In this document: piece after piece, positions 1-61,312 of the stretch
Layout: each line of letters opens with the position of its first letter
Position numbering within the stretch: position 1 is the stretch's first letter
Source of the DNA: Candidatus Bathyarchaeota archaeon
Lineage (GTDB): Archaea > Thermoproteota > Bathyarchaeia > Bathyarchaeales > Bathycorpusculaceae
NCBI GenBank assembly: GCA_963739305.1
Contig: CAVTZU010000016.1
Location: 1 to 61,312 of the forward strand
Length of the DNA stretch: 61,312 bases
Direction of reading: 5' to 3'
Position numbers and translations under genes: made by a program
Notes under the pieces: model-generated
The model's input: only the letters and a program-made list of their open reading frames with translations
Databases searched by the model: none
What the model was told of the DNA's origin: nothing

Positions 1-179
1 AGACCGTGCCGACGAGCATCATCGCGGGGATGTTCAACTTCCGGGCCAGGGAGTACTTCCAGACCGAGGACGCGGCCCGGGAGGCGCCCCGCGTGCAGTT
101 CACGGCACCGCCGGCTGCTTCGCCGCCCCCGGCGACGCCGGAGTCGCCGGCCGCCCCGCCGCCGGCCCAGTCGAGCTGA
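1..179 (+). CDS. lemA: LemA family protein, C-terminal fragment (gene starts before the window)
   Basis: Frame from base 3 reads TVPTSIIAGMFNFRAREYFQTEDAAREAPRVQF plus a Pro/Ala tail, ending at TGA 177-179. This matches the LemA C-terminal pattern (P..IIA.MF.F...EYF.....P.V.F). lemA next to DUF2207 is a common bacterial gene pair. Confidence 0.8.
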   Translation, partial: TVPTSIIAGMFNFRAREYFQTEDAAREAPRVQFTAPPAASPPPATPESPAAPPPAQSS

Positions 180-1410
180 CCGGCCTGCGGAGAGCAGTCG
201 CGCTGGCGGGCGCGCTCGCCGCGCTTGCCTTGCTCGTGCCGGTCGCCGCGGGGGCGTACGGCCTGCCGAACGCAGACATCGCCGTCCAGGTCGCCCCGGA
301 CGGCTCGTTGCTCGTCAGCGAGCACATCACGATCGACGGAGCGTTCCACGGCGCCTACCGGGACGTCCCGCTGCGGAGCGGCGAGTCGATCGACCGCATC
401 GCGGTCAGCGAGCAGGGCACGGCGTACACGCGCGGAGGCAGCACCGAGCTCGGCAGCATCGACACGCCCGGGACGTACAACTACGAGTCGAGCAGCAAGC
501 GCGTCCGGATCGTCTGGCACTTCCAGGCGGCCGGCGAAGCTCGGACGTACACGGTCTCGTACCGCTTTCGCGGGCTCGCCGTCGCCTACGACGACGTCGT
601 CGACGTGAACCTGAAGGTCTGGGGCGCCAACTGGGCCGCGCCGCTCGGGAACCTGACGGCGTCGCTCACGCTCCCCCACGCCGCCCCGCTCGACGCGAGC
701 TACCTCGTGTACGGGCATCCGGTGTTCGTGAACGGCATCGTCTCGCGCACGCCACAGGTTGCGAACCTGCGCGCGGTCAACGTCCCGAGCCACCAGTTCG
801 TCGAGCTTCGAGTCGTCTTCCCGCGCGACCTGCTCAGCTCGACCGCCGGAGCGAAGGTGCAGCCGGGCCTCGGGCTCGCCCGGATCGTCAAGGCGGAGGC
901 CGACGACCGGGCGAGCTACCAGCGTGACCACGACCGGATCGAGAACGCAAAGCGCCACATCGGCCGCATGCTCCTCTACCTGCTCCTGATCGGGGTCGGG
1001 CCCGCCCTCGCGATCATGCTGCTCGTTTGGCTCCTCTTCGGCCGCGAGCGCAAGACGGGTACGACCGCGAGTACGAGCAGCAGCCGCCCGCCGACACGGA
1101 GCCGGCGCTCGTGCCCGCCCTGCTCCGCCAGGACAAGACCGCCGGCTCGCAGGAGTTCACGGCAACGCTCTTCGACCTGATCCGCCGCGGCCGCTACAAG
1201 TCGGCGCCCGTCAACACCGAGAAGAAGCTCTGGGGCGGGATCCGCCACGAGACGGTGGCCGACCTGCTGGTCAGTCCGGGCGACACGAACGTCAAGCTGG
1301 CCGCCTTCGAGCAGCCGATCGCCGACGTGGTCGACTCGGTCGTCGATGCCGACGGAGAGCGCCTGAGCGCGATGATTCGGCCAAACGCATATATCTTTCC
1401 GTTCGTCTAG
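176..1410 (+). pseudogene. DUF2207 family membrane protein, frameshifted near 1059 and truncated at the junction near 1375
   Basis: ORF 230-1180 has a signal-like N-terminus, DGSLLVSEHIT, a VRIVWHF...YTVSY...NLKVWG domain and a TM helix. It continues in ORF 1027-1410 (GYDREYEQQPP...PALVPALL...FTATLFDLIRRG). The frame is open back to CTG 176. The C-terminal half of the family is missing. Confidence 0.75.
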
Positions 1411-1441
1411 ACACCTTACGCCAAGTTTGTAAGGCGAAATC

Positions 1442-2350
1442 ATGAGTCTTGCAGAGAAGATATTGAGACTGAAAAAAGAGAAAAAAGCTGTTGTGCTGGC
1501 TCACAATTATCAGAGGCCTGAGATTCAAGACATAGCGGACTACGTTGGAGACAGCATAGAGCTCAGCAGAAAAGCGATGGAAGAAAAAGACGCCAAAATA
1601 ATTGTTTTCTCAGCCGTCGACTTTATGGCTGAATCCGCTGCAATACTGAACCCTGAAAAGAAAGTGCTCTTGCCCACGCCCGGTGCACGGTGCCCGATGG
1701 CTCAGATGCTCACGGTGGAAGAGATAAAGCGGGCCAAATCAAAGCATCCAAAGACCCCAGTGGTTCTGTACGTTAACACACTGGCTTCTGCAAAAGCCGA
1801 ATGCGACGTGTGCTGCACTTCAGCAAACGCAAAGGAAATTGTCTCATCATTGGAAGCGGACACTGTCTTGTTCGGACCAGACCGCAACCTAGGTGAATAC
1901 GTTCACAGGAAAACAGGCAAAACCGTGATTCCCATCCCAGAATGGGGCTTCTGTCCAACTCACGTGCTGTTTCAGCCTGAAGACATCCAAGTATTGAAGT
2001 TGGCGAACACTGGCGCAGCTGTTATGGTTCATCCTGAGTGCACCTTTGAGACGCAGAAGACGGCGAATTTCGTCGGGAGCACATCTCAGATGTGCAGGTA
2101 TGCAAAAGAGAGTTCAGCCCGAACGTTCATCGTTGGAACCGAGATGGGCATCCTGCACAGACTAAGGAAAGAGAACCCGTCGAAGCAATTCTTTTTGGCT
2201 TACGACGGTGCGGTCTGCCCCAACATGAAACTGAACACACTTGAGAGAGTGTACGCTTCTTTGAAGGAAGAAAAACACGTTGTGACTGTGCCCAAAAAAG
2301 TTGCGAAGCAGGCGAGAAAGGCGCTGGACAGAATGTTCGAAATGACATAG
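1442..2350 (+). CDS. nadA: Quinolinate synthase
   Basis: Motifs LAHNYQ, GDS, FMAESA, CPMA, LYVNT, CCTSANA, FGPDRNLG, CPTH, HPEC, GSTS, GTE and CPNM; the three Fe-S cysteines are present. Confidence 0.97.
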   Translation: MSLAEKILRLKKEKKAVVLAHNYQRPEIQDIADYVGDSIELSRKAMEEKDAKIIVFSAVDFMAESAAILNPEKKVLLPTPGARCPMAQMLTVEEIKRAKSKHPKTPVVLYVNTLASAKAECDVCCTSANAKEIVSSLEADTVLFGPDRNLGEYVHRKTGKTVIPIPEWGFCPTHVLFQPEDIQVLKLANTGAAVMVHPECTFETQKTANFVGSTSQMCRYAKESSARTFIVGTEMGILHRLRKENPSKQFFLAYDGAVCPNMKLNTLERVYASLKEEKHVVTVPKKVAKQARKALDRMFEMT

Positions 2351-2403
2351 TTAAGACCACTCATTTCTCATAAGATGGAACGTCGCACGAGGATGTAAGA
2401 AAA

Positions 2404-2846
2404 ATGTCGGCGCAGAAGAAACTTGAATCGACGATTCGTCGCAGCGTAAGAGTTTCACGGTCACTTGGGTGCCTTTCTTGTCGTCGGAGTTAGAATGGGA
2501 ACCCTTGCCAAAAGACATCTGAAAGATGAGCTGAAGGATAAGCTCAGTTTGCGCGCAACGTTGAATGTTCCTTTTCGCGTGCCATTCTCATGCACGATTG
2601 ACGGTGTTCAAATGACGACGGGTTGCACGGTTGGAAACCGGAGGCTTTCACTGGAGAATTCAAAGGGAGAAATCTGTGGGAACCTTCGTTGCGGATGGTT
2701 CACGCGAGACATTGAAGGTGCGCGTAAAGCCGGAGATCGTTAAGGGTTTGATAAGAAAAAGAACCAATCGGATTTCTAACGAAGAGCTCGCTGCCCAGGT
2801 TTCGCGAATGTCTGACGATCAGCTTTTCACTGTTGGCAGGCGGTGA
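2404..2846 (+). CDS. fmdE: FmdE family protein (formylmethanofuran dehydrogenase subunit E-like), frameshifted
   Basis: FHGHLGAFLVVGVRMG and SCTIDGVQMTTGCTVGN are FmdE motifs. The gene is split over ATG 2404, ORF 2465-2743 and ORF 2631-2846. Confidence 0.75.
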
Positions 2847-3747
2847 GACGTTGCGGGAGCAAAGGTTTCAAGTTGGAAGAGAAGACGTGGAGGTCGCGAA
2901 GAGCCTTCTGCTGAACCGGAAGCTGACCTTATGCGTAGTAAAGCACGGCGAGATTCTTTTCGAGTCAAGACTGCAGGGTGTCGTATCCTTCTTAGAGGCT
3001 GTCAAGAAGATCGGCAACAAGCTTGAAGGCGCGTCGGTTGCGGACAAGGTTGTGGGAAGAGCCGTTGCTTTACTTTGCGTCCATTCCAAGATTAGATATG
3101 TCTTCGCAGGCACTCTGAGCAAGGAAGCGAAGACCGTGCTTGAAAACCACTCAATATCGTTTGAGTCGGACGAAGTTGTTGATAACATACTTAACGTCTC
3201 GAGGAAGGGCATTTGCCCGTTTGAACTGCTCGTAAAGGACGTTTCGGACTCAGATGAAGCGTACAGAAGACTTGTGAATGCCTGTGATTCCAAGAAGCCG
3301 TTGGAACTCATGGAGGTTGAGGAAATTGTTGGAGAACACGAACGACTTATATCAGAGGATAACGAAGAACTGAAGAGTATAAGAGAAAAGAAGTTGACGG
3401 ATCTTAAGGCGAGAAGACACATGAGTTGCGAACCCGTTCACGTCACCGACGCAGATTTTGACGAAACAGTGAAGAAGCATCCGTTGGCCCTGATTGATTT
3501 CTGGGCTGCCTGGTGCGGACCCTGCCGGTCTCTGGCTCCGACGATCGAGGAGTTGAGCAGAGATTACGCTGGGAAAGTGTTGGTTGGAAAACTGGATGTC
3601 GACGAGAACCCCGCGAAAGCGGAGTGCTTCCAGGTTTTCAGCATTCCGACCGTGCTGATAATGAAGAACGGGCAGGAAGTGGAGCGCATAGTCGGATGTG
3701 TTCCAAAGAAACAGATTGAGGCTGCTTTGAAAAAACACATGGTGTAG
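2833..3747 (+). CDS. DUF1893 domain fused to a C-terminal thioredoxin
   Basis: N-half has ASVADKVVGRAVALL...LS..A...L...I.N....ICPFE (DUF1893 pattern). C-half has LIDFWAAWCGPCRSLAP and SIPT (thioredoxin). The true start may be a few codons downstream. Confidence 0.85.
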   Translation: MAGGETLREQRFQVGREDVEVAKSLLLNRKLTLCVVKHGEILFESRLQGVVSFLEAVKKIGNKLEGASVADKVVGRAVALLCVHSKIRYVFAGTLSKEAKTVLENHSISFESDEVVDNILNVSRKGICPFELLVKDVSDSDEAYRRLVNACDSKKPLELMEVEEIVGEHERLISEDNEELKSIREKKLTDLKARRHMSCEPVHVTDADFDETVKKHPLALIDFWAAWCGPCRSLAPTIEELSRDYAGKVLVGKLDVDENPAKAECFQVFSIPTVLIMKNGQEVERIVGCVPKKQIEAALKKHMV

Positions 3748-3755
3748 AGAGCTGA

Positions 3756-3884
3756 ATGGACACTCAACAGCGTAGAATGATCGGTGCTCTTCTGCTTTTG
3801 CTAGGCGTTTCGTTCTTGGCGGTCGGAATTTACACTGGACAGTTGAACACCATTGTGGATCTTCTGAAGAAGGTTTTCCCTTAA
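3756..3884 (+). CDS. Small membrane protein (42 aa, below the ORF-track cutoff)
   Basis: MDTQQRRMIGALLLLLGVSFLAVGIYTGQLNTIVDLLKKVFP*, one hydrophobic helix, 8 nt after the thioredoxin stop. Confidence 0.55.
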   Translation: MDTQQRRMIGALLLLLGVSFLAVGIYTGQLNTIVDLLKKVFP

Positions 3885-3948
3885 CTCTGAAGGGCTGAGG
3901 ATTCTTGAGGCAAACTGGCTATCCGTTGCTTCAAGGGTTGTCTGAAAA

Positions 3949-4527
3949 GTGGTGGTAGAGACGAGTCCGCCTAAAATTGAAGGAAAAAAAGCGGAGAGGG
4001 AAGCAATTCTGGAAGCTGCAAAGCTGATGGTCGTTGCTGCCCGAACCGCTCCTAAGACGGCAGGGATTGATGATGTATTATCGTTGATCATCTATGGTCC
4101 TGAGAAGGATGTTGTTGCTGAGAAGATGGAGGAAATTGCGGCAGAGAGAGGAATCGAGGGGTTCAGACGGGACGCCAAAAACGTCCGAGATTCTGATGCG
4201 GTCATTCTTGTCGGCGTCAGAGCGAGTCGAAGCGTCGGACTGAACTGCGGGGGTTGCGGGTTTAAAGACTGCAAGGCGTTTGACGGAGCTGAGAAGGTGC
4301 TTGGTAGAGATTTTGTCGGTCCTGCGTGCATTTTTAAGTCGCTGGATCTTGGCATAGCTTTGGGGTCGGCAGTCAAAGTCGCCGGAATCCTGAATGTCGA
4401 TAACCGAATTATGTATCGGGTTGGCACGGCAGCAGTCAAACTGAAGTTGCTCCCCGAAGCTACCATAATAATGGGGATTCCAGTTTCTGCGCGCGGCAAA
4501 AGCATCTATTTTGATCGTGTCAAGTAG
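3949..4527 (+). CDS. DUF2148 family ferredoxin-domain protein
   Basis: AARTAPK.AG.D, RDA.NV, LNCGGCGF.DC, DLGIALGSA, VDNRIMYRVG and KSIYFDR. Confidence 0.88.
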   Translation: MVVETSPPKIEGKKAEREAILEAAKLMVVAARTAPKTAGIDDVLSLIIYGPEKDVVAEKMEEIAAERGIEGFRRDAKNVRDSDAVILVGVRASRSVGLNCGGCGFKDCKAFDGAEKVLGRDFVGPACIFKSLDLGIALGSAVKVAGILNVDNRIMYRVGTAAVKLKLLPEATIIMGIPVSARGKSIYFDRVK

Positions 4528-4530
4528 TCC

Positions 4531-5130
4531 TTAACTCGTCGGACTCGTTTTTTCGCGCATTTTTTCAAGAGTCCAGCGGATGCTAGAGCTCAGTTCTCTG
4601 AGTCGATCTGAGTCAAAGTTTCTGATCAAGATCTCACGTACGACATCGCCGTCTCTTATGATGTCGAAGCAAAGGATTCTGTCAGGGTCCAGCTGGCCGT
4701 TCCGAACCAGTTCGCTATCTCTTTCTTGCATTTTCAGCAGAACTCTTTGGACGAGGAATTGATTGAAGGGTGGAGTATTGATTTTGAAAGCTTTGTCTTC
4801 TGCGAGAACGACGTGCAAAACGTCGCCCTCAACGTACAGTTGTGCAAGGGTTTCTCCTGACCCCGACTTCAGCGTTCGTGCGCCTTCCGGTTCAAAGGGC
4901 GCAGCGGTTTCTTTGGGCTCAACCTCGGGTATCCTTTCCTTCGGCGCATGTTCGGATGGCAGGTTAACCTTAATCTCTGGGTGCTTGAACCCCTTTTCCA
5001 AGAGGACGGCGTTTACCAGTTCGAGTGCAGTTTGTTGCTCCTTCAATTCCGCTTCGAGATCTTCGATCCTAGTTTCGATCTTTTTCTTGAAATCGATAAG
5101 TCGTCTTGTCTTTTCTGCTTCTTCAGACAT
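4531..5130 (-). CDS. Hypothetical protein with N-terminal coiled coil
   Basis: 199-aa ORF; heptad-rich N-terminus; PPFNQFLVQRVL and SSIRWTLEKM C-terminal motifs; fits tightly between neighbours. Confidence 0.75.
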   Translation of the reverse strand: MSEEAEKTRRLIDFKKKIETRIEDLEAELKEQQTALELVNAVLLEKGFKHPEIKVNLPSEHAPKERIPEVEPKETAAPFEPEGARTLKSGSGETLAQLYVEGDVLHVVLAEDKAFKINTPPFNQFLVQRVLLKMQERDSELVRNGQLDPDRILCFDIIRDGDVVREILIRNFDSDRLRELSSSIRWTLEKMREKTSPTS

Positions 5131-5189
5131 TCACTTCACAGTAGAGACTGTGCGCGCATTCCCTTATCAAGTCTTTGAAGGTGCGGGGT

Positions 5190-5687
5190 TCAGGCGATGG
5201 TTTGAGTCGGATACGTGCCTACGTTAACGTCTTGAGCGGAGAGAATTGCAATGGGTTTTACTTTCACGTTGAGTTCGGTCTGCAAGAAGTTCTCAAATTC
5301 GTGAAACACGGAGCTGTCGGTGTTGTTCAGTTTGACACAAAGGTTCTTGCTTCCAGTAACCTGGCTCAGGTCATAGAGAGCAATTCTCTTGGAATAGTCC
5401 GGGTTTTCACGCACCGTTTTGATCAGACACTTCGGCGGAGTCTCGAGGAAGAGCCATGCGGTGTATGCGGCTTCTTCGGTCCGATAAGACAAGCCTTCTC
5501 GAACAACGCATTTCTTCTCCGCAACTATTCTTCTGAATGATTCTGGGCTGACCTCTCTTGCCCACAGAAAATTATGGTAGCCGTCGTCTGCTCCTATCCA
5601 GTCGTAGTTTTGAGACGTCTTCCAGCCTTGTCTGTTGCAGAAACGCTTGAATTTTCCGATGATTTCCGAAATCCTTGAGATTTTCAT
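5190..5687 (-). CDS. Hypothetical protein
   Basis: ORF 5190-5729 with likely start ATG 5687; TTAAAT TATA-like element on the minus strand at about 5753-5758. Confidence 0.65.
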   Translation of the reverse strand: MKISRISEIIGKFKRFCNRQGWKTSQNYDWIGADDGYHNFLWAREVSPESFRRIVAEKKCVVREGLSYRTEEAAYTAWLFLETPPKCLIKTVRENPDYSKRIALYDLSQVTGSKNLCVKLNNTDSSVFHEFENFLQTELNVKVKPIAILSAQDVNVGTYPTQTIA

Positions 5688-5720
5688 ACTCTCGTCAAAC
5701 CCTTTGTTAGTCAGAATGTT

Positions 5721-5737
5721 ATAGAACAAAGTTCTAT
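5721..5737. promoter_or_regulatory. Palindromic operator-like site ATAGAAC-AAA-GTTCTAT
   Basis: Perfect 7-bp arms around AAA; identical copy at 59408-59424; lies in the divergent region before the Lrp/AsnC gene. Confidence 0.55.
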
Positions 5738-5956
5738 TAGGTCAACCGCAGATTTAAGCATTTTGCACTGAATTCCCGAAGGATTTAGACATGTTGTAAT
5801 AAAGTACCTGATGATTGTGTCAGTTCTATCCATTTCTCCGACGGATTTTCGGCATGTTTACTGCCGTCATCGCGAGTCAAAACTGGCCTCGGAAGGTTGA
5901 ATGACAAATGATAAATCCATAGGCAATTCTTAGATAGCCCAAAGAGTGGGGTAATT

Positions 5957-6457
5957 TTGAAGGTTAAGAACAACGAGGTGTCTTTGGATCGAGTCGACCT
6001 GGAGATACTCAAAGCTTTACAGGAGGATTCACAACAGACTTACACTACGATAGGTAAGCGTCTCCACCTTGCGCACTCGACGGTTTATGACAGAGTGAAG
6101 AAGATGGAAAATGCGAAGATAATAAACGGGTACACTGCGCTCGTTGACCCGGAGAAAGCAGGGATCCGAAACATTCTTGCAATTGTCACCGTCTACACGG
6201 ACCCTAAGGAAACAGGTCGAGTTGCTGAGAAACTGGCACAGCGTGCAGAGGTTCTCGAAGCTTACACCTCGTTTTCGGATGAGCTCCTGATAGTGACTAA
6301 GGTTGTGGCACAGAGTCAGGAGGATTTGCACGAGTTTATCGCGAATTCAGTTGCTCCTATGAATGGTGTGTTAAGGATTCGAACATCGATCGTTACGAAG
6401 AAACTTAAGGAAACCCATTTTTCCATCATGAATTATACGGCTCAGTTACACTTATAA
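5957..6457 (+). CDS. Lrp/AsnC family transcriptional regulator
   Basis: LDRVDLEILKALQED, HTH (YTTIGKRLHLAHSTVYDRVKKME), IINGYTALVDPEKAG and a C-terminal RAM domain ending GVLRIRTSIV. Confidence 0.93.
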   Translation: MKVKNNEVSLDRVDLEILKALQEDSQQTYTTIGKRLHLAHSTVYDRVKKMENAKIINGYTALVDPEKAGIRNILAIVTVYTDPKETGRVAEKLAQRAEVLEAYTSFSDELLIVTKVVAQSQEDLHEFIANSVAPMNGVLRIRTSIVTKKLKETHFSIMNYTAQLHL

Positions 6458-6491
6458 ATCGAGGGACGGAATATAGAATAAAAGAAGGATT

Positions 6492-6833
6492 ATGATGGCA
6501 GAAAATAGTTCAAGAATTCTGAGAACGGTGCCACGTGAGAAAGCGTTCTATTTTTTCACTTCCCTTGGGAACTACACGGGTTTAAGCGCGATTTCCCTCA
6601 AGGAATTTGCGGATAGGATAAATGAGGTCAATGTCAAATCTCTCGAGTTTCATCTTAATCGTGGAGACTTTGAGAAATGGACAGCGGAAGTTTTGGAGGA
6701 TCAGTGGCTTGCAGGGGAAGTCAAGAGAATTCAGAGGTCGGGTTTGACGGGTGAGGCGCTTCGTAACCAGTTGGTTTTAACTGTGTCACGTCGATTGAAA
6801 AGGTTGATGAACCCGGGCTCATTCCGTTTCTAG
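6492..6833 (+). CDS. DUF5752-like protein
   Basis: VPREKAFYF...G..A.SL.EF...I..V...SLEFH..RGDF.KW...VL.D pattern. Confidence 0.7.
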   Translation: MMAENSSRILRTVPREKAFYFFTSLGNYTGLSAISLKEFADRINEVNVKSLEFHLNRGDFEKWTAEVLEDQWLAGEVKRIQRSGLTGEALRNQLVLTVSRRLKRLMNPGSFRF

Positions 6834-7730
6834 TCGTTTGCCGCTCTTATTGAGGACTCTTACGGTTACCATGACGTTGGTTGAAGAGTTCTCAGTCTGT
6901 CGGTAGTCCGGGATCAGATAGTTTGAAACTGCAGAGTTGTGCGGAGAGTACCCGAGTTGTGTCCGGCCGAAATCGGGCGAGGATACGGGGGGTATTTTGC
7001 TGACTGCTTGGGCGATTGTGTTGTTCTCGTTGATTAGGTGTTGAAGAAGAAGCTCGGCCGCTCCGTCGTTGTCGGATGAACTGACCCAGTTGTCCCAGCT
7101 TATGATGACCTTAGCGCCTTTTTCCTCGAAGGCTTGGGCTGTTTTGAGGTATCCGGGGTTCAGTCCGTTGCAGCTCATGAGGAATATCACTGTATCCTGG
7201 AATCTTCCATTCATGACTTGACTGATGAATGTGGGCGTGATTCCGAAGTATAGGTTCTGATCGCCTGTTATGTTGCAGAGTGTGAGGCGGTCGCTGTCGA
7301 GGTAGTCATCGTAGTTTATGGAGCCGTATTTGTTTGTTGCGGATAGTGCTATGTAGTTGGCGCTTAGGTCGAGGGCTGAGTGGCCTCTCCACAGGATCAT
7401 TCCGTAGCCTCTGGAAGCCAGAGCTGCGTACTGCTCCACTGTCGCGTTGTCCGAATAGTAGTCGACTGTGTCGAAACGCTGGTGCAGCATGTTCGTGGCT
7501 GCCTCGATGAACGTTTGGTTTTCTTCTCGAATTCCCACTCCCAGACTTGCGCTGCCCAGTTGGTCTACTATAGCGGCTTTAGGCGGTGTTGACTTCGTGA
7601 GCGAAGCCGAATAGAAATAAACAGTTGCTATGAGGATTATGCTCGTTGCCAAAACGGCATAGATAACCCTTCGACTGCGTTTACCAGCTTCAGGTTGGTT
7701 CCTGTTCTTTCTACTCATGTCTTGAGGCAC
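6819..7730 (-). CDS. Membrane-anchored exported protein, possible clan CD (caspase/gingipain-like) fold
   Basis: N-terminal TM helix; KAAIVDQL, MILWRGHS, VIFLMSCNG and AFEEKGAKVIISW. Confidence 0.6.
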   Translation of the reverse strand: MPQDMSRKNRNQPEAGKRSRRVIYAVLATSIILIATVYFYSASLTKSTPPKAAIVDQLGSASLGVGIREENQTFIEAATNMLHQRFDTVDYYSDNATVEQYAALASRGYGMILWRGHSALDLSANYIALSATNKYGSINYDDYLDSDRLTLCNITGDQNLYFGITPTFISQVMNGRFQDTVIFLMSCNGLNPGYLKTAQAFEEKGAKVIISWDNWVSSSDNDGAAELLLQHLINENNTIAQAVSKIPPVSSPDFGRTQLGYSPHNSAVSNYLIPDYRQTENSSTNVMVTVRVLNKSGKRLETE

Positions 7731-7775
7731 CGAGCACAGCTAGACTTTTTCAATGAAAACATAATGAAGATGGTT

Positions 7776-10700
7776 TTATTTCCTTTTTCTTTTTGTGGAC
7801 ACCAAAACGACGCTGAGCATTCCTATCAGAAATGCGTATGCTGCGAATCCGATCGTGATCTTTTGCCTGGAGAGTGATACTGAGTTGCCTCCGACCGGAG
7901 GCTGGCCGATCACTGTTATGCTTGCGTCAGCTGAGTAGACTGTGTTGTTGAGGGCGTCCGTGACTTTCAGGTGTACGAAATGCAGGCCGAAACCGGTGGG
8001 CGTGACCATCCATGTGCTTGCAATGGCGCCTGACACTGGTGATCCGTCCAAGTACCATTGGTACTGGTACGGTGATTTTCCTCCAGTCACGGTCGACGTG
8101 AACTGTATTGATTGCCCCAAGTTGATTGTCGTAGTCATGGGGCTTATGCTGACTGTTGGCAGTGGTGGCGCTGGTAGAAATACTGCTTTCAGGCTGTGGT
8201 TTGCGTTCATTATCACTGTGTATGGGTTGTTTGAAGCGCTGACGTTTGTTCCGTCGTATTCCCAGTGGTCAAGTACGTATCCTGAGTTTGCAATTGCTGT
8301 GACCTGGACGTTCTGGCCTGATGTGTAGTTGTAGGCTTCTGGTGACGGGTTTGTTGTGCCGCCCGGGGTCGTTGTTATCGTCAGCACGTACGGTGTCGTT
8401 GCGTTGTAGTAAGCCTGCGTGCTGTAGGGGGCGTTCATCGTTATTGTTATTGGGTTCGTTCCTGCTCCTTGAGGAGCGCCGTTGATGTACCAACGATCGA
8501 ACGTGTAGTTAGGAACTGCCGGCGCTGTCAGTGTTACGACGGCAGATTGGTTGTACCATCCTTCTCCTGGGATTGTCACGATTCCAGGCGGGTTGGTTCC
8601 GACTGTTACATAATATTGAATCTGGTAGCTTCCGACTATGCTGCCAAACGTTGTTGCTATGATCGTGTCGCTCTGAGTCGTCGACAAGCCTGCTGTTCCA
8701 GTCCACACGTAGCGCTCGGCGTTGGGCGAAACCACGAGCGGAGATTTGAATTCAAGAGTGTGTGTCGTTCCGTTGTCCCAGGCAAGGGTTGTTGGGAGAC
8801 CAGAGTAGTTGTAGTCAATAGTGTCTATCGTCACGACGGTGCCCGTGAAGTCGGAGCCGACGCCTAACTGGTTGATTGTCACCAAGTATTGTGCGACATA
8901 GTTCGCTGTAACGTTCTTGCCTTCATCTATGATGATTGTTGTTGGTGATCTTGAAGGGTCGCCGATTTCACTCATGTTGGTGGTTGTCCATCCGTTGAAT
9001 CTGTATCGGGATGAGCCAGGGATGATGTCGACGTAACCGGGCGTGCTTATCGTGACGTTTGCTCCCGCGTCGAACCAGCCTGTGCCTGGCGGGGAGCTGA
9101 CGCCTGGCGGGTCAGTGACTAGAGCTAGATAGTATTGTGTCTTGTAATTTCCTGTAATGCTTCCTGAATGGAGATCGTTAGAGATCCACTCTGTGAGGTC
9201 GCTAGGCCGCTGGTGCTGGTCCAAACGTACCTGTTTGACGTTGGGTGTGACCAGTAACGGTGATTAGTATGAGAACGTGTGAACTGAGCTTGTGCTCCAC
9301 CAGAAGGACACTGGGAGGTCAGTCACGCCGTAGTCCGTTCCGTCAATTGTGACGACTGTTCCTGTGAAGTCTGATGCGACTCCAGTCTGAGTGAAGGTGA
9401 CTTGGAGCATTGTTTCAGTGGCATAATTGCCTGTCACGCTTCCGGAGCTGGTGACCGTTAACGTGCCACTCTGGAGTGTCGTGAGTCCTGTTGTGGATGA
9501 CCAAGTGTACTGTCGGCTTGCGTTTACGATGAGTGGTGAATTATATGAGAAGGTGTGAGGTGAGCCGTTGTCCCACCAGAACGAGGCTGGCAACAGGCTG
9601 GCTGTGTACGGGTTCGAGTCGATGGTCACTACGGTGCCCGTGAAGTCGGGGCCGACTCCTGTTTGGCTAAAGGTGACTTGATACTGGGTCTTCCAGTTCC
9701 AAGTGACGCTTGATGCAGTAGTTATGGTGAACGTGAAAGAAGATGAAACCCCTGATGCAGGAACACTTCCGCTTCCGGTCCATCCTGTACAGGCGTATTG
9801 AAGGTTGGGGCCACCCGAAACAGGTGAAGAGACAGACTCGGTTATGATCGAACCTGAGTCAAACCAACCGTTTAGGGGCGTAGGTGAGCCGTAGGGAGAA
9901 GAGACTGTGAGGTAGTACTGGGTCTTGTAGTTGCCGATTATGCTTCCGTACGTTGTGATTGTTATTGAGCCGCTTTGGAGAGAGGTTAATCCTGTTGTGC
10001 TGGTCCAAATGTACTGTGCCGTGGTTGAGCCGACGATGAGTGGTGATTGGAAGGCGAAGCTGTGGTTGGATCCGAGGCTCCATGAGAACATTATCGGGAG
10101 TTGGGTCTTGGTGTAGGCGACTGAGTCAATCGTTACTACAGTTCCTGTGAAGTCAGGGTTGACGCCTACTTGGTCGAAAGTGACTTCGTTCTGAACTAGG
10201 TAGTTTCCGATTACGCTTCCTGAAGCTGTCGCCGTTAGCGTTCCGCTTTGTAGAGTTCCAGGCCAGAGGTTGAGCTCCAAACGTACTGTTTGCTGCCGAC
10301 GATGAGAGGAGACGCAAAGGAAAAGCTGTGTGTGGAGCCGTTGTCATACCAAGTGTTGAACGGCAGACTGCTTACGCCGTGGTTGACGCTGTCAACTGTC
10401 ACGACTGTGCCTAGAAAGTCTGAGCCGACACCAGATTGACTGAATGTCACTTGATACTGGGTCTTCCAGTTCCAAGTTATGCTTGATGCAGTAGTTATGG
10501 TGAAGACAACGAAAAGTCCCGAGCCGGAAAACGGGACGTTTCCCGTTCCAGTCCAGCCAGTGCAGACATACTGCGTACCGGCCCCGCCTAAAACGGGCGA
10601 AGTCACGGATTCCGTTATGTTGGAGCCGGAGTCAAACCAACCGCTGTTTGGTGTTGGCGAATGTACGGAGACGTGACGGTCAGGCGGTATTGGGTTTTGT

Positions 10701-12306
10701 AGTTGCCAGTCACGTTGGTTGGCGAAGTAATTGTGATTGGCGAGGATGAACCTGTGACGCCTGTGAGAATGAATTGCTTGCCCGTGGTAGAGCTTGAGAT
10801 TGTCGGGTTACATGAGTAAGTTATGTAACTGCCGCTGTCAACCCAGAAACTGTAGGTAGTTGAGTATACGTTTTTGACGTGCTGTTTACAGTTACCACTG
10901 TTCCAGTTGCTGTCGCGTCCAAGCCTGTTTGGGCAAAGGTGATCAGGTTCTGGAAACATAGTTTCCGCAAACGATTGTCGAGCTGGAAACGATTATCGGC
11001 GAAGATGGGCCAGTAACGCTGCTTGATCTGTACTGCTTTCCGGAAACGCCGCTGGAAACCGTTGAGCCGTATGTATATGTGATGATGTCGCCGGAGTCGG
11101 CCCAATAGGTGAAAGGTAAGTCACTGTAAGTTTTCGCGGTGCCGTTTACGGTCACGACTGTCCCGGTTGCATCTGAAGATAGACCAATCTGACTAAACGC
11201 CACTGGATACTGCAGCACGTAGTGTGCAGTGGCTGTATGGTTTCCTAGCATCGCTACTGTTATGGGGTTCAAGCCGATGCTCTGCGAAGCGCCGTCTATG
11301 TCCCAGTAGCTGAATCTGTAGCGTGAGGTAGTCGTAGTGTTTTCGTAACTTGGAGCCGTAAGGACAACGTTTGTGCCCTTGTTATACCATCCTTGACCAG
11401 GAATCGTTGAGAGACTGCTTGGGGCGGTCCTGACAGTTAGGTAATATTGTACTGGCGGTGGCGGACAGAATAGTCCTACTATTATGGGATGCGATTCGGT
11501 CGGAGACACTCCATGACCTGGTATGTCGTTCACTTCTATGACGTATTGCGATGCGGAGGGATCCCACATTGCCTGATGCCCAGAGAGATAATTGTGCGTC
11601 TCCACTGCGCCATTGTTATATGAGTATACGTGAGTTGTTTCGTTTGGCCAGTAGGTTACGTAGGATGCCCATTCGATCTTGAAGTAAACTTCCCAACAAC
11701 CAGGTTTGATATCGAAACCTATGTTACTTGCGCCTTGGCGAAGGGTCGAAGCTGTATAGCCAGGATTCCTGTACTTCTGGGCCGAAGTGCTGGCCAAATT
11801 TGGCGCCGTCATGTTATCATACTTGATCTCGATGCTACTAGGTCCCGCGGGGATCGGTATCCAAGACCCTGCATTTTTGTAGTAGGCTGTGACTTTGGCG
11901 TTTGACAGCGGGGTAAGTGTTCCGGCGAAGACTACCCTGAAAAGACGACTGTGCTGACTTGGACAACAGCTGCCGCAGAGTCGGTTGCACCGTTATTGTC
12001 CGTGATGGTTAATTGTACCGTGTAGGTGCCGTCCAGAAGGTAGGAATGTGTAACGATAGGCGAGGACGACGTCCGCACGGTTCCGTCTCCGAAATCCCAC
12101 GTATAAATGACGATATTGCCGGACGTAGCATGGCTTCAAGAAGCGTCAAATACTATGACATCGCCGGGCATAGGAGCGGTTGGAGAATAAGTGAAATATG
12201 CTGTTGGGCTGGCTGGACCGAGGATTTGACCTTTTCCAGTGGCCGCAAAAAGAACCATAGCGATGAATAGTGCTAAAGCTAACACGCTAAGTGGCCTAGC
12301 CTTCAC
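7776..12306 (-). CDS. Large (~1500 aa) cell-surface protein with PKD and repeated beta-rich domains, C-terminal PVGG + TM; broken by several indels and one in-frame TGA
   Basis: GTG 12306 gives a signal peptide (MKARPLSVLALALFIAMVLFAA) and PKD domain (YTWDFGDG...THSY..DGTYTVQLTITDNNG). It continues through ORFs 10943-11812, 10821-11105, 10615-10959, 10235-10606, 9264-10280 and 7776-9224, ending PPVGG...TM...KRKRK. TGA at 12136-12138. Confidence 0.75.
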
Positions 12307-12350
12307 AGTCTCTCCTTCTCCTCTGGTAGATATATTTGCAGGCTGGAAGC

Positions 12351-12378
12351 CTTTTAAACATTTTGGAATTATGTTCTA
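12351..12378 (-). promoter_or_regulatory. Conserved upstream box + TATA
   Basis: Minus strand TAGAACATAATTCC-AAAATGT-TTAAAAG, upstream of GTG 12306. Confidence 0.6.
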
Positions 12379-12599
12379 TGTGATTCTTCTCTTTGTTTCG
12401 GATGATATGATGTGCGCGATACGCTTTGACAAATTATACGTTTTGAAGTTTTCATTGATTCTGTAGACTGATATGTCCGAAAATTCATGGAAGTTGAGCA
12501 TATTCGAGCACTCAGCACGCAACTTGAATTAAAGAAACAAATATTCCATAGAAACATGGTCCAATGAACAGAAGAACAAGAACTTGAGTTCTTATTAGA

Positions 12600-13328
12600 T
12601 CAAGTCTGATCCTCGGTATCAATGACGGGTTCAAACTCTGCTCTTTTCTTCTCCGCTTTCGGAGGTCTCGGGTTTGCGTAGACATAGATTATTACAGATG
12701 CTACGCCCAGTACTCCCACTTCACCGTAGATCAGCATTGTTTGAAAGCCTGTTGAAGCCCACGCTGGTGGAGGCGGTCCCTCATTTGTGATTAGTCCGTT
12801 GACCTCGTTATGGTCCATTATCGTGTTTCCCTGGTCTGCAACGACGCTTTGGGTTACGCCTGCAGACGGTGGGTTAAGCTCTATGGTGGAAGTGCCGACA
12901 CGAACCACCGTGAAATTAATTGCCAGAATCACTCCTGTACCGTTGACGAACTTTGCTGAACCGGGTGCGAAAAAGTCGGCGACAATCATGACTCCTTTAC
13001 TAAAGTTCATTTCATTGAAAACCATTATCGTCGAAGCATTTACCGTTTTAAAGAATGGGCCTTCTCGAACCTCGACGGGTGGACCTCCAACATAGGGAGG
13101 TTGACCGCTCGTCACATTAAGGTAATATGGATCCCAGGTCAATTTTATCTGCCATCCTGAGCAAGTGGACACCTTGGTCAGCGTGAAGTTAACCAGCACG
13201 GTCGAACCCGCTTCGCTTACATTGTAGATCTTGTCCACGCTTAGTACTGCCTGAGTTGGACGAAGGTATAGGTATGCTGCGAGAATGAGTAGTACGGCCA
13301 ACACGAGGAATAGCAGTTTGCGCTTCAA
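12600..13328 (-). CDS. Cohesin-domain protein with C-terminal TM (candidate anchoring scaffoldin)
   Basis: N-terminal hydrophobic helix; cohesin-like V.VNFTL..V....GWQIKLTWDP..LNV...EGPF...GTGVILAINFTV...G.STIEL; Pro linker; TM; charged tail. Confidence 0.72.
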   Translation of the reverse strand: MKRKLLFLVLAVLLILAAYLYLRPTQAVLSVDKIYNVSEAGSTVLVNFTLTKVSTCSGWQIKLTWDPYYLNVTSGQPPYVGGPPVEVREGPFFKTVNASTIMVFNEMNFSKGVMIVADFFAPGSAKFVNGTGVILAINFTVVRVGTSTIELNPPSAGVTQSVVADQGNTIMDHNEVNGLITNEGPPPPAWASTGFQTMLIYGEVGVLGVASVIIYVYANPRPPKAEKKRAEFEPVIDTEDQT

Positions 13329-13469
13329 TTCTGTTCACCTTGGCATGGTATAGTGAATGCTTTTATATTTTAACTTGTTGTTCCAGATGGCCTTCAAGAA
13401 GATGGATGCTTTTTGATTGATAACGAAAAAGAAAAAGAGATGGTGCTTCCGACTTTGTTCGGCTAGTGT

Positions 13470-14486
13470 CTAGAGTCGTCTGCGGCGTCGAAGTGCGTAG
13501 GCGATGAGCGTTGTGGCCATCAGCAACGGAATGAAGAGCAACGTGAATTCGGGGATTGTGCCAATTATTGTTACCGGTTCCTCGCTGAGGTGAGCTGTGA
13601 AGTAAAGGTATGTGTTCGTCGTGTCATTTGTGACTTGTGGAGTCACTCGGTACTCCGTTGACGTTGACTGTCCAATTTCCAGCAGGGCTGTTCATCAAAG
13701 CCTATCGGGATAGTCACGTTCACGTATCCTGTGTCCCCGTTAGTGCCGGTGAGATTGAACGATAGACTCCAAGTTGGTGGACCTCCGACGAATGCAACTG
13801 TACCGTTTACGACCGTCTCGTTTGAGACTGTTGTGACGTTGTAGGTTTGACTGTTCCACTGAATGGGGGTCACCACTGGTGTTTACGATTTGGTGGCCCG
13901 TAGATCCTGTAGGTCGCGTTCACAGCGCTAATGGGGATAGAAGCAACACCGGTGACGTCGCCAGCTTTGGCAACCGTGAGCGTGAAAGGGCACGTCGACA
14001 TATGAGCCGACAGCAGGGATCTGTGTCACGTTGAAAGTCATCAATGCAGCTGCCAATTCACCAGTAACGTTTATCGGACAATAACCGTCAGCTTGCGCCG
14101 AAATTAGGTCTTGATATGTATAGGCATACGTGACGCTTTGGTTGTCCTTCTTGAGGTTGAGCTTCCATATGTTGTCTTGGTGCGCTGATGGTGTCACCGT
14201 TGCGTAGAGGTTTTCGTTGAGAGTCAAGCAGGTTACTACGCCGGCGGTCCAGTTGAGCGTAAATTGCAGGCCGGCCAGTCCTGTGATGTTTGCTATCGAA
14301 ACGTTAACGGCTGAACTGAGCGCCGGTGGCACTTGCTTGAATCGTTGCGGATGGGGGTTCAACAAGAAGCGTTGCCCCTGTTTGAGCCGAAGCTGGACGT
14401 ATGGTCGTGGCGGAGTAGAATATCGTTGAAATCATTAGTATGCTTATTATGAGCCATGGAAGTTTTCTAATTTTCATGTTAGTCAT
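13470..14486 (-). CDS. Cohesin-domain protein with PEF-CTERM sorting signal, frameshifted
   Basis: Signal peptide (ORF 14304-14486); cohesin (VNVSIANITGLAGLQFTLNW...GELAAALMTFNV, ORF 13928-14365); second domain (ORF 13643-13876); C-terminus GTIPEFTLLFIPLLMATTLIAYALRRRRRL* with TAG at 13470-13472. Confidence 0.75.
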
Positions 14487-14632
14487 TTTAAACTACACCT
14501 TTTTTATGATTTCTTTGTTGGATGTATTTAACACTTATTGTCAGATAACGTCCGATTCCTTAAGCACGTCAGTGTTGGAGTTAGATATTGAGAATCCGTT
14601 GCTCGACCATTTAGAGGAAGAAAAAGAGTTTT

Positions 14633-15885
14633 TCACTTGAGTTTTCTGAACTTTCTTTTTCGGGATCCTCTTATAAAGTAATATCCGAGAACGGGTATCC
14701 ATACTGCCGGCACGATTATTGCAAAGACAAGTTCGAGTGGAAGATTGAAAGGCGGCGAAGCTGGACTGATTGTCACGGTCAGCGTCTTCGCTGCAGAGTA
14801 TCGTGCGAAGTCTGTCACGTTCAATGTCACGTCGTAGGATCCGGGTTCCCTGTACAAGTGACTGACTAGAGCCGCCCGTTTCATTCGTCGTCTCGTTTGT
14901 GCCGTCACCGAAGTCCCAGTGGTAGGATGCGATTCCTGAAGCATTATCTGTGCTTGCGGCGGCGCTGAAGTTGAGATTCCATCTGAAGTTTCCGAACACG
15001 TATTCTGCCGTTGGTGGTTGCGGAGAGTATGTGAAAGCGACTGATGGCGGAGTTGTGTCTGTGATGAAGTTGACTGGGTCTGAGGCACCCATTTTGCCTC
15101 CGGTATCGTTCGCATACACGATGAGAGTGTGGTTTCCGTCTGACGTCTGTATGTTGGTATTCGTCAAGATCGTAACGTTTGAGTGCCCGTCAATGCTGTA
15201 TCCGATCCAGACGGTTTGTTTGCTCAATGTGAACGTCAGGTTCACATTGTTTGAGTTGTATGTGGCGTTATTGATTGGTGAGGAAATTAGTATTTCCGTA
15301 GCGGGGTTTCCGACTCTTACCGTGCCATTGATGGTCGTGTAGGGCATCGAAATGTCTGCATGCGCTTCGTCGCCGATCTTGACCAAAGCGAAAGTGAGGT
15401 GTGAACTGCCGATGCGCGTTCCATTGAACGTGACCACGGCAACTGTGTGATTTCCTGTTATCGGTGAGTAGCCGGCTGCATCTGCGTCGATTATGTTCTG
15501 GAAAGTATAGGTATATTTCAGATTGCCAGCGGTGTTGTTTATGTTTTGCTGTATTGCCCAGATGTTGTCCCAGTTGGCTTCAGGGGTTACCGAGTGGAAA
15601 AGGACGTCAGTCATGTTTATCCCCGTCAAAACCGTGGGGTCCCATACGAGGCCGATTTCAAAACCGACCGCTCCGTCCGGAGACGGGAAGATTGGGGAGA
15701 TTGCCGATTTGGATTGTAACGTTGAATAGTTGGCCTACGCCGACGATTGTTTCTGGCGGATCAATCCATAAGACTGCTTGGTCTATCGCATGTGATCTTG
15801 AAACGGCTCCGTAGAAGCCAAGGGCCATGATTAGAATAAACAGCATGGAATATCTAAACGCGTTGGTGCGTTTCAGATTGAACAC
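14633..15885 (-). CDS. Cohesin + Ig-like + PKD protein with C-terminal TM, frameshifted
   Basis: Signal region and LWIDPP...GQLFNVTIQI (ORF 15658-15930); cohesin, ISSP.N.TY Ig domain and YHWDFGDG PKD (ORF 14541-15629); SHLY.EPGSY...TM...RKRKFRKLK (ORF 14633-15115). Confidence 0.72.
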
Positions 15886-15992
15886 CTTGAAGACAGAAGT
15901 ACGATGTGCAACATTTAAGTTTATCGACATTCATCCTGAAATGTCAAACAACTCATTTTGAGGGTCTGTTGAGAAAAAGAGGGGTGGATTTT

Positions 15993-17872
15993 TTATATTC
16001 TTTGACCGAAGTGTCCAGCAAGAATGATTATGTCGTAGATGTCAACCACTCCGTCTCCGTTTAAGTCAGCGTTGGGGTTCCAGTTGGGATCTCCTGGCTT
16101 GGACCCATAGGCTCCTGCTGCAAGCAGTGCATCGTAGATGTCGACGACGTCGTCTCCGTTGATGTCTCCTTGAATCTTCAGTTTGACGATGCCACCGGTG
16201 AGCGTGTTATCGGATACATGTGTTTCGAATGGGAGTGGCGGTATCTGTGCACTTAAGACGTACTTTCCATACGGTACTCCCGTAGTATACCACACGAATG
16301 TGATTGTGGCGTTGGTGTTTGGCGCAAGTCCCGTGACGTTCAGTGTGGTGAGCAGGGTGCTGTTGTAGTAGACGTATACGGGGAAGTTTTCTGTGATGTT
16401 TCCTTCGTTCGTGACGGTGATCGAGACGTTTGTGTCGCCACCCTGATAGAGCACGTCTGGAGATGCAGAAATGTCGACGATTCCGACGTCTATTATTAGG
16501 CTCTGGAAGAATCCGTTGTGCACTTCGTGGGTTATCGGTTGACCACCAGAGTCGACGAGTTGCGTGTCCGTGAGCGTTAGGTTGGTCGCGCCTAATGATT
16601 TCACTCTGAATTTGATTGTAACGAGCGTGGTTGCTGCATCGATGTTTATGGGAACAGCGGGAGAATAGTAGGTGACGTTTATGAACACGAATCCCTGTGT
16701 GTTGTCGATCATCTGGTTCGGAATGTAGTGGGTTTCATTCATGACATCCTGCACTTCGACTTGAAGACACACTAGGACGTTAGGGTCAAAACTCAAGTTG
16801 AACTGATAACCGTACAAGTCTCGGACTTCCGCGAGCGTCACGTTGACTTTGAAGGTTGCAGGCGGAACTAGCGTTGGGTCTATTAATACAGGAGGGTCGA
16901 TGGCTAGCTTAGCGACGAGGATATTGTCGAAGGCTCCATCCGAAGATGTGAAAGCCAGAGAAGAGCCGAGGGAATCGATCAGTTGGATGCTGTATAGGTG
17001 AAGCACCGTCGTTCCCAAGTTTTGAACATGGAAGCTGATCTGAGCGAGGACGCCGTTACCGTCGAGCGAGCTGGAAGAAGAAACATTAAACTTCACGAAT
17101 CCAGTCGCGTTGTCGATCTGGGTTGTCACTGTGGCTGAAAGCGGTATGAAGCTGCCCCGGGTTATTGAGTTCGCATTCAATAGAGTTGCGTTGAAGCTAA
17201 GACTGAACTCGAGTCCGTAAACGCCTGAGGCGTTTGTGATGTCAACGTTGAATTTGAAGTCGCTTCCAGGCGTCATGCTGACGTTGGATATACTTGCTGG
17301 GTCCGCGCGGGACAAGGCAGGCGGTGTTGGTCGAGCGTTGTTGAAGAATCCGTCAAATGTGTCATCGGCAACGGGTTCCGAGTGGGATCTCCGAGTTTTG
17401 ACACGTAGAAGTGGAGCATGGTCTTTCCGATTCCCATTACTTTGAGTGTGATGTTCGCCACGATGTAGCTTCCATTTATCGGTGCGTAACCAGCGTCTGA
17501 CGCTGCAGTTATGTCTTGGAAGGTGTAGGCATCGCATGACCCAGCCGTTGGAAACGATGTTTTTGATTGCCCATATGTTGCTGGACTCGTTCGGCGGCGT
17601 AACTTGGTGGAACATGATGTCCTGCAGTACCATTCCGTTCAATATGACAAGGTACCATCGCATTTGGGACTTTGGACCCCTGCCAACGGGCGGCATTGTC
17701 AATTTTGACCGTTATGTTGAAGGTTGAAGTGGGAACGAGCACCTGATTGATGATGCTCGGTCGGTCAATGGCGAGCCTTATGGGATTCGTTGCGAGCGCG
17801 TGCGGAGCAAGCGTGAAAGCAATAGGGCAGTAAGAGGATAGCGGGAAAGAGTACACTGAGTTTCTTATGCAT
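15993..17872 (-). CDS. Three cohesins + CARDB-like Ig + dockerin (candidate adaptor scaffoldin), 5' part frameshifted
   Basis: ATG 17872 signal peptide; cohesins STFNITVKI..., FKFNVDI.N....YGLEFSLSFNATLL...GNGVLAQISF and FKVNVTL..V.DLYGYQFNLSFDPNVL; DVGIVDI...N.G...ENF CARDB; GDINGDDVVDIYDA...ADLNGDGVVDIYDI dockerin. Confidence 0.85.
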
Positions 17873-17908
17873 TTTTCCTTCTCCTTAATATGGGTATATC
17901 CCAGTTTT

Positions 17909-17936
17909 GTTATAAACGTTCTGGAATCTTGTTCCA
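17909..17936 (-). promoter_or_regulatory. Conserved upstream box + TATA
   Basis: Minus strand TGGAACAAGATTCC-AGAACGT-TTATAAC. Confidence 0.6.
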
Positions 17937-18098
17937 GTCTGGTTGCGCGACGATGCAAATAATTCATAACTCGAATTTGCAAGGAAACTGGCGGGACTAT
18001 CTTTTGAAAATGGTACGGACAAATTATTTAGAGGATGCCCGATGCTGATTCATTGAAAAATAAAAAATGGAGATGTTTGATGATGCGTCTTTTTAGGC

Positions 18099-19979
18099 CT
18101 AGAAAGCTAGGAGTATGAATCGGCGTTGGTGCATATCCGAGCCACTGGGTAAAGGTAAGAAACCGCTTTCTACGGTTCCACCTAGGAATGGCCAGTAGCT
18201 AAGAAATACGTGTGCAACTTCACCCTAGTCCTGCACGAGGCAAAATTTTGGAATGTTCAGCGTCAATACGTCTGTGAAGTTCTTGTACTGGCAGAATATT
18301 GTTCCACCGATTGTCACTTGCTTGGATGTGAAAGCGAATGGTACACCGGTTTCGTCTAGGCCGGTGACTGTGATTGTTACGTTGTAGAATTGTTGTGCTT
18401 GCGATCCGTAACTAACAGTGGCTGTAATTGTATTGTTGACAGTGTGGTCGTAGGTAGTTTTGTCTAATGTGACTTTCCAGATTTGTACCAGATAGTCGTA
18501 GTGGAACTGTACCGTGTCGTTTACGATGTTGCATGCGACGTCGACTGTGCCGACTATTTTCCACACGCCTATGTACTGTTCTGGGTTGACGCATGGCCAT
18601 GGAAGTCTGAAGCTTGTTGTTGGGATGCCGTTTGCGTTTGTTCTAGCGTATATGACGCCCCAGGTGTTGCCCAAATTGTCGATGATTTGGAAGGCAACAT
18701 CCTTCTGTTGTTCAGGATATCCGTTGTACGTGACGTTTGCAAAGATTGTAACGTCATTCTGCGGCCAGAACATGTCGGCTGGGTTGTTCGGTCCTTGTCC
18801 ACCGTATGGGGCTGGATAAGGTGTGCCGTCTTGTCCGACGAAGACATCGATTGCTCGGCCTGTGACTAGGGGCTGTATGCTGTAGGATCCGCTAACTGTA
18901 TGGGCCGTATCTACTGCTATGACGCCGCCAGTTATGTCGCCAACCTTCAGGTCATAGAGATTCAGAGCGCTTCCAAGCACTAATGGGAATAGCGCCTTGC
19001 GCGGTTGCGTTGAACTCGATGTATGCCAAGGGTGTGTGGTTTGGATCTGGTGCTGACCGATACGGAGCGTGCCAAGTGCCGTTGACATCTGGCAACACGA
19101 CGTCTCCAATCTGCACATAGCCTGCACCACTGGTCGTCAAACATAATATAAAATAGTATGGCGCTCCACCGAATGCTGGTAGCCATGGTCCTTCAAACAT
19201 GCCTAAGAGTTGCGGATGCTGAATCGTTGTGGCATTCAGTTTGAACTCGAAGCCAATTGTTGCCCCAGAGGGACGTAAGGTTGTTGACGCAACTACGCTT
19301 CACGTTGAATACTTGACCGACCGCCGTTGCCGTGTAAGTTGATGGTTCACCGTATAGTATGGGCCTAGTGTCGGTGCAACCCAGTTCAGCTGGTATAGTC
19401 CGTTCGTGACTGTTACGGCCAATGGGGTTTTCAGCTTATGTCACCTATTTTCACGTTCGACAACGTGAAAGCGGTGGAAGACGCTCCCGTGGAACGGCGC
19501 GGGCACCATCGCCTTGAACACAAACGACGCCATTGCGATTGGTGACGTAATGTTCGCTGGTGCAGAGCCGTCAGCCTGTGCCAAGGTTAGGTCTTGCCAT
19601 GTCTGAGAGTAGTTTGCTGTTCCAGCAACGTTGCTGAATGCCAGTTTAAGATTCCATATGTTGGCAAGGTCTGTTACGTTTGTAATTTGGTGCATCAGTA
19701 CCTCTGTCATGCTCACTACATTCAAGACTGTTGGATCCCACGAGAGGTCAAATCAGCCACCGGCAAATCCAGCGTTTAATGGCACAGAAAAGCCATTGAT
19801 TGTGACGTTCACCATGAACGTGCTGCCAACGTTGAAGCTGTTTGGCGGTGGGAATATGCTGCTCGGTGGGTCCACGTATACGATCCAGGAACAGCTGCCT
19901 TTGCTGGGAACATCGCTGCGATTCCAAATAGCATTGTTGCAATCATCAATATAGATAGAATTCTAGCGATTGATTTCAT
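18099..19979 (-). CDS. Secreted protein with two cohesin-like domains and uncharacterised C-terminal beta domains, heavily frameshifted
   Basis: ATG 19979 signal peptide; fragments 19441-19725, 18952-19200 and 18225-19130 give cohesin-like segments (MASFVFK; FEGPWL...PDVNGTW...LAYIEFNAT) and GRAIDVF...YGGQGPNNPADMFWPQ. The 3' end position is approximate. Confidence 0.65.
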
Positions 19980-20030
19980 TATGTTTTCTCCCTTCTCCTT
20001 TTTGTTCACCTATTACATCTCTATTCTCCC

Positions 20031-20058
20031 AATTTAAGGATTCTGGAATTATCTTCTA
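20031..20058 (-). promoter_or_regulatory. Conserved upstream box + TATA
   Basis: Minus strand TAGAAGATAATTCC-AGAATCC-TTAAATT. Confidence 0.6.
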
Positions 20059-20127
20059 GCCCACTCGTGAATCAGAAAGAACAACATTATCCAGAATAGA
20101 ATGTGTATCACTTGAGATATTGAAAAC

Positions 20128-20140
20128 AAAAAAGGGGGAA
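20128..20140 (-). terminator. Pyrimidine/oligo-T terminator-like tract
   Basis: Minus strand TTCCCCCTTTTTT about 25 nt after the SBP stop. Similar C-rich + oligo-T tracts follow other minus-strand genes (15974-15987, 34165-34180, 45486-45505, 47390-47408). Confidence 0.45.
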
Positions 20141-20164
20141 ATGAGGATTTTTTCCTTCGCCTGT

Positions 20165-22836
20165 TTATGGTACGTGTAAGTTGAAGTGGCCCGCCAGGAT
20201 GATGGCGTCGAAGATGTCTATGATACCGTTATTGTCACTGTCAGCGTCAGCGTTGAAGAGCTTTTGGCCTGTGGATGTTCCAGAGGCGCCTGCCAGCTTG
20301 ATAGCGTCGAAGATGTCCACTAGGCCGTTTCCGGTGACGTGGCCTGGGAGCGTCTTGGCCGATAAGAGTGCCTGCAGCTTCTGGATGTTGTTGGTTTGGG
20401 TGAGGCTCCTGTGCGTTGCTGGTGAGTGGCTGTGTTTCGCCTGCTACTCGCGTACGGGATGCCCGTGCTGTTGCCAGCCAATAGCTGATTTGTGCCGTCA
20501 CACCACCATATCATGCTTGTAAGGAAGCATCTGATAGTGGTGCCAGGGGGCGACGAAGGTGCCGTTTGCGAACTGCTTGTTGCTGCCGGTTTGTGTATGT
20601 CAAACCGACTACCACATACATAATCGCGACAGCGCCGTTGTTGTCGTCCTGTTTACGTGCAGCGTATATGTCCTTGTGTCTGTTGATTTGCGTTAGTGTT
20701 GCCTATTCTCATTTGGCTGTGGAAGATGTATGTGATCAATGGCGTTGGGTTTGGTGGTGTAACAGTGCTTTGCATGTTCAAGTCAACGTTCTGGAGTGCA
20801 GATACTGACTTGTACAGGTCGTATGCATCGGTCCTGGGAACAGTGCGTTATAGTACCAGCCTTGTACCCAGTCTCTTGCGAACCTTCTGCCCACGGGTTG
20901 AACCAGCGGTAGGGTTATGGCGTCGTTGTAGAATCTTGCCTGCAAGTCGAGGTAGTCAAGTCCACGTTGAGTGACGTTTGTCTCGATTATTCCTGCATTG
21001 ATTTCTGCGTCGATTATCGTTTGGTCAGCTGGGAACGGAGGTCCTTGACCAATCGGGAAGTTCCCTGTGGATTGCATGTATGGCTGTGCGAAGTCGTGTG
21101 GGTCAGCAAAGTCTGCCAACCAGCCTAGAGTAGACGGCATGCCCTTGAGTTCATGGCGTCCAAGAAGACCGGCCAGTCTAGGCCCACGACGTTAACCTTG
21201 TACTTTGAGTTCGAGGATCTGGAATGCCGTCGCAATCAATCTGCATTGCGATCATTCTCTGGTCGTTGCCAATGTTGTACAAGATGGTTGTTTCGAACCC
21301 TGAGCTCCCAACGTTGAATCCGTCAACGACTGCTGCGTTCAACTCGGTTTGCATTTGAGCAGTGTTAAGGTTGCGTAGAACCGTGCTGTGTTCTTGTAGG
21401 AAGGTGGACTTAGGCCGTCTACCCACCATGATGCTTGCTGCAGTCCTTCACCGAAGTACGGCTTCCGATATGTACTCTGTATAGTTGATTGCCCACGCGA
21501 AAGCCCTTCTTACGTGCTCGTTGGCGAAGAACAATGGTTCAGCTGGCAGTGACGTGAGGTGACCCTACGTAGGATTGGTAGGAACTTGCACCCGTCACGT
21601 TCAAGCAGAAGAACATCATGTCATTGCTCAAAGCAGCAACGTTGTAGACCAAGTTGATTCCTGGAGCAGGGTGATAGGCATCGGTCACCAAGAGGTCAAA
21701 CATGTTGGCCCTCGGAACGACTGCGGTGTCGAATTCACCTTCAAGGAACAGCATCTTCCTCGTCGGCCACGAATCAATACTTTCTCGATAACGATTGTAA
21801 CGTGGTTTCCAGCCCATCCGCCCCAATAGGCGGCGAACTGGTCGATTCTCCAGATCTTGTTAGTCTGGTCCCATGACGTGAACAGGTATGGACCGGTGCC
21901 CATGATTTCGTTCACGTGTGGGCTGCCGCTAGTATACTTTGAGCCGGCAACTGCGCCGTAGATTGCGGGGTCTTTCCATGCGTCAAGTTCACTGCGCGTG
22001 GCTGTTGGTTTCCAGTGCCACAGATTAGTCCAGCCTGCGTTGAATAGCCCGTTCCATCCACCACGTTCCATTACCCATTCTGGCTCGACTATGCAGCCCC
22101 AGGTTTGCGCGAAAATCTGTTGCAGCAGCCTTGAGCCCATGGGTTCAGGAAGTGGAAACTCACGTCGTTAGCGCCGGGTCCTGCATAGACCCATCCTTGA
22201 ATCCTGGTGCCGCAGCGGCTTCGTCTGCTGTGTTTTGGAATGTGCCGTTATCGTAGGTAATGTACGGTCCGCCGGTAAGGATGTAGCTCCAACCTGCCAT
22301 CGGGCTCCTGTGAAAGCGGAGCCGAACCACATCCATGTGGTGCGTAGTATGAGTCGTAGACCATTTGTCTCTGGAACGAGTAGATAACGTCGGACGCTTT
22401 GAGGTTGCGTGAGGGAATGATGCTGCCGTCGGCCGCCGTCCACGGTTGGAATGTGGCTGTCGTGCGGATGTTGAATGTATAGTATGCACCGGATCCGTTG
22501 TACACTACCGTCGGCAATGCCGTGGCCAATACTGGCGTGTAGCTGTCGAGGTCAGCGTACTCTGAAACCGTCAGGTTATGTCCAACACCAGGGGTGAAAC
22601 TGACTACGTTCTTGTCATTCCACCATATCAGCGTCTGTGCGACGTTCTGTATCAACTCGCCACTCGCTGTGTCGTAGGCACGAGCTGGGTCCATCCTTGA
22701 GGGTTGACCTATCGTACCAACGTAGTAAGTGCTTGTGTCGATTGGCGGTTGTGTTGACAATACTGGAATTCACTGCAAATATGCTAGTCATTAGTAGAGC
22801 TGTTGCGATTATGGTTATCAGTTTTAGATTCTTCAT
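20165..22836 (-). CDS. oppA: Family-5 (OppA/DppA-type) ABC substrate-binding protein with C-terminal dockerin, heavily frameshifted
   Basis: Signal peptide; GTIGQPSRMDPARAYDTASGELIQNV; DVIYSFQR; GTGPY; FLEGEFD; LGWLADFADPHDF. C-terminus LPGHVTGNGLVDIFDAIKLAGASG...ADSDNNGIIDIFDAIILAGHFNLHVP* (TAA 20165-20167). Lies downstream of oppBCDF. Confidence 0.8.
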
Positions 22837-22896
22837 GTTAATCCCTTCTTATCTCCTATTCTCCTTTTTATCAGCAAGATTACATAACTGAAGCCC

Positions 22897-22924
22897 ATAT
22901 TAGCGTTTACGGAAAATTGTTCTA
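22897..22924 (-). promoter_or_regulatory. Conserved upstream box + weak TATA
   Basis: Minus strand TAGAACAATTTTCC-GTAAACG-CTAATAT, upstream of ATG 22836. Confidence 0.5.
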
Positions 22925-22997
22925 TACTCAGGTACCGTGCAAACGGTTCCTGAATCGTTCGGTGAACATGAAGAATCCTAATGGAAGGGTTGTCGTG

Positions 22998-23249
22998 TCA
23001 GATCAACCATCCAAACACCACGGACACACCTAGCATTGCGGCTCCCACAATCATCAGGATCATGAAGCGTGAAGAAAGATTGGAACGGAAAAATGCCAAT
23101 GCTGAGCCGACACAGAAAATGACAGCGCCCTCGAGAAACGCGAAATCAGAAGCGATCCACGTGATCGTTTTTCCCGAGAAATATCCTATCGAAAGGAATA
23201 ATCCGAAAAAAGCCCCCAGTGAGACATCTGCAATCGACAGAATTGCCAT
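22998..23249 (-). CDS. Small membrane protein
   Basis: 83 aa with about three hydrophobic segments; same strand as the ABC operon. Confidence 0.55.
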   Translation of the reverse strand: MAILSIADVSLGAFFGLFLSIGYFSGKTITWIASDFAFLEGAVIFCVGSALAFFRSNLSSRFMILMIVGAAMLGVSVVFGWLI

Positions 23250-23321
23250 TGCTAAAAATATTCGTTAAAAAAAGCGTGCCAAGACAAATCCAAATGGATT
23301 ATTCCATTCACCTAAACTTGA

Positions 23322-24370
23322 CTATTTGTTAAACAAGTGGCACGCAACAAAATGTTCGTTTCCAACGTCGATCAGCTTTGGCTCTTGTGTCTGACACACT
23401 TGCATCGCATTTTCGCATCGTGGGTGAAATCTGCAGCCGCTAGGAGGGTTGACTGGACTTGGAACTTCGCCGCTGAGTATGACGCGCTCTCTTTTTACTG
23501 TTGGATCGGGGACTGGAATTGCCGAGAAAAGCGCGACGAATAAGGATGAAGAGGTCTCTTATAGAGCTCCGTGGTGCGCGCCAGCTCAACTAGTTTTCCA
23601 AGATACATTACTCCGACTCTATCGGCTATACATTCAACGACGCTCAAATCGTGACTGATGTAAAGGTATGTCAGATCAAAATCTTTGCGCAAACTCTGAA
23701 ACAGGTTAAGCAGCTGAGCGCGAACAGAGACGTCTACTGAGGAAGTGGGTTCGTCCAGAAATACCAGCTTAGGAGTGGTGATTAGAGCTCGAGCGATAGC
23801 TATTCTCTGTCTCTGACCACCGCTGAACTCGTGAGGATAGCGATAGAGGTGTCTGTCACCCAAACCTACCCTCTCAAGCATCTCACTGACTCTTTTCAAA
23901 CCAACGCTGCCTTTAGCGATGTTTTGAACAGCCAGAGGTTCTAGAAGAATGTCTTTGACGAGCATTCTAGGGTTGAGGGAGCGCGTGGGATCTTGGTAAA
24001 CCATCTGCATCATTCTCCTCATCTCCCTCAACTTGCGTCCCTTGTAAGACGCGAGGTCCCATTGCCCTCTTAGCTTCCGAAGTTCCAACCCAGCTTTCTT
24101 TTCCTTCTGAAGAGTTCGTATTCTCTCCTTGACTTCATCTGGAACATCAAAAAATATGTTTCCAGACGTGGGGTTTATGAGCCTCAGAGTTGTCTTGGCA
24201 AGCGTGGTCTTGCCGCATCCAGATTCACCGACCAATCCAAAGGTTTCGCCCTTCTTCACGACGAGCGAGATGCCGTCGACGGCTTTGACGGCTCCGACCT
24301 TCCTTCGAAGCAAACCTCCTGTCAGCGAGTAATACTTCTTCAAATCTTCCAGTTCAAGCATGGTGCTCAT
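23322..24370 (-). CDS. oppF: Oligopeptide/oligosaccharide ABC transporter ATPase, frameshift near 23550
   Basis: [32 protein letters not shown] and PLHPY. The C-terminal [11 protein letters not shown]...ACHLFNK* is in another frame, ending TAG 23322-23324. Confidence 0.9.
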
Positions 24371-25564
24371 TTGGATTCACCCGTGAACAAATGACAGAGT
24401 ACGTAGTGATCTTTTCCTGCTGTCACGAACTCCGGCTTCTTGCTCACGCACTGGTCCATCGCATAGGGGCATCTGTCGTTGAATCTACAACCCGCCGGAG
24501 GATTGATTAGGCTAGGCACGAAACCCTCAATTGATTTGAATTCGCGTCCAGGTCTGGGAATGCACTCCAACAGCGCCTTCGTGTATGGATGCAAAGGATT
24601 CTTGAATATCTCCTTGACCTCGCCCAGCTCCACAACGCTTCCTGCGTACATAACAGCGACGCGGTCACACATTTCAGCGACAACGCCCATGTCGTGCGTG
24701 ATGTACTGAATTGTCATGCCATATTTTGCCTTGAGATCCTTAATGAGAGTCAGAATTTGCAGTTGGACCGTGACGTCCAGATTCGTGGTTGGTTCGTCAG
24801 CTATCAAGAGTTTCGGGTTACAGGATAGGCCCATGGCTATTACGGCTCTCTGAGCCATGCCTCCACTCAACTCGTGTGGATACATTTCTGCAACTCTGTC
24901 AGGGTCAGGTATTCGCATGTCTTTCAGCATTCTTACGACTTCTCTGCGAACTTCCTCGTCAAACTTCTGTTTGAAACGCTTCAGGACAGGAATTCTTGAA
25001 GCAATTCGCACGACGAGATTGTCTGAATCTTCTTGAAATCTCCTGAGCAACCGTTCCTCTCGTCTGGTGAGGACGGTCTTCATCAGTCTGTTCTCTCTTT
25101 TTCACTTAGGTTGCCATTCTTCAAAGTTTCGGTTGCTCTCTTGCTTTCTTCTAACAGGTTGGAGCAAAGTTCCTCCTTCCTGTGGTGTAAAATGGCTTCG
25201 GAAATCTGTCGTCTAACCGTATACACAGGATTCAATGCAGATTTGGGATCCTGGAAGATCATTGAAATGTCGTTTCCTCTCACGCTTCTCAAGTAAGCAT
25301 CTCGTTGACGCAGCAGGTTTACCCACTGCTTATCCTTGAAGAGGAGCACCTTTCCTCCTTCTATTTTTCCCGGTGGGGAATAAGATTCAGCTCCGAGAAA
25401 CCTGTCACAGACTTGCCGCACCCGGTTTCACCTACGACGCCGATGGTTTCACCGTCTTTCACTTGCATGTTGACGCTGTCGAGTGCCTTGACCACGCCCT
25501 CGTAAGTGTAGAACCTCAGGTCGAGGTCCTTGATTCGAAGCAGTTGTTCTTGTTCTTCAGTCAT
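24367..25564 (-). CDS. oppD: Oligopeptide/oligosaccharide ABC transporter ATPase, two frameshifts
   Basis: GETGCGKSVT (25361-25564); MIFQDPKSALNPV (25083-25421); YPHELSGGMAQR, ADEPTT and GCRFNDRC (24367-25083). Confidence 0.9.
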
Positions 25565-25565
25565 C

Positions 25566-26917
25566 TCACTTTCTCCTCAAAGTTGGGTCCAATACGTCCC
25601 TCAGAGCATCTCCAAGCAGGTTCCATCCGAGCACGAAAATCGATATGAACAGGCCGGGGATAACGAATGTAAACCAGTATTCGAAAGGTGAGTTGGCTTT
25701 GCATAGATCCAGTTCAGCGAAAGGTAAATGATCTGTCCCCAGTCAGCGTATCCTGGACTCGCTCCGAGTCCCAGGAAACTTAGGGCGGCTGCCGCCAGAA
25801 CTATTGTTCCCAAGTCAAGTGTGAAGACTATCAGAACCGGGTAGATTGAATTTGGAAGAATGTGGCTGCGAATGACTCTGAAGTCCGAGCAACCTACAGA
25901 TTTTGCCGCTTCCACGTAATCCTCGTTCTTGATTCTTAATATTTCTCCTCGTATAAGCCTCGCATATCCTGGCCAGCCTACGATCACCAATGAAAGCATT
26001 ACAGCGTCCAAGCGTTGAACAAAAACTGCAGGCACAAGGACCACTATCAAAGCCATTGAAAGGATCAAGCCTGGAAAAGCAAGAACGATATCTGTGAGAC
26101 GCATCAAGACTTCATCCATCCATCCACCGTAGTATGCAGCTAGAATTCCTACTGCGAGCCCGATAACCAATGATCCACCTGCGACGAGCAGTCCTATACG
26201 CAGAGCTGATCTCGAGCCCCAGATAACGCCATAGTACATGTCATATTGTCCTTGCGTTGTGCCGAAGGGATGTTTCGCGTTCGGCGCGATTGGAATCAGG
26301 GAAACTCCGTCCTTTGGAATCATCATAGAGTCTCCTCCTTGACTTACGTCACCAGCCGGAGCGAGAATCGGGGCGAACAATGCCATAAAAACATAGAATA
26401 GGACAATTGCCGCGCCAATCAGTGACAGTGAACTTTTTCTTACGAGCCGTAGCGTGAACTTCCATTCTTTAGTCCTCGGCTGCATTTCAACGCCCACTTT
26501 TCCAAGAATCGCATGGATGTTGTCGCCCCCGAAGAATGTCATTGCCGAATGCGTTGTCACGTAGGACAATGTCGCAACGTCCAAACTCAAGAAGGCTATG
26601 AAGAAAACCCACTGGACACCGCCATAAGCCACGGGCAACAGAATTCTAGTAATCGCATCAGTAATAGAGAGCGCGACGATGACCAACCATCCGAGCGCTT
26701 CGCCTGACCTTAAATAATAGCCAACTATTAGCTCAAGCAATCCTGTTCCGATAAAAAGAACCGCAAAGAAAAATGAGTCGAAGTTAGGGATGACTGTCGG
26801 CAACGGATTTCCGATTATTAACAGTAGAAGTCCAAAGGTCAACTGGACAATGCCTATTATGATGTTAAGTGTTGCCAGCAGGGTTATTCCTAGTGGTCTT
26901 TCTCCAACCATTTTCAT
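25566..26917 (-). CDS. oppC: ABC transporter permease with extra N-terminal membrane domain, frameshift near the 3' end
   Basis: HPFGT, DEVLMRLTD, YVEAAKSVG (EAA loop) and LSFLGLG. The end GDALRDVLDPTLRRK* (TGA 25566-25568) is in another frame. Confidence 0.9.
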
Positions 26918-27951
26918 CCCAACCTAATTCTCGGGTCTATGTAAGCATAGAGAACGTCGACGATCAGGTTTGAGAGGACGAACAGAACAGCGCTCATGAG
27001 TGCGTACCCGATTACTGGCGGAATATCCAGAGCTCTCGCAGAATCTGCCGCGTACTGCCCTATACCACCCATGCTGAACACCGTTTCTGTAATAACGACT
27101 CCTGTCAGCAAGCCTGCAATCATCAACCCTGAAATCGTTATTGCTGGAATCAAAGCGTTCCTTCTTGCATGTATATTAACGACTTCTTTCCTGCTCAGAC
27201 CCTTTGCCTTCGCTGCGCTTATGTAGTCTTTGCCGAGCGCTTCAAGCATGCTTGAACGTGTGACTCTGACCATTACGGCAGAGTTCAGCAAGGAAAGAAC
27301 CGTTATTGGAAGAACAAGATGGCGCAGTGCATCGACGAAAATCCACAATTGTCCGTTCAGCAGAGAGTCAATGGTCATGAGACCAGTGTGCCACTGCCAG
27401 GTCGTGTGCGGGTCGCTGATAAAAGTCAGAACCTCCTGTCCGTATCTTTGGGGCGGGAACCAGCCTAAGCCGGCATAGAATATCGATAGCAGCACTATAC
27501 CAAACCAGAAAGACGGCAGAGAGGTGCCCAGTATCGCCAGGACTCTTGAAGCCTGATCAACGGGCTTATCTTTGTTTGATCCTGACATCACACCCAACGT
27601 TATTCCGAGGAAAATGATGATGGGTGAAGCAAACATGACAATCTCAAACGTTGCAGGCAACCTGTGCATAATCGCGTCGAACACCGGTATACCTTGGACG
27701 TCCAAACCTAGATTGTGATCAACCAGCAACGCTCTTATCCAATAATAGAACTGTACGTAAATGGGATCGTAAAGGCCATTGGCCTGTGCTATTTGCTTCC
27801 AGAATACGTGCTGCTTTGGGTCGGTTATATATAAGGACACTCGCATTCCCACGGGTAGAAACTGCACAACAGCAAAGATGACTATGACCGCACCGATCAA
27901 CACGGGTATTGCAAGCAGGAGCCTTCTCAACACATAGGTTCTCAAGCCCAT
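26914..27951 (-). CDS. oppB: ABC transporter permease
   Basis: YVLRRLL, RLPATFE, PSFW, TRSSMLE...DYISAAKAKGL, HARRNALIP, ETVF and YAYIDPRIRLG. Confidence 0.93.
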   Translation of the reverse strand: MGLRTYVLRRLLLAIPVLIGAVIVIFAVVQFLPVGMRVSLYITDPKQHVFWKQIAQANGLYDPIYVQFYYWIRALLVDHNLGLDVQGIPVFDAIMHRLPATFEIVMFASPIIIFLGITLGVMSGSNKDKPVDQASRVLAILGTSLPSFWFGIVLLSIFYAGLGWFPPQRYGQEVLTFISDPHTTWQWHTGLMTIDSLLNGQLWIFVDALRHLVLPITVLSLLNSAVMVRVTRSSMLEALGKDYISAAKAKGLSRKEVVNIHARRNALIPAITISGLMIAGLLTGVVITETVFSMGGIGQYAADSARALDIPPVIGYALMSAVLFVLSNLIVDVLYAYIDPRIRLG

Positions 27952-28085
27952 AACGGTCGAGTAGCCTTAGCCGAAGACGAACATATAACTCTGTCGATAT
28001 CACGAACAGCATCTGGCTTTCCGTGAGTAAAGATGTCAGAAATTCTTAGAGCAGCGTTTTATTGATAATAAAGACCGATTTCTAC

Positions 28086-28729
28086 TCACTTGCGAGTAGC
28101 CTTATGCTTCGGACCACGATTCCTGAAAAGGCTCGCAACACTAGTGGCGCCTCCCACCGTGCCCAATACACCTCCGCCCAACGCGAGTATAGAATATGCT
28201 TCTCTGTTCGGAGCCACTTCCTCATAGTATATAATACGGTCCGGAGGCTCAGTACTCCACAATCCAGCCTGAAGAACGCTCACGTTGTATAATCCAGTCT
28301 GCCTGGCGATGAAACGAATCTCTGTAGACGGGATTTCCACCCTCATAGCTGCATCATCGACGTTCAGGTACCTGACATCAACAACAGCTGGTGGAGTGCC
28401 CAGCTTGTAAAGCGGGTTGGTCGTTTCCAACCCGAGGTAATAAGCTTGCAGAGCCGTGACGTCCCCCGTCGGTGCAGTTATCGTGACATTTACGGGCATT
28501 GCCGTGGGTGAAAGTACCGTCCCCAAACAGTTTGCCCCAATCATCGCTTGACACGATATCAATCCTGTAGGTTCTCCCGGCCGTAAGGTTTTCTGCGCTA
28601 GTACCATACCGTGTCCTGTAGACCAACTTCGACCGACTTCACGTTTCCAAGATTGACTTCCCCAATCGCGAGAAAAACAACGCCAATCAACAACAGTATC
28701 AAGCCAATATACGTAAGCTTGCCTGGCAC
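28086..28729 (-). CDS. Hypothetical membrane protein, frameshifted
   Basis: GTG 28729 gives MPGKLTYIGLILLLIGVVFLAIG (TM); continues via ORFs 28378-28626 and 28086-28607 to a C-terminal TM and basic tail. Confidence 0.55.
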
Positions 28730-29032
28730 CTAAAGCTCTCCTTGATGATCAATATGTTTCACGTCTAGAATAACATGGACGGATAATTTAACCTTGCTGC
28801 CATGATAAAAAGGCCGAGACAATTGGGACTGCAGCAGTTTTCAGATAATTGGGAACACAAAGGAGGAACGAGTGTTCGATCGCCCTCCACAAACCGTACG
28901 ATAGAGCCTACACTCTGATTTGTCATATATTATCGACAGTTCACTGACCGTCGCGTTTAAAAGCAGAAAAATGCAGGTGATAATACGCGAAGCCGAGTCC
29001 GATTTGATGTTGGAGCACTTAAGGCGAAACTA

Positions 29033-29491
29033 ATGGCAATAGATCTATTGAAGGAATATTTGGTAGAATATTCGAGCGGAATCCTGTTTTTCTCCGGTGT
29101 TCTGCTGCTGATTTGTGGAGTGCTGTTTCTGGAGACTTTCGGTTCAATTCTATCTGCAGGTTCATTATTTTTCGGAATTATCTTTGTTGCCTGGGGACTG
29201 TTTTTGCGCCTCGGTTTTTTCTATCTGAAGATACGCTCTCTGGACGGCCTTGGAACAATTCTAGTCTCCGTCTCCGTGGTCTTTCTAGCCCTCTCAATAA
29301 CAGTCATGACGTTCATGACGGTGAAGAATACAGTCCCAGTCGGAATATATCTTCGCGGCATTCTGCTAGGCTACACCACGATAATGAACACTTACAGACC
29401 TTATGCTTGGCTTGCTTCGATATCACTCTGGGCTTCCGTCATTTCTTTTTTGGCCGGAGTAATCGTCAAGATCTTTTCTGGTCGAAGGTGA
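29033..29491 (+). CDS. Hypothetical membrane protein
   Basis: 152 aa with about four hydrophobic helices; TTTAAAA TATA-like element at about 28956-28962. Confidence 0.65.
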   Translation: MAIDLLKEYLVEYSSGILFFSGVLLLICGVLFLETFGSILSAGSLFFGIIFVAWGLFLRLGFFYLKIRSLDGLGTILVSVSVVFLALSITVMTFMTVKNTVPVGIYLRGILLGYTTIMNTYRPYAWLASISLWASVISFLAGVIVKIFSGRR

Positions 29492-29596
29492 CAACGAGAT
29501 TATTCCAACAGGCAATCGGCAAGCGTCTCGACCACGCAAATACCCGTCCTCGGATCAAGTTTCCAGCAAATGAAGCAAAGCCACGATGTATGATAC

Positions 29597-30676
29597 ATGG
29601 GCCTAAAAAAGCTGATCGCTAGAAGAATACTGCTATCGGTGCCCGTTGCGATAGGTGTCGTCACCGTCATCTTCTTGGTAATGTCAGCTATGACGCCAAC
29701 CATGAAAGTAGCGTATTACCTTGGTGAACGTCCAGCGGCTCTCAGACCAGACAACGTGAAAAAGGCGATTCACGATTTTGGATTGGATCAACCGCTTCCA
29801 CTTCAATACCTAAGTTGGGTCAAGAGAATAGTCTATTTTGATTTCGGTCGTTCATACGCGTCACAGGGAGAAGAAGGCCCCCTAGTTCTTGACCTCATTT
29901 TGGGTAGCTTGCCCCAGACTTTCGAACTTATTCTGTACTCGATGCCCCTCGTGCTGATGATCAGCATCTGGCTTGGAACCAAAGCAGCATTCAATCAAAA
30001 CAGAACCCTGGATCACGCTGCCCGAGTGTTTGCCACTCTGGGCACCTCATTTCCAGTTTTCGTTGTCTCGATGTTTCTCATAATGTTATGGCTGGTCGTT
30101 CAAAATCAATTCCATTTCAATTTCCTGCCCATGGGAGCCCTTGACTATAACATGCAGATCGATCTTAATTCAAGAATAGCACACGGTTCTTTCACGGTTT
30201 ACACGAACATGATTACAATTGACACGCTCCTGAACGGAGACACGATGCTTTTTCTTGACTCAGTAGCGCACATTATGTTGCCGGTGGCGGTTCTAGTGTT
30301 CAGTCAATGTGCACTTTTGATCAGAGTGACGCGATCGGGACTGATAGAGGAACTTGGAAAACCTTACGCTGTGTCCGCTACAGCGAAGGGGCTTTCAGAG
30401 AAAGAGGTGCTTTACAAGCATGCCAGAAAGAACGCCTCGATCTCGGTCTTGACGATTTCAGGCTTGCTCATGAGCAGCATGTTCGTTAACATCGTGATAG
30501 TTGAAAGAGTTTTTGAGAGACCTGGATTTGCATCTCTCCTTATTGATTCTGCCCTGTCGATGAATACGCCTGTGCTGTTTACTGGTGCTATTTTCATAGC
30601 ATTAACGTTTGTCGTTCTGAACCTTGCAGTGGACATTCTGTATGAACGCCTTGATCCAAGGATAAGATTGGCATGA
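29597..30676 (+). CDS. oppB: Second OppB/DppB-type permease paralog
   Basis: GLDQPLPLQY, FDFGRS, LPQTFEL, VTRSGLIEEL, AKGL, KHARKNA, VERVF and LDPRIRL. Confidence 0.85.
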   Translation: MGLKKLIARRILLSVPVAIGVVTVIFLVMSAMTPTMKVAYYLGERPAALRPDNVKKAIHDFGLDQPLPLQYLSWVKRIVYFDFGRSYASQGEEGPLVLDLILGSLPQTFELILYSMPLVLMISIWLGTKAAFNQNRTLDHAARVFATLGTSFPVFVVSMFLIMLWLVVQNQFHFNFLPMGALDYNMQIDLNSRIAHGSFTVYTNMITIDTLLNGDTMLFLDSVAHIMLPVAVLVFSQCALLIRVTRSGLIEELGKPYAVSATAKGLSEKEVLYKHARKNASISVLTISGLLMSSMFVNIVIVERVFERPGFASLLIDSALSMNTPVLFTGAIFIALTFVVLNLAVDILYERLDPRIRLA

Positions 30677-30753
30677 AAGACTGAGAGGTTTAGCTCAAAC
30701 CAACGGGCTTAAATAAACGCTGACTCTTGACATTCAGCTGACGGTCAGAGTTA

Positions 30754-31338
30754 TTGATTACGAGACAACGGAGCTGTTGTGATCGTTTGAAAAAAAGAGG
30801 TCTTATTTTCCTGACTCTATTCGCGCTGCTCAGCGTCCTTATCGTTTTCAGCATGACGCGTCCAGTTTTGTCTCAGCCTGAGGGAAAAGCCAAGATCACG
30901 AGCTTGCAGTACACTCCCCTGATGCTCTCCGGCACATCTGACACATGGACCTTCACGATAAGCAACGCAGAGTGTACCGGAGACAATCAAACGGCAGCTC
31001 GGTTCTTCTTTGAGGTTGAACTGGAGGGCCAGATCTACTTTGATGAGTACAACTCTTCAACCTACAAGACCTGGCCATGCAACAAAGGACAGACGGTTTC
31101 TCACCATTATCAAACCGATGTCTGGAGTGTGTCAAGACCTGAAAGAAGAGATTTGACGGTTAGATTGTACTGGTTCACGAACGGCGTTGCCCGCCTTGAA
31201 GATACAGCTTCATTCTCAATCGGGATCAGCATGCTCGTTCCATTTCAACACATTTACGTTATTGGATACCTAGCCCTTTACTTGATAGCCTGTTTTCTAC
31301 TGTTCTCATACGACTACGTGGTTGGAACTGAGGATTGA
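30754..31338 (+). CDS. Hypothetical exported protein with C-terminal TM
   Basis: Signal-like hydrophobic stretch, beta-rich middle, C-terminal TM. Confidence 0.65.
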   Translation: MITRQRSCCDRLKKRGLIFLTLFALLSVLIVFSMTRPVLSQPEGKAKITSLQYTPLMLSGTSDTWTFTISNAECTGDNQTAARFFFEVELEGQIYFDEYNSSTYKTWPCNKGQTVSHHYQTDVWSVSRPERRDLTVRLYWFTNGVARLEDTASFSIGISMLVPFQHIYVIGYLALYLIACFLLFSYDYVVGTED

Positions 31339-32146
31339 ACAGACTATGAGAACTAGACTCACAGCAAGAAATTCTCAAGTCTTCCGAGCCGTGATGGTTT
31401 TTCTAGTTGCTTTTGGACTTAACCAGGTCAGCACTTATCTTTCAGGCATCAACCCATCTCTCACCTGGCTGCGATCCCTCACCTTCCTCATCATTGCCAT
31501 AGTCGTATTCCTATTCATGAGATTCAGCTCATCCAACTTCAAACAACACGGCTTCTTCTTCGCCAAGAATTCAGGCAGACTCTTGGCGCTGTCCCTCTTG
31601 CTCGCCTTTCTCTACGTTCTCATCGTGCTTTTCATTCCTGGGGCCTTGTCAGAGTTTGAAGCTCTTCCAACACCTCCGATTACTTGGGATATCTTATTCA
31701 CCATCGGAAGTGTGCTGCTCGCGACGATCGCCACTGTGGCCGTTTTTCAAGGCTACATTCAAACGAACATCACCAACGCGTATGGATTTTCAGTAGCCGT
31801 CGTCGCCGTCACTGCGATGTTTACGTTGTTCTCATTTCCAGTCACGATGTACCTCACACTGGATCCTGCAATCCTCTTTCGTCAAATCCTGCTTCTGGCT
31901 GCCCAGAGCGTTTTCACCTGTTTCTTCTTCATGGAAACTCAGACCCTCCTGACGCCGATTGCGTTCACGGCGGCGACTGCGCTTTTAGCAATCTTTACTC
32001 CTCTTCAGGCAACAGAAACGGACTACGTCACTCTGTTTTCTATCATGTCATACGTTCTTCTGGTCCCAACGATGCACTCGTTCGTGGAAGAAGTGAAACA
32101 ACAAAACCTGAGGAAGAGTCCGACACCAATCCTAGAACCTGAATGA
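31322..32146 (+). CDS. Polytopic membrane protein, degenerate CPBP/Abi (CAAX protease)-like
   Basis: About 8 TM; ...VAVFQGYIQ.....YG...AV.VTA.MF resembles EExxFRG.L but lacks the EE pair. Confidence 0.55.
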   Translation: MELRIEQTMRTRLTARNSQVFRAVMVFLVAFGLNQVSTYLSGINPSLTWLRSLTFLIIAIVVFLFMRFSSSNFKQHGFFFAKNSGRLLALSLLLAFLYVLIVLFIPGALSEFEALPTPPITWDILFTIGSVLLATIATVAVFQGYIQTNITNAYGFSVAVVAVTAMFTLFSFPVTMYLTLDPAILFRQILLLAAQSVFTCFFFMETQTLLTPIAFTAATALLAIFTPLQATETDYVTLFSIMSYVLLVPTMHSFVEEVKQQNLRKSPTPILEPE

Positions 32147-32230
32147 AAGAGTTGAGTCAATCGTGCATATTTCCATCATTTTCAGAACGATGAGACCAAC
32201 AAGATTTTAAGTTGAACCATTACTCTACAT

Positions 32231-32500
32231 ATGGTGGAGAGAGGACAGTTGGCAGCCATATGGGTTGAGATGAGCTGTCCCGAGCACGGGCTGGAAAGAT
32301 TCAAAATCAAAGTTATCAAGAAATATAATGTAAATAAGGAACTCATCGAGCCAAAATTCAGAACCAAGCCTCACCACGAGCTTGCGGGCGTTGTCGTTGG
32401 AAAAAGCGTTGGGCACGATGAAGTCAGACAGTACTTGGTTGAATATTTCAGAGAAGCGGGAATGATCGATAAAGTACTCAGCATGCGAATGCAAATCTGA
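32231..32500 (+). CDS. Small hypothetical protein
   Basis: 89-aa ORF with ATG, SCPEHG motif, TTTTAA about 25 nt upstream. Confidence 0.65.
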   Translation: MVERGQLAAIWVEMSCPEHGLERFKIKVIKKYNVNKELIEPKFRTKPHHELAGVVVGKSVGHDEVRQYLVEYFREAGMIDKVLSMRMQI

Positions 32501-32743
32501 CCCTTCTTTAGGAACTGGGACCCAATCAAGCGTCTTTAGAATGGAAAACGACGGAGCCATGTCCCTCCCCTATTTCTCGGTTGGACCGCAGACTTAATTT
32601 TCCCTACGTTTTCAGCTAGAAAGTCTATATCTCACAAACTTTCCTGACTCTTGCCCCTGCAAGGGTCCGGAAGCGAATGGACCGTGATTCTTCCACAAAC
32701 CTTTTTTGCCAACATGTTCACTTTTAATCAGGGGAGAGAGGGC

Positions 32744-34096
32744 ATGAAAAGAGTAGTCTTCGTTGCATTGGCAATACTGCTTACAAGCGGCATCCTCTTG
32801 GCGTCTCTCGTGAACGCAGAGCGAGCGATCCAAACTTTTGCTGGTACTCGAACCCGACCAGGTTGCGCTTCGTCAAGAGAAACTCTGCAAGATCCAACCA
32901 CTTCAAACCTAACGACAAGTGTCCTGCAGGACATCAACGGCAGTTATCAGCGTTGGAGAGACGTAGCAGAAGACACCTACGCTGCGTCGTACCAAGCAAG
33001 TTACAGCTACAGTCAAGCTAGCGTATCAGTCACGTATCAACAGTCAGGCTCCAATTTTTCCGGAGCTTTCGACGCCACTGGCCTCAAACCCAACTTCGCT
33101 TACCAGCTCAAGCTTCAGGGAAAACCCTCAGAGGACCCAATCTCGGACCAGCACCTGAAAGACATTGGGCGAAGCTACGACATTGCACTCAACCAAACCA
33201 TCGGCTACGTGGTCTTTGATTTCATGGTCACCGACAGAAACGGAGAAGCCCACTGTAACTTCTCCCTAGCAAACAGTTACCACGTCCTTTGGAAAGTGAG
33301 CCAGAGAACGCCCCAGCCAAAAGATTCGACCCCAAGATCAGTCACCGTTCAAGGCAGCCCCGAAGATCCACCTCAAGCGTACCTTGCCCCCGTGGGACCA
33401 ACGGGCGTCGAAGTCTACGCGGAATGGGAGAAAGGCGTCCCCGGAAACGTTCAGCTGCCCCCGGGAACTTACAATGTGAGATTTGTCATTACCGAAGAGA
33501 GTTTTCATTCATCAATAAGTGACCCCACAGGAGGTTACTGGTCAACGGTTATGAGCGGCGACGTTTCCTTCACGATCTATCCATCCATGCACGATGTGGC
33601 CCTCTCCAATCCTTGCCCTTCTAAAACTGTCGTCGGCCAAAACTTTCGTGTGCGTTTGAACGTGACTGTTGAAAACGATGGAGACTATGCTGAACTCTTT
33701 AACGTAAGCGTCTCAGCAAATTCAACTCAGATTGCAGGCGAGTTAGTCAACAACATTGGGCCGCACACGGCAGAGGTCCTGAGCTTCAGCTGGAATGCAA
33801 GTGGGTTTTCAAGAGGCAATTACACCATAAGCATAATCGCTGACACGGTTCCAAACGAAACAAACACAACGAACAACTCTGTCGCAACGAACGTAACTTT
33901 GTCGTTTCCAGGCGACGTCAACGGCGACGGATCAGTCGACATATATGACGCTATCATCCTGGCATCTGCTTTCAACGCGATCCCAGGAAGTCCAAACTGG
34001 AAAGCAAACGCAGACATTAACGATGACGATGTGATCGACGTTTACGACGCCATAATTCTCGCTGGGAACTTCCCTTCTCCGCGCGCGGGATTATGA
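32744..34096 (+). CDS. Secreted protein: unknown N-terminal domain + CARDB-like Ig + dockerin
   Basis: GGGAGAGAGG then ATG 32744; signal peptide; HDVAL...KTVVGQ...N.G...E.FNV CARDB; GDVNGDGSVDIYDA...ADINDDDVIDVYDA dockerin. Confidence 0.85.
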   Translation: MKRVVFVALAILLTSGILLASLVNAERAIQTFAGTRTRPGCASSRETLQDPTTSNLTTSVLQDINGSYQRWRDVAEDTYAASYQASYSYSQASVSVTYQQSGSNFSGAFDATGLKPNFAYQLKLQGKPSEDPISDQHLKDIGRSYDIALNQTIGYVVFDFMVTDRNGEAHCNFSLANSYHVLWKVSQRTPQPKDSTPRSVTVQGSPEDPPQAYLAPVGPTGVEVYAEWEKGVPGNVQLPPGTYNVRFVITEESFHSSISDPTGGYWSTVMSGDVSFTIYPSMHDVALSNPCPSKTVVGQNFRVRLNVTVENDGDYAELFNVSVSANSTQIAGELVNNIGPHTAEVLSFSWNASGFSRGNYTISIIADTVPNETNTTNNSVATNVTLSFPGDVNGDGSVDIYDAIILASAFNAIPGSPNWKANADINDDDVIDVYDAIILAGNFPSPRAGL

Positions 34097-34203
34097 TGCG
34101 ACTAAGTTTGTAAAACCAGTAATCATTGACGAACTGGGGACATCACGAAAACAGTCATTTTGCTAAAAAAAATGGAGGGGATTGAAGTGTCATTGTTGTT
34201 TTT

Positions 34204-37200
34204 TTATGGATCAGGTCTCCGTTCTCCGAAGTGTATGCCCATCAGTATGGCGTCGTAGATGTCTATTACTCCATCCTTGTTCAAGTCTGCGTAGGGGTTC
34301 CAGCGTGGATTGCTTGGTGGTGGAGCGTGCGCACCGTAGGAATTGGCAAAGATTATGCCGTCGTAAATGTCCACGACTCCGTCGAAGTTCAGGTCACCAA
34401 TGGGTGTCGGGACGATGTCGTAGTATCCATCTTTGGTGATGTGTGGAATCTTGTTGGCCAGCGGATCGCTCAGCTTGGTCGCAAATAACGTTAGGTTGCA
34501 CGCTGCGTTAGGCAAGGTAAGTCCGATCGGTTGATACTTGACTCTGAACGTTACAGTTGCTATGGTTCCATTTCCACTTGGGAACGGTCCGTGCCATGTG
34601 CCGTTGACGTCTGGAAGTATTAACCCTGCAAAGAGTACATCTTCAGTCGTACTATCGATCGTTTCTACGAAGGGGCCGTAGTACAGCATTCCGCCGTTTG
34701 GAGAGTGCGAATATGCTTCCAAGAACGTTCCGTTCGAAACCTGAAGTACTTCGAGAAGCGTCGAGTTGTACTTAAGTCGGAACTCAAAGCCTGTCAGCTG
34801 CATGGCTGAGGTCACGTTGTACAGTGTTATGTTGACGTTAAACGTGGCGTTCAGAACTTTTGCTCGCACAGTGGACGGTTCAACTTTCATTAGAAGAGTT
34901 ATCGCTGGCACAAGCCTAATCAAATCTGGGTATGATCTGACGTTATCTGCCGTGTTTGTTTCATAAGGAACCGTGTCCGCCGTGGCAGTCAGGTTGTAGC
35001 TTCCAAAGGCTAATCCTGTGGTGTTCCAGTGGAACGCCAACACTTGTTGGAGTCCCGCTCCGAGGCTGTTAACGGCAATCTTGCCTATTTGGGTTGCATT
35101 ATAAGTCAAGGTGACGTTGAAGGTCTCGCTGAAGTTGCCTAGGTTCGCTGCTGTGACGCTCACATCTATCACGTCGCCTGGGACAGCGGAGGTCTTTGAT
35201 GGCGTGATCTGGGTTATTGCGACGTTGTGAGTTCCGAGTACGACTGGGGCGTTTGAAACGATAACTGATGCGCTGCCGGTTCCTTGAACTTGGAATCCAA
35301 GGTCGCTTACTTCGTCTAGTCTCCACACTGCTACGCCCGTTGTGCCGTCTGCGTAGGCTGTGAACTCTTTTTCGTCTGCAGCGTTGAATACTTGGGCTGC
35401 TGAGAAGTCGAGTGTTACTAGTGCGGATGCGCCTGGCGCTACCGTGGTCCAAGAGGTTTGCCAATACGTGTCGCGCCAAGCGGCAGCGTATTCAGGCGGC
35501 GGTGTAGTCCATCCTGTGTTCAGTTTGAGGTTTACGTTGACTGAGGTCGTTCCAACGTTTGTGAAGTAGGCTTCGAGTCTCGTGTAGGCTGAGAAGTCGC
35601 CGAATGTTGAGAATGGGTTGGTGATGCCATATGTCTTGTAGGAGCCTCCTGCAAGCTGGCTTACTGGGAAGTTGTTGCCAACAACCGTGCCAATTGCGGA
35701 ATTTAGTCCTGTGAAGTCAAATTGAACGCCAGGACCAGAGATGTCCGTAACTGTTGCAAGAGTTCCTGGACCAACCTCCTTCGCAAACTGGGTGCCAAGC
35801 TCTGGGTCTGTGAACGATAAAGGTACATCAGAGAAGCTTGACACGACAACTGCGCCAGCGCCGTTTCCTTTGAGGTTGAATTCTATGTTGCTCACTTCGT
35901 CCAGTCTTCTTACCATGACATTTGTCGTCCAGTCAGGGTACTGCCAAGCCGTGTTAGGGTCGTCTCCAGCATTAGAAACCGTGGCGCTAAAGAAGTCAAG
36001 TTTCACAACTTTAGTTTCTCCTGGTGCGAGTGAAACCCAATCTCCCTGCCAGAAAGTGTCTCTTTGTGGACTTCCCCAAGGCGCAACTGTCCAGCCCGTA
36101 TTCATAGCCAAAGCAACGTTTACCGCGTTTGTTCCGACGTTTGTGATGGCCAGTTTGTAGCAGGTGTATGCTGAGAAGTCGTATGGACCCGCGAAGCCAC
36201 TGCCATAATCTTTCCAAACTCCGTTGGCAAGTGCATTCACTGGGAAGTTGTTTCCAACGATAGTGCCAGTTGACGGGTCTAGCCCGGTCAGATCGAATCG
36301 AACGCCAGGACCAGAGATGTCCGTAACTGTTGCAAGAGTTCCTGGACCAACCTCCTTCGCAAACTGGGTGCCAAGTTCCGCGTCTGACAGAGTCAGTGGA
36401 ACGTCGACAATTCGAGTGGCCACGACTGATGCTGCACCATTGCCCAGCACTTGGAAGCCTAAGTCGCTTACTTCATTCAGCCTCCAAATCGCGACGCCGG
36501 TTGTTCCATCAGCGTAATGCGTGAAAACCGGATCATCACCCGCGTTGTATACAATGGCGTTGTTGAATTCCAAGGTCACGGTTGCGGTGGATTTGGCTCC
36601 GATAGTGGTCCATGCGCTCTGCCAATACGTGTCTCTCGTCGGGTCTGGAACGGTCCAGCCGGTGTTCATTTTCAAGCAGACCATTATCGGGTTAGTTCCG
36701 AGGTTTGTAAACATCATACTGTACCGAGAGTAGATTCCGAAGTCTCCGTAGCCGCCTATTCCGTCGGCGGCGCCTCCTGCAAGCTGGCTTACTGGGTATG
36801 CGTCTCCTGTGGTTGTCCCTGATGATGTGCTTAGTCCTGTGAAGTCAAATTGAACGCCTGGGCCTGCTATGTCCGTTATGCTTGCGACGGTTCCTGGGCC
36901 TGATTCTTTGGCGAATTGCGTGTTCAGCTCATTGTCTTCGGGCGTTAATGTCAAGCTTGGGGTTGTTGCGGAGACGACTAAAGCGGCGCTGCCGCTGCCA
37001 GTCACCTGGAAACCGATGTTGCTGACTTCATTAAGCCGCCAAATTGCGACTCCGGTTGTTCCATCAGCGTAATGCGTGAAGTCTGGATCATCGCTCGCCT
37101 GGTACACTGTTGCGCTCGAGAAGTCGAGTGTTACGACTCTGCTCTTCGATGGTTCAACGTAGACCCACCCATTTTCCCAGTAGGTGTTCCTAGTAGGATC

Positions 37201-37590
37201 TGGGCTGGTCCAACCCGTGTTCATCAACAGGTTCACTGAAACTGCTGTTGTTCCGACGTTCGTGAATATGAGCCTGTACTGCGTGTACTGTCTGAAGTCA
37301 CCATATCCGCCTATCCCGTCTAAAGCTCCGCCTGCTAATTGACTCACTGGATAATTGTCGCTTACGCCAGTGCCTGATGACGTTAGACCGGTGAAGTCAA
37401 ATCTAACGCCTGGGCCAGCTATATCAGTAATTGCAGCGATACTTCCGGGGCCAAACAGCGGGCCGAATTGCGTGCTCAGCTCACTGTCGCCTAAGGTTAC
37501 AGTAGCCTCCTTTTTAGCAAACGAAAATACTGCTAAGATATTCATTGAAAGTGCAACAAGCATTATCATAGCTAAGATTTTTCTATTCAT
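34204..37590 (-). CDS. Secreted protein: 4 x ~190-aa unrecognised domain + CARDB-like Ig + cohesin + dockerin
   Basis: Intact 1128-aa ORF; signal peptide; four repeats with MNTGWT/RDT.W/LDF/RL.EVS motifs; TFNVNITL...GFEFRLKYNSTLL...GNGTIATVTF cohesin; GDLNFDGVVDIYDG...ADLNKDGVIDIYDA dockerin. Confidence 0.9.
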   Translation of the reverse strand: MNRKILAMIMLVALSMNILAVFSFAKKEATVTLGDSELSTQFGPLFGPGSIAAITDIAGPGVRFDFTGLTSSGTGVSDNYPVSQLAGGALDGIGGYGDFRQYTQYRLIFTNVGTTAVSVNLLMNTGWTSPDPTRNTYWENGWVYVEPSKSRVVTLDFSSATVYQASDDPDFTHYADGTTGVAIWRLNEVSNIGFQVTGSGSAALVVSATTPSLTLTPEDNELNTQFAKESGPGTVASITDIAGPGVQFDFTGLSTSSGTTTGDAYPVSQLAGGAADGIGGYGDFGIYSRYSMMFTNLGTNPIMVCLKMNTGWTVPDPTRDTYWQSAWTTIGAKSTATVTLEFNNAIVYNAGDDPVFTHYADGTTGVAIWRLNEVSDLGFQVLGNGAASVVATRIVDVPLTLSDAELGTQFAKEVGPGTLATVTDISGPGVRFDLTGLDPSTGTIVGNNFPVNALANGVWKDYGSGFAGPYDFSAYTCYKLAITNVGTNAVNVALAMNTGWTVAPWGSPQRDTFWQGDWVSLAPGETKVVKLDFFSATVSNAGDDPNTAWQYPDWTTNVMVRRLDEVSNIEFNLKGNGAGAVVVSSFSDVPLSFTDPELGTQFAKEVGPGTLATVTDISGPGVQFDFTGLNSAIGTVVGNNFPVSQLAGGSYKTYGITNPFSTFGDFSAYTRLEAYFTNVGTTSVNVNLKLNTGWTTPPPEYAAAWRDTYWQTSWTTVAPGASALVTLDFSAAQVFNAADEKEFTAYADGTTGVAVWRLDEVSDLGFQVQGTGSASVIVSNAPVVLGTHNVAITQITPSKTSAVPGDVIDVSVTAANLGNFSETFNVTLTYNATQIGKIAVNSLGAGLQQVLAFHWNTTGLAFGSYNLTATADTVPYETNTADNVRSYPDLIRLVPAITLLMKVEPSTVRAKVLNATFNVNITLYNVTSAMQLTGFEFRLKYNSTLLEVLQVSNGTFLEAYSHSPNGGMLYYGPFVETIDSTTEDVLFAGLILPDVNGTWHGPFPSGNGTIATVTFRVKYQPIGLTLPNAACNLTLFATKLSDPLANKIPHITKDGYYDIVPTPIGDLNFDGVVDIYDGIIFANSYGAHAPPPSNPRWNPYADLNKDGVIDIYDAILMGIHFGERRPDP
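35245..37500 (-). repeat. Four tandem ~570-bp coding repeats with identical patches
   Basis: Approximate units 37500-36970, 36955-36415, 36395-35830 and 35820-35245; 76-bp identity between 35724-35799 and 36300-36375. Confidence 0.85.
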
Positions 37591-37641
37591 ACCTAATCAT
37601 CCTTTCTCCTTCAATTTCCAGAATAACTTCTCTCTCCTTGA

Positions 37642-37669
37642 CTTATATAACTTACGAAACCTTGTTCTA
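37642..37669 (-). promoter_or_regulatory. Conserved upstream box + TATA
   Basis: Minus strand TAGAACAAGGTTTC-GTAAGTT-ATATAAG. Confidence 0.55.
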
Positions 37670-37787
37670 TAACATTGAAATGATTCTCTGTATGAAGTTG
37701 TTGAGACCCACAAAAGCGAGCCGTGAGTTTCATGCCGAAAGTTTTCACTCGAAAGGAAATCAGCCTCCTAAGTGACGATTGCACTGC

Positions 37788-39368
37788 TCACGACACACTC
37801 CTGCCGTAGTTGGTTGCGAGGAGTATAGCATCGTATATGTCGACTGTACCATCACCGTTTATATCAGCCTTCGGATTGTACCGCGGGTCACCAATAGTCT
37901 TCAAGAAGGACCCCGCCAACAGCACAGCGTCATAGATGTCGACCGTCAGGTCGCCGTTTATGTCCCCTTGAAGGGTAAACGTGACGGTGACCTGGATCGA
38001 GTTGTCCGAAGTGTCATTTTCAAAGGGAAGAGGAGGGATAGAAGCGTTCAAAACGTACTTCCCTTTCGCGAACCCAGTGAGATTCCACAGGAATGTGATG
38101 GTCTGATTTGCTGCAGGACCGAGGGTCAACGTCTCTGCATGAATCAGAGTTGAGTTTGCGTAAACGGTCAGGTTGAAAGTTTCGATTTGGGTTCCCTGAT
38201 TGGCGACTGTCACATTCACATAGGATGAGCGCGCCTCATTCAATATCTCAGCGCATACTAGGTCTGTAACTGCAACGTCGGGAACGTTTTGTGGCTCATG
38301 GTAGTACTGGTTTAAGATGTCCTGTGCAGGCTTGTTCTGAGGAGGGTAATCAATGTCAGACGATCCTCCAGCATTCGGGTTTGTTTCCCAAGTCCACCAG
38401 AACCAACCTAAGAACCAGCTTCTGCCGGCGAAGGCTTCGATCGCAGCTTGATAGCAGTCAGCTTGTTCTTGAAGGTCTAGCACGCCTGAAGGATTCCAGT
38501 TGTAAGGTTCTCTGTTCGTTCCGTTTTGGCTGGTGTACCCTATTTCAGTGAAAATCACTTTCTTTCCAGTCTGCAAGTAAGTTGTGTAGATTTCGTTCGT
38601 CCAGTTTCTTCCGATGTAGCCCGATCTTGCGCAGGACGACCAGGCATTCCTAAGCTGCGCCTCGGTGGGGCTGAAAGAATCAGTCAGAGGGAAATATGCA
38701 TCGACGCCCACGTAGTCCAGCGCGTCCCAAAAAGCTATACTGCCTGTTCCATAGGAATCCCAGTTTGCAGCATAAATAATGTTGCCGGAGAAGCGAGCTC
38801 GGACTTCGCTTATCACGCTCCGCCAGTCAGAAGTACGTGACTGGGAAGATCGAAGTTCTGTTCCGACCACTAGCATTTCAACGTTGTTCATCTGCGAAAT
38901 GTTTGCGTAATAGTCCATGAAGTATCGATAATTCTGAAACCAAAGCGTCCAGTTGGTCGGCGAAATCGTTCCCCTCCAAGATCCGTCTACCACGTCCACC
39001 ATAGGCTTCAACACAACCATCATCCCTATTTGATGTGCTTTTTCAATGGCGTGAAGCAATGATGAATCTGAAGCCGAGTAAAGATCGAGTCTTTGACGCA
39101 TTCTATTGTCTGATGAATTATCCATGAACCAGAACACGGTGAAGGTAACCCACGTGGCGTTGAGGCTGCGCAGATTCGTTATTGATTGATCAAAGTCGGT
39201 GGTGTTGTACGCCTCTGCACTCCAAGCGTTGACGGTCATTCCCTTCATCGGGGGCATTTGCGCGACTGAGTCTGCGATGCCGACATGCTGAGGCATGGAA
39301 ACCAAGGAGACTGCGAGTAACGCCAAGGACCAGACGATAATCGTTGCTTTCAGTCTTAGATGACGCAC
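37788..39368 (-). CDS. GH113 glycoside hydrolase (putative beta-mannanase) + CARDB-like Ig + dockerin
   Basis: Signal peptide; VVLKPMVD...WRG, WF.NY, VVGTEL (acid/base Glu), YAANWD, FWDALDYVGVDAYFPL, FTEIGY (nucleophile Glu), Q..QA.CY.A and PQNKPA; GDINGDLTVDIYDA dockerin. Confidence 0.9.
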   Translation of the reverse strand: MRHLRLKATIIVWSLALLAVSLVSMPQHVGIADSVAQMPPMKGMTVNAWSAEAYNTTDFDQSITNLRSLNATWVTFTVFWFMDNSSDNRMRQRLDLYSASDSSLLHAIEKAHQIGMMVVLKPMVDVVDGSWRGTISPTNWTLWFQNYRYFMDYYANISQMNNVEMLVVGTELRSSQSRTSDWRSVISEVRARFSGNIIYAANWDSYGTGSIAFWDALDYVGVDAYFPLTDSFSPTEAQLRNAWSSCARSGYIGRNWTNEIYTTYLQTGKKVIFTEIGYTSQNGTNREPYNWNPSGVLDLQEQADCYQAAIEAFAGRSWFLGWFWWTWETNPNAGGSSDIDYPPQNKPAQDILNQYYHEPQNVPDVAVTDLVCAEILNEARSSYVNVTVANQGTQIETFNLTVYANSTLIHAETLTLGPAANQTITFLWNLTGFAKGKYVLNASIPPLPFENDTSDNSIQVTVTFTLQGDINGDLTVDIYDAVLLAGSFLKTIGDPRYNPKADINGDGTVDIYDAILLATNYGRSVS

Positions 39369-39514
39369 CTTTCTCCCTCCCTAGGTCCTAGTGCACCCTC
39401 TTTTGCGCAAAGAACATGCAGAGGGCATCATCGTTTTCAAGGGGTTGTGAAACGTTCTTCCACCATTGACGTATTTTGATCTTCACTGTGTCATCAGCCT
39501 ATTACCCTGATTTT

Positions 39515-40543
39515 CTATACGTGTTTGTTGAAGTTGTTTGCGAGCATTATCGCGTCGTAGATATCGATGGTTCCATCGGAGTTGAGGTCCGCATTCGGGT
39601 TCCAGTTGGATGAGCCTAGGTTCGTGTTGAACGCCGAGGCAAGCTGTATAGCGTCGTAGATGTCGACAGCTCCGTCCCCGTTGATGTCTCCAACTATCGA
39701 AACAGTCACCAATCCGTCGATCTTCGTGTTGTCCGCGGTGCTTGTTTCATTTACAACCGGCCAAGCATACGCGCTTACGTTGTAGTTTCCGTAAGCGAAG
39801 CCGGTCGTGTTCCACGTGAATATGATCGAAGCGTAAGCTCCACTTGGCAAGGTCGATTCTTTTGTGCTGATGTCCGTTGCATTGATGCGGACTGTTACGT
39901 TGAAGGTTTCTGCGAAGTCACCACTGTTCAGAACCGTCACGGTAATGTTATCTGGATATCCTTTTCCAACCGTTTTCCTGAGTGAGGCAACGTTGACGAC
40001 CGTCAGATCGTGTATTGTTCCTCCTGGTCCGACTCTTACGCGGCCGCCAATTGTCGTGTGAGGTATTGACTGTGAATTGATGTCGCTTAACTTTGTCTCT
40101 TGCAAATCAAGGTTGCTGCTTCCATTTGACGTGGCGTTGAAGGTGAGCGTAGCTAGGACTCCTGAACCACTGACAGATTTGCCGGCTCCCAAGAGTGTGC
40201 AGGCCGCGAGGGCGCGGCCATACGTGCTGTTATAGTTATTGGTGATGTTCAGAAGGAACACCGTAGTTCCAGCGGAACGCAAGAAAGAGCCTTCGGTTAC
40301 GGCTGTGCAATTGATTATCGCGTTGAGAAAGTATATTCTAAATTCCCAAGCATAGAGGTTGCTGACGTCCGCTACGGTCACGTTTATGTTGAAAACTGTT
40401 CCAACGTTCACGTTAGTAATTGATGGCGTGACTTGAACGGTTGCATCGGCAAAAACGAGACTTGGCAAGAAAATAGCTGATGCAGTCAGCATCACAAACA
40501 TCGCAAAAACTAGTATTTTACAATTCAATCTAGGTTTTGGCAT
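39515..40543 (-). CDS. Cohesin + CARDB-like Ig + dockerin protein
   Basis: Signal peptide; VGTVFNINVTVADVSNLYAWEF...EGSFL...GSGVLATLTF...S.LDL..TKLSD cohesin; GDINGDGAVDIYDA...ADLNSDGTIDIYDA dockerin. Confidence 0.9.
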   Translation of the reverse strand: MPKPRLNCKILVFAMFVMLTASAIFLPSLVFADATVQVTPSITNVNVGTVFNINVTVADVSNLYAWEFRIYFLNAIINCTAVTEGSFLRSAGTTVFLLNITNNYNSTYGRALAACTLLGAGKSVSGSGVLATLTFNATSNGSSNLDLQETKLSDINSQSIPHTTIGGRVRVGPGGTIHDLTVVNVASLRKTVGKGYPDNITVTVLNSGDFAETFNVTVRINATDISTKESTLPSGAYASIIFTWNTTGFAYGNYNVSAYAWPVVNETSTADNTKIDGLVTVSIVGDINGDGAVDIYDAIQLASAFNTNLGSSNWNPNADLNSDGTIDIYDAIMLANNFNKHV

Positions 40544-40592
40544 AAAATCTCCTGTCTCCCCTATCTGCAACAGGGATAGAATGAAAACAGGA

Positions 40593-40620
40593 TATTTAAG
40601 AATTCAGGAATAATATTCTA
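40593..40620 (-). promoter_or_regulatory. Conserved upstream box + TATA
   Basis: Minus strand TAGAATATTATTCC-TGAATTC-TTAAATA. Confidence 0.65.
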
Positions 40621-40687
40621 GACGAGGTTTGCATTCAAAGAAGAAGAGAGATGGAAGAGTCATTTGGCATTTTTCCCAAATGTGTTT

Positions 40688-43600
40688 CTAAGGCGGCGGA
40701 GGCGTGTATGTGTACCAGAAGTTGCTTGCGACAGCGACCAGGTCAAATATGTCTACTATTGGGTCGCCGATCAAGTTGTATTCGGAATCGACCTCATCGT
40801 AGTGATTGGCTAATTGGCTGAGGTCTTGGATGTCTACGGTACCATCGTTGTTGATGTCTCCTTTTATAGGGCAGAACTTGTAGAGAACGTCGGAACCCAC
40901 GTTGATCTGGTTCAAACCGCCTCTGACATATCCCAGATCAGGTCTGCCAAAGTAGCTTAGATTTGCCCATTGGACATAGATTATTGCAGATTGGTTGTTT
41001 GTCCACGTTGGAAGATCCTTCCACATGTGACGAAGGGTAGCGTTAAATGTTATCGTTATGAGTGTTGTATTGAGGCTGATTGGACTGCCAGAGGTAGAAC
41101 CACCAACTATTCCGTTAACTTCGTCTGTCGTGTATGTCCCCGTGCCCCAAGCATCCCACGAAACAGTCGCGATATCAAGAAGTGTGGGGTCATAATGGAT
41201 TTCAAAAATGAAGCCTGCGTAATCAATAGCGTCCGAGATGTTTATTTTGATAATGAAAGTTTCATTGAACTTACGACATGTAATGTCGGTTATCGTCATG
41301 CTGATTGACGGTTTCTTGGATGCTTCTTCATTTCCAATCGTATAGAATGCTGAGGGATTATTCTGATTGTTGTATTCCGTTGTTATCCATGAAACGCTTC
41401 TGGCAGTGTCAGATATACGAACCTCGTCTATGGAGCCGTTCATATAACCACCTACGAATTCTTTTCCGATGAATAAGTTAGCAGAAGAAATTCCCATTGC
41501 ACTTAGAGGCGCTGACGTAGCTCCTGTAACCCCATTTACCAGAACTTTTACGCTCGACCCATCGTATATGCCCACTACTTGATACCATGTACCGGTTGAG
41601 GGGGAGTTTTGTGAGAATTTTGCATTTGCGACAACTGCAGTTCTGGCGACGAATTCAAAGCAGTTATCATCTGTGTCATACCATAGGATCCAGCCGGCAC
41701 TGCCATCATACTTGTGTACTATTCTGCTGTCAGGGCTTTTTGAACTCAGATCTACCCATGCTTCAATTGTGATTTGAACAGCGAAATTTACACTTGGATT
41801 GTTTCCGCAATCAATATAATCATTGCTTCCATCAAAACCGTCAGCACCATCGATTTTACCACTAACACCTTGGCTAACTCCCCCGTATGAAGTACCATTG
41901 TTAACATTCACGGTACTGTCGTAATGAGTGCCAGTCTTCTCACTTAGGTGTTGAACCATCTTATAATGAGAATCCCAAACACCAGACGGATTCTGCTGGC
42001 TAGTGACAGTCGGATTACCATAGTACATGTACAATATCGTATCCTTTGTTGAGCTAAGACTGGCGACATTCACCCAAGCGACAAGATGGCCGGTTCCATT
42101 GGAATAACTCTCAATTTCATGATTCAGCCTATTACCATAAGAATCCGTAAAGACAAGATCATCACCATCACTTTGTGCATGAGCAGCCAAGTCAGAATCT
42201 GTTACATCAATAAGAACTGGAAAATTGGTAAGATCGGAAGAAACTTTAGTATGGTCGATTGTCACATTTTTGCGGTACTGCCAACTCGAATTCCACCAAG
42301 CACCAAGTTCATATTCTGTCTTAAACGTAAACGACTGGTTCATCCAATGAACACCATCAGAGACATACACGGACCACGTGTACAGCGTTGAATACGCAAG
42401 ACCATCCACACTCATCGAATACGTCCCATTCGTCTTGCCCGTTTGACTATCAGAACCAATACTCGGATACGTCGTCACAGCATAACTCATCAAGTCATCC
42501 TGCGGATCCACGATCGTGAAACTCAACTCTGATAACGAAATCGGCACATCAATTGCTCCATTGACTGGCATGGATCCGAGGACGTATGGAGCCTCACCGG
42601 TTACCATTAAAACTAGTTCACCCGTCTTACGTGTATTACCGATATTATCCGCGCATCGAACTTGCCACGTGTACGATCCAGGGGCTAATGACACGGTGAA
42701 ATTATTCGTCTCTAAGGTTGAGACAGGTGTTGCATTGGAAACTGTGTAGACACCATTGAGATACAGACTTGCGTTCACCACAGTGTGCAAATTGGATGAA
42801 ACATTGTATGTGAACACTACCGGATTTTCACTAGACTTAGAACCATTAACTGGAGCTATCGGTGAAACATCCAAGGAATCAGATAAATATTTATCAAGAA
42901 CAGACAGTACATCTAGGCCGTTTTTCCGCAGGGTATCAAGTGTAACTATTGAGTCTTGCGGTCGGCCTTGAGAGGTCAATGCAGTGATGTTACATTGCGA
43001 GGTTAAAACGTCCGTTGAACGACCGCCGTACCAGGTATCGCTATAGTATGTGTACAGCGTGTGACCTGTGTAATAAGATGCAAGGTCGTGTACATTAGTA
43101 TAAACTCTAATGTTGGTGTATTCTATGGGGATAGTCCAAAGAGCATAACCGCCAAGGTCATGTTGATCTATGAATACATCAACATTTTTGCCTGCGCTTA
43201 TCCAATTTTGGATGTATCCGAATGCTGCGTCAATCTCAGGTTCGTAGTTCCCAGCTCCGTCATCCCATTCTCTATTCAAATCTTGGAGGTTAGCGTTGTA
43301 ACGGTCATATCCATGGTAGATTCCATCAGGGTTCATCATTGGAAAGATTTTAAACACATACTTGTCGCGATAAGTTGCGGCCGTTGTGTTTGTGTCGTCC
43401 AAGAGGAAATCCATCATGTACCACGTTTGCCACTGGGAGTTCTTTTCACAGGGATGTTGGCCAGTCATTATCCAGATGGTTTTCTTCTCGTCCAATGGAA
43501 TGGAATTATTTGTAATTGTTATCAGTTCAATGTTTCTACCTTCAACGCTATGGCCGATTATCGTTCGATTATAGTATGTTAGATTTAGTGCGTCTTTCGC

Positions 43601-45389
43601 GTTAAGATATGATTCTAGGTTTGAATATTGATACGGAATTATCCATGCAATAAGGACACTGTCATTGGTGAAAGTATGAGTCCACGTGGGCTCGCTTCCA
43701 CTAAAGAAATACCAAGTGATTCCATCATAAGAATACACACAACGATGATATTTGCTTGAGTCTCCGTTCAGCTGGTCGAACTCAACTGTCTGATTATATG
43801 CACCTTTAGTTATATTGAAGAAAAACCAACAAACAGATCCCTCTGCCGGCTGTGAATCGTCTATCTCAAAACCTATTTTATTGAAACCTAGTTGAGTTAG
43901 GCTCTTTAGACTGGCACCTTCGAATGTGTAGTTGATGTTTTCAATTCTAACTCCACCATACAGTACCGTTGTGAAGCTATAGGTCTCATTAGTCCAATGA
44001 TCATGATAATCACTGCAATTGACGCTCCAATAATATGCAGTGTTATATGCGTTCATGTTTGTGGCGGTTTGTGAATAGACGCCGTTTCCAACATCGTTGT
44101 AGACCTGAATGACATCCCAACTTCCACTAGCATTTGTACTGAAAAGAATGTCCATTAGATCTCCTTGATAATCAACCACGCTAACTGACAAAGTAGGATT
44201 CAAATCAACATTAGTTGCTCCATTCTGTGGAGTCACACCAGATATTTGTGGTTCTTCTGGCATTGGCCTTGTTTCTTCGCTACCAACACTATAAAACGTA
44301 GCTGGACTGTTCTGGTTTTTGTATTCGGTAGAAATCCAACTAGCACTCCTAATTGTACTCGAAACGTGCACTTCATCGATTGTACCATTCCAACAATCTG
44401 GGTATGATGAATAGGTCGGATCTTTGCCGATACACACGTTACCGGTTCCTGCAGTGCTCGTTAAACTCATAGATACATCGTTCTGTTTACCGCCGTCCAC
44501 CCAACTCTGAATAGCCCCATAATCCCTATCAAACACAGCAACGACATAATGCCACATGCCATCTCTAACAACGGGACCACCAGTGGGGGGACCATATCCA
44601 CTGTCGAATTCGAAACGTAACCTACCATCAGTGTAGGTGTAGAACGAAATAACATTGCCAGATCCTCCGGCGATATTTATTATCCTTTGATACTCAGAAC
44701 CTACTGGAGGTTCAGTATTTTTCACCCATGCCTCCATAGTGAAATCTGTATTCGTTCCAAAGTTTAGACTGACTGCGGGCACCACAGTCAACATAACTAT
44801 TACTGCCATCAAAGTTGTCAGCACCATCGATTTTACCACTAACACCTTGGCTAACTCCCCCGTATGAAGTACCATTGTTAACATTCACGGTACTGTCGTA
44901 ATGAGTGCCAGTCTTCTCACTTAGGTGTTGAACCATCTTGTAATAAGAATCCCAAACAGCAGTCTTGTTTTGCTGACCCGGCGCAGTTGAATTGCCATAG
45001 TAAACGTACAGTGTTGTATCATAACTTGCAGAAAGATTGGCCGAGACCCATGCAACCAGTTGCCCACTTGCACTCGAGTAGTACTCGATCTCGTGATTGA
45101 GCTTCACCCCCAGACTGTCTGTGAAGACTATGTCGTTGCCATTCGCCTGAGCCTTGGCCTTCAAGTCCGTATCTGTTATGTTTATCAAAGTCGGAAAGTT
45201 TGTTAGGTCAGCACTGACTTTCGTATGATCGACTGTGATCGTTTTCCTGTAAGGCCAATCAGCATTCCACCAACTTCCTCCCCCACTCACTGGCGGGAAC
45301 TTGAACGCCACTGACAATGCACTGACTAGAAGCAATCCTAAAACGGCTGATGCATAAATTCTCTTACGTGACAGTGCCTTCAAGGACAT
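40688..45389 (-). CDS. Secreted multidomain protein: DUF2341-LamG, Ig, M14 metallocarboxypeptidase, Ig, DUF2341-LamG, cohesin-like, class-B dockerin; one frameshift near 44780
   Basis: ATG 45389 signal peptide; WWN..W.YRK.ITVDH.KV..DLTNFP (DUF2341) twice; G.IDEV.IS...RS..WI.TEY.NQ (LamG) twice; GQHPCEK, PMMNPDG, DLNREW and FIDQH (M14 zinc motifs); GDINNDGTVDIQDL...VDIFDLV. Confidence 0.88.
41840..44939. repeat. Identical 123-bp direct repeat (41840-41962 and 44817-44939)
   Basis: gtcagcaccatcgatttt...ttgaaccatctt matches base for base; encodes KMVQHLSEKTGTHYDSTVNVNNGTSYGGVSQGVSGKIDGAD in both DUF2341-LamG modules. Confidence 0.9.
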
Positions 45390-45436
45390 GCTCCTCTCCC
45401 CTTTAACCTGCAGTTGAATATAGAGAAAGTAGCGCA

Positions 45437-45464
45437 TATTTAAGAATTAAGGAACATTATTCCA
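45437..45464 (-). promoter_or_regulatory. Conserved upstream box + TATA
   Basis: Minus strand TGGAATAATGTTCC-TTAATTC-TTAAATA. Confidence 0.65.
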
Positions 45465-45516
45465 CGTAACAAAACGTTTTGACACAAAAAAAGGATGGGT
45501 AGGGGTGTTATTGTTG

Positions 45517-47289
45517 TCATGGAGCGGGTGGCGTGTATTGGTACCAGAAGTTGCCTGCGACAACTACTATGTCGAATATGTCGATGAGGTCGGAACCAAC
45601 CAAGTTCATCGTAGAATTCGTTGTGTCAAAAACGCTGGCTTCGGAAGCAGGTCGGTAACGTCAACTTTTCCATCGTTGTTCAGGTCCCCTCGAATCGGTG
45701 AGAATGTATAGGAAAAGTCGGGATTCGGAACGTTTAGTCTACCACCTCCGCCGCCGCCTCTGGTGTATGAAACGTCCGGCAGACTGGCGTAGTGAAGAGT
45801 GACTGACCGGATTTGTATAGCCGTGGAGTTGGTTACGTCATGCTGAGACTGCAGAGACTGGGTCTTTCCACATGCGTGTGTAAGTTGGATTCGACTTGAA
45901 TCTTATGGTCGCCAAGTTTGAGGCCAGTCCGCTTCCAGTTGTCGTTCCGGTGATATTTCCGTTTCCATGGTCGGTTATCGTTCCTGTTCCCCACATCACC
46001 GCGGAACTCACGTAGCTAAGCATAGTATTGTTATAATGGATTTCAAAATCTAGCGCCTCCCAGGTTGACCGCGTTAGAAATGGTCATTGTCACTACGAAT
46101 TCTTCATTTGTTTCTCTGCATGTTCTGCTGTGACCACCAGCATGAATCATGTCAATTGTCGGTGCCATACCCCACACCTGATATGCTCCGTCTTGTGTAG
46201 TATGTGTAATGGATTGGGCATTAGAGTCGCTGAGTTTGTTGTAGTCTGCCTCAAAGTGAATCGATGTTTGCTTCATTGAGTTGGTCTGAGGGTCTAGAAC
46301 TTTGAATCCTAAAATGAACAATGCATGGGAGCCTGTGAAACCGTTCTTCAGCGAATATGCGACTAATCTGTAGTAATTTGCGCCTGCCTCGGCCTTTTGG
46401 ACGCCGTAGTCAGTGCCCATTGTTGGACCCCAAATGAACTTCAGGGGCGATGTTGGCGTGTTTTGGTAGTCGACGTGGTCTAGTGACAACAGCGTGTTAT
46501 CCCATGACACTTTAACGTCAAATCCATAAAGGTCGGTTATCTCTTCAACTTTCACCGCAACTTCAAAGACGCTGCTTACGTCTCCGTATTCTTTTTGGAC
46601 TTGCGATGGGTCTACGTATAGTTGTGTCATACCTGAGGCGTAACCACTGACCAGAAGCGATGCAGCGCCGCTTCCATAAACTTCAAAGCCGATATTGCTT
46701 ACCTCGTCCAGTCTGAAAACAGGGTGGGTTTCACCGTTTGCAAATCTCCATGCCGGGTTAGGATCGTCTCCGGCGTTCCAGCAAATCGCAGCCGAAAAGT
46801 CAAGTGTGATAGACTGTGCTCCCGCCTGCGGGCACAGTGACATCGGTGGATTTCCAGAAGGTGTCTCTTGTAGGATCATTGAACGGTGCGCCAGTGTATC
46901 CAGTATTTAGGAAAAGGTGTACGGTTACAGAATCGGTTCCTTGGTTCTTGAACGTTAATCTGTACAGAGTGTACCTCGTGAAGTTCCCATACTGCCCAAT
47001 TGCGTCTGGATCGCCGCCTGCAAATGGACTGACCGGGTAATCATCGCGAGCGCCCGTGCCTTGTGATGGGTTTAGGCCTGTGAAATTGAATTCAACGCCG
47101 GTGCCTGGTTTATCCGTGATTAGTCACGTTGCTTCCACCAGGCCCCCACCCATAGGCAAACTCGGTGCCAAGTTCCACGTCTGAAAGCGTCAAATAGGAC
47201 GCTGCCTCCGCAACGTTGATTCTCAGTACGGCTAGAATGCTTAATGACAGCAAGACCACCATGATTACTGCAAATAGTCTTTTCTCCAT
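45517..47289 (-). CDS. Secreted protein: ~190-aa unrecognised domain + two cohesin-like domains + class-B dockerin, frameshifted
   Basis: ATG 47289 signal peptide; LSDVELGTEF..., LDFSAA..WNAGDDP...FRLDEVSNIGF; LYVDPS...FEVAVKV...DLYGFDVKVSWDNTLL cohesin; CRETNEEF second cohesin; ends GDLNNDGKVDV...IDIFDIVVVAGNFWYQYTPPAP* (TGA 45517-45519). Confidence 0.78.
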
Positions 47290-47341
47290 TCTGTTTCTCC
47301 TCTCTCCTTTAACTTGCAGTTGAACAATAAGCGGTCTGCCG

Positions 47342-47369
47342 TATTTAAGAATTAAGGAACATAGTTCTA
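47342..47369 (-). promoter_or_regulatory. Conserved upstream box + TATA
   Basis: Minus strand TAGAACTATGTTCC-TTAATTC-TTAAATA. Confidence 0.65.
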
Positions 47370-47422
47370 CTATGAGTGTTGATTGAAACAAAAAAAGGAA
47401 GGAATGGAGTTGTTTGCTACTT

Positions 47423-49195
47423 TTACGGTGTTGATGAGTACGTATACCAGAAGTTGCTGGCTATGACAACTAGGTCGAATATGTCCACGAGGTAGGGGCT
47501 GCCACCAATCAGATTGTAGTCGGCGTTGTTTGTGTCGTAGGACCAGCCACAGCTGTTAGGTCACCAATGCCTACAGATGCCGTCGTTATCGATGTCTCCT
47601 TTGATTGGCATGAAGCTGTAGGAGATGTCAGATGTCGGTGGGTTGATCTGGTGAGGCGGAGATTCGCCCCTCGTGTATGAAAGTGGGTGCGGCTCTGGAT
47701 AACTCAGCGTGGCTGAGTACAAATATATGCCAGTAGAGCTGGAAAAGATGTTGCTCGATTGTCCAGTGCTGGGGTCTCTCCAAATGCGTGTGAAAGCTGG
47801 ATTGGACTTCGAATGTTATGGTTGCTAAGGTTGAGGCTGGTACGCTTCCAGTTGAGCTGATCGTTACCTGTCCATTACCGTCGTCGGTTACAGTTCCTGT
47901 TCCCCAAACAACCGTGCCATTATGGTAGCTGATCATAGTCTTATCATAGTTGATTTGATATGAAGCCCGTCAAGCTTGCTGCGTTTGAAATGCCGACTAT
48001 AACGTTGAAGGGTTCATTCAGTTCGCGACAGATTCTACTGTTGCCGCCGATGGAATTTGTAATGCTTAGCGTCGGTGTTTTGCCCCAGATTTGGTAATTT
48101 CCATCCACAGTAGTGTGTGTAATGGACTGAGAGTTTGAGTCGCTAAGTTTGTCCGTGTAGAAGTGTAATGGGTGTCGTTTTCATCGAGTTCGTGAGAGGA
48201 TCCATTACAGTAAAGGTCAGTTTAAGGATCGCTTGACTTCCTGAAGTCGAGAAACCTGTTGCTGTAGACACGGCTACAAGCTTGTAGGTACCCGCACCCG
48301 CGTCATCTATCGAATTGGCATGTATTGGTGCACTCCAAGTGCTCCAAATGCTGTCCATGTATGTACTATAGTCCGCACTCACGAACGTGATGAGAGAGTT
48401 GTCCCAAGTAACGTTGATATCAAAGCCAAAAAGATCAGTGACCGCTGCAATTTGCACTGTCACGTCAAAGGTATGCGTAACATCTGCGTAGGTCTTCTGC
48501 ACGGAAGAAGGATCAATATACAGGGTAGGTGTCGTGTATCCTGAACTAATAAGCGTTCCCAATCCATCACCACTGGGTTCTGTAGTACCTGTAAGCCAAC
48601 GTTGGTCACTTGATCCAATCTGAATATCTGGTCCTTGCCATCCGTCAGCGTGTTGTAACTGGGCTCTGGATCATCAGCTGCGTTGTAGCATGTTGCGCTC
48701 GAGAAATCAATGCTTACGACTCTGCTCTGACCTGCAGGAACGTCGGTCCAGTCACCTTGCCAGAAAGTGTCATTAAGGCTATAATACGGGGCCTCGCTTG
48801 TGAAACCTGTGTTCATGAAAAGGCATACAGTTAGAGTCGAACTGCCAGTGTTCTTGAAGAGCAATTTGAGGCTCGTATAGACAGTGAAGTTGTGGTAGTT
48901 ACCGTCCTTATCTTTGACGCCACCCCAATCAGCGGTGAGACCGAAGCCATGATCGTAATCTCTTTTGTATGCTGTGCCGCTGGCAGTCAAACCGGTATAA
49001 GCAAACTGAACGCCAGGACCGCTGATGTCTGTGATAGTCGCCGTCTGCTGGTCCCCAACCGTACATTAACGAGCTCAATTTTGAATCTGACAATGTCCAC
49101 GGGTTATCCGCTTTCGCAACGTTCATCCTAAGTATTGATAGCATGCTTAAAGACAGTATTAGTACCGTGATAATCACAAGTATGTTTTTTTTCAT
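47423..49195 (-). CDS. Paralog of 45517-47289 (same domain order), frameshifted
   Basis: Signal peptide; FMNTGFT...NDTFWQGDW...IDFSSA..YNAADDP...FRLDQV; LYIDPS...DLFGFDINVTWDNSLI; ends GDIDNDG...YNLIGGSPYLVDIFDLVVIASNFWYTYSSTP* (TAA 47423-47425). Confidence 0.78.
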
Positions 49196-49241
49196 TTTAC
49201 TCCTTTCTCCTCTAATCTCTGAGTGAATATTCGAACCGTTC

Positions 49242-49269
49242 TATTTAAGAATTAAGGAAAATACTTCTA
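49242..49269 (-). promoter_or_regulatory. Conserved upstream box + TATA
   Basis: Minus strand TAGAAGTATTTTCC-TTAATTC-TTAAATA. Confidence 0.65.
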
Positions 49270-49643
49270 TTCGGCAAAATCTCGCTCGACAAACGCGTTG
49301 CAATCAATACATAAACACGCACTAATGACGCGCGCTTATTTGAATATGTCCTAGCAAAAACAAAAGATCCAAAACTGAAGGATAAAGCAGAAGTTCTTCT
49401 TCAAGCGCTGAACACGTGCCTTATTCCAAAGTAGGAAAAGTGTGAGATCATATAAAGCACTTCGAGATAGTACATATATTAATTTCAGACCCCCTCCACC
49501 CCTCGAAATCACATCGGGCGTTTTTATGCACGTGTGCTAATAATTCTTTTTTCTGAACAAACGGTGTAAGAATGAATTCCCAGAAGCGAAAGGTCATCGC
49601 GAATCGCGCGCGCGTCTTCTGGGCTGTTGAACCTTCGAGGCAA

Positions 49644-49670
49644 TGGAGAAATGTTCCACAATATTTAACT
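49644..49670 (+). promoter_or_regulatory. Conserved upstream box + TATA
   Basis: Plus strand TGGAGAAATGTTCC-ACAATAT-TTAACT, upstream of ATG 49707. Confidence 0.5.
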
Positions 49671-49706
49671 GGTCCGTGCGGGCATTGTTTGTTTGTGGGA
49701 AAGGGG

Positions 49707-51818
49707 ATGTTGCGAGTTAATTCTGCGGTTTTCTTGGGTTTGGTGTTTGTCCTGGCAGTCTCGTCTTTGTCTATGGCTGGCAGGTTCGCGGGAACCTCGC
49801 TGGGGATAGTGCCTGGTTACGGTGCTGGTGATCCGTCGTTTCCGGGGGTCGGGGTCAAAGTGAATCTTTTCAGTAACGGCACCACGAGGTATGTGAATTT
49901 CTCTGACTATTTTTATGTGATGCATGGGTGGGTGTCTGACGTCAATTGGAGTAGTGTTCCGCCTGCCGCTCAGAATGCTTTCTTAGATCCTGCGCAGACG
50001 AACTTTACTCTGGAGACGAATGACTCGCGATTTTTGGCTCCGTCTATGACTCAGTTTGTTTATTACAATAGTTCGGCGGACGCGATGTCCACTTATTTTT
50101 ATTTTCAGTTTCTGCCTGGTGATCTTGCTCCTGGCGCTTACTCGTTCACAGGCAAATGGTCTATGGCTGCGGCGGCTGATTATCCGAATTATACGGGTGC
50201 CTACAACATCAACAGGATTACGCTTGTCGTGAATCAGTATGGAGTCTTGTCTGAAACGTTCGTTTCTTGTTCGCCTAACCCTGTGTCGGTCGGTGTTCCG
50301 GTTGCCTGCAGTGCAAACGTGTCTGGATCTAGCCCGACGGGCACTGTTACTTGGAGCACGAGCAGCGTCGCGGGCTCTTTCACCCAGTCTGTCTGTCCCG
50401 TGGTGGGCTATCACTGTTCGACGACGTATTTCGATAACAGTTCTGGTTGTGCGATTATCACGGCGACTTACAGCGGGGACGTGAACAACACTGAGAGCAG
50501 CGGCACGTGTACTTTGATAGTTACGCTGGGCGGGCCAATCTACTATACCAGTAATTACACGAGTGTTCAGGCGACTGTTGACGCGGCTTCGGTTGGGGCG
50601 ACGGTCGTGGTGACGCCGGGTTTCTACACTGCGTCGGTTGTGGTTAACAAGTCGTTGACGATCATAGGTGATAAGGACCCGCCTGTTTTCATCGGCGGTG
50701 GTTCCGGGATCGCTATCACGCTGTTGTCTGGGGCGTCTGGGTCGATCGTTGCGGGGATCACGATGACGGGTTGGGATACGGGTGTTCTGGTTAACAATGC
50801 GAGCGGGTGCAAGATCTGCGATAACGTGATGTCGATGATGAACGTCAACGCTGTTGTCCTTCAGGGCTCTGACGCTGTCGACAATCAGGTTTTCGGGAAC
50901 ATTTTCGAGCAGACTGCGGTCGCTGTTGATTTGGGCGTTTCGTCGTCTAGCAGCACGGTTTCTCAGAACGTGGTGAGCCTCAGCACCGTCGGGGTCAAGG
51001 TCGAAAGCAGTGGGAACACGATTTGTAGTAACATTCTGTCCAGGAACCAGGTGGGGCTTAACCTGACGGGTTCTGATGATAACGTTGTTTATCATAACAC
51101 GTTCGTGGACAACGCGGTTCAGGTTGTGGTTTCCAACTCGGCTGGTAACGTTTGGGATGACGGTTATCCTTCAGGCGGTAACTATTGGAGCGGCCACACG
51201 AGCCCCGACGTGCACAGCGGGCCGAATCAGGATCAGGTCGGTAACGACGGGATCGTTGACGTGCCGTACACGGTTGCGTCGGGCAGCGTCGACAGGTATC
51301 CGTTGGTGAACGGTGCGATCGATGTTGGAGTGACGCTTGTTACGACGTCGAAGACTGTTGTCGGACAAGGTTACAATGTACTCGTGCAGCTGAGGATCTT
51401 GAACTATGGGGCGTACGATGAAAAGTCTATTTTGACCGCTTACGCGAATATGTCGACGGCGGCTACTCAGAACGTTGCATTATCGAAGGGGAGCTTCACG
51501 GTCGTGACTTTAACATGGAGCACGGTGGGCTTCCAGTACGGTAAGTACGTGATGAGCGCGTATTGGCAGCCGGTTCAGGGTGAGACGAACACGGCGAACA
51601 ACTTGTGTTTCGGTGGGAACGTGACGGTAACTATTCCTGGAGACCTTCAGGGAGATTCTACCGTTGACATCTACGATGCAATAATCTTGGCTGGAGCCTT
51701 CAACACGAACCCCAGCAGCCCGCATTGGAACGCCAACGCCGACATAAACAGTGACAACTCAGTCGACATTTACGACGCCATAATCCTAGCCGAGCACTTC
51801 AACCAACACTACCCATAA
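49707..51818 (+). CDS. Secreted protein: Ig-like + NosD-type right-handed beta-helix + CARDB-like Ig + dockerin
   Basis: Signal peptide from ATG 49707; YTSVQA.VDAA..G..VVV.PG.Y...VVVNKSLTIIG; N-rich helix turns; WDDGYPSGGNYWS...GIVD.PY...DRYPL; GDLQGDSTVDIYDA...ADINSDNSVDIYDA. Confidence 0.88.
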   Translation: MLRVNSAVFLGLVFVLAVSSLSMAGRFAGTSLGIVPGYGAGDPSFPGVGVKVNLFSNGTTRYVNFSDYFYVMHGWVSDVNWSSVPPAAQNAFLDPAQTNFTLETNDSRFLAPSMTQFVYYNSSADAMSTYFYFQFLPGDLAPGAYSFTGKWSMAAAADYPNYTGAYNINRITLVVNQYGVLSETFVSCSPNPVSVGVPVACSANVSGSSPTGTVTWSTSSVAGSFTQSVCPVVGYHCSTTYFDNSSGCAIITATYSGDVNNTESSGTCTLIVTLGGPIYYTSNYTSVQATVDAASVGATVVVTPGFYTASVVVNKSLTIIGDKDPPVFIGGGSGIAITLLSGASGSIVAGITMTGWDTGVLVNNASGCKICDNVMSMMNVNAVVLQGSDAVDNQVFGNIFEQTAVAVDLGVSSSSSTVSQNVVSLSTVGVKVESSGNTICSNILSRNQVGLNLTGSDDNVVYHNTFVDNAVQVVVSNSAGNVWDDGYPSGGNYWSGHTSPDVHSGPNQDQVGNDGIVDVPYTVASGSVDRYPLVNGAIDVGVTLVTTSKTVVGQGYNVLVQLRILNYGAYDEKSILTAYANMSTAATQNVALSKGSFTVVTLTWSTVGFQYGKYVMSAYWQPVQGETNTANNLCFGGNVTVTIPGDLQGDSTVDIYDAIILAGAFNTNPSSPHWNANADINSDNSVDIYDAIILAEHFNQHYP

Positions 51819-51987
51819 GAGATGTTTTTACAAGCATTTTCTTCGTGAGCACTGGCTGGAGGAGTTATGCAAAGAGAATGCTTGAATTATGAATTTGGCT
51901 TGCGCTGTTCTGTTATAGGCCGGGGATGTTTGCGCGCGCTTACGCGTAAAGATAATCTGACCGATCTAAACAACTTTACTAGAGTGA

Positions 51988-52359
51988 GTGTTGAGTCACA
52001 TGGATGCTAGCAGAATCGCCGACGAGAAGTACATCTATTTAACGACTAGAGGTAGGAAGACTGGAAATCCCCACACAGTTGAATTGTGGTTTGCGATAGC
52101 TGGAAAGAAAATCTATCTTAGCCATGAAGGAGCGTACACTGACTGGATGAAAAACATACTTGAGGATGGTCGAGTCGAGTTTAAGATCGGAAAGATCCAG
52201 TTTAAAGGCAACGCTCGAATTGCTGAAGCTGGGGAGGTTTTTGAATTGGGAAAACATGCTCTCTACCTTAAGTATTATGGTAAGGCAGACGAAGACACAA
52301 TTAACGAGTGGTTCTCAGAGTCAACAATAATCGAGATTTCAATGATTGGTATGGTATAA
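51988..52359 (+). CDS. Deazaflavin (F420)-dependent oxidoreductase / nitroreductase family (Ddn-like)
   Basis: YLTTRGRKTG.PHTVELWF, DW.KNI...V.....G.ARI and KY motifs. Confidence 0.8.
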   Translation: MLSHMDASRIADEKYIYLTTRGRKTGNPHTVELWFAIAGKKIYLSHEGAYTDWMKNILEDGRVEFKIGKIQFKGNARIAEAGEVFELGKHALYLKYYGKADEDTINEWFSESTIIEISMIGMV

Positions 52360-52435
52360 AACGCGCGTGCGTTTCCGCGCTATTCATCGTATCAAATTTA
52401 ATAATAGTATATGATTAGTATCGATTAGATGAGAT

Positions 52436-53947
52436 ATGACCTTTCCAGCAGATTTTCTATGGGGGGTTTCAAACAGTGGGTTCCAGTTTGAGATGGGTAG
52501 TCCATCTGGAGAAAACATAGATCCAAACACGGACTGGTATGTGTGGGTACATGATCCCTCTAACATACGGAAGGGCATCGTCAGCGGCGATCTGCCAGAA
52601 AGGGGCGTGAACTATTGGGGTCTCTACAAGCAAGACCACGCTATTGCCAAAAAGCTTGGCTTAAACGCTTACAGGATAGGGATTGAATGGAGCAGAATTT
52701 TTCCCACAAGCACATCCGCTGTTGAAGTTGGGGTGGAAAAAGCATCCGATGGAAACATTGCCAAGATAGACGTTGACGAGTCTGCTCTGGAAAATCTTGA
52801 GAAAGTCGCCGACAAAGACGCTGTAAGTCACTATCGAGATGTGATAGAAGATTTGCGGGCTAACAACTTTGAAGTATTTGTGTGCCTGAACCATTTCACC
52901 CTGCCTTTATGGATTCATAATCCAATCATCGTTCGCAAAACACGACTGCATGCAGGTCCTAAAGGCTGGGTTGATGAAAATACCATAATTGAGTTCACAA
53001 AATATGCAGCATACATGGCTTGGAAGTTGGGGGACATAGTCGACAATTGGGCGACCTTCAACGAGCCTTCGGTGATACCTGAGACAGGTTATATGATACC
53101 TGAGTCTGGATTTCCTCCAGCGTTAAACAACTTCAGAGTTTCAAGGAAAGTTGCCCTGCACCTAGTCGTCGCCCATGCCCGTTCCTATGATGTCATTAAG
53201 AAGATCGACACTGTCAAAGCCGATGAGGAAAGTGGCTGCGCTGCAAATGTTGGTTTGATACATAATGTGATCCCGGCAAGACCTTTCTCGTCGGAAAGAA
53301 AGTCCGATGTAAAAGCCGCAGAGTTCATGAATATCATGCATAATCAATTCTTTATCGAGTCCATTTGCTATGGTTGGTTGGATGAAAACCTTAACGGAGT
53401 AAAAGAGAAAGAAGAAATAAAAAACTATCTTGGACAACGCCTCGATTGGCTAGGCGTAAACTACTATAGTAGGCTTGTGGTGAAAGGAAAAACATCCATA
53501 TTGGCCAAGATTTTTGCAGGAATCTCTGCAGTTCCTGAGATTGTTCCTGGCTACGGCTTCGCATGCCAACCTAATTCCAAATCAGCAGATGGACTGCAAA
53601 CTTCAGACGTAGGATGGGAAATGTATCCAGAAGGAATGCTTGAGGCCTTAAAGGCGATGAAAAAATATGGGAAGCCACTCTATGTAACAGAAAACGGCAT
53701 CGCAGATGAAAAAGATGCACTTAGACCCAGTTTTATAATCGAACACCTAAAGATTTTCGAAAAAGCCATTAATGAAGAGAAAATTGATGTTCGCGGATAC
53801 TTCCACTGGTCTTTGACAGACAATTATGAATGGGCTAAAGGTTTTGGTCAGAAGTTTGGGTTGTTTTCCGTTGATTTGGAGACGAAGTCGCGAAAAAGTA
53901 GGAAGAGCGCCGAGGTTTTTAAGGAAATAATAAAAGGACAGAAGTAG
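52436..53947 (+). CDS. GH1 beta-glycosidase (archaeal type), no signal peptide
   Basis: FP.DFLWG...GFQFEMG, YRIGIEWSRIFP, NHFTLPLW, TFNEP (acid/base), GVNYY, YVTENG (nucleophile) and DNYEW..GF...FGL. Confidence 0.95.
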   Translation: MTFPADFLWGVSNSGFQFEMGSPSGENIDPNTDWYVWVHDPSNIRKGIVSGDLPERGVNYWGLYKQDHAIAKKLGLNAYRIGIEWSRIFPTSTSAVEVGVEKASDGNIAKIDVDESALENLEKVADKDAVSHYRDVIEDLRANNFEVFVCLNHFTLPLWIHNPIIVRKTRLHAGPKGWVDENTIIEFTKYAAYMAWKLGDIVDNWATFNEPSVIPETGYMIPESGFPPALNNFRVSRKVALHLVVAHARSYDVIKKIDTVKADEESGCAANVGLIHNVIPARPFSSERKSDVKAAEFMNIMHNQFFIESICYGWLDENLNGVKEKEEIKNYLGQRLDWLGVNYYSRLVVKGKTSILAKIFAGISAVPEIVPGYGFACQPNSKSADGLQTSDVGWEMYPEGMLEALKAMKKYGKPLYVTENGIADEKDALRPSFIIEHLKIFEKAINEEKIDVRGYFHWSLTDNYEWAKGFGQKFGLFSVDLETKSRKSRKSAEVFKEIIKGQK

Positions 53948-54006
53948 CGCGAGCTAGGATCTCTTCCTCGTTCGCGCGCGCTATTTTCGTCAAGAGCCAA
54001 GAGCAG

Positions 54007-54023
54007 ATAGAACTTTATTCTAT
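54007..54023. promoter_or_regulatory. Near-perfect palindrome ATAGAAC-TTT-ATTCTAT upstream of the S8 gene
   Basis: One mismatch to the 5721/59408 palindrome; about 100 nt upstream of ATG 54123. Confidence 0.5.
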
Positions 54024-54122
54024 AACTCAATAAGGTAAGCGTTTAATCGCACACTGCGCAAAATATGATACATTGCTACGGTACCTAGCATATGCACTGC
54101 TGGCGAAATGTAGGGCGAAAAT

Positions 54123-57100
54123 ATGAAGAGGAGAGTTCCTAGATTTGTCACGGCCTTCTGCATTTTGACTTTAATCGTAATGCTCTCCATGTTGATATTC
54201 TCCGTAGCGAAAGTGACCGATGAGTCCGACACTTCTAAACGCATTGAAAGTGGATCTTTCAAGCCCTGTGTATCGAAACCAGAGTGGGTTGACAAAGACA
54301 ATAATGGAATTGCGGATAATCTGGACCAGGAGATAGCTGATGGGTTAGGCAATCACGCGGCCCAAGAATATGTGAACGTCACTGTCATGCTAAAGTCGGA
54401 ACCAACACCTTATGATGCAGACGCATTCGTTCAATCTGGTGGATATTTGACCACATCTCCATGGACGCAAGCCATCTACGGGTTCGGTGGGCTACTGCCC
54501 TACAACAAAATTGTGGACTTCAGTCGACGGTGCTCCAACTTACTTTTGATAGAGAAAGAAGCTGTCTGCAACGCGAGTATCGCCTATGCTGCAGCACAGG
54601 TCGGCGCAAGACCGTACGTATGGAACACTCTGGGGCTTCAAGGAGACGCAAATTCCTCGATAGCCATTCTGGACACTGGAATAGACGATACCCACCCAGA
54701 CTTCTCACCTGGATTCGGCAACCAGAATTTCTCAACAAAGATAGTCGGATGGAGCAATCAGGTAGACTCTACAGACACACCGTTTGATGATAATGGACAT
54801 GGCTCCCACTGCGCTGGACTGGCCGCTGGAAACGGATTCTCCAACGTTAATGCTTCAGGATATGCTACTGCCACGTATGGAGCCAACCTCGGATCAGTAT
54901 CCACTCCAGGCACGTACTTCATGAACGGCATGATGGTGAACAAAACAGGCATCATAACCGTCAGAGTGAAATGGACAACCACTGGCACAGCCAAACTCTC
55001 GGCACTCCCACTCTACTACGGCGACAAAAGCCTCAACCAGACAACTTGGACTAACGTGGCTTCAGTTAGCACACCAAGCCAAAACACGTGGTATACCCTG
55101 ACCTATAGCGTGTCTTCAACTCCTTCCAATGGCTACGACATGTACCACCCTGCCCTTGCCCTTACATCCGGAACGGGAAACCTCTACGTAGTGTTCACAA
55201 TGTCTTGGCCTTACACGCCCCCCGCAGATGGCTTCCAACCATTAACAGGAATAGCCCCACAAGCAAAACTTGTAGGAGTCAAAGTCCTCGACTCCACAGG
55301 CTCAGGGACAACAACAGGACTCATCAACGGCATAAACTGGATAATCGCAAACAGGATGACTTATCACATAACCGTTGCAAGCTTGAGCTTGGGCTTCAGT
55401 TCCGAAGTGGGGTCGGTAGACTCCGCTATTGTGAATCTTGTGAACAGCGGAGTAACCACTGTTGTTGCAGCAGGAAACATGGGATACGGGCTTCCGCCGG
55501 ACTACAACAACATTTACACTCCTGGCTCAGTTGACGAGGTAATCACAGTTGCTGCCATTAACCAGTTCGACAACATCGCCAGCTACAGCAGTCAAGGTGG
55601 AACATCAAGATATACCGGCAAAACCATGAAGCCTGACATATCTGCGCCAGGAGGCAGTCTTTACGCTGCGTCGTTATTTAGCGCGGACTCAAACGACGGA
55701 GATGCGGAGAGCATGTGGGCAGACGTGCTGGCCAACGATTCAGCCCCTATGCAGGGAACATCAATGGCTGCACCAGTGGTCGCAGGCGCTGCAAACATAG
55801 TGATACAAGCCATGGGCGGATACATCAAGTGGAACTGGGCAAGAAGTCAGGCCCTACAACCCAAGATGATTCTGTTGATGACTGCGACAGAGACTTATCC
55901 GAATTTTCGCGACGGGGGGTTCGACTATCACTACTCCCCGACCCTTGATAGGGGTGGAAAGGATGTTCACGAAGGATTTGGCAGATTGAACCTTGACGCT
56001 GCGGTGGAAGCTCTCGTAAAAACGTACCAGATAGGAACCACAGTGGCGGATACGTTAGGTATGCCGCCTGCGCTCAGCGATATTTCGGTTCTGGGCCAAC
56101 GACTTGCATGGGCAAGGAATGTACAGCTTGTTTCAGGCTTCAAATACAATTTCACGCTTGGCGTCCCAACAGGAGCAGACTACGATCTTTACCTTTACAA
56201 CAGCACAGGAACGACCTACGGAGAACCGGCAATAGTAGCCAATAGTACAACAGCTTCGACTGGTGGAACTGAGCGATTCACTGTTGTTGCTCCTTACAAT
56301 GGAACGTACTATGTGGTCGTGAAAAGAGCGACTGAGGCTACAGGAAGCGGCATGTTCAACCTGACAAGTTCAGGCCCTGTTGACGTAACGCTTAGCACTC
56401 CAGGTCTTGCCAACGCCTCAAATGCAGTGCATTACATTCAAGACGGTAGTTCCAAGAATGGAAGCATATCTGCAAGCACATTTTTTGGCTATGCTGACAC
56501 TGGAACAACATTTCAAGTGGACAATCCAATCTACGCTTCGGCGACACAGAAGTATGTAACGTCAGATCCCGTTTCGTTCCCAATAGAGTGGGGAGTCAAT
56601 TTGACAGTCAGATACACTGAACAGTTTTGGATTCAAGTCAGCAGTTCCCATGACTTGCCGTCGCTCTCACAATGGGCGGACAGGGGAAGTAGTCTAACGG
56701 TCAACGTGACCTCCCCAGCAGACGACAATGGAATGGGAGCCAGATACAGGTGTACTGGCTATACGTTGGATGGCAACGCGCCGATCACGGATGGAAGCAT
56801 TGGCTACACTTTTGAAAACATCCAAAGCACTCATGACATTACCTTCAACTGGATAGTGCAGTATAGGCTCACTGTGTTTTCAGACCACGACTCCCCTGCC
56901 CCATCTGGTGCAGACAACTGGTACGATACGGGCGTTTTGATAGTGGCGTCTGTCACGAGTCCAGCAGACCAGGTTGGAGGAACGAGATACAGATGCACCG
57001 GCTGGACTGGAACAGGAAGCGCGCCATCGTCTGGAGCAGGAATATCAGCTTCCTTTGCTATTACCCAACCCTCGAGTTTGACATGGAACTGGATCACACA

Positions 57101-58808
57101 GTTCCTGATCACGTTCACTCAGACTGATGTAGGAACAGACTATGGTGGTGCAATGGTCACAATAGATAGCTTAGCCTATGATAGATCTGGCGTTTCCTTC
57201 TGGTGGGACAGCAACAGCACTCACAGTTTCTCATTCCAATCGTCAATAGTTGTTACCACAGATGTCAAAAGATATGCTTGGAACACTACAAACGGGCTGT
57301 CGACACTGCGAGCGGACAACATCACAGTATCCGATTCAGGAACAGTCACAGGCAACTATAAGACTCAATGGTATATTGCATTCAGCCAGACTGGCGTCGG
57401 CTCCGATTTCACGGGCACCGTCGTCACCATAGACGGATCAAACCGTGATAGAAGCAGTGTTTGGTTCTGGTGGTACGATCAGAGTATCCATAGTTTTGCT
57501 TTCCAGTCACCGTTGGTCTCCGCTCCAAATATGAAACTGTACAAGTGGAACGTTACCATTGGTCTGTCAACGAATCAGGGCGACACTTCATTCCAGGTGA
57601 CTCAATCGGGAAGCATAACAGGCAACTACAAAACTCAGTATAACATTACGTTTGCCCAGACAAATGTTGGTTCTGACTTCGCCGGAACAGTGGTTACCAT
57701 TGATGATGCAAGTTACAATTCGGGCACGTTTCCAGTGCAATTCTGGTGGGATGATGGCACTTTTCACTTGTTCTCTTTCTCTTCTCCACTCGTCGTAAAC
57801 GCCACCAAGTCGTACGATTGGGTTTCCACAACAGGTCTTTCCACGCTTCAAGGCGAAACCTTGCTTATCACAGGCTCGGGAAGCGTGACAGGTAACTATT
57901 TTGTTCACATCAGATATGAGATAACATTCAACCAGACAGGTGTTGACGTTGACTCTTCGGGGAAAGTAGTAAGAATCGACGGCGTCAACTACAGTGCCGC
58001 CGGTTTGCCCGTTACGTTCTTGTTCGATGCTAGTTCTTTTCACACGTTTTCGTTTGATTCTGAGGTCAGCGCCGGCGTTGCCAAACAATATATATGGATC
58101 TCTACGAGCGGTCTATCTTCGCTTCAAAACGGGTCTATCACAGCAACGGCCTCTGGAAACATTATTGGAACCTACAGACGAAAGCCGACTCTTGCAATCA
58201 ATCCGGCTGACAGAATATGCCGTAAGTACAATGAGACGTTCACTGTTCAGGTCAACGTGACGAACGCTCCTAGCGCTCAAGAATTCACGTTTGAGATTCG
58301 CTACAACGCTACACTTCTCGAAGTTGCAGGCATAAACTGGAATGCTTGGGGAAGCGGAACATACGATGCTGACGAGGTTAACGGCATTTTGACAGGTTAC
58401 ACTTCAGGCAGCCCACTAAACGGAAACGCAACGTTGCTCACGATAACCTTCAACGCGACTTACCATCACATATGGAAAGACGAACGCGCGGTTTCAGGTT
58501 GGAAGAACATTCAGACAAGCGCAATCTACATCCAAATGGCGAACCTTAGCTATCCAACGGGTCCAGACCTAGGTTACGAAAGAGTTGGCCTAAACCAGAT
58601 CAACGTTGGTCCAGACACAGCGTACACGTTTTCGCCTATTAGGGGAGACATTAACAATGATGGCACCGTGGACATCCAGGACCTCAGCCAAATAGCCAGT
58701 CACTATGATCAGGTTGATCCCGAATACAACTTGATCGGCGATCCGGTAGTAGACATATTTGACCTGGTCGCTGTCACAAGCAACTTCTGGTACATATACA
58801 CACAATAG
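54123..58808 (+). CDS. S8 (subtilisin-like) serine protease + beta repeats + cohesin-like + class-B dockerin
   Basis: Intact 1561-aa ORF; signal peptide; catalytic IAILDTGID, HGSHCAG and GTSMAAP; oxyanion AAGN; DYDLYLY PPC-like domain; ~85-aa repeats; C-terminal GDINNDGTVDIQDL...VDIFDLV. Confidence 0.93.
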   Translation: MKRRVPRFVTAFCILTLIVMLSMLIFSVAKVTDESDTSKRIESGSFKPCVSKPEWVDKDNNGIADNLDQEIADGLGNHAAQEYVNVTVMLKSEPTPYDADAFVQSGGYLTTSPWTQAIYGFGGLLPYNKIVDFSRRCSNLLLIEKEAVCNASIAYAAAQVGARPYVWNTLGLQGDANSSIAILDTGIDDTHPDFSPGFGNQNFSTKIVGWSNQVDSTDTPFDDNGHGSHCAGLAAGNGFSNVNASGYATATYGANLGSVSTPGTYFMNGMMVNKTGIITVRVKWTTTGTAKLSALPLYYGDKSLNQTTWTNVASVSTPSQNTWYTLTYSVSSTPSNGYDMYHPALALTSGTGNLYVVFTMSWPYTPPADGFQPLTGIAPQAKLVGVKVLDSTGSGTTTGLINGINWIIANRMTYHITVASLSLGFSSEVGSVDSAIVNLVNSGVTTVVAAGNMGYGLPPDYNNIYTPGSVDEVITVAAINQFDNIASYSSQGGTSRYTGKTMKPDISAPGGSLYAASLFSADSNDGDAESMWADVLANDSAPMQGTSMAAPVVAGAANIVIQAMGGYIKWNWARSQALQPKMILLMTATETYPNFRDGGFDYHYSPTLDRGGKDVHEGFGRLNLDAAVEALVKTYQIGTTVADTLGMPPALSDISVLGQRLAWARNVQLVSGFKYNFTLGVPTGADYDLYLYNSTGTTYGEPAIVANSTTASTGGTERFTVVAPYNGTYYVVVKRATEATGSGMFNLTSSGPVDVTLSTPGLANASNAVHYIQDGSSKNGSISASTFFGYADTGTTFQVDNPIYASATQKYVTSDPVSFPIEWGVNLTVRYTEQFWIQVSSSHDLPSLSQWADRGSSLTVNVTSPADDNGMGARYRCTGYTLDGNAPITDGSIGYTFENIQSTHDITFNWIVQYRLTVFSDHDSPAPSGADNWYDTGVLIVASVTSPADQVGGTRYRCTGWTGTGSAPSSGAGISASFAITQPSSLTWNWITQFLITFTQTDVGTDYGGAMVTIDSLAYDRSGVSFWWDSNSTHSFSFQSSIVVTTDVKRYAWNTTNGLSTLRADNITVSDSGTVTGNYKTQWYIAFSQTGVGSDFTGTVVTIDGSNRDRSSVWFWWYDQSIHSFAFQSPLVSAPNMKLYKWNVTIGLSTNQGDTSFQVTQSGSITGNYKTQYNITFAQTNVGSDFAGTVVTIDDASYNSGTFPVQFWWDDGTFHLFSFSSPLVVNATKSYDWVSTTGLSTLQGETLLITGSGSVTGNYFVHIRYEITFNQTGVDVDSSGKVVRIDGVNYSAAGLPVTFLFDASSFHTFSFDSEVSAGVAKQYIWISTSGLSSLQNGSITATASGNIIGTYRRKPTLAINPADRICRKYNETFTVQVNVTNAPSAQEFTFEIRYNATLLEVAGINWNAWGSGTYDADEVNGILTGYTSGSPLNGNATLLTITFNATYHHIWKDERAVSGWKNIQTSAIYIQMANLSYPTGPDLGYERVGLNQINVGPDTAYTFSPIRGDINNDGTVDIQDLSQIASHYDQVDPEYNLIGDPVVDIFDLVAVTSNFWYIYTQ

Positions 58809-58974
58809 CGCACGTGGTTCGCACCAACATCGAAGTCCATGGCACAGTCGTAAGAAGTTTTGGTGAATGAAACGTATTCGTGCCCAATGTAGTGTTCTCA
58901 GTGTGTAGCGCGCGCTAGATCACACTGCACTACTCTTTCGAAAGTCTAATTAATTCACCAAGCTAACTTGAGAG

Positions 58975-59211
58975 GTGGCGAAATGGTTGGCAATTGAAAT
59001 TGAGGAATTAACGAAAAATCTTGAACCAAAAAACCGAGGGCGTGTAAGAGCCTTAGAGACTGGAGAAAAATACATACTACGGTTCAATGTGGATAGTTTA
59101 AGATTACGAGATGTCGAAAATATCCTTAAAGACATCAGGAAAAGCGTGCCAAAAAACTTCAAAGAGAAACGAGTCCATATCCAACTTGACGGTGTTGTTG
59201 ATTTTCGTTAA
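58975..59211 (+). CDS. Small hypothetical protein
   Basis: 78-aa ORF with GAG-GTG start; charged, globular-looking. Confidence 0.55.
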   Translation: MAKWLAIEIEELTKNLEPKNRGRVRALETGEKYILRFNVDSLRLRDVENILKDIRKSVPKNFKEKRVHIQLDGVVDFR

Positions 59212-59405
59212 ACAGCGCGCGCTGTCCAAGGTAAGACTTTAATAAAGAATCCAATGCTGTATGTGAAGGAGACTAGCAGGAAAGTGATTCGGACAAAACT
59301 CCTTTCTCCCAAAGTTTTTTTTGTTTGACGCTCTCCTGCTTCTCCCCTTTAATTCTCCCTTTCCATTCGCGATACAATAATCGCACAATGGTCCTATAAT
59401 AGTTC

Positions 59406-59508
59406 TTATAGAACAAAGTTCTATCTCACTACGCGTACGCTGACCCTTCTTTTTCTGTAATTTCGGGAAATAGAACATAATTATAGAAGATAGGGCAACA
59501 AGTTCTAT
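59406..59508. promoter_or_regulatory. Cluster of TAGAAC-type sites
   Basis: ATAGAACAAAGTTCTAT 59408-59424; TAGAACATAATTATA 59471-59485; reverse ATAGAACTTGTTGCC 59494-59508. Confidence 0.45.
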
Positions 59509-59704
59509 TTCTCTGAGGGCCTGTTATCGCTGCGTTAAAGGACTTGAGACATTAAAACGAATCTACGATAGGGCAGACTTGAAAGTGTTAGCATAACTGG
59601 AGTTTTACGCATGAATCATAAGAATAGGAGCATTTTGCTCAACATTTCCATGTCGGTTTTTTATAGCTCACCGTCCAATAGACTGGTGGGAGCATGACCA
59701 GGGC

Positions 59705-59878
59705 ATGGTAAATAAGAAAGCGCATGTCAAGTGTCCCAACTGCGGTTTATCAGGCACACTCACTTTTGCAGAGGAGCCATCCACAGCATCACAAGAGAAG
59801 CCATCCAACCAAGAGACCTCTGTTGTCACAATGAATTGCCTTCGTTGTGGGACAATTATGAGAGTCCGATGGGAATAA
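59705..59878 (+). CDS. Small zinc-ribbon protein (57 aa, below the ORF-track cutoff)
   Basis: MVNKKAHVKCPNCG...MNCLRCGTIMRVRWE*, two CxxCG knuckles; TTTTTATA TATA-like element at about 59658-59665. Confidence 0.6.
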   Translation: MVNKKAHVKCPNCGLSGTLTFAEEPSTASQEKPSNQETSVVTMNCLRCGTIMRVRWE

Positions 59879-60177
59879 GTAGCGCGCGTAAGAAGCGCGC
59901 GCACGAATGTGGCTATACGGCCACAACGGTCTATACAGACCGTTTCGTTATACAGAGACTAATTCTCTGCATGCTACGAGGGGAGTGGAAAGGTTCAAGA
60001 AATTGCTAGATGATCTGGAAAACTGCCGATCTGGTACGCGCGCGCGATAGTCGTAAAAGAACTTGGAATAACGAGCTGGCTCAAAGGAGAAAGATGATAT
60101 ATCTGCTGGTTTTGCACAAATCCATTGGCGCGCGCTACAAACGGTAAGGGGTTTAAAAGGAAGAAGTATATTTTCAG

Positions 60178-60990
60178 ATGGGCAGACTTATGTCTACGGT
60201 GTACTTCTCCGAGAAAGTCAACAGGGAACACTTCGTTAACAAGATCTTGGAGGTCTTTTCTGCGCCGTTGCAGAAGGCTAAGAAGGTTTTTGTAAAGCCC
60301 AACATTGTATCTTATGAGCCTTATCCGACTACCACTCATCCAGAGGTTCTTGAAGCCGTTTTGAAGCGACTCGGCGGCTGCGAGTTAGTGGTCGGTGACG
60401 CGCCGGCTATTGACGCGGGCAGATCAAGCAGGATTCTGCAGAAATCGCCTCTGAACGAAGTATGTACCCGCTATGGCGTTAAGTTGATGAATTTGTATTC
60501 TGAGAAGATGCAGACCGTGCAGAGTCCAAGAGGCTATAAAGTTAAGGTGTCAGCTCTGCCTCTTGCTTGCGACTTTGTCATTTCTCTTCCTGTTTTGAAA
60601 GTTCACGGGATGGTTGGGTTGAGCGGGGCCTTGAAGAACCAGTTCGGCTACCTGAGCAGACAAGACAGATTTCTGATGCACTGCAAAGTAAAAAGCATAA
60701 ACAAGGGGATAGCCGAAGTCAACGCCGCGGTCCCAACAAACCTGTTCATCGTCGACGCTGTGGAAACCATGATAAAAGCCCAGGAATGCAGACACGGAGG
60801 CTGCCCCGCCAAATTAAACACAATGATCGCAGGCACTGACCCAGTAAGCTTGGACCTTTTTGGGCTAGAGCTTTTCAAAAGGTTGGAGCCAAAATTCGAA
60901 AATATAAAAAATCAAGCCTTGAAATACATCGAATATGCTTCCGACTATGGTTTGGGGATGAAAGATTTTACCGCAAAAGAAGTTCAATAA
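60178..60990 (+). CDS. DUF362 family protein
   Basis: VFVKPN, TTHP, VGD, VISLPVLKVH...LSGALKNQFG, IVDA and AGTDPVSLD. Confidence 0.9.
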   Translation: MGRLMSTVYFSEKVNREHFVNKILEVFSAPLQKAKKVFVKPNIVSYEPYPTTTHPEVLEAVLKRLGGCELVVGDAPAIDAGRSSRILQKSPLNEVCTRYGVKLMNLYSEKMQTVQSPRGYKVKVSALPLACDFVISLPVLKVHGMVGLSGALKNQFGYLSRQDRFLMHCKVKSINKGIAEVNAAVPTNLFIVDAVETMIKAQECRHGGCPAKLNTMIAGTDPVSLDLFGLELFKRLEPKFENIKNQALKYIEYASDYGLGMKDFTAKEVQ

Positions 60991-61072
60991 CAACGTTTGT
61001 TGCTTGTGTTCGCGCGCGCGAAACTAAATGTTTTATACAAATAGCGGGAAATAAGATTGGGAGAGATGAAGA

Positions 61073-61312
61073 ATGGTGGCCAACAATCACGTGCTGCTCA
61101 AATGGTCGAACATAATTGCCTTTGCATTTACAGTAATAGTAAACAGTTTGGCAGGCGGCACCACGCTTATAGGCGGAGTGAACACAGCTCAAATCTCTGA
61201 TTCAAACCCTACATTGATTACCCCTGCAGGTTACGTGTTCTCCATATGGGGAGTAATCTATGTGTTGCTGGGCGTTTTCGTTATCTTCCAAGCTCTACCA
61301 AGCTAAAAAGAA
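61073..61312 (+). CDS. TspO/MBR-like membrane protein, N-terminal part
   Basis: NIIAF....VNSLA...T.QISD..PTLITPAGYVFSIWG.IY. TAA at 61304-61306 may be a miscalled CAA, with the gene running off the window end. Confidence 0.6.

Follow-up and report, generated by a model that had tools for sequence, protein, structure and literature searches.

Receptors of ABC importers are known to be held in one of four ways: free in the periplasm, anchored by a lipid, anchored by a transmembrane (TM) helix, or fused to the permease. The Opp-like binding proteins of archaea such as Sulfolobus and Pyrococcus lose their signal peptide by cleavage and stay attached through a TM anchor at the C-terminus. Bathyarchaeia, an abundant group without cultured members, break down buried organic matter, and the manner of attachment bears on how they capture the products of extracellular hydrolysis. 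We know of no organism in which attachment of a substrate-binding protein (SBP) by plugging into a cohesin has been demonstrated experimentally. The closest described case is that of ANME, where NikA/OppA and TroA binding proteins are common among the dockerin proteins (Chadwick et al. 2022, PLoS Biol, PMC9012536). The statement concerned is a single descriptive sentence that gives no partner, mechanism or test. Among the index entries returned by a literature search on Bathyarchaeia dockerins and dockerin-bearing binding proteins, the architecture appeared only in that report.

Here, we describe such a protein from a stretch of 61,312 nt (hereafter, the window; contig CAVTZU010000016.1 of assembly GCA_963739305.1, Candidatus Bathyarchaeota archaeon). 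An initial sequence-only reading had set the architecture against the lipid or TM anchors that normally hold archaeal SBPs; because dockerin-bearing binding proteins were already reported in ANME (PMC9012536), it is better described as another case of a known design. Comparison of homologous sequences indicates that the use of a dockerin in place of an anchor is real and common in Bathyarchaeia. We give a probability of roughly 0.6 to the reading that an Opp/Dpp-type receptor encoded beside OppBCDF is held by a cohesin–dockerin tether, with a putative partner, and not by the anchor customary for such proteins.

A binding protein with a dockerin tail

The features of the locus are collected in Table 1. 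As that reading had it, the SBP gene lies between oppBCDF (27951..23495, same strand, immediately upstream) and a set of downstream cohesin genes with C-terminal TM helices (12600-15930). The 88-aa membrane protein is also encoded just 5′ of the SBP at five homolog loci (L047, L048, L049, L050 and L053; tblastn, E 4e-13 to 2e-24) and, judging from these matches, is a conserved member of the cassette, for which we propose the order oppBCDF, small membrane protein, SBP-dockerin, cohesin anchor.

Table 1. Genes and domains of the SBP-dockerin locus (positions in the window)
Feature	Position	Strand	Remarks
oppB-type permease	26914..27951	-	345 aa, intact; Pfam BPD_transp_1 4.9e-39
oppC-type permease	25601..26917	-	438 aa, intact; Pfam BPD_transp_1 1.2e-29, OppC_N 6.1e-6
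oppD-type ATPase	24367..25421	-	in two abutting frames (112 and 238 aa) with a single frame change near 25083; 238-aa piece, Pfam oligo_HPY 1.7e-22, ABC_tran 3.2e-11
oppF-type ATPase	23495..24370	-	291 aa, intact; Pfam ABC_tran 9.4e-31
Small membrane protein	22998..23264	-	88 aa; between oppF and the SBP gene
SBP-dockerin gene (signal peptide, family-5 SBP domain, beta-sandwich, dockerin)	20165..22836	-	17 frame changes in the assembly
N-terminal hydrophobic segment, probable signal peptide	22770..22836	-	ATG at 22836; MKNLKLITIIATALLMTSIFAV..., no Cys
SBP_bac_5 domain	20808..22757	-	about 650 aa; piecewise match to residues 34-695 of an intact paralog
Beta-sandwich (CARDB-like) between SBP and dockerin	20356..20793	-	strands at 700-842 of the paralog model
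Dockerin, two F-hand repeats	20168..20347	-	second repeat canonical (DSDNNGIIDIFD), first degenerate (HVTGNGLVDIFD)
Next gene: signal peptide, cohesin-like domain, unassigned domain	18225..20009	-	frameshifted; PF00963 match at 19570-19839, 23.5 bits, one TGA inside; cohesin-like domain (19441-19752) borderline
Adaptor: at least two cohesins, CARDB, dockerin	15993..18027	-	572-aa frame (15993-17711) and frameshifted 5′ part; Pfam Cohesin 2.6e-20 (two stretches), CARDB 2e-8, Dockerin_1 3.2e-7
Signal peptide, cohesin-like domain, PKD, C-terminal TM helix, basic tail	14633..15930	-	frameshifted; PKD matches; cohesin-like domain, BLASTP 7e-15 to 19441-19752
Signal peptide, cohesin-like domain, C-terminal TM helix, RRRRRL tail	13470..14492	-	frameshifted; cohesin-like domain, BLASTP 5e-15 to 19441-19752
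Membrane cohesin anchor: N-terminal helix, cohesin, PPPPxW, TM helix, acidic/basic tail	12600..13334	-	intact, 242-244 aa

The description of the product as a family-5 SBP that ends in a dockerin, with neither a C-terminal TM helix nor a lipobox Cys, is supported. The stop-to-stop frame 20165..20443(-) contains the C-terminus (LPGHVTGNGLVDIFDAIKLAGASG...ADSDNNGIIDIFDAIILAGHFNLHVP-stop), which has no hydrophobic tail, and the hydrophobic stretch of the N-terminus (MKNLKLITIIATALLMTSIFAV; h-region of about 19 residues) is without Cys. Two tandem F-hand repeats can be read directly from the sequence (HVTGNGLVDIFDAIKLA and DSDNNGIIDIFDAIILA). The loop of the first is without Asp at positions 1 and 3, leaving this repeat short of two of the usual acidic/amide calcium ligands. 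With Dockerin_1, the window piece scores 14.5 bits (E 0.041; cut-off 22.9) and does not appear in a Pfam scan of the genome at E<=0.01. When 41 dockerins of non-SBP proteins from this genome are made into an HMM, the C-terminal piece scores 61.9 bits (E 2.6e-19). The scores of single pieces with SBP_bac_5 are also low (14.8 and 18.0 bits vs a cut-off of 32.4) because the gene lies in 17 pieces. What had been taken for a plain linker between SBP and dockerin is a CARDB-like beta-sandwich domain, an assignment supported by a CARDB match (3.4e-6) in a piece of the C20 paralog; a profile match of the tail to the X-module and dockerin of 2b59_B extends across positions 806-907.

Two paralogs encode signal peptide, SBP_bac_5, beta-sandwich and dockerin in one frame (C2:7177-9888, 904 aa, and C7:27927-30692, 922 aa). 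Their SBP_bac_5 matches (2e-23 and 2e-24; 83.4 and 87.1 bits) are above the 32.4-bit cut-off, as are their Dockerin_1 matches (23.4 and 34.8 bits) above 22.9. Three others (C7a, C15 and C20) are frameshifted. The AF2 model of paralog P0001 (pLDDT 92, pTM 0.88) comprises the SBP (43-695), the beta-sandwich (700-842) and the dockerin (845-904, with helices at 856-865 and 889-897), and its dockerin aligns to that of 2y3n_B. The top Foldseek matches in the PDB are GbpA, MppA, DppA, OppA and NikA (TMt 0.65-0.84, E down to 8e-29). The model, made on this paralog rather than on the window copy, predicts that the domain has both lobes of a cluster-C SBP of the Dpp/Opp/Nik type and is complete; the window domain has insertions relative to DppA/OppA. 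GWLADFADPDNF is nearly invariant and aligns with GW.AD..DPDNF of DppA/GbpA, a motif whose Asp we take to bind the amino group of peptides, and the ligand is likely to be peptide-like. Overall, the SBP and dockerin features of the window are common to six paralogs in the genome and to 414 database homologs, which by sequence comparison places them far beyond chance.

Homologs and candidate sockets

The search for combined SBP_bac_5 and dockerin architectures that the sequence-only reading proposed was productive: Among the 120 best database homologs, mostly Candidatus Bathyarchaeia, precomputed PF00404+PF00496 is found in 56 and a C-terminal dockerin in 107 (genome-derived HMM). The family also includes a second dockerin-like type of tail, and members from at least one Promethearchaeota and one other Thermoproteota MAG. 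Some homologs (P0048, P0072 and P0108; 1481-1562 aa) carry PQQ propeller and NosD beta-helix domains as fusions. A C-terminal TM tail takes the place of the dockerin in seven of the 120 (three of 80 in another count); TM-tailed members of the family are P0082, P0083, P0086, P0095, P0102, P0119, P0120, L051, L055 and L061. They form two clades in the family tree, one of them nested within the dockerin clade at support 99, and the tree needs at least two tail changes; by this phylogeny, TM-tailed and dockerin-tailed versions were swapped at least twice. TM tails in homologs were to count against the dockerin reading, and they are present in this minority and absent from most homologs. As judged from the tree, the minority reads better as support for the equivalence of both anchors.

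At their N-termini, TM-tailed homologs retain the same segment as the window protein, and the end of the h-region is conserved in homologs as ..AFS-xQPP. Among 89 homolog N-termini, 65 contain a Cys and 29 match a loosely defined lipobox. The Cys is nevertheless not conserved, and the window copy does not have it, so that a lipobox anchor was rejected as a feature of the family. The canonical SBP of this genome (C24) has an N-terminal TM segment and no other anchor, and appears to be held by it.

Of the cohesin genes of the window, the one at 12600-13334 encodes the predicted dedicated membrane anchor. Its Pfam Cohesin match (21.5 bits, E 2.9e-4) is below the cut-off of 24.1; among 36 homologs of about 240 aa, 24 have precomputed PF00963. 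In the AF2 model (pLDDT 87.4), helices span 2-22 and 193-218, and the best 50 Foldseek matches in the PDB are all cohesins (E down to 1.1e-10, TMt up to 0.80), including 3fnk, 2b59_A, 2bm3, 3ul4 and the Archaeoglobus cohesin 2xdh. PPPPxW, the predicted helix 193-218 and the charged tail are conserved in 39 of 39 aligned anchor sequences, and the protein is predicted to be anchored in the membrane by its C-terminal TM helix. For the genes at 14633..15930 and 13470..14492, there is no direct Pfam cohesin match, and hhalign of the 13470 and 14633 genes against the anchor family is not significant (probability 5.7% and 3.2%); they are counted as putative cohesins from their BLASTP matches to the domain at 19441-19752, itself a borderline Pfam cohesin.

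The sequence-only reading had also supposed that the receptor docks onto membrane cohesins. Comparative data favor this, with the partner itself still putative: Besides the tail swaps, an ORF that matches the anchor family strongly lies directly 3′ of the SBP-dockerin gene (22-180 bp) in three species (L048, L052 and L094) and 8.9 kb away in L050, and there is none beside 59 loci without either type of dockerin. The gene at 12600-13334 is the window ortholog of the anchors at L048, L052 and L094, but it lies 7 kb from the SBP gene. Complex predictions for the cohesin (residues 22-190 of the anchor) with the window dockerin (28-92 of the piece used) scored 0.02 and 0.23 against a mark of 0.32, were made without controls, and speak neither for nor against binding. 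Adaptors with two cohesins and a dockerin are found at 15993-17711 of the window and at L034. The dockerin cargo of the genome is mostly NosD beta-helix, PQQ propeller, CARDB or SBP, with one GH113-dockerin, and the tail of CARDB plus dockerin is also present on many non-transport proteins.

Frame changes, alternative readings and proposed mode of attachment

The single continuous frame assumed for the SBP-dockerin gene is not present in the assembly. Piecewise BLASTP against an intact paralog, the method used for mapping (MAFFT of six paralog DNAs gave a messy list of indels), yields 17 pieces and 16 frame changes; a further one separates the signal-peptide piece from the first SBP piece, making 17. 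Programmed frameshifting and an alternative genetic code were rejected, as the 17 shifts are of both signs and have no common motif. It is conceivable that the frame changes are real lesions, that the window copy is a pseudogene in decay, perhaps together with the entire cluster at 13.4-25.4 kb, and that only the paralogs function. Such decay could account for 17 changes within 2.7 kb in a window that elsewhere has uninterrupted ORFs of 1128, 1398 and 1561 aa, for the interruptions in the neighboring cohesin genes and in oppD, and for the three frameshifted paralogs. We nevertheless consider it rather unlikely. None of the 17 interruptions is an in-frame nonsense codon, and the pieces retain 75.7% identity over 828 aa (89% on the N-terminal piece) to the intact homolog P0004, which is the best match; an intact, near-identical ortholog was not found. 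In addition, contigs from four independent public runs, each containing at most 0.20 of the words of the stretch, carry indels that correct at least seven junctions (22771, 22338, 21779, about 21550, 21460, 21382 and 21146), matching in place and direction. At four of these (22771, 21460/21461, 21382 and 21146), all covering depth in the covering runs is corrected, except in X4 at 21460. At two others, the correcting insertion is in only part of the X1 depth (22338, 72.5 of 169.5; 21779, 51.6 of 140.7), as decay would allow. Long-ORF cover averages 0.86 genome-wide vs 0.51-0.59 at the SBP-dockerin locus, and a pattern made up of indels alone and limited to families of multi-copy genes agrees with errors of consensus or polishing. 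Because contigs of independent runs carry the correcting indels, assembly error is the likeliest origin of the frame changes. Contigs from an RNA library (X2) also span the SBP gene; this is contig cover alone and is not taken as transcription. Multi-copy surface-protein genes of this genome carry many frame errors, so gene calls undercount such proteins.

If the gene is intact in the organism, it can still be asked what holds the receptor and whether it is one. The N-terminal segment could be an uncleaved signal anchor, lipid-modified in some paralogs, with the dockerin recruiting adaptors or enzymes to the transporter. An h-region of this length, the N-terminally anchored canonical SBP and the frequency of Cys and loose lipoboxes in homologs are in keeping with that idea, which we regard as quite improbable on balance. 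The same segment is kept in TM-tailed homologs, as expected for a cleaved signal peptide combined with a C-terminal anchor; small residues are conserved before QPP, where the h-region ends; the Cys varies as described; and the next-door partner in three species is a membrane-anchored single cohesin and not an enzyme. The SBP-like domain might instead be not (or not only) a transporter receptor, and serve the cohesin–dockerin complex as a ligand-binding or targeting module, as a carbohydrate-binding module does in a cellulosome. Permease and ATPase genes are indeed lacking near the other paralogs (none at five of five loci examined), and both the fusions to propeller and beta-helix domains and the sharing of the tail with non-transport proteins would suit such a role. 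However, the window copy belongs to or adjoins an opp operon, as do 12 of the 15 dockerin-bearing loci from other species (opp genes no more than 8 kb away), the fold is that of a complete two-lobed SBP, and Opp systems often include additional orphan binding proteins that use a shared importer. We give the targeting role little credence.

Under the preferred reading, that of a cohesin–dockerin tether, the product would be the extracellular receptor of the adjacent OppBCDF-type importer. It would be secreted, probably with cleavage of the signal peptide, and its dockerin would then plug in a calcium-dependent manner into a membrane-anchored cohesin. The best candidate socket is the SP-cohesin-PPPPW-TM protein at 12600-13334, reached directly or via the adaptor at 15993-18027. 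Such a tether would keep the receptor close to the permease and place it in the cohesin–dockerin surface assembly that also carries docked proteases, GH113 and beta-helix proteins. Going further, it is possible, and we propose it only tentatively, that Bathyarchaeia, at least one Promethearchaeota and one other Thermoproteota MAG have a fifth mode of holding receptors: an exchangeable, non-covalent plug onto a dedicated single-cohesin TM anchor of the same cassette, with sockets shared or competed for by several paralogous receptors (seven here) and uptake wired into a scaffold of proteases and glycosidases. If true, plugging into membrane cohesins would be a modular coupling of uptake to the surface enzyme assembly. 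The parts of the cassette are small, soluble and defined (dockerin of about 60 aa with the beta-sandwich, cohesin of about 165 aa).

Comparison with known systems

The protein shares the fold of DppA, GbpA, MppA, OppA and NikA (PDB 1dpp, 3m8u, 4toz and 6ofq), including the GW.AD..DPDNF motif, and differs from them in its low identity (12%-18%), a domain larger by about 150 residues, and the extra beta-sandwich and dockerin. With the Opp-like proteins of Sulfolobus and Pyrococcus, it has the SBP family and operon logic in common, and TM-tailed members occur in the Bathyarchaeia family itself. Here, a beta-sandwich and dockerin are in place of the TM tail, so attachment would be non-covalent and exchangeable.

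The proposed tether resembles the type I/II cohesin–dockerin pairs and anchoring scaffoldins of the bacterial cellulosome (for example, Clostridium thermocellum SdbA, or OlpA with Doc918) in its two-F-hand dockerin and cohesin-fold anchor. The Ig-like module ahead of the dockerin, as in cellulosomal X-Doc, and adaptors combining cohesins with a dockerin are further points of likeness. In contrast, the Bathyarchaeia anchor joins one cohesin to a TM helix, with no SLH or sortase linkage; the cargo would be a receptor for transport where the cellulosome has a glycoside hydrolase; and the host is an archaeon. By this analogy, the dockerin assembly of the genome would work like a cellulosome-type assembly, and it is not classed as one.

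The nearest parallel is with ANME, in which an SBP of the nickel/dipeptide/oligopeptide family also bears a dockerin, in a genome rich in cohesin and dockerin proteins and adaptors (PMC9012536). ANME belong to Halobacterota and Bathyarchaeia to Thermoproteota. Relative to the statement in that report, the present comparison adds the TM-anchored cohesin of the cassette, the interchange of dockerin and TM tails, the second dockerin-like tail, and the Promethearchaeota example.

Architecture of the binding-protein family

The combination of a family-5 ABC substrate-binding protein (SBP) with a C-terminal dockerin is real. The source genome encodes six paralogs of the window copy (71%–82% DNA identity to it), and the two intact types score 83–87 bits with SBP_bac_5 and 23.4 and 34.8 bits with Dockerin_1. 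The AF2 model of the C2 paralog (pLDDT 92.0, pTM 0.88) gives the domain limits listed in the table. The family profile matches dockerins (2y3n_B, 3e-13) as well as X-module+dockerin entries (2b59_B, positions 806–907), and the beta domain of the paralog on C20 is assigned to CARDB by Pfam.

Features of the window and of the intact paralogs (SBP, binding-protein gene; TM, transmembrane)
Feature	Location	Strand	Remarks
oppB	26914-27951	-	upstream of SBP
oppC	25601-26917	-	upstream of SBP
oppD	24367-25421	-	upstream of SBP; interrupted
oppF	23495-24370	-	upstream of SBP
Multi-helix membrane ORF, 88 aa	22998-23264	-	between oppF and SBP
Cohesin-like gene	18225-20009		first downstream of SBP; interrupted
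Adaptor	15993-18027		second downstream of SBP; cohesin-cohesin-CARDB-dockerin
Cohesin-like gene	14633-15930		downstream of adaptor; terminal TM helix, basic tail
Cohesin-like gene	13470-14492		downstream of 14633-15930; terminal TM helix, basic tail
Anchor, 242 aa	12600-13334		last of row; intact; N-terminal helix, cohesin, PPPPxW, TM helix, charged tail
CARDB+cohesin+dockerin protein, 1128 aa	34204-37590	-
GH113+dockerin	37788-39368	-
M14 carboxypeptidase/Laminin_G_3 giant	40688-44884	-
S8 subtilase	54123-58808	+	cohesin match
Paralog, 904 aa	C2:7177-9888		uninterrupted
Paralog, 922 aa	C7:27927-30692		uninterrupted
Paralog, 922 aa	C31:8046-10811		third copy; one residue different from C7 copy
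N-terminal helix	C2 paralog, residues 8-30		AF2 model
Two-lobed SBP	C2 paralog, residues 43-695		AF2 model
All-beta domain	C2 paralog, residues 700-842		AF2 model
Two-helix dockerin	C2 paralog, residues 845-904		AF2 model

A search for SBP_bac_5 plus dockerin architectures, proposed in the sequence-only reading, found them, mostly in Bathyarchaeia. With the C2 paralog as query (E ≤ 1e-5), 414 proteins were recovered (including records named 'ABC transporter substrate-binding protein [Candidatus Bathyarchaeia archaeon]' among the best 120). Among the best 120 of the 414, a C-terminal dockerin is detected in 107 (using an HMM trained solely on 41 non-SBP dockerins of the source genome), a TM tail replaces it in seven, five have neither (cut short or other ending), and one has a degenerate dockerin-like tail; precomputed PF00404+PF00496 occurs in 56 of the same 120, by our count. 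Four homologs of 1413–1562 aa (P0048, P0072, P0108, and P0162) combine SBP_bac_5, NosD/beta-helix, and dockerin by precomputed Pfam, the first three with PQQ beta-propeller matches too.

Of 219 relatives in GTDB genomes, 80 species-representative loci were picked. Fifteen carry a dockerin (13 titled Bathyarchaeia/Bathyarchaeota, one Thermoproteota, one Promethearchaeota), three have TM tails (all Bathyarchaeia), two are truncated by contig ends, and 60 are plain; none of the bacterial loci among the 80 has a dockerin on the SBP. Six of the "plain" Bathyarchaeia SBPs (L054, L056, L057, L059, L060, and L083), from one clade, share another two-repeat tail (..PD.V.NMRDI..L..HF..KAP.. / ..DPYGDR..NMRDI.....HF..) in place of the canonical dockerin. 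This looks like a second dockerin type, and may mark a separate dockerin-cohesin specificity group. In the Promethearchaeota and Thermoproteota MAGs (L124 and L065), the dockerin directly follows the SBP domain, without the beta-sandwich, and opp genes are close by.

Interrupted frames in the window copy

The sequence-only reading was right in substance about the window copy, but its assumption of a single frame was wrong. On the minus strand, MKNLKLITIIATALLMTSIFAV is read from the ATG at 22836 and LPGHVTGNGLVDIFDAIKLAGASGTSTGQKLFNADADSDNNGIIDIFDAIILAGHFNLHVP ends the frame closing at 20165, but no single ORF spans 22836..20165 (standard ORFs there reach at most 170 and 151 aa). When every stop-free piece was compared with an intact paralog by piecewise BLASTP, 17 pieces chained in order over residues 34–904, with a different frame in each neighboring pair (16 changes) and one further change where the signal-peptide piece gives way to the first SBP piece, 17 in all. 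Single pieces fall below the Pfam threshold (SBP_bac_5, 14.8 and 18.0 bits; Dockerin_1, 14.5 bits); the tail scores 61.9 bits with the genome-derived dockerin HMM.

We consider it likely that the frameshifts are errors that arose in consensus building or polishing, mainly in multi-copy gene families, and rather unlikely that they reflect genuine decay of the gene. The junctions include both + and − shifts, with neither a long homopolymer nor a common motif found at them, and no in-frame nonsense codon occurs among the interruptions. The window is the entire contig C16 of a 2.32-Mb genome (36 contigs, 97.1% complete, 7.8% contaminated) in which frames of ≥120 aa cover on average 86% per 3-kb bin; the fraction is 0.51–0.59 in the window-copy bins, and intact ORFs of 1128, 1398, and 1561 aa occur elsewhere in the window. 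Interruptions cluster at about 13400–25400 (oppD, the SBP gene, and four cohesin genes) between intact flanking genes. Breaks also occur in half of the six paralogs, namely those on C15 and C20 and a second one on C7. This pattern suggests that polishing failed in multi-copy families of surface proteins.

Public sequencing runs bear on the same question; the largest share of the window's sampled words in any run is ≤0.20. Contigs from four runs were compared with the window at ≥88% likeness. Among the matches listed, indels relative to the window occur at 22771 (−1), 22338 (+G), 21779 (+C), 21558/21561/21544 (+2, +1, −1), 21460/21461 (−1), 21382 (+A), and 21146/21134/21126 (+), each, in our comparison, on a mapped junction and with the frame-restoring sign. 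The correction is present in the full covering depth at 22771, 21382, and 21146 (in the runs covering each place) and also at 21460/21461, except in run X4, which has none; at 22338 and 21779, it is present in only part of the covering depth.

The C7 and C31 frames of 922 aa, one residue apart, lie on separate contigs. One of these contigs may be a duplicate or a strain variant, and this could account for part of the contamination estimate.

Neighborhood and the proposed tether

The gene does lie, as the sequence-only reading placed it, between oppBCDF (upstream, 27951..23495) and cohesin-type genes (downstream, 20009..12600). Genome-wide there are 21 Cohesin matches, eight of them within the window, and 51 Dockerin_1 matches at E ≤ 0.01 (48 above cut-off). 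The GH113, M14, S8, and 1128-aa proteins of the table are further window-encoded parts of this surface system. The terminal anchor belongs to a conserved family with 36 homologs, each about 240 aa long, and PF00963 is precomputed for 24 of them; its predicted fold has a pLDDT of 87, and every PDB match listed (ranks 1–50) is a cohesin, that of Archaeoglobus included. Anchor-family genes occur 22–180 bp downstream from the SBP-dockerin gene at L048, L052, and L094 and 8.9 kb away at L050, and weaker cohesin ORFs lie near L084, L110, and all six loci with the second tail type (within 10 kb); no cohesin ORF was seen beside the SBP at the 59 of 80 loci that have neither dockerin type. These counts are not independent because the genomes are kin.

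Opp genes lie within 8 kb at 12 of the 15 dockerin-bearing loci elsewhere (at L065, ATPase genes only). In the source genome, five further paralog loci were inspected, and none has transporter genes nearby. The 88-aa membrane ORF, single-copy in that genome, occupies the same place just upstream of the SBP at five Bathyarchaeia loci (L047, L048, L049, L050, and L053), with weak matches at L124 and L065. A single canonical SBP_bac_5 protein is encoded in the genome (C24, 268 bits); it lacks a dockerin and carries a TM segment at its N-terminus. On the opposite strand, a second oppB-like permease gene (29597-30676, +), followed by a 194-aa ORF without Pfam match, may be a remnant or a second importer.

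A FastTree phylogeny was built from 97 SBP domains (columns filled in ≥50% of rows; frames <560 aa, with stops, or cut by contig ends were omitted, as were 88 of the 120 database proteins), and the method gave a long-branch warning. Of the two TM-tailed clades, one groups as the sister of the main dockerin clade and the other is nested within it (support 99), so at least two TM/dockerin changes are needed. TM-tailed homologs retain the same hydrophobic segment at the N-terminus, which argues for its being a cleaved signal peptide. A Cys occurs in 65 of 89 homolog N-termini, and a loose lipobox pattern fits 29 of 89; this Cys is unconserved, lies within the h-region, and is missing from the window copy. 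A cohesin-dockerin tether of the SBP is the best-supported reading (probability roughly 0.6), strengthened by the conserved cassette and the swapping of anchors.

Candidate ligands and known systems

The C2 paralog resembles GbpA, MppA, DppA, OppA, and NikA in SBP fold (Foldseek E down to 8e-29, TMt 0.65–0.84), at 12%–18% identity. In alignments, the nearly invariant GWLADFADPDNF of the family falls on GW.AD..DPDNF, a motif of DppA and GbpA whose Asp presumably binds the amino group of the peptide. Among the docked proteins of the genome are S8 and M14 peptidases, GH113, many NosD beta-helix proteins, and PQQ propellers, so that the ligands may be peptides or oligosaccharides.

In the literature on dockerin-bearing binding proteins, we found no account for Bathyarchaeia and no mechanism. 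Chadwick et al. (PMC9012536) name NikA/OppA- and TroA-type binding proteins among the common dockerin proteins of ANME archaea and state that the binding partners require experimental determination; Timmers et al. (2017) give domain counts only. The architecture is thus an added example of something already recorded, rather than the first of its type.
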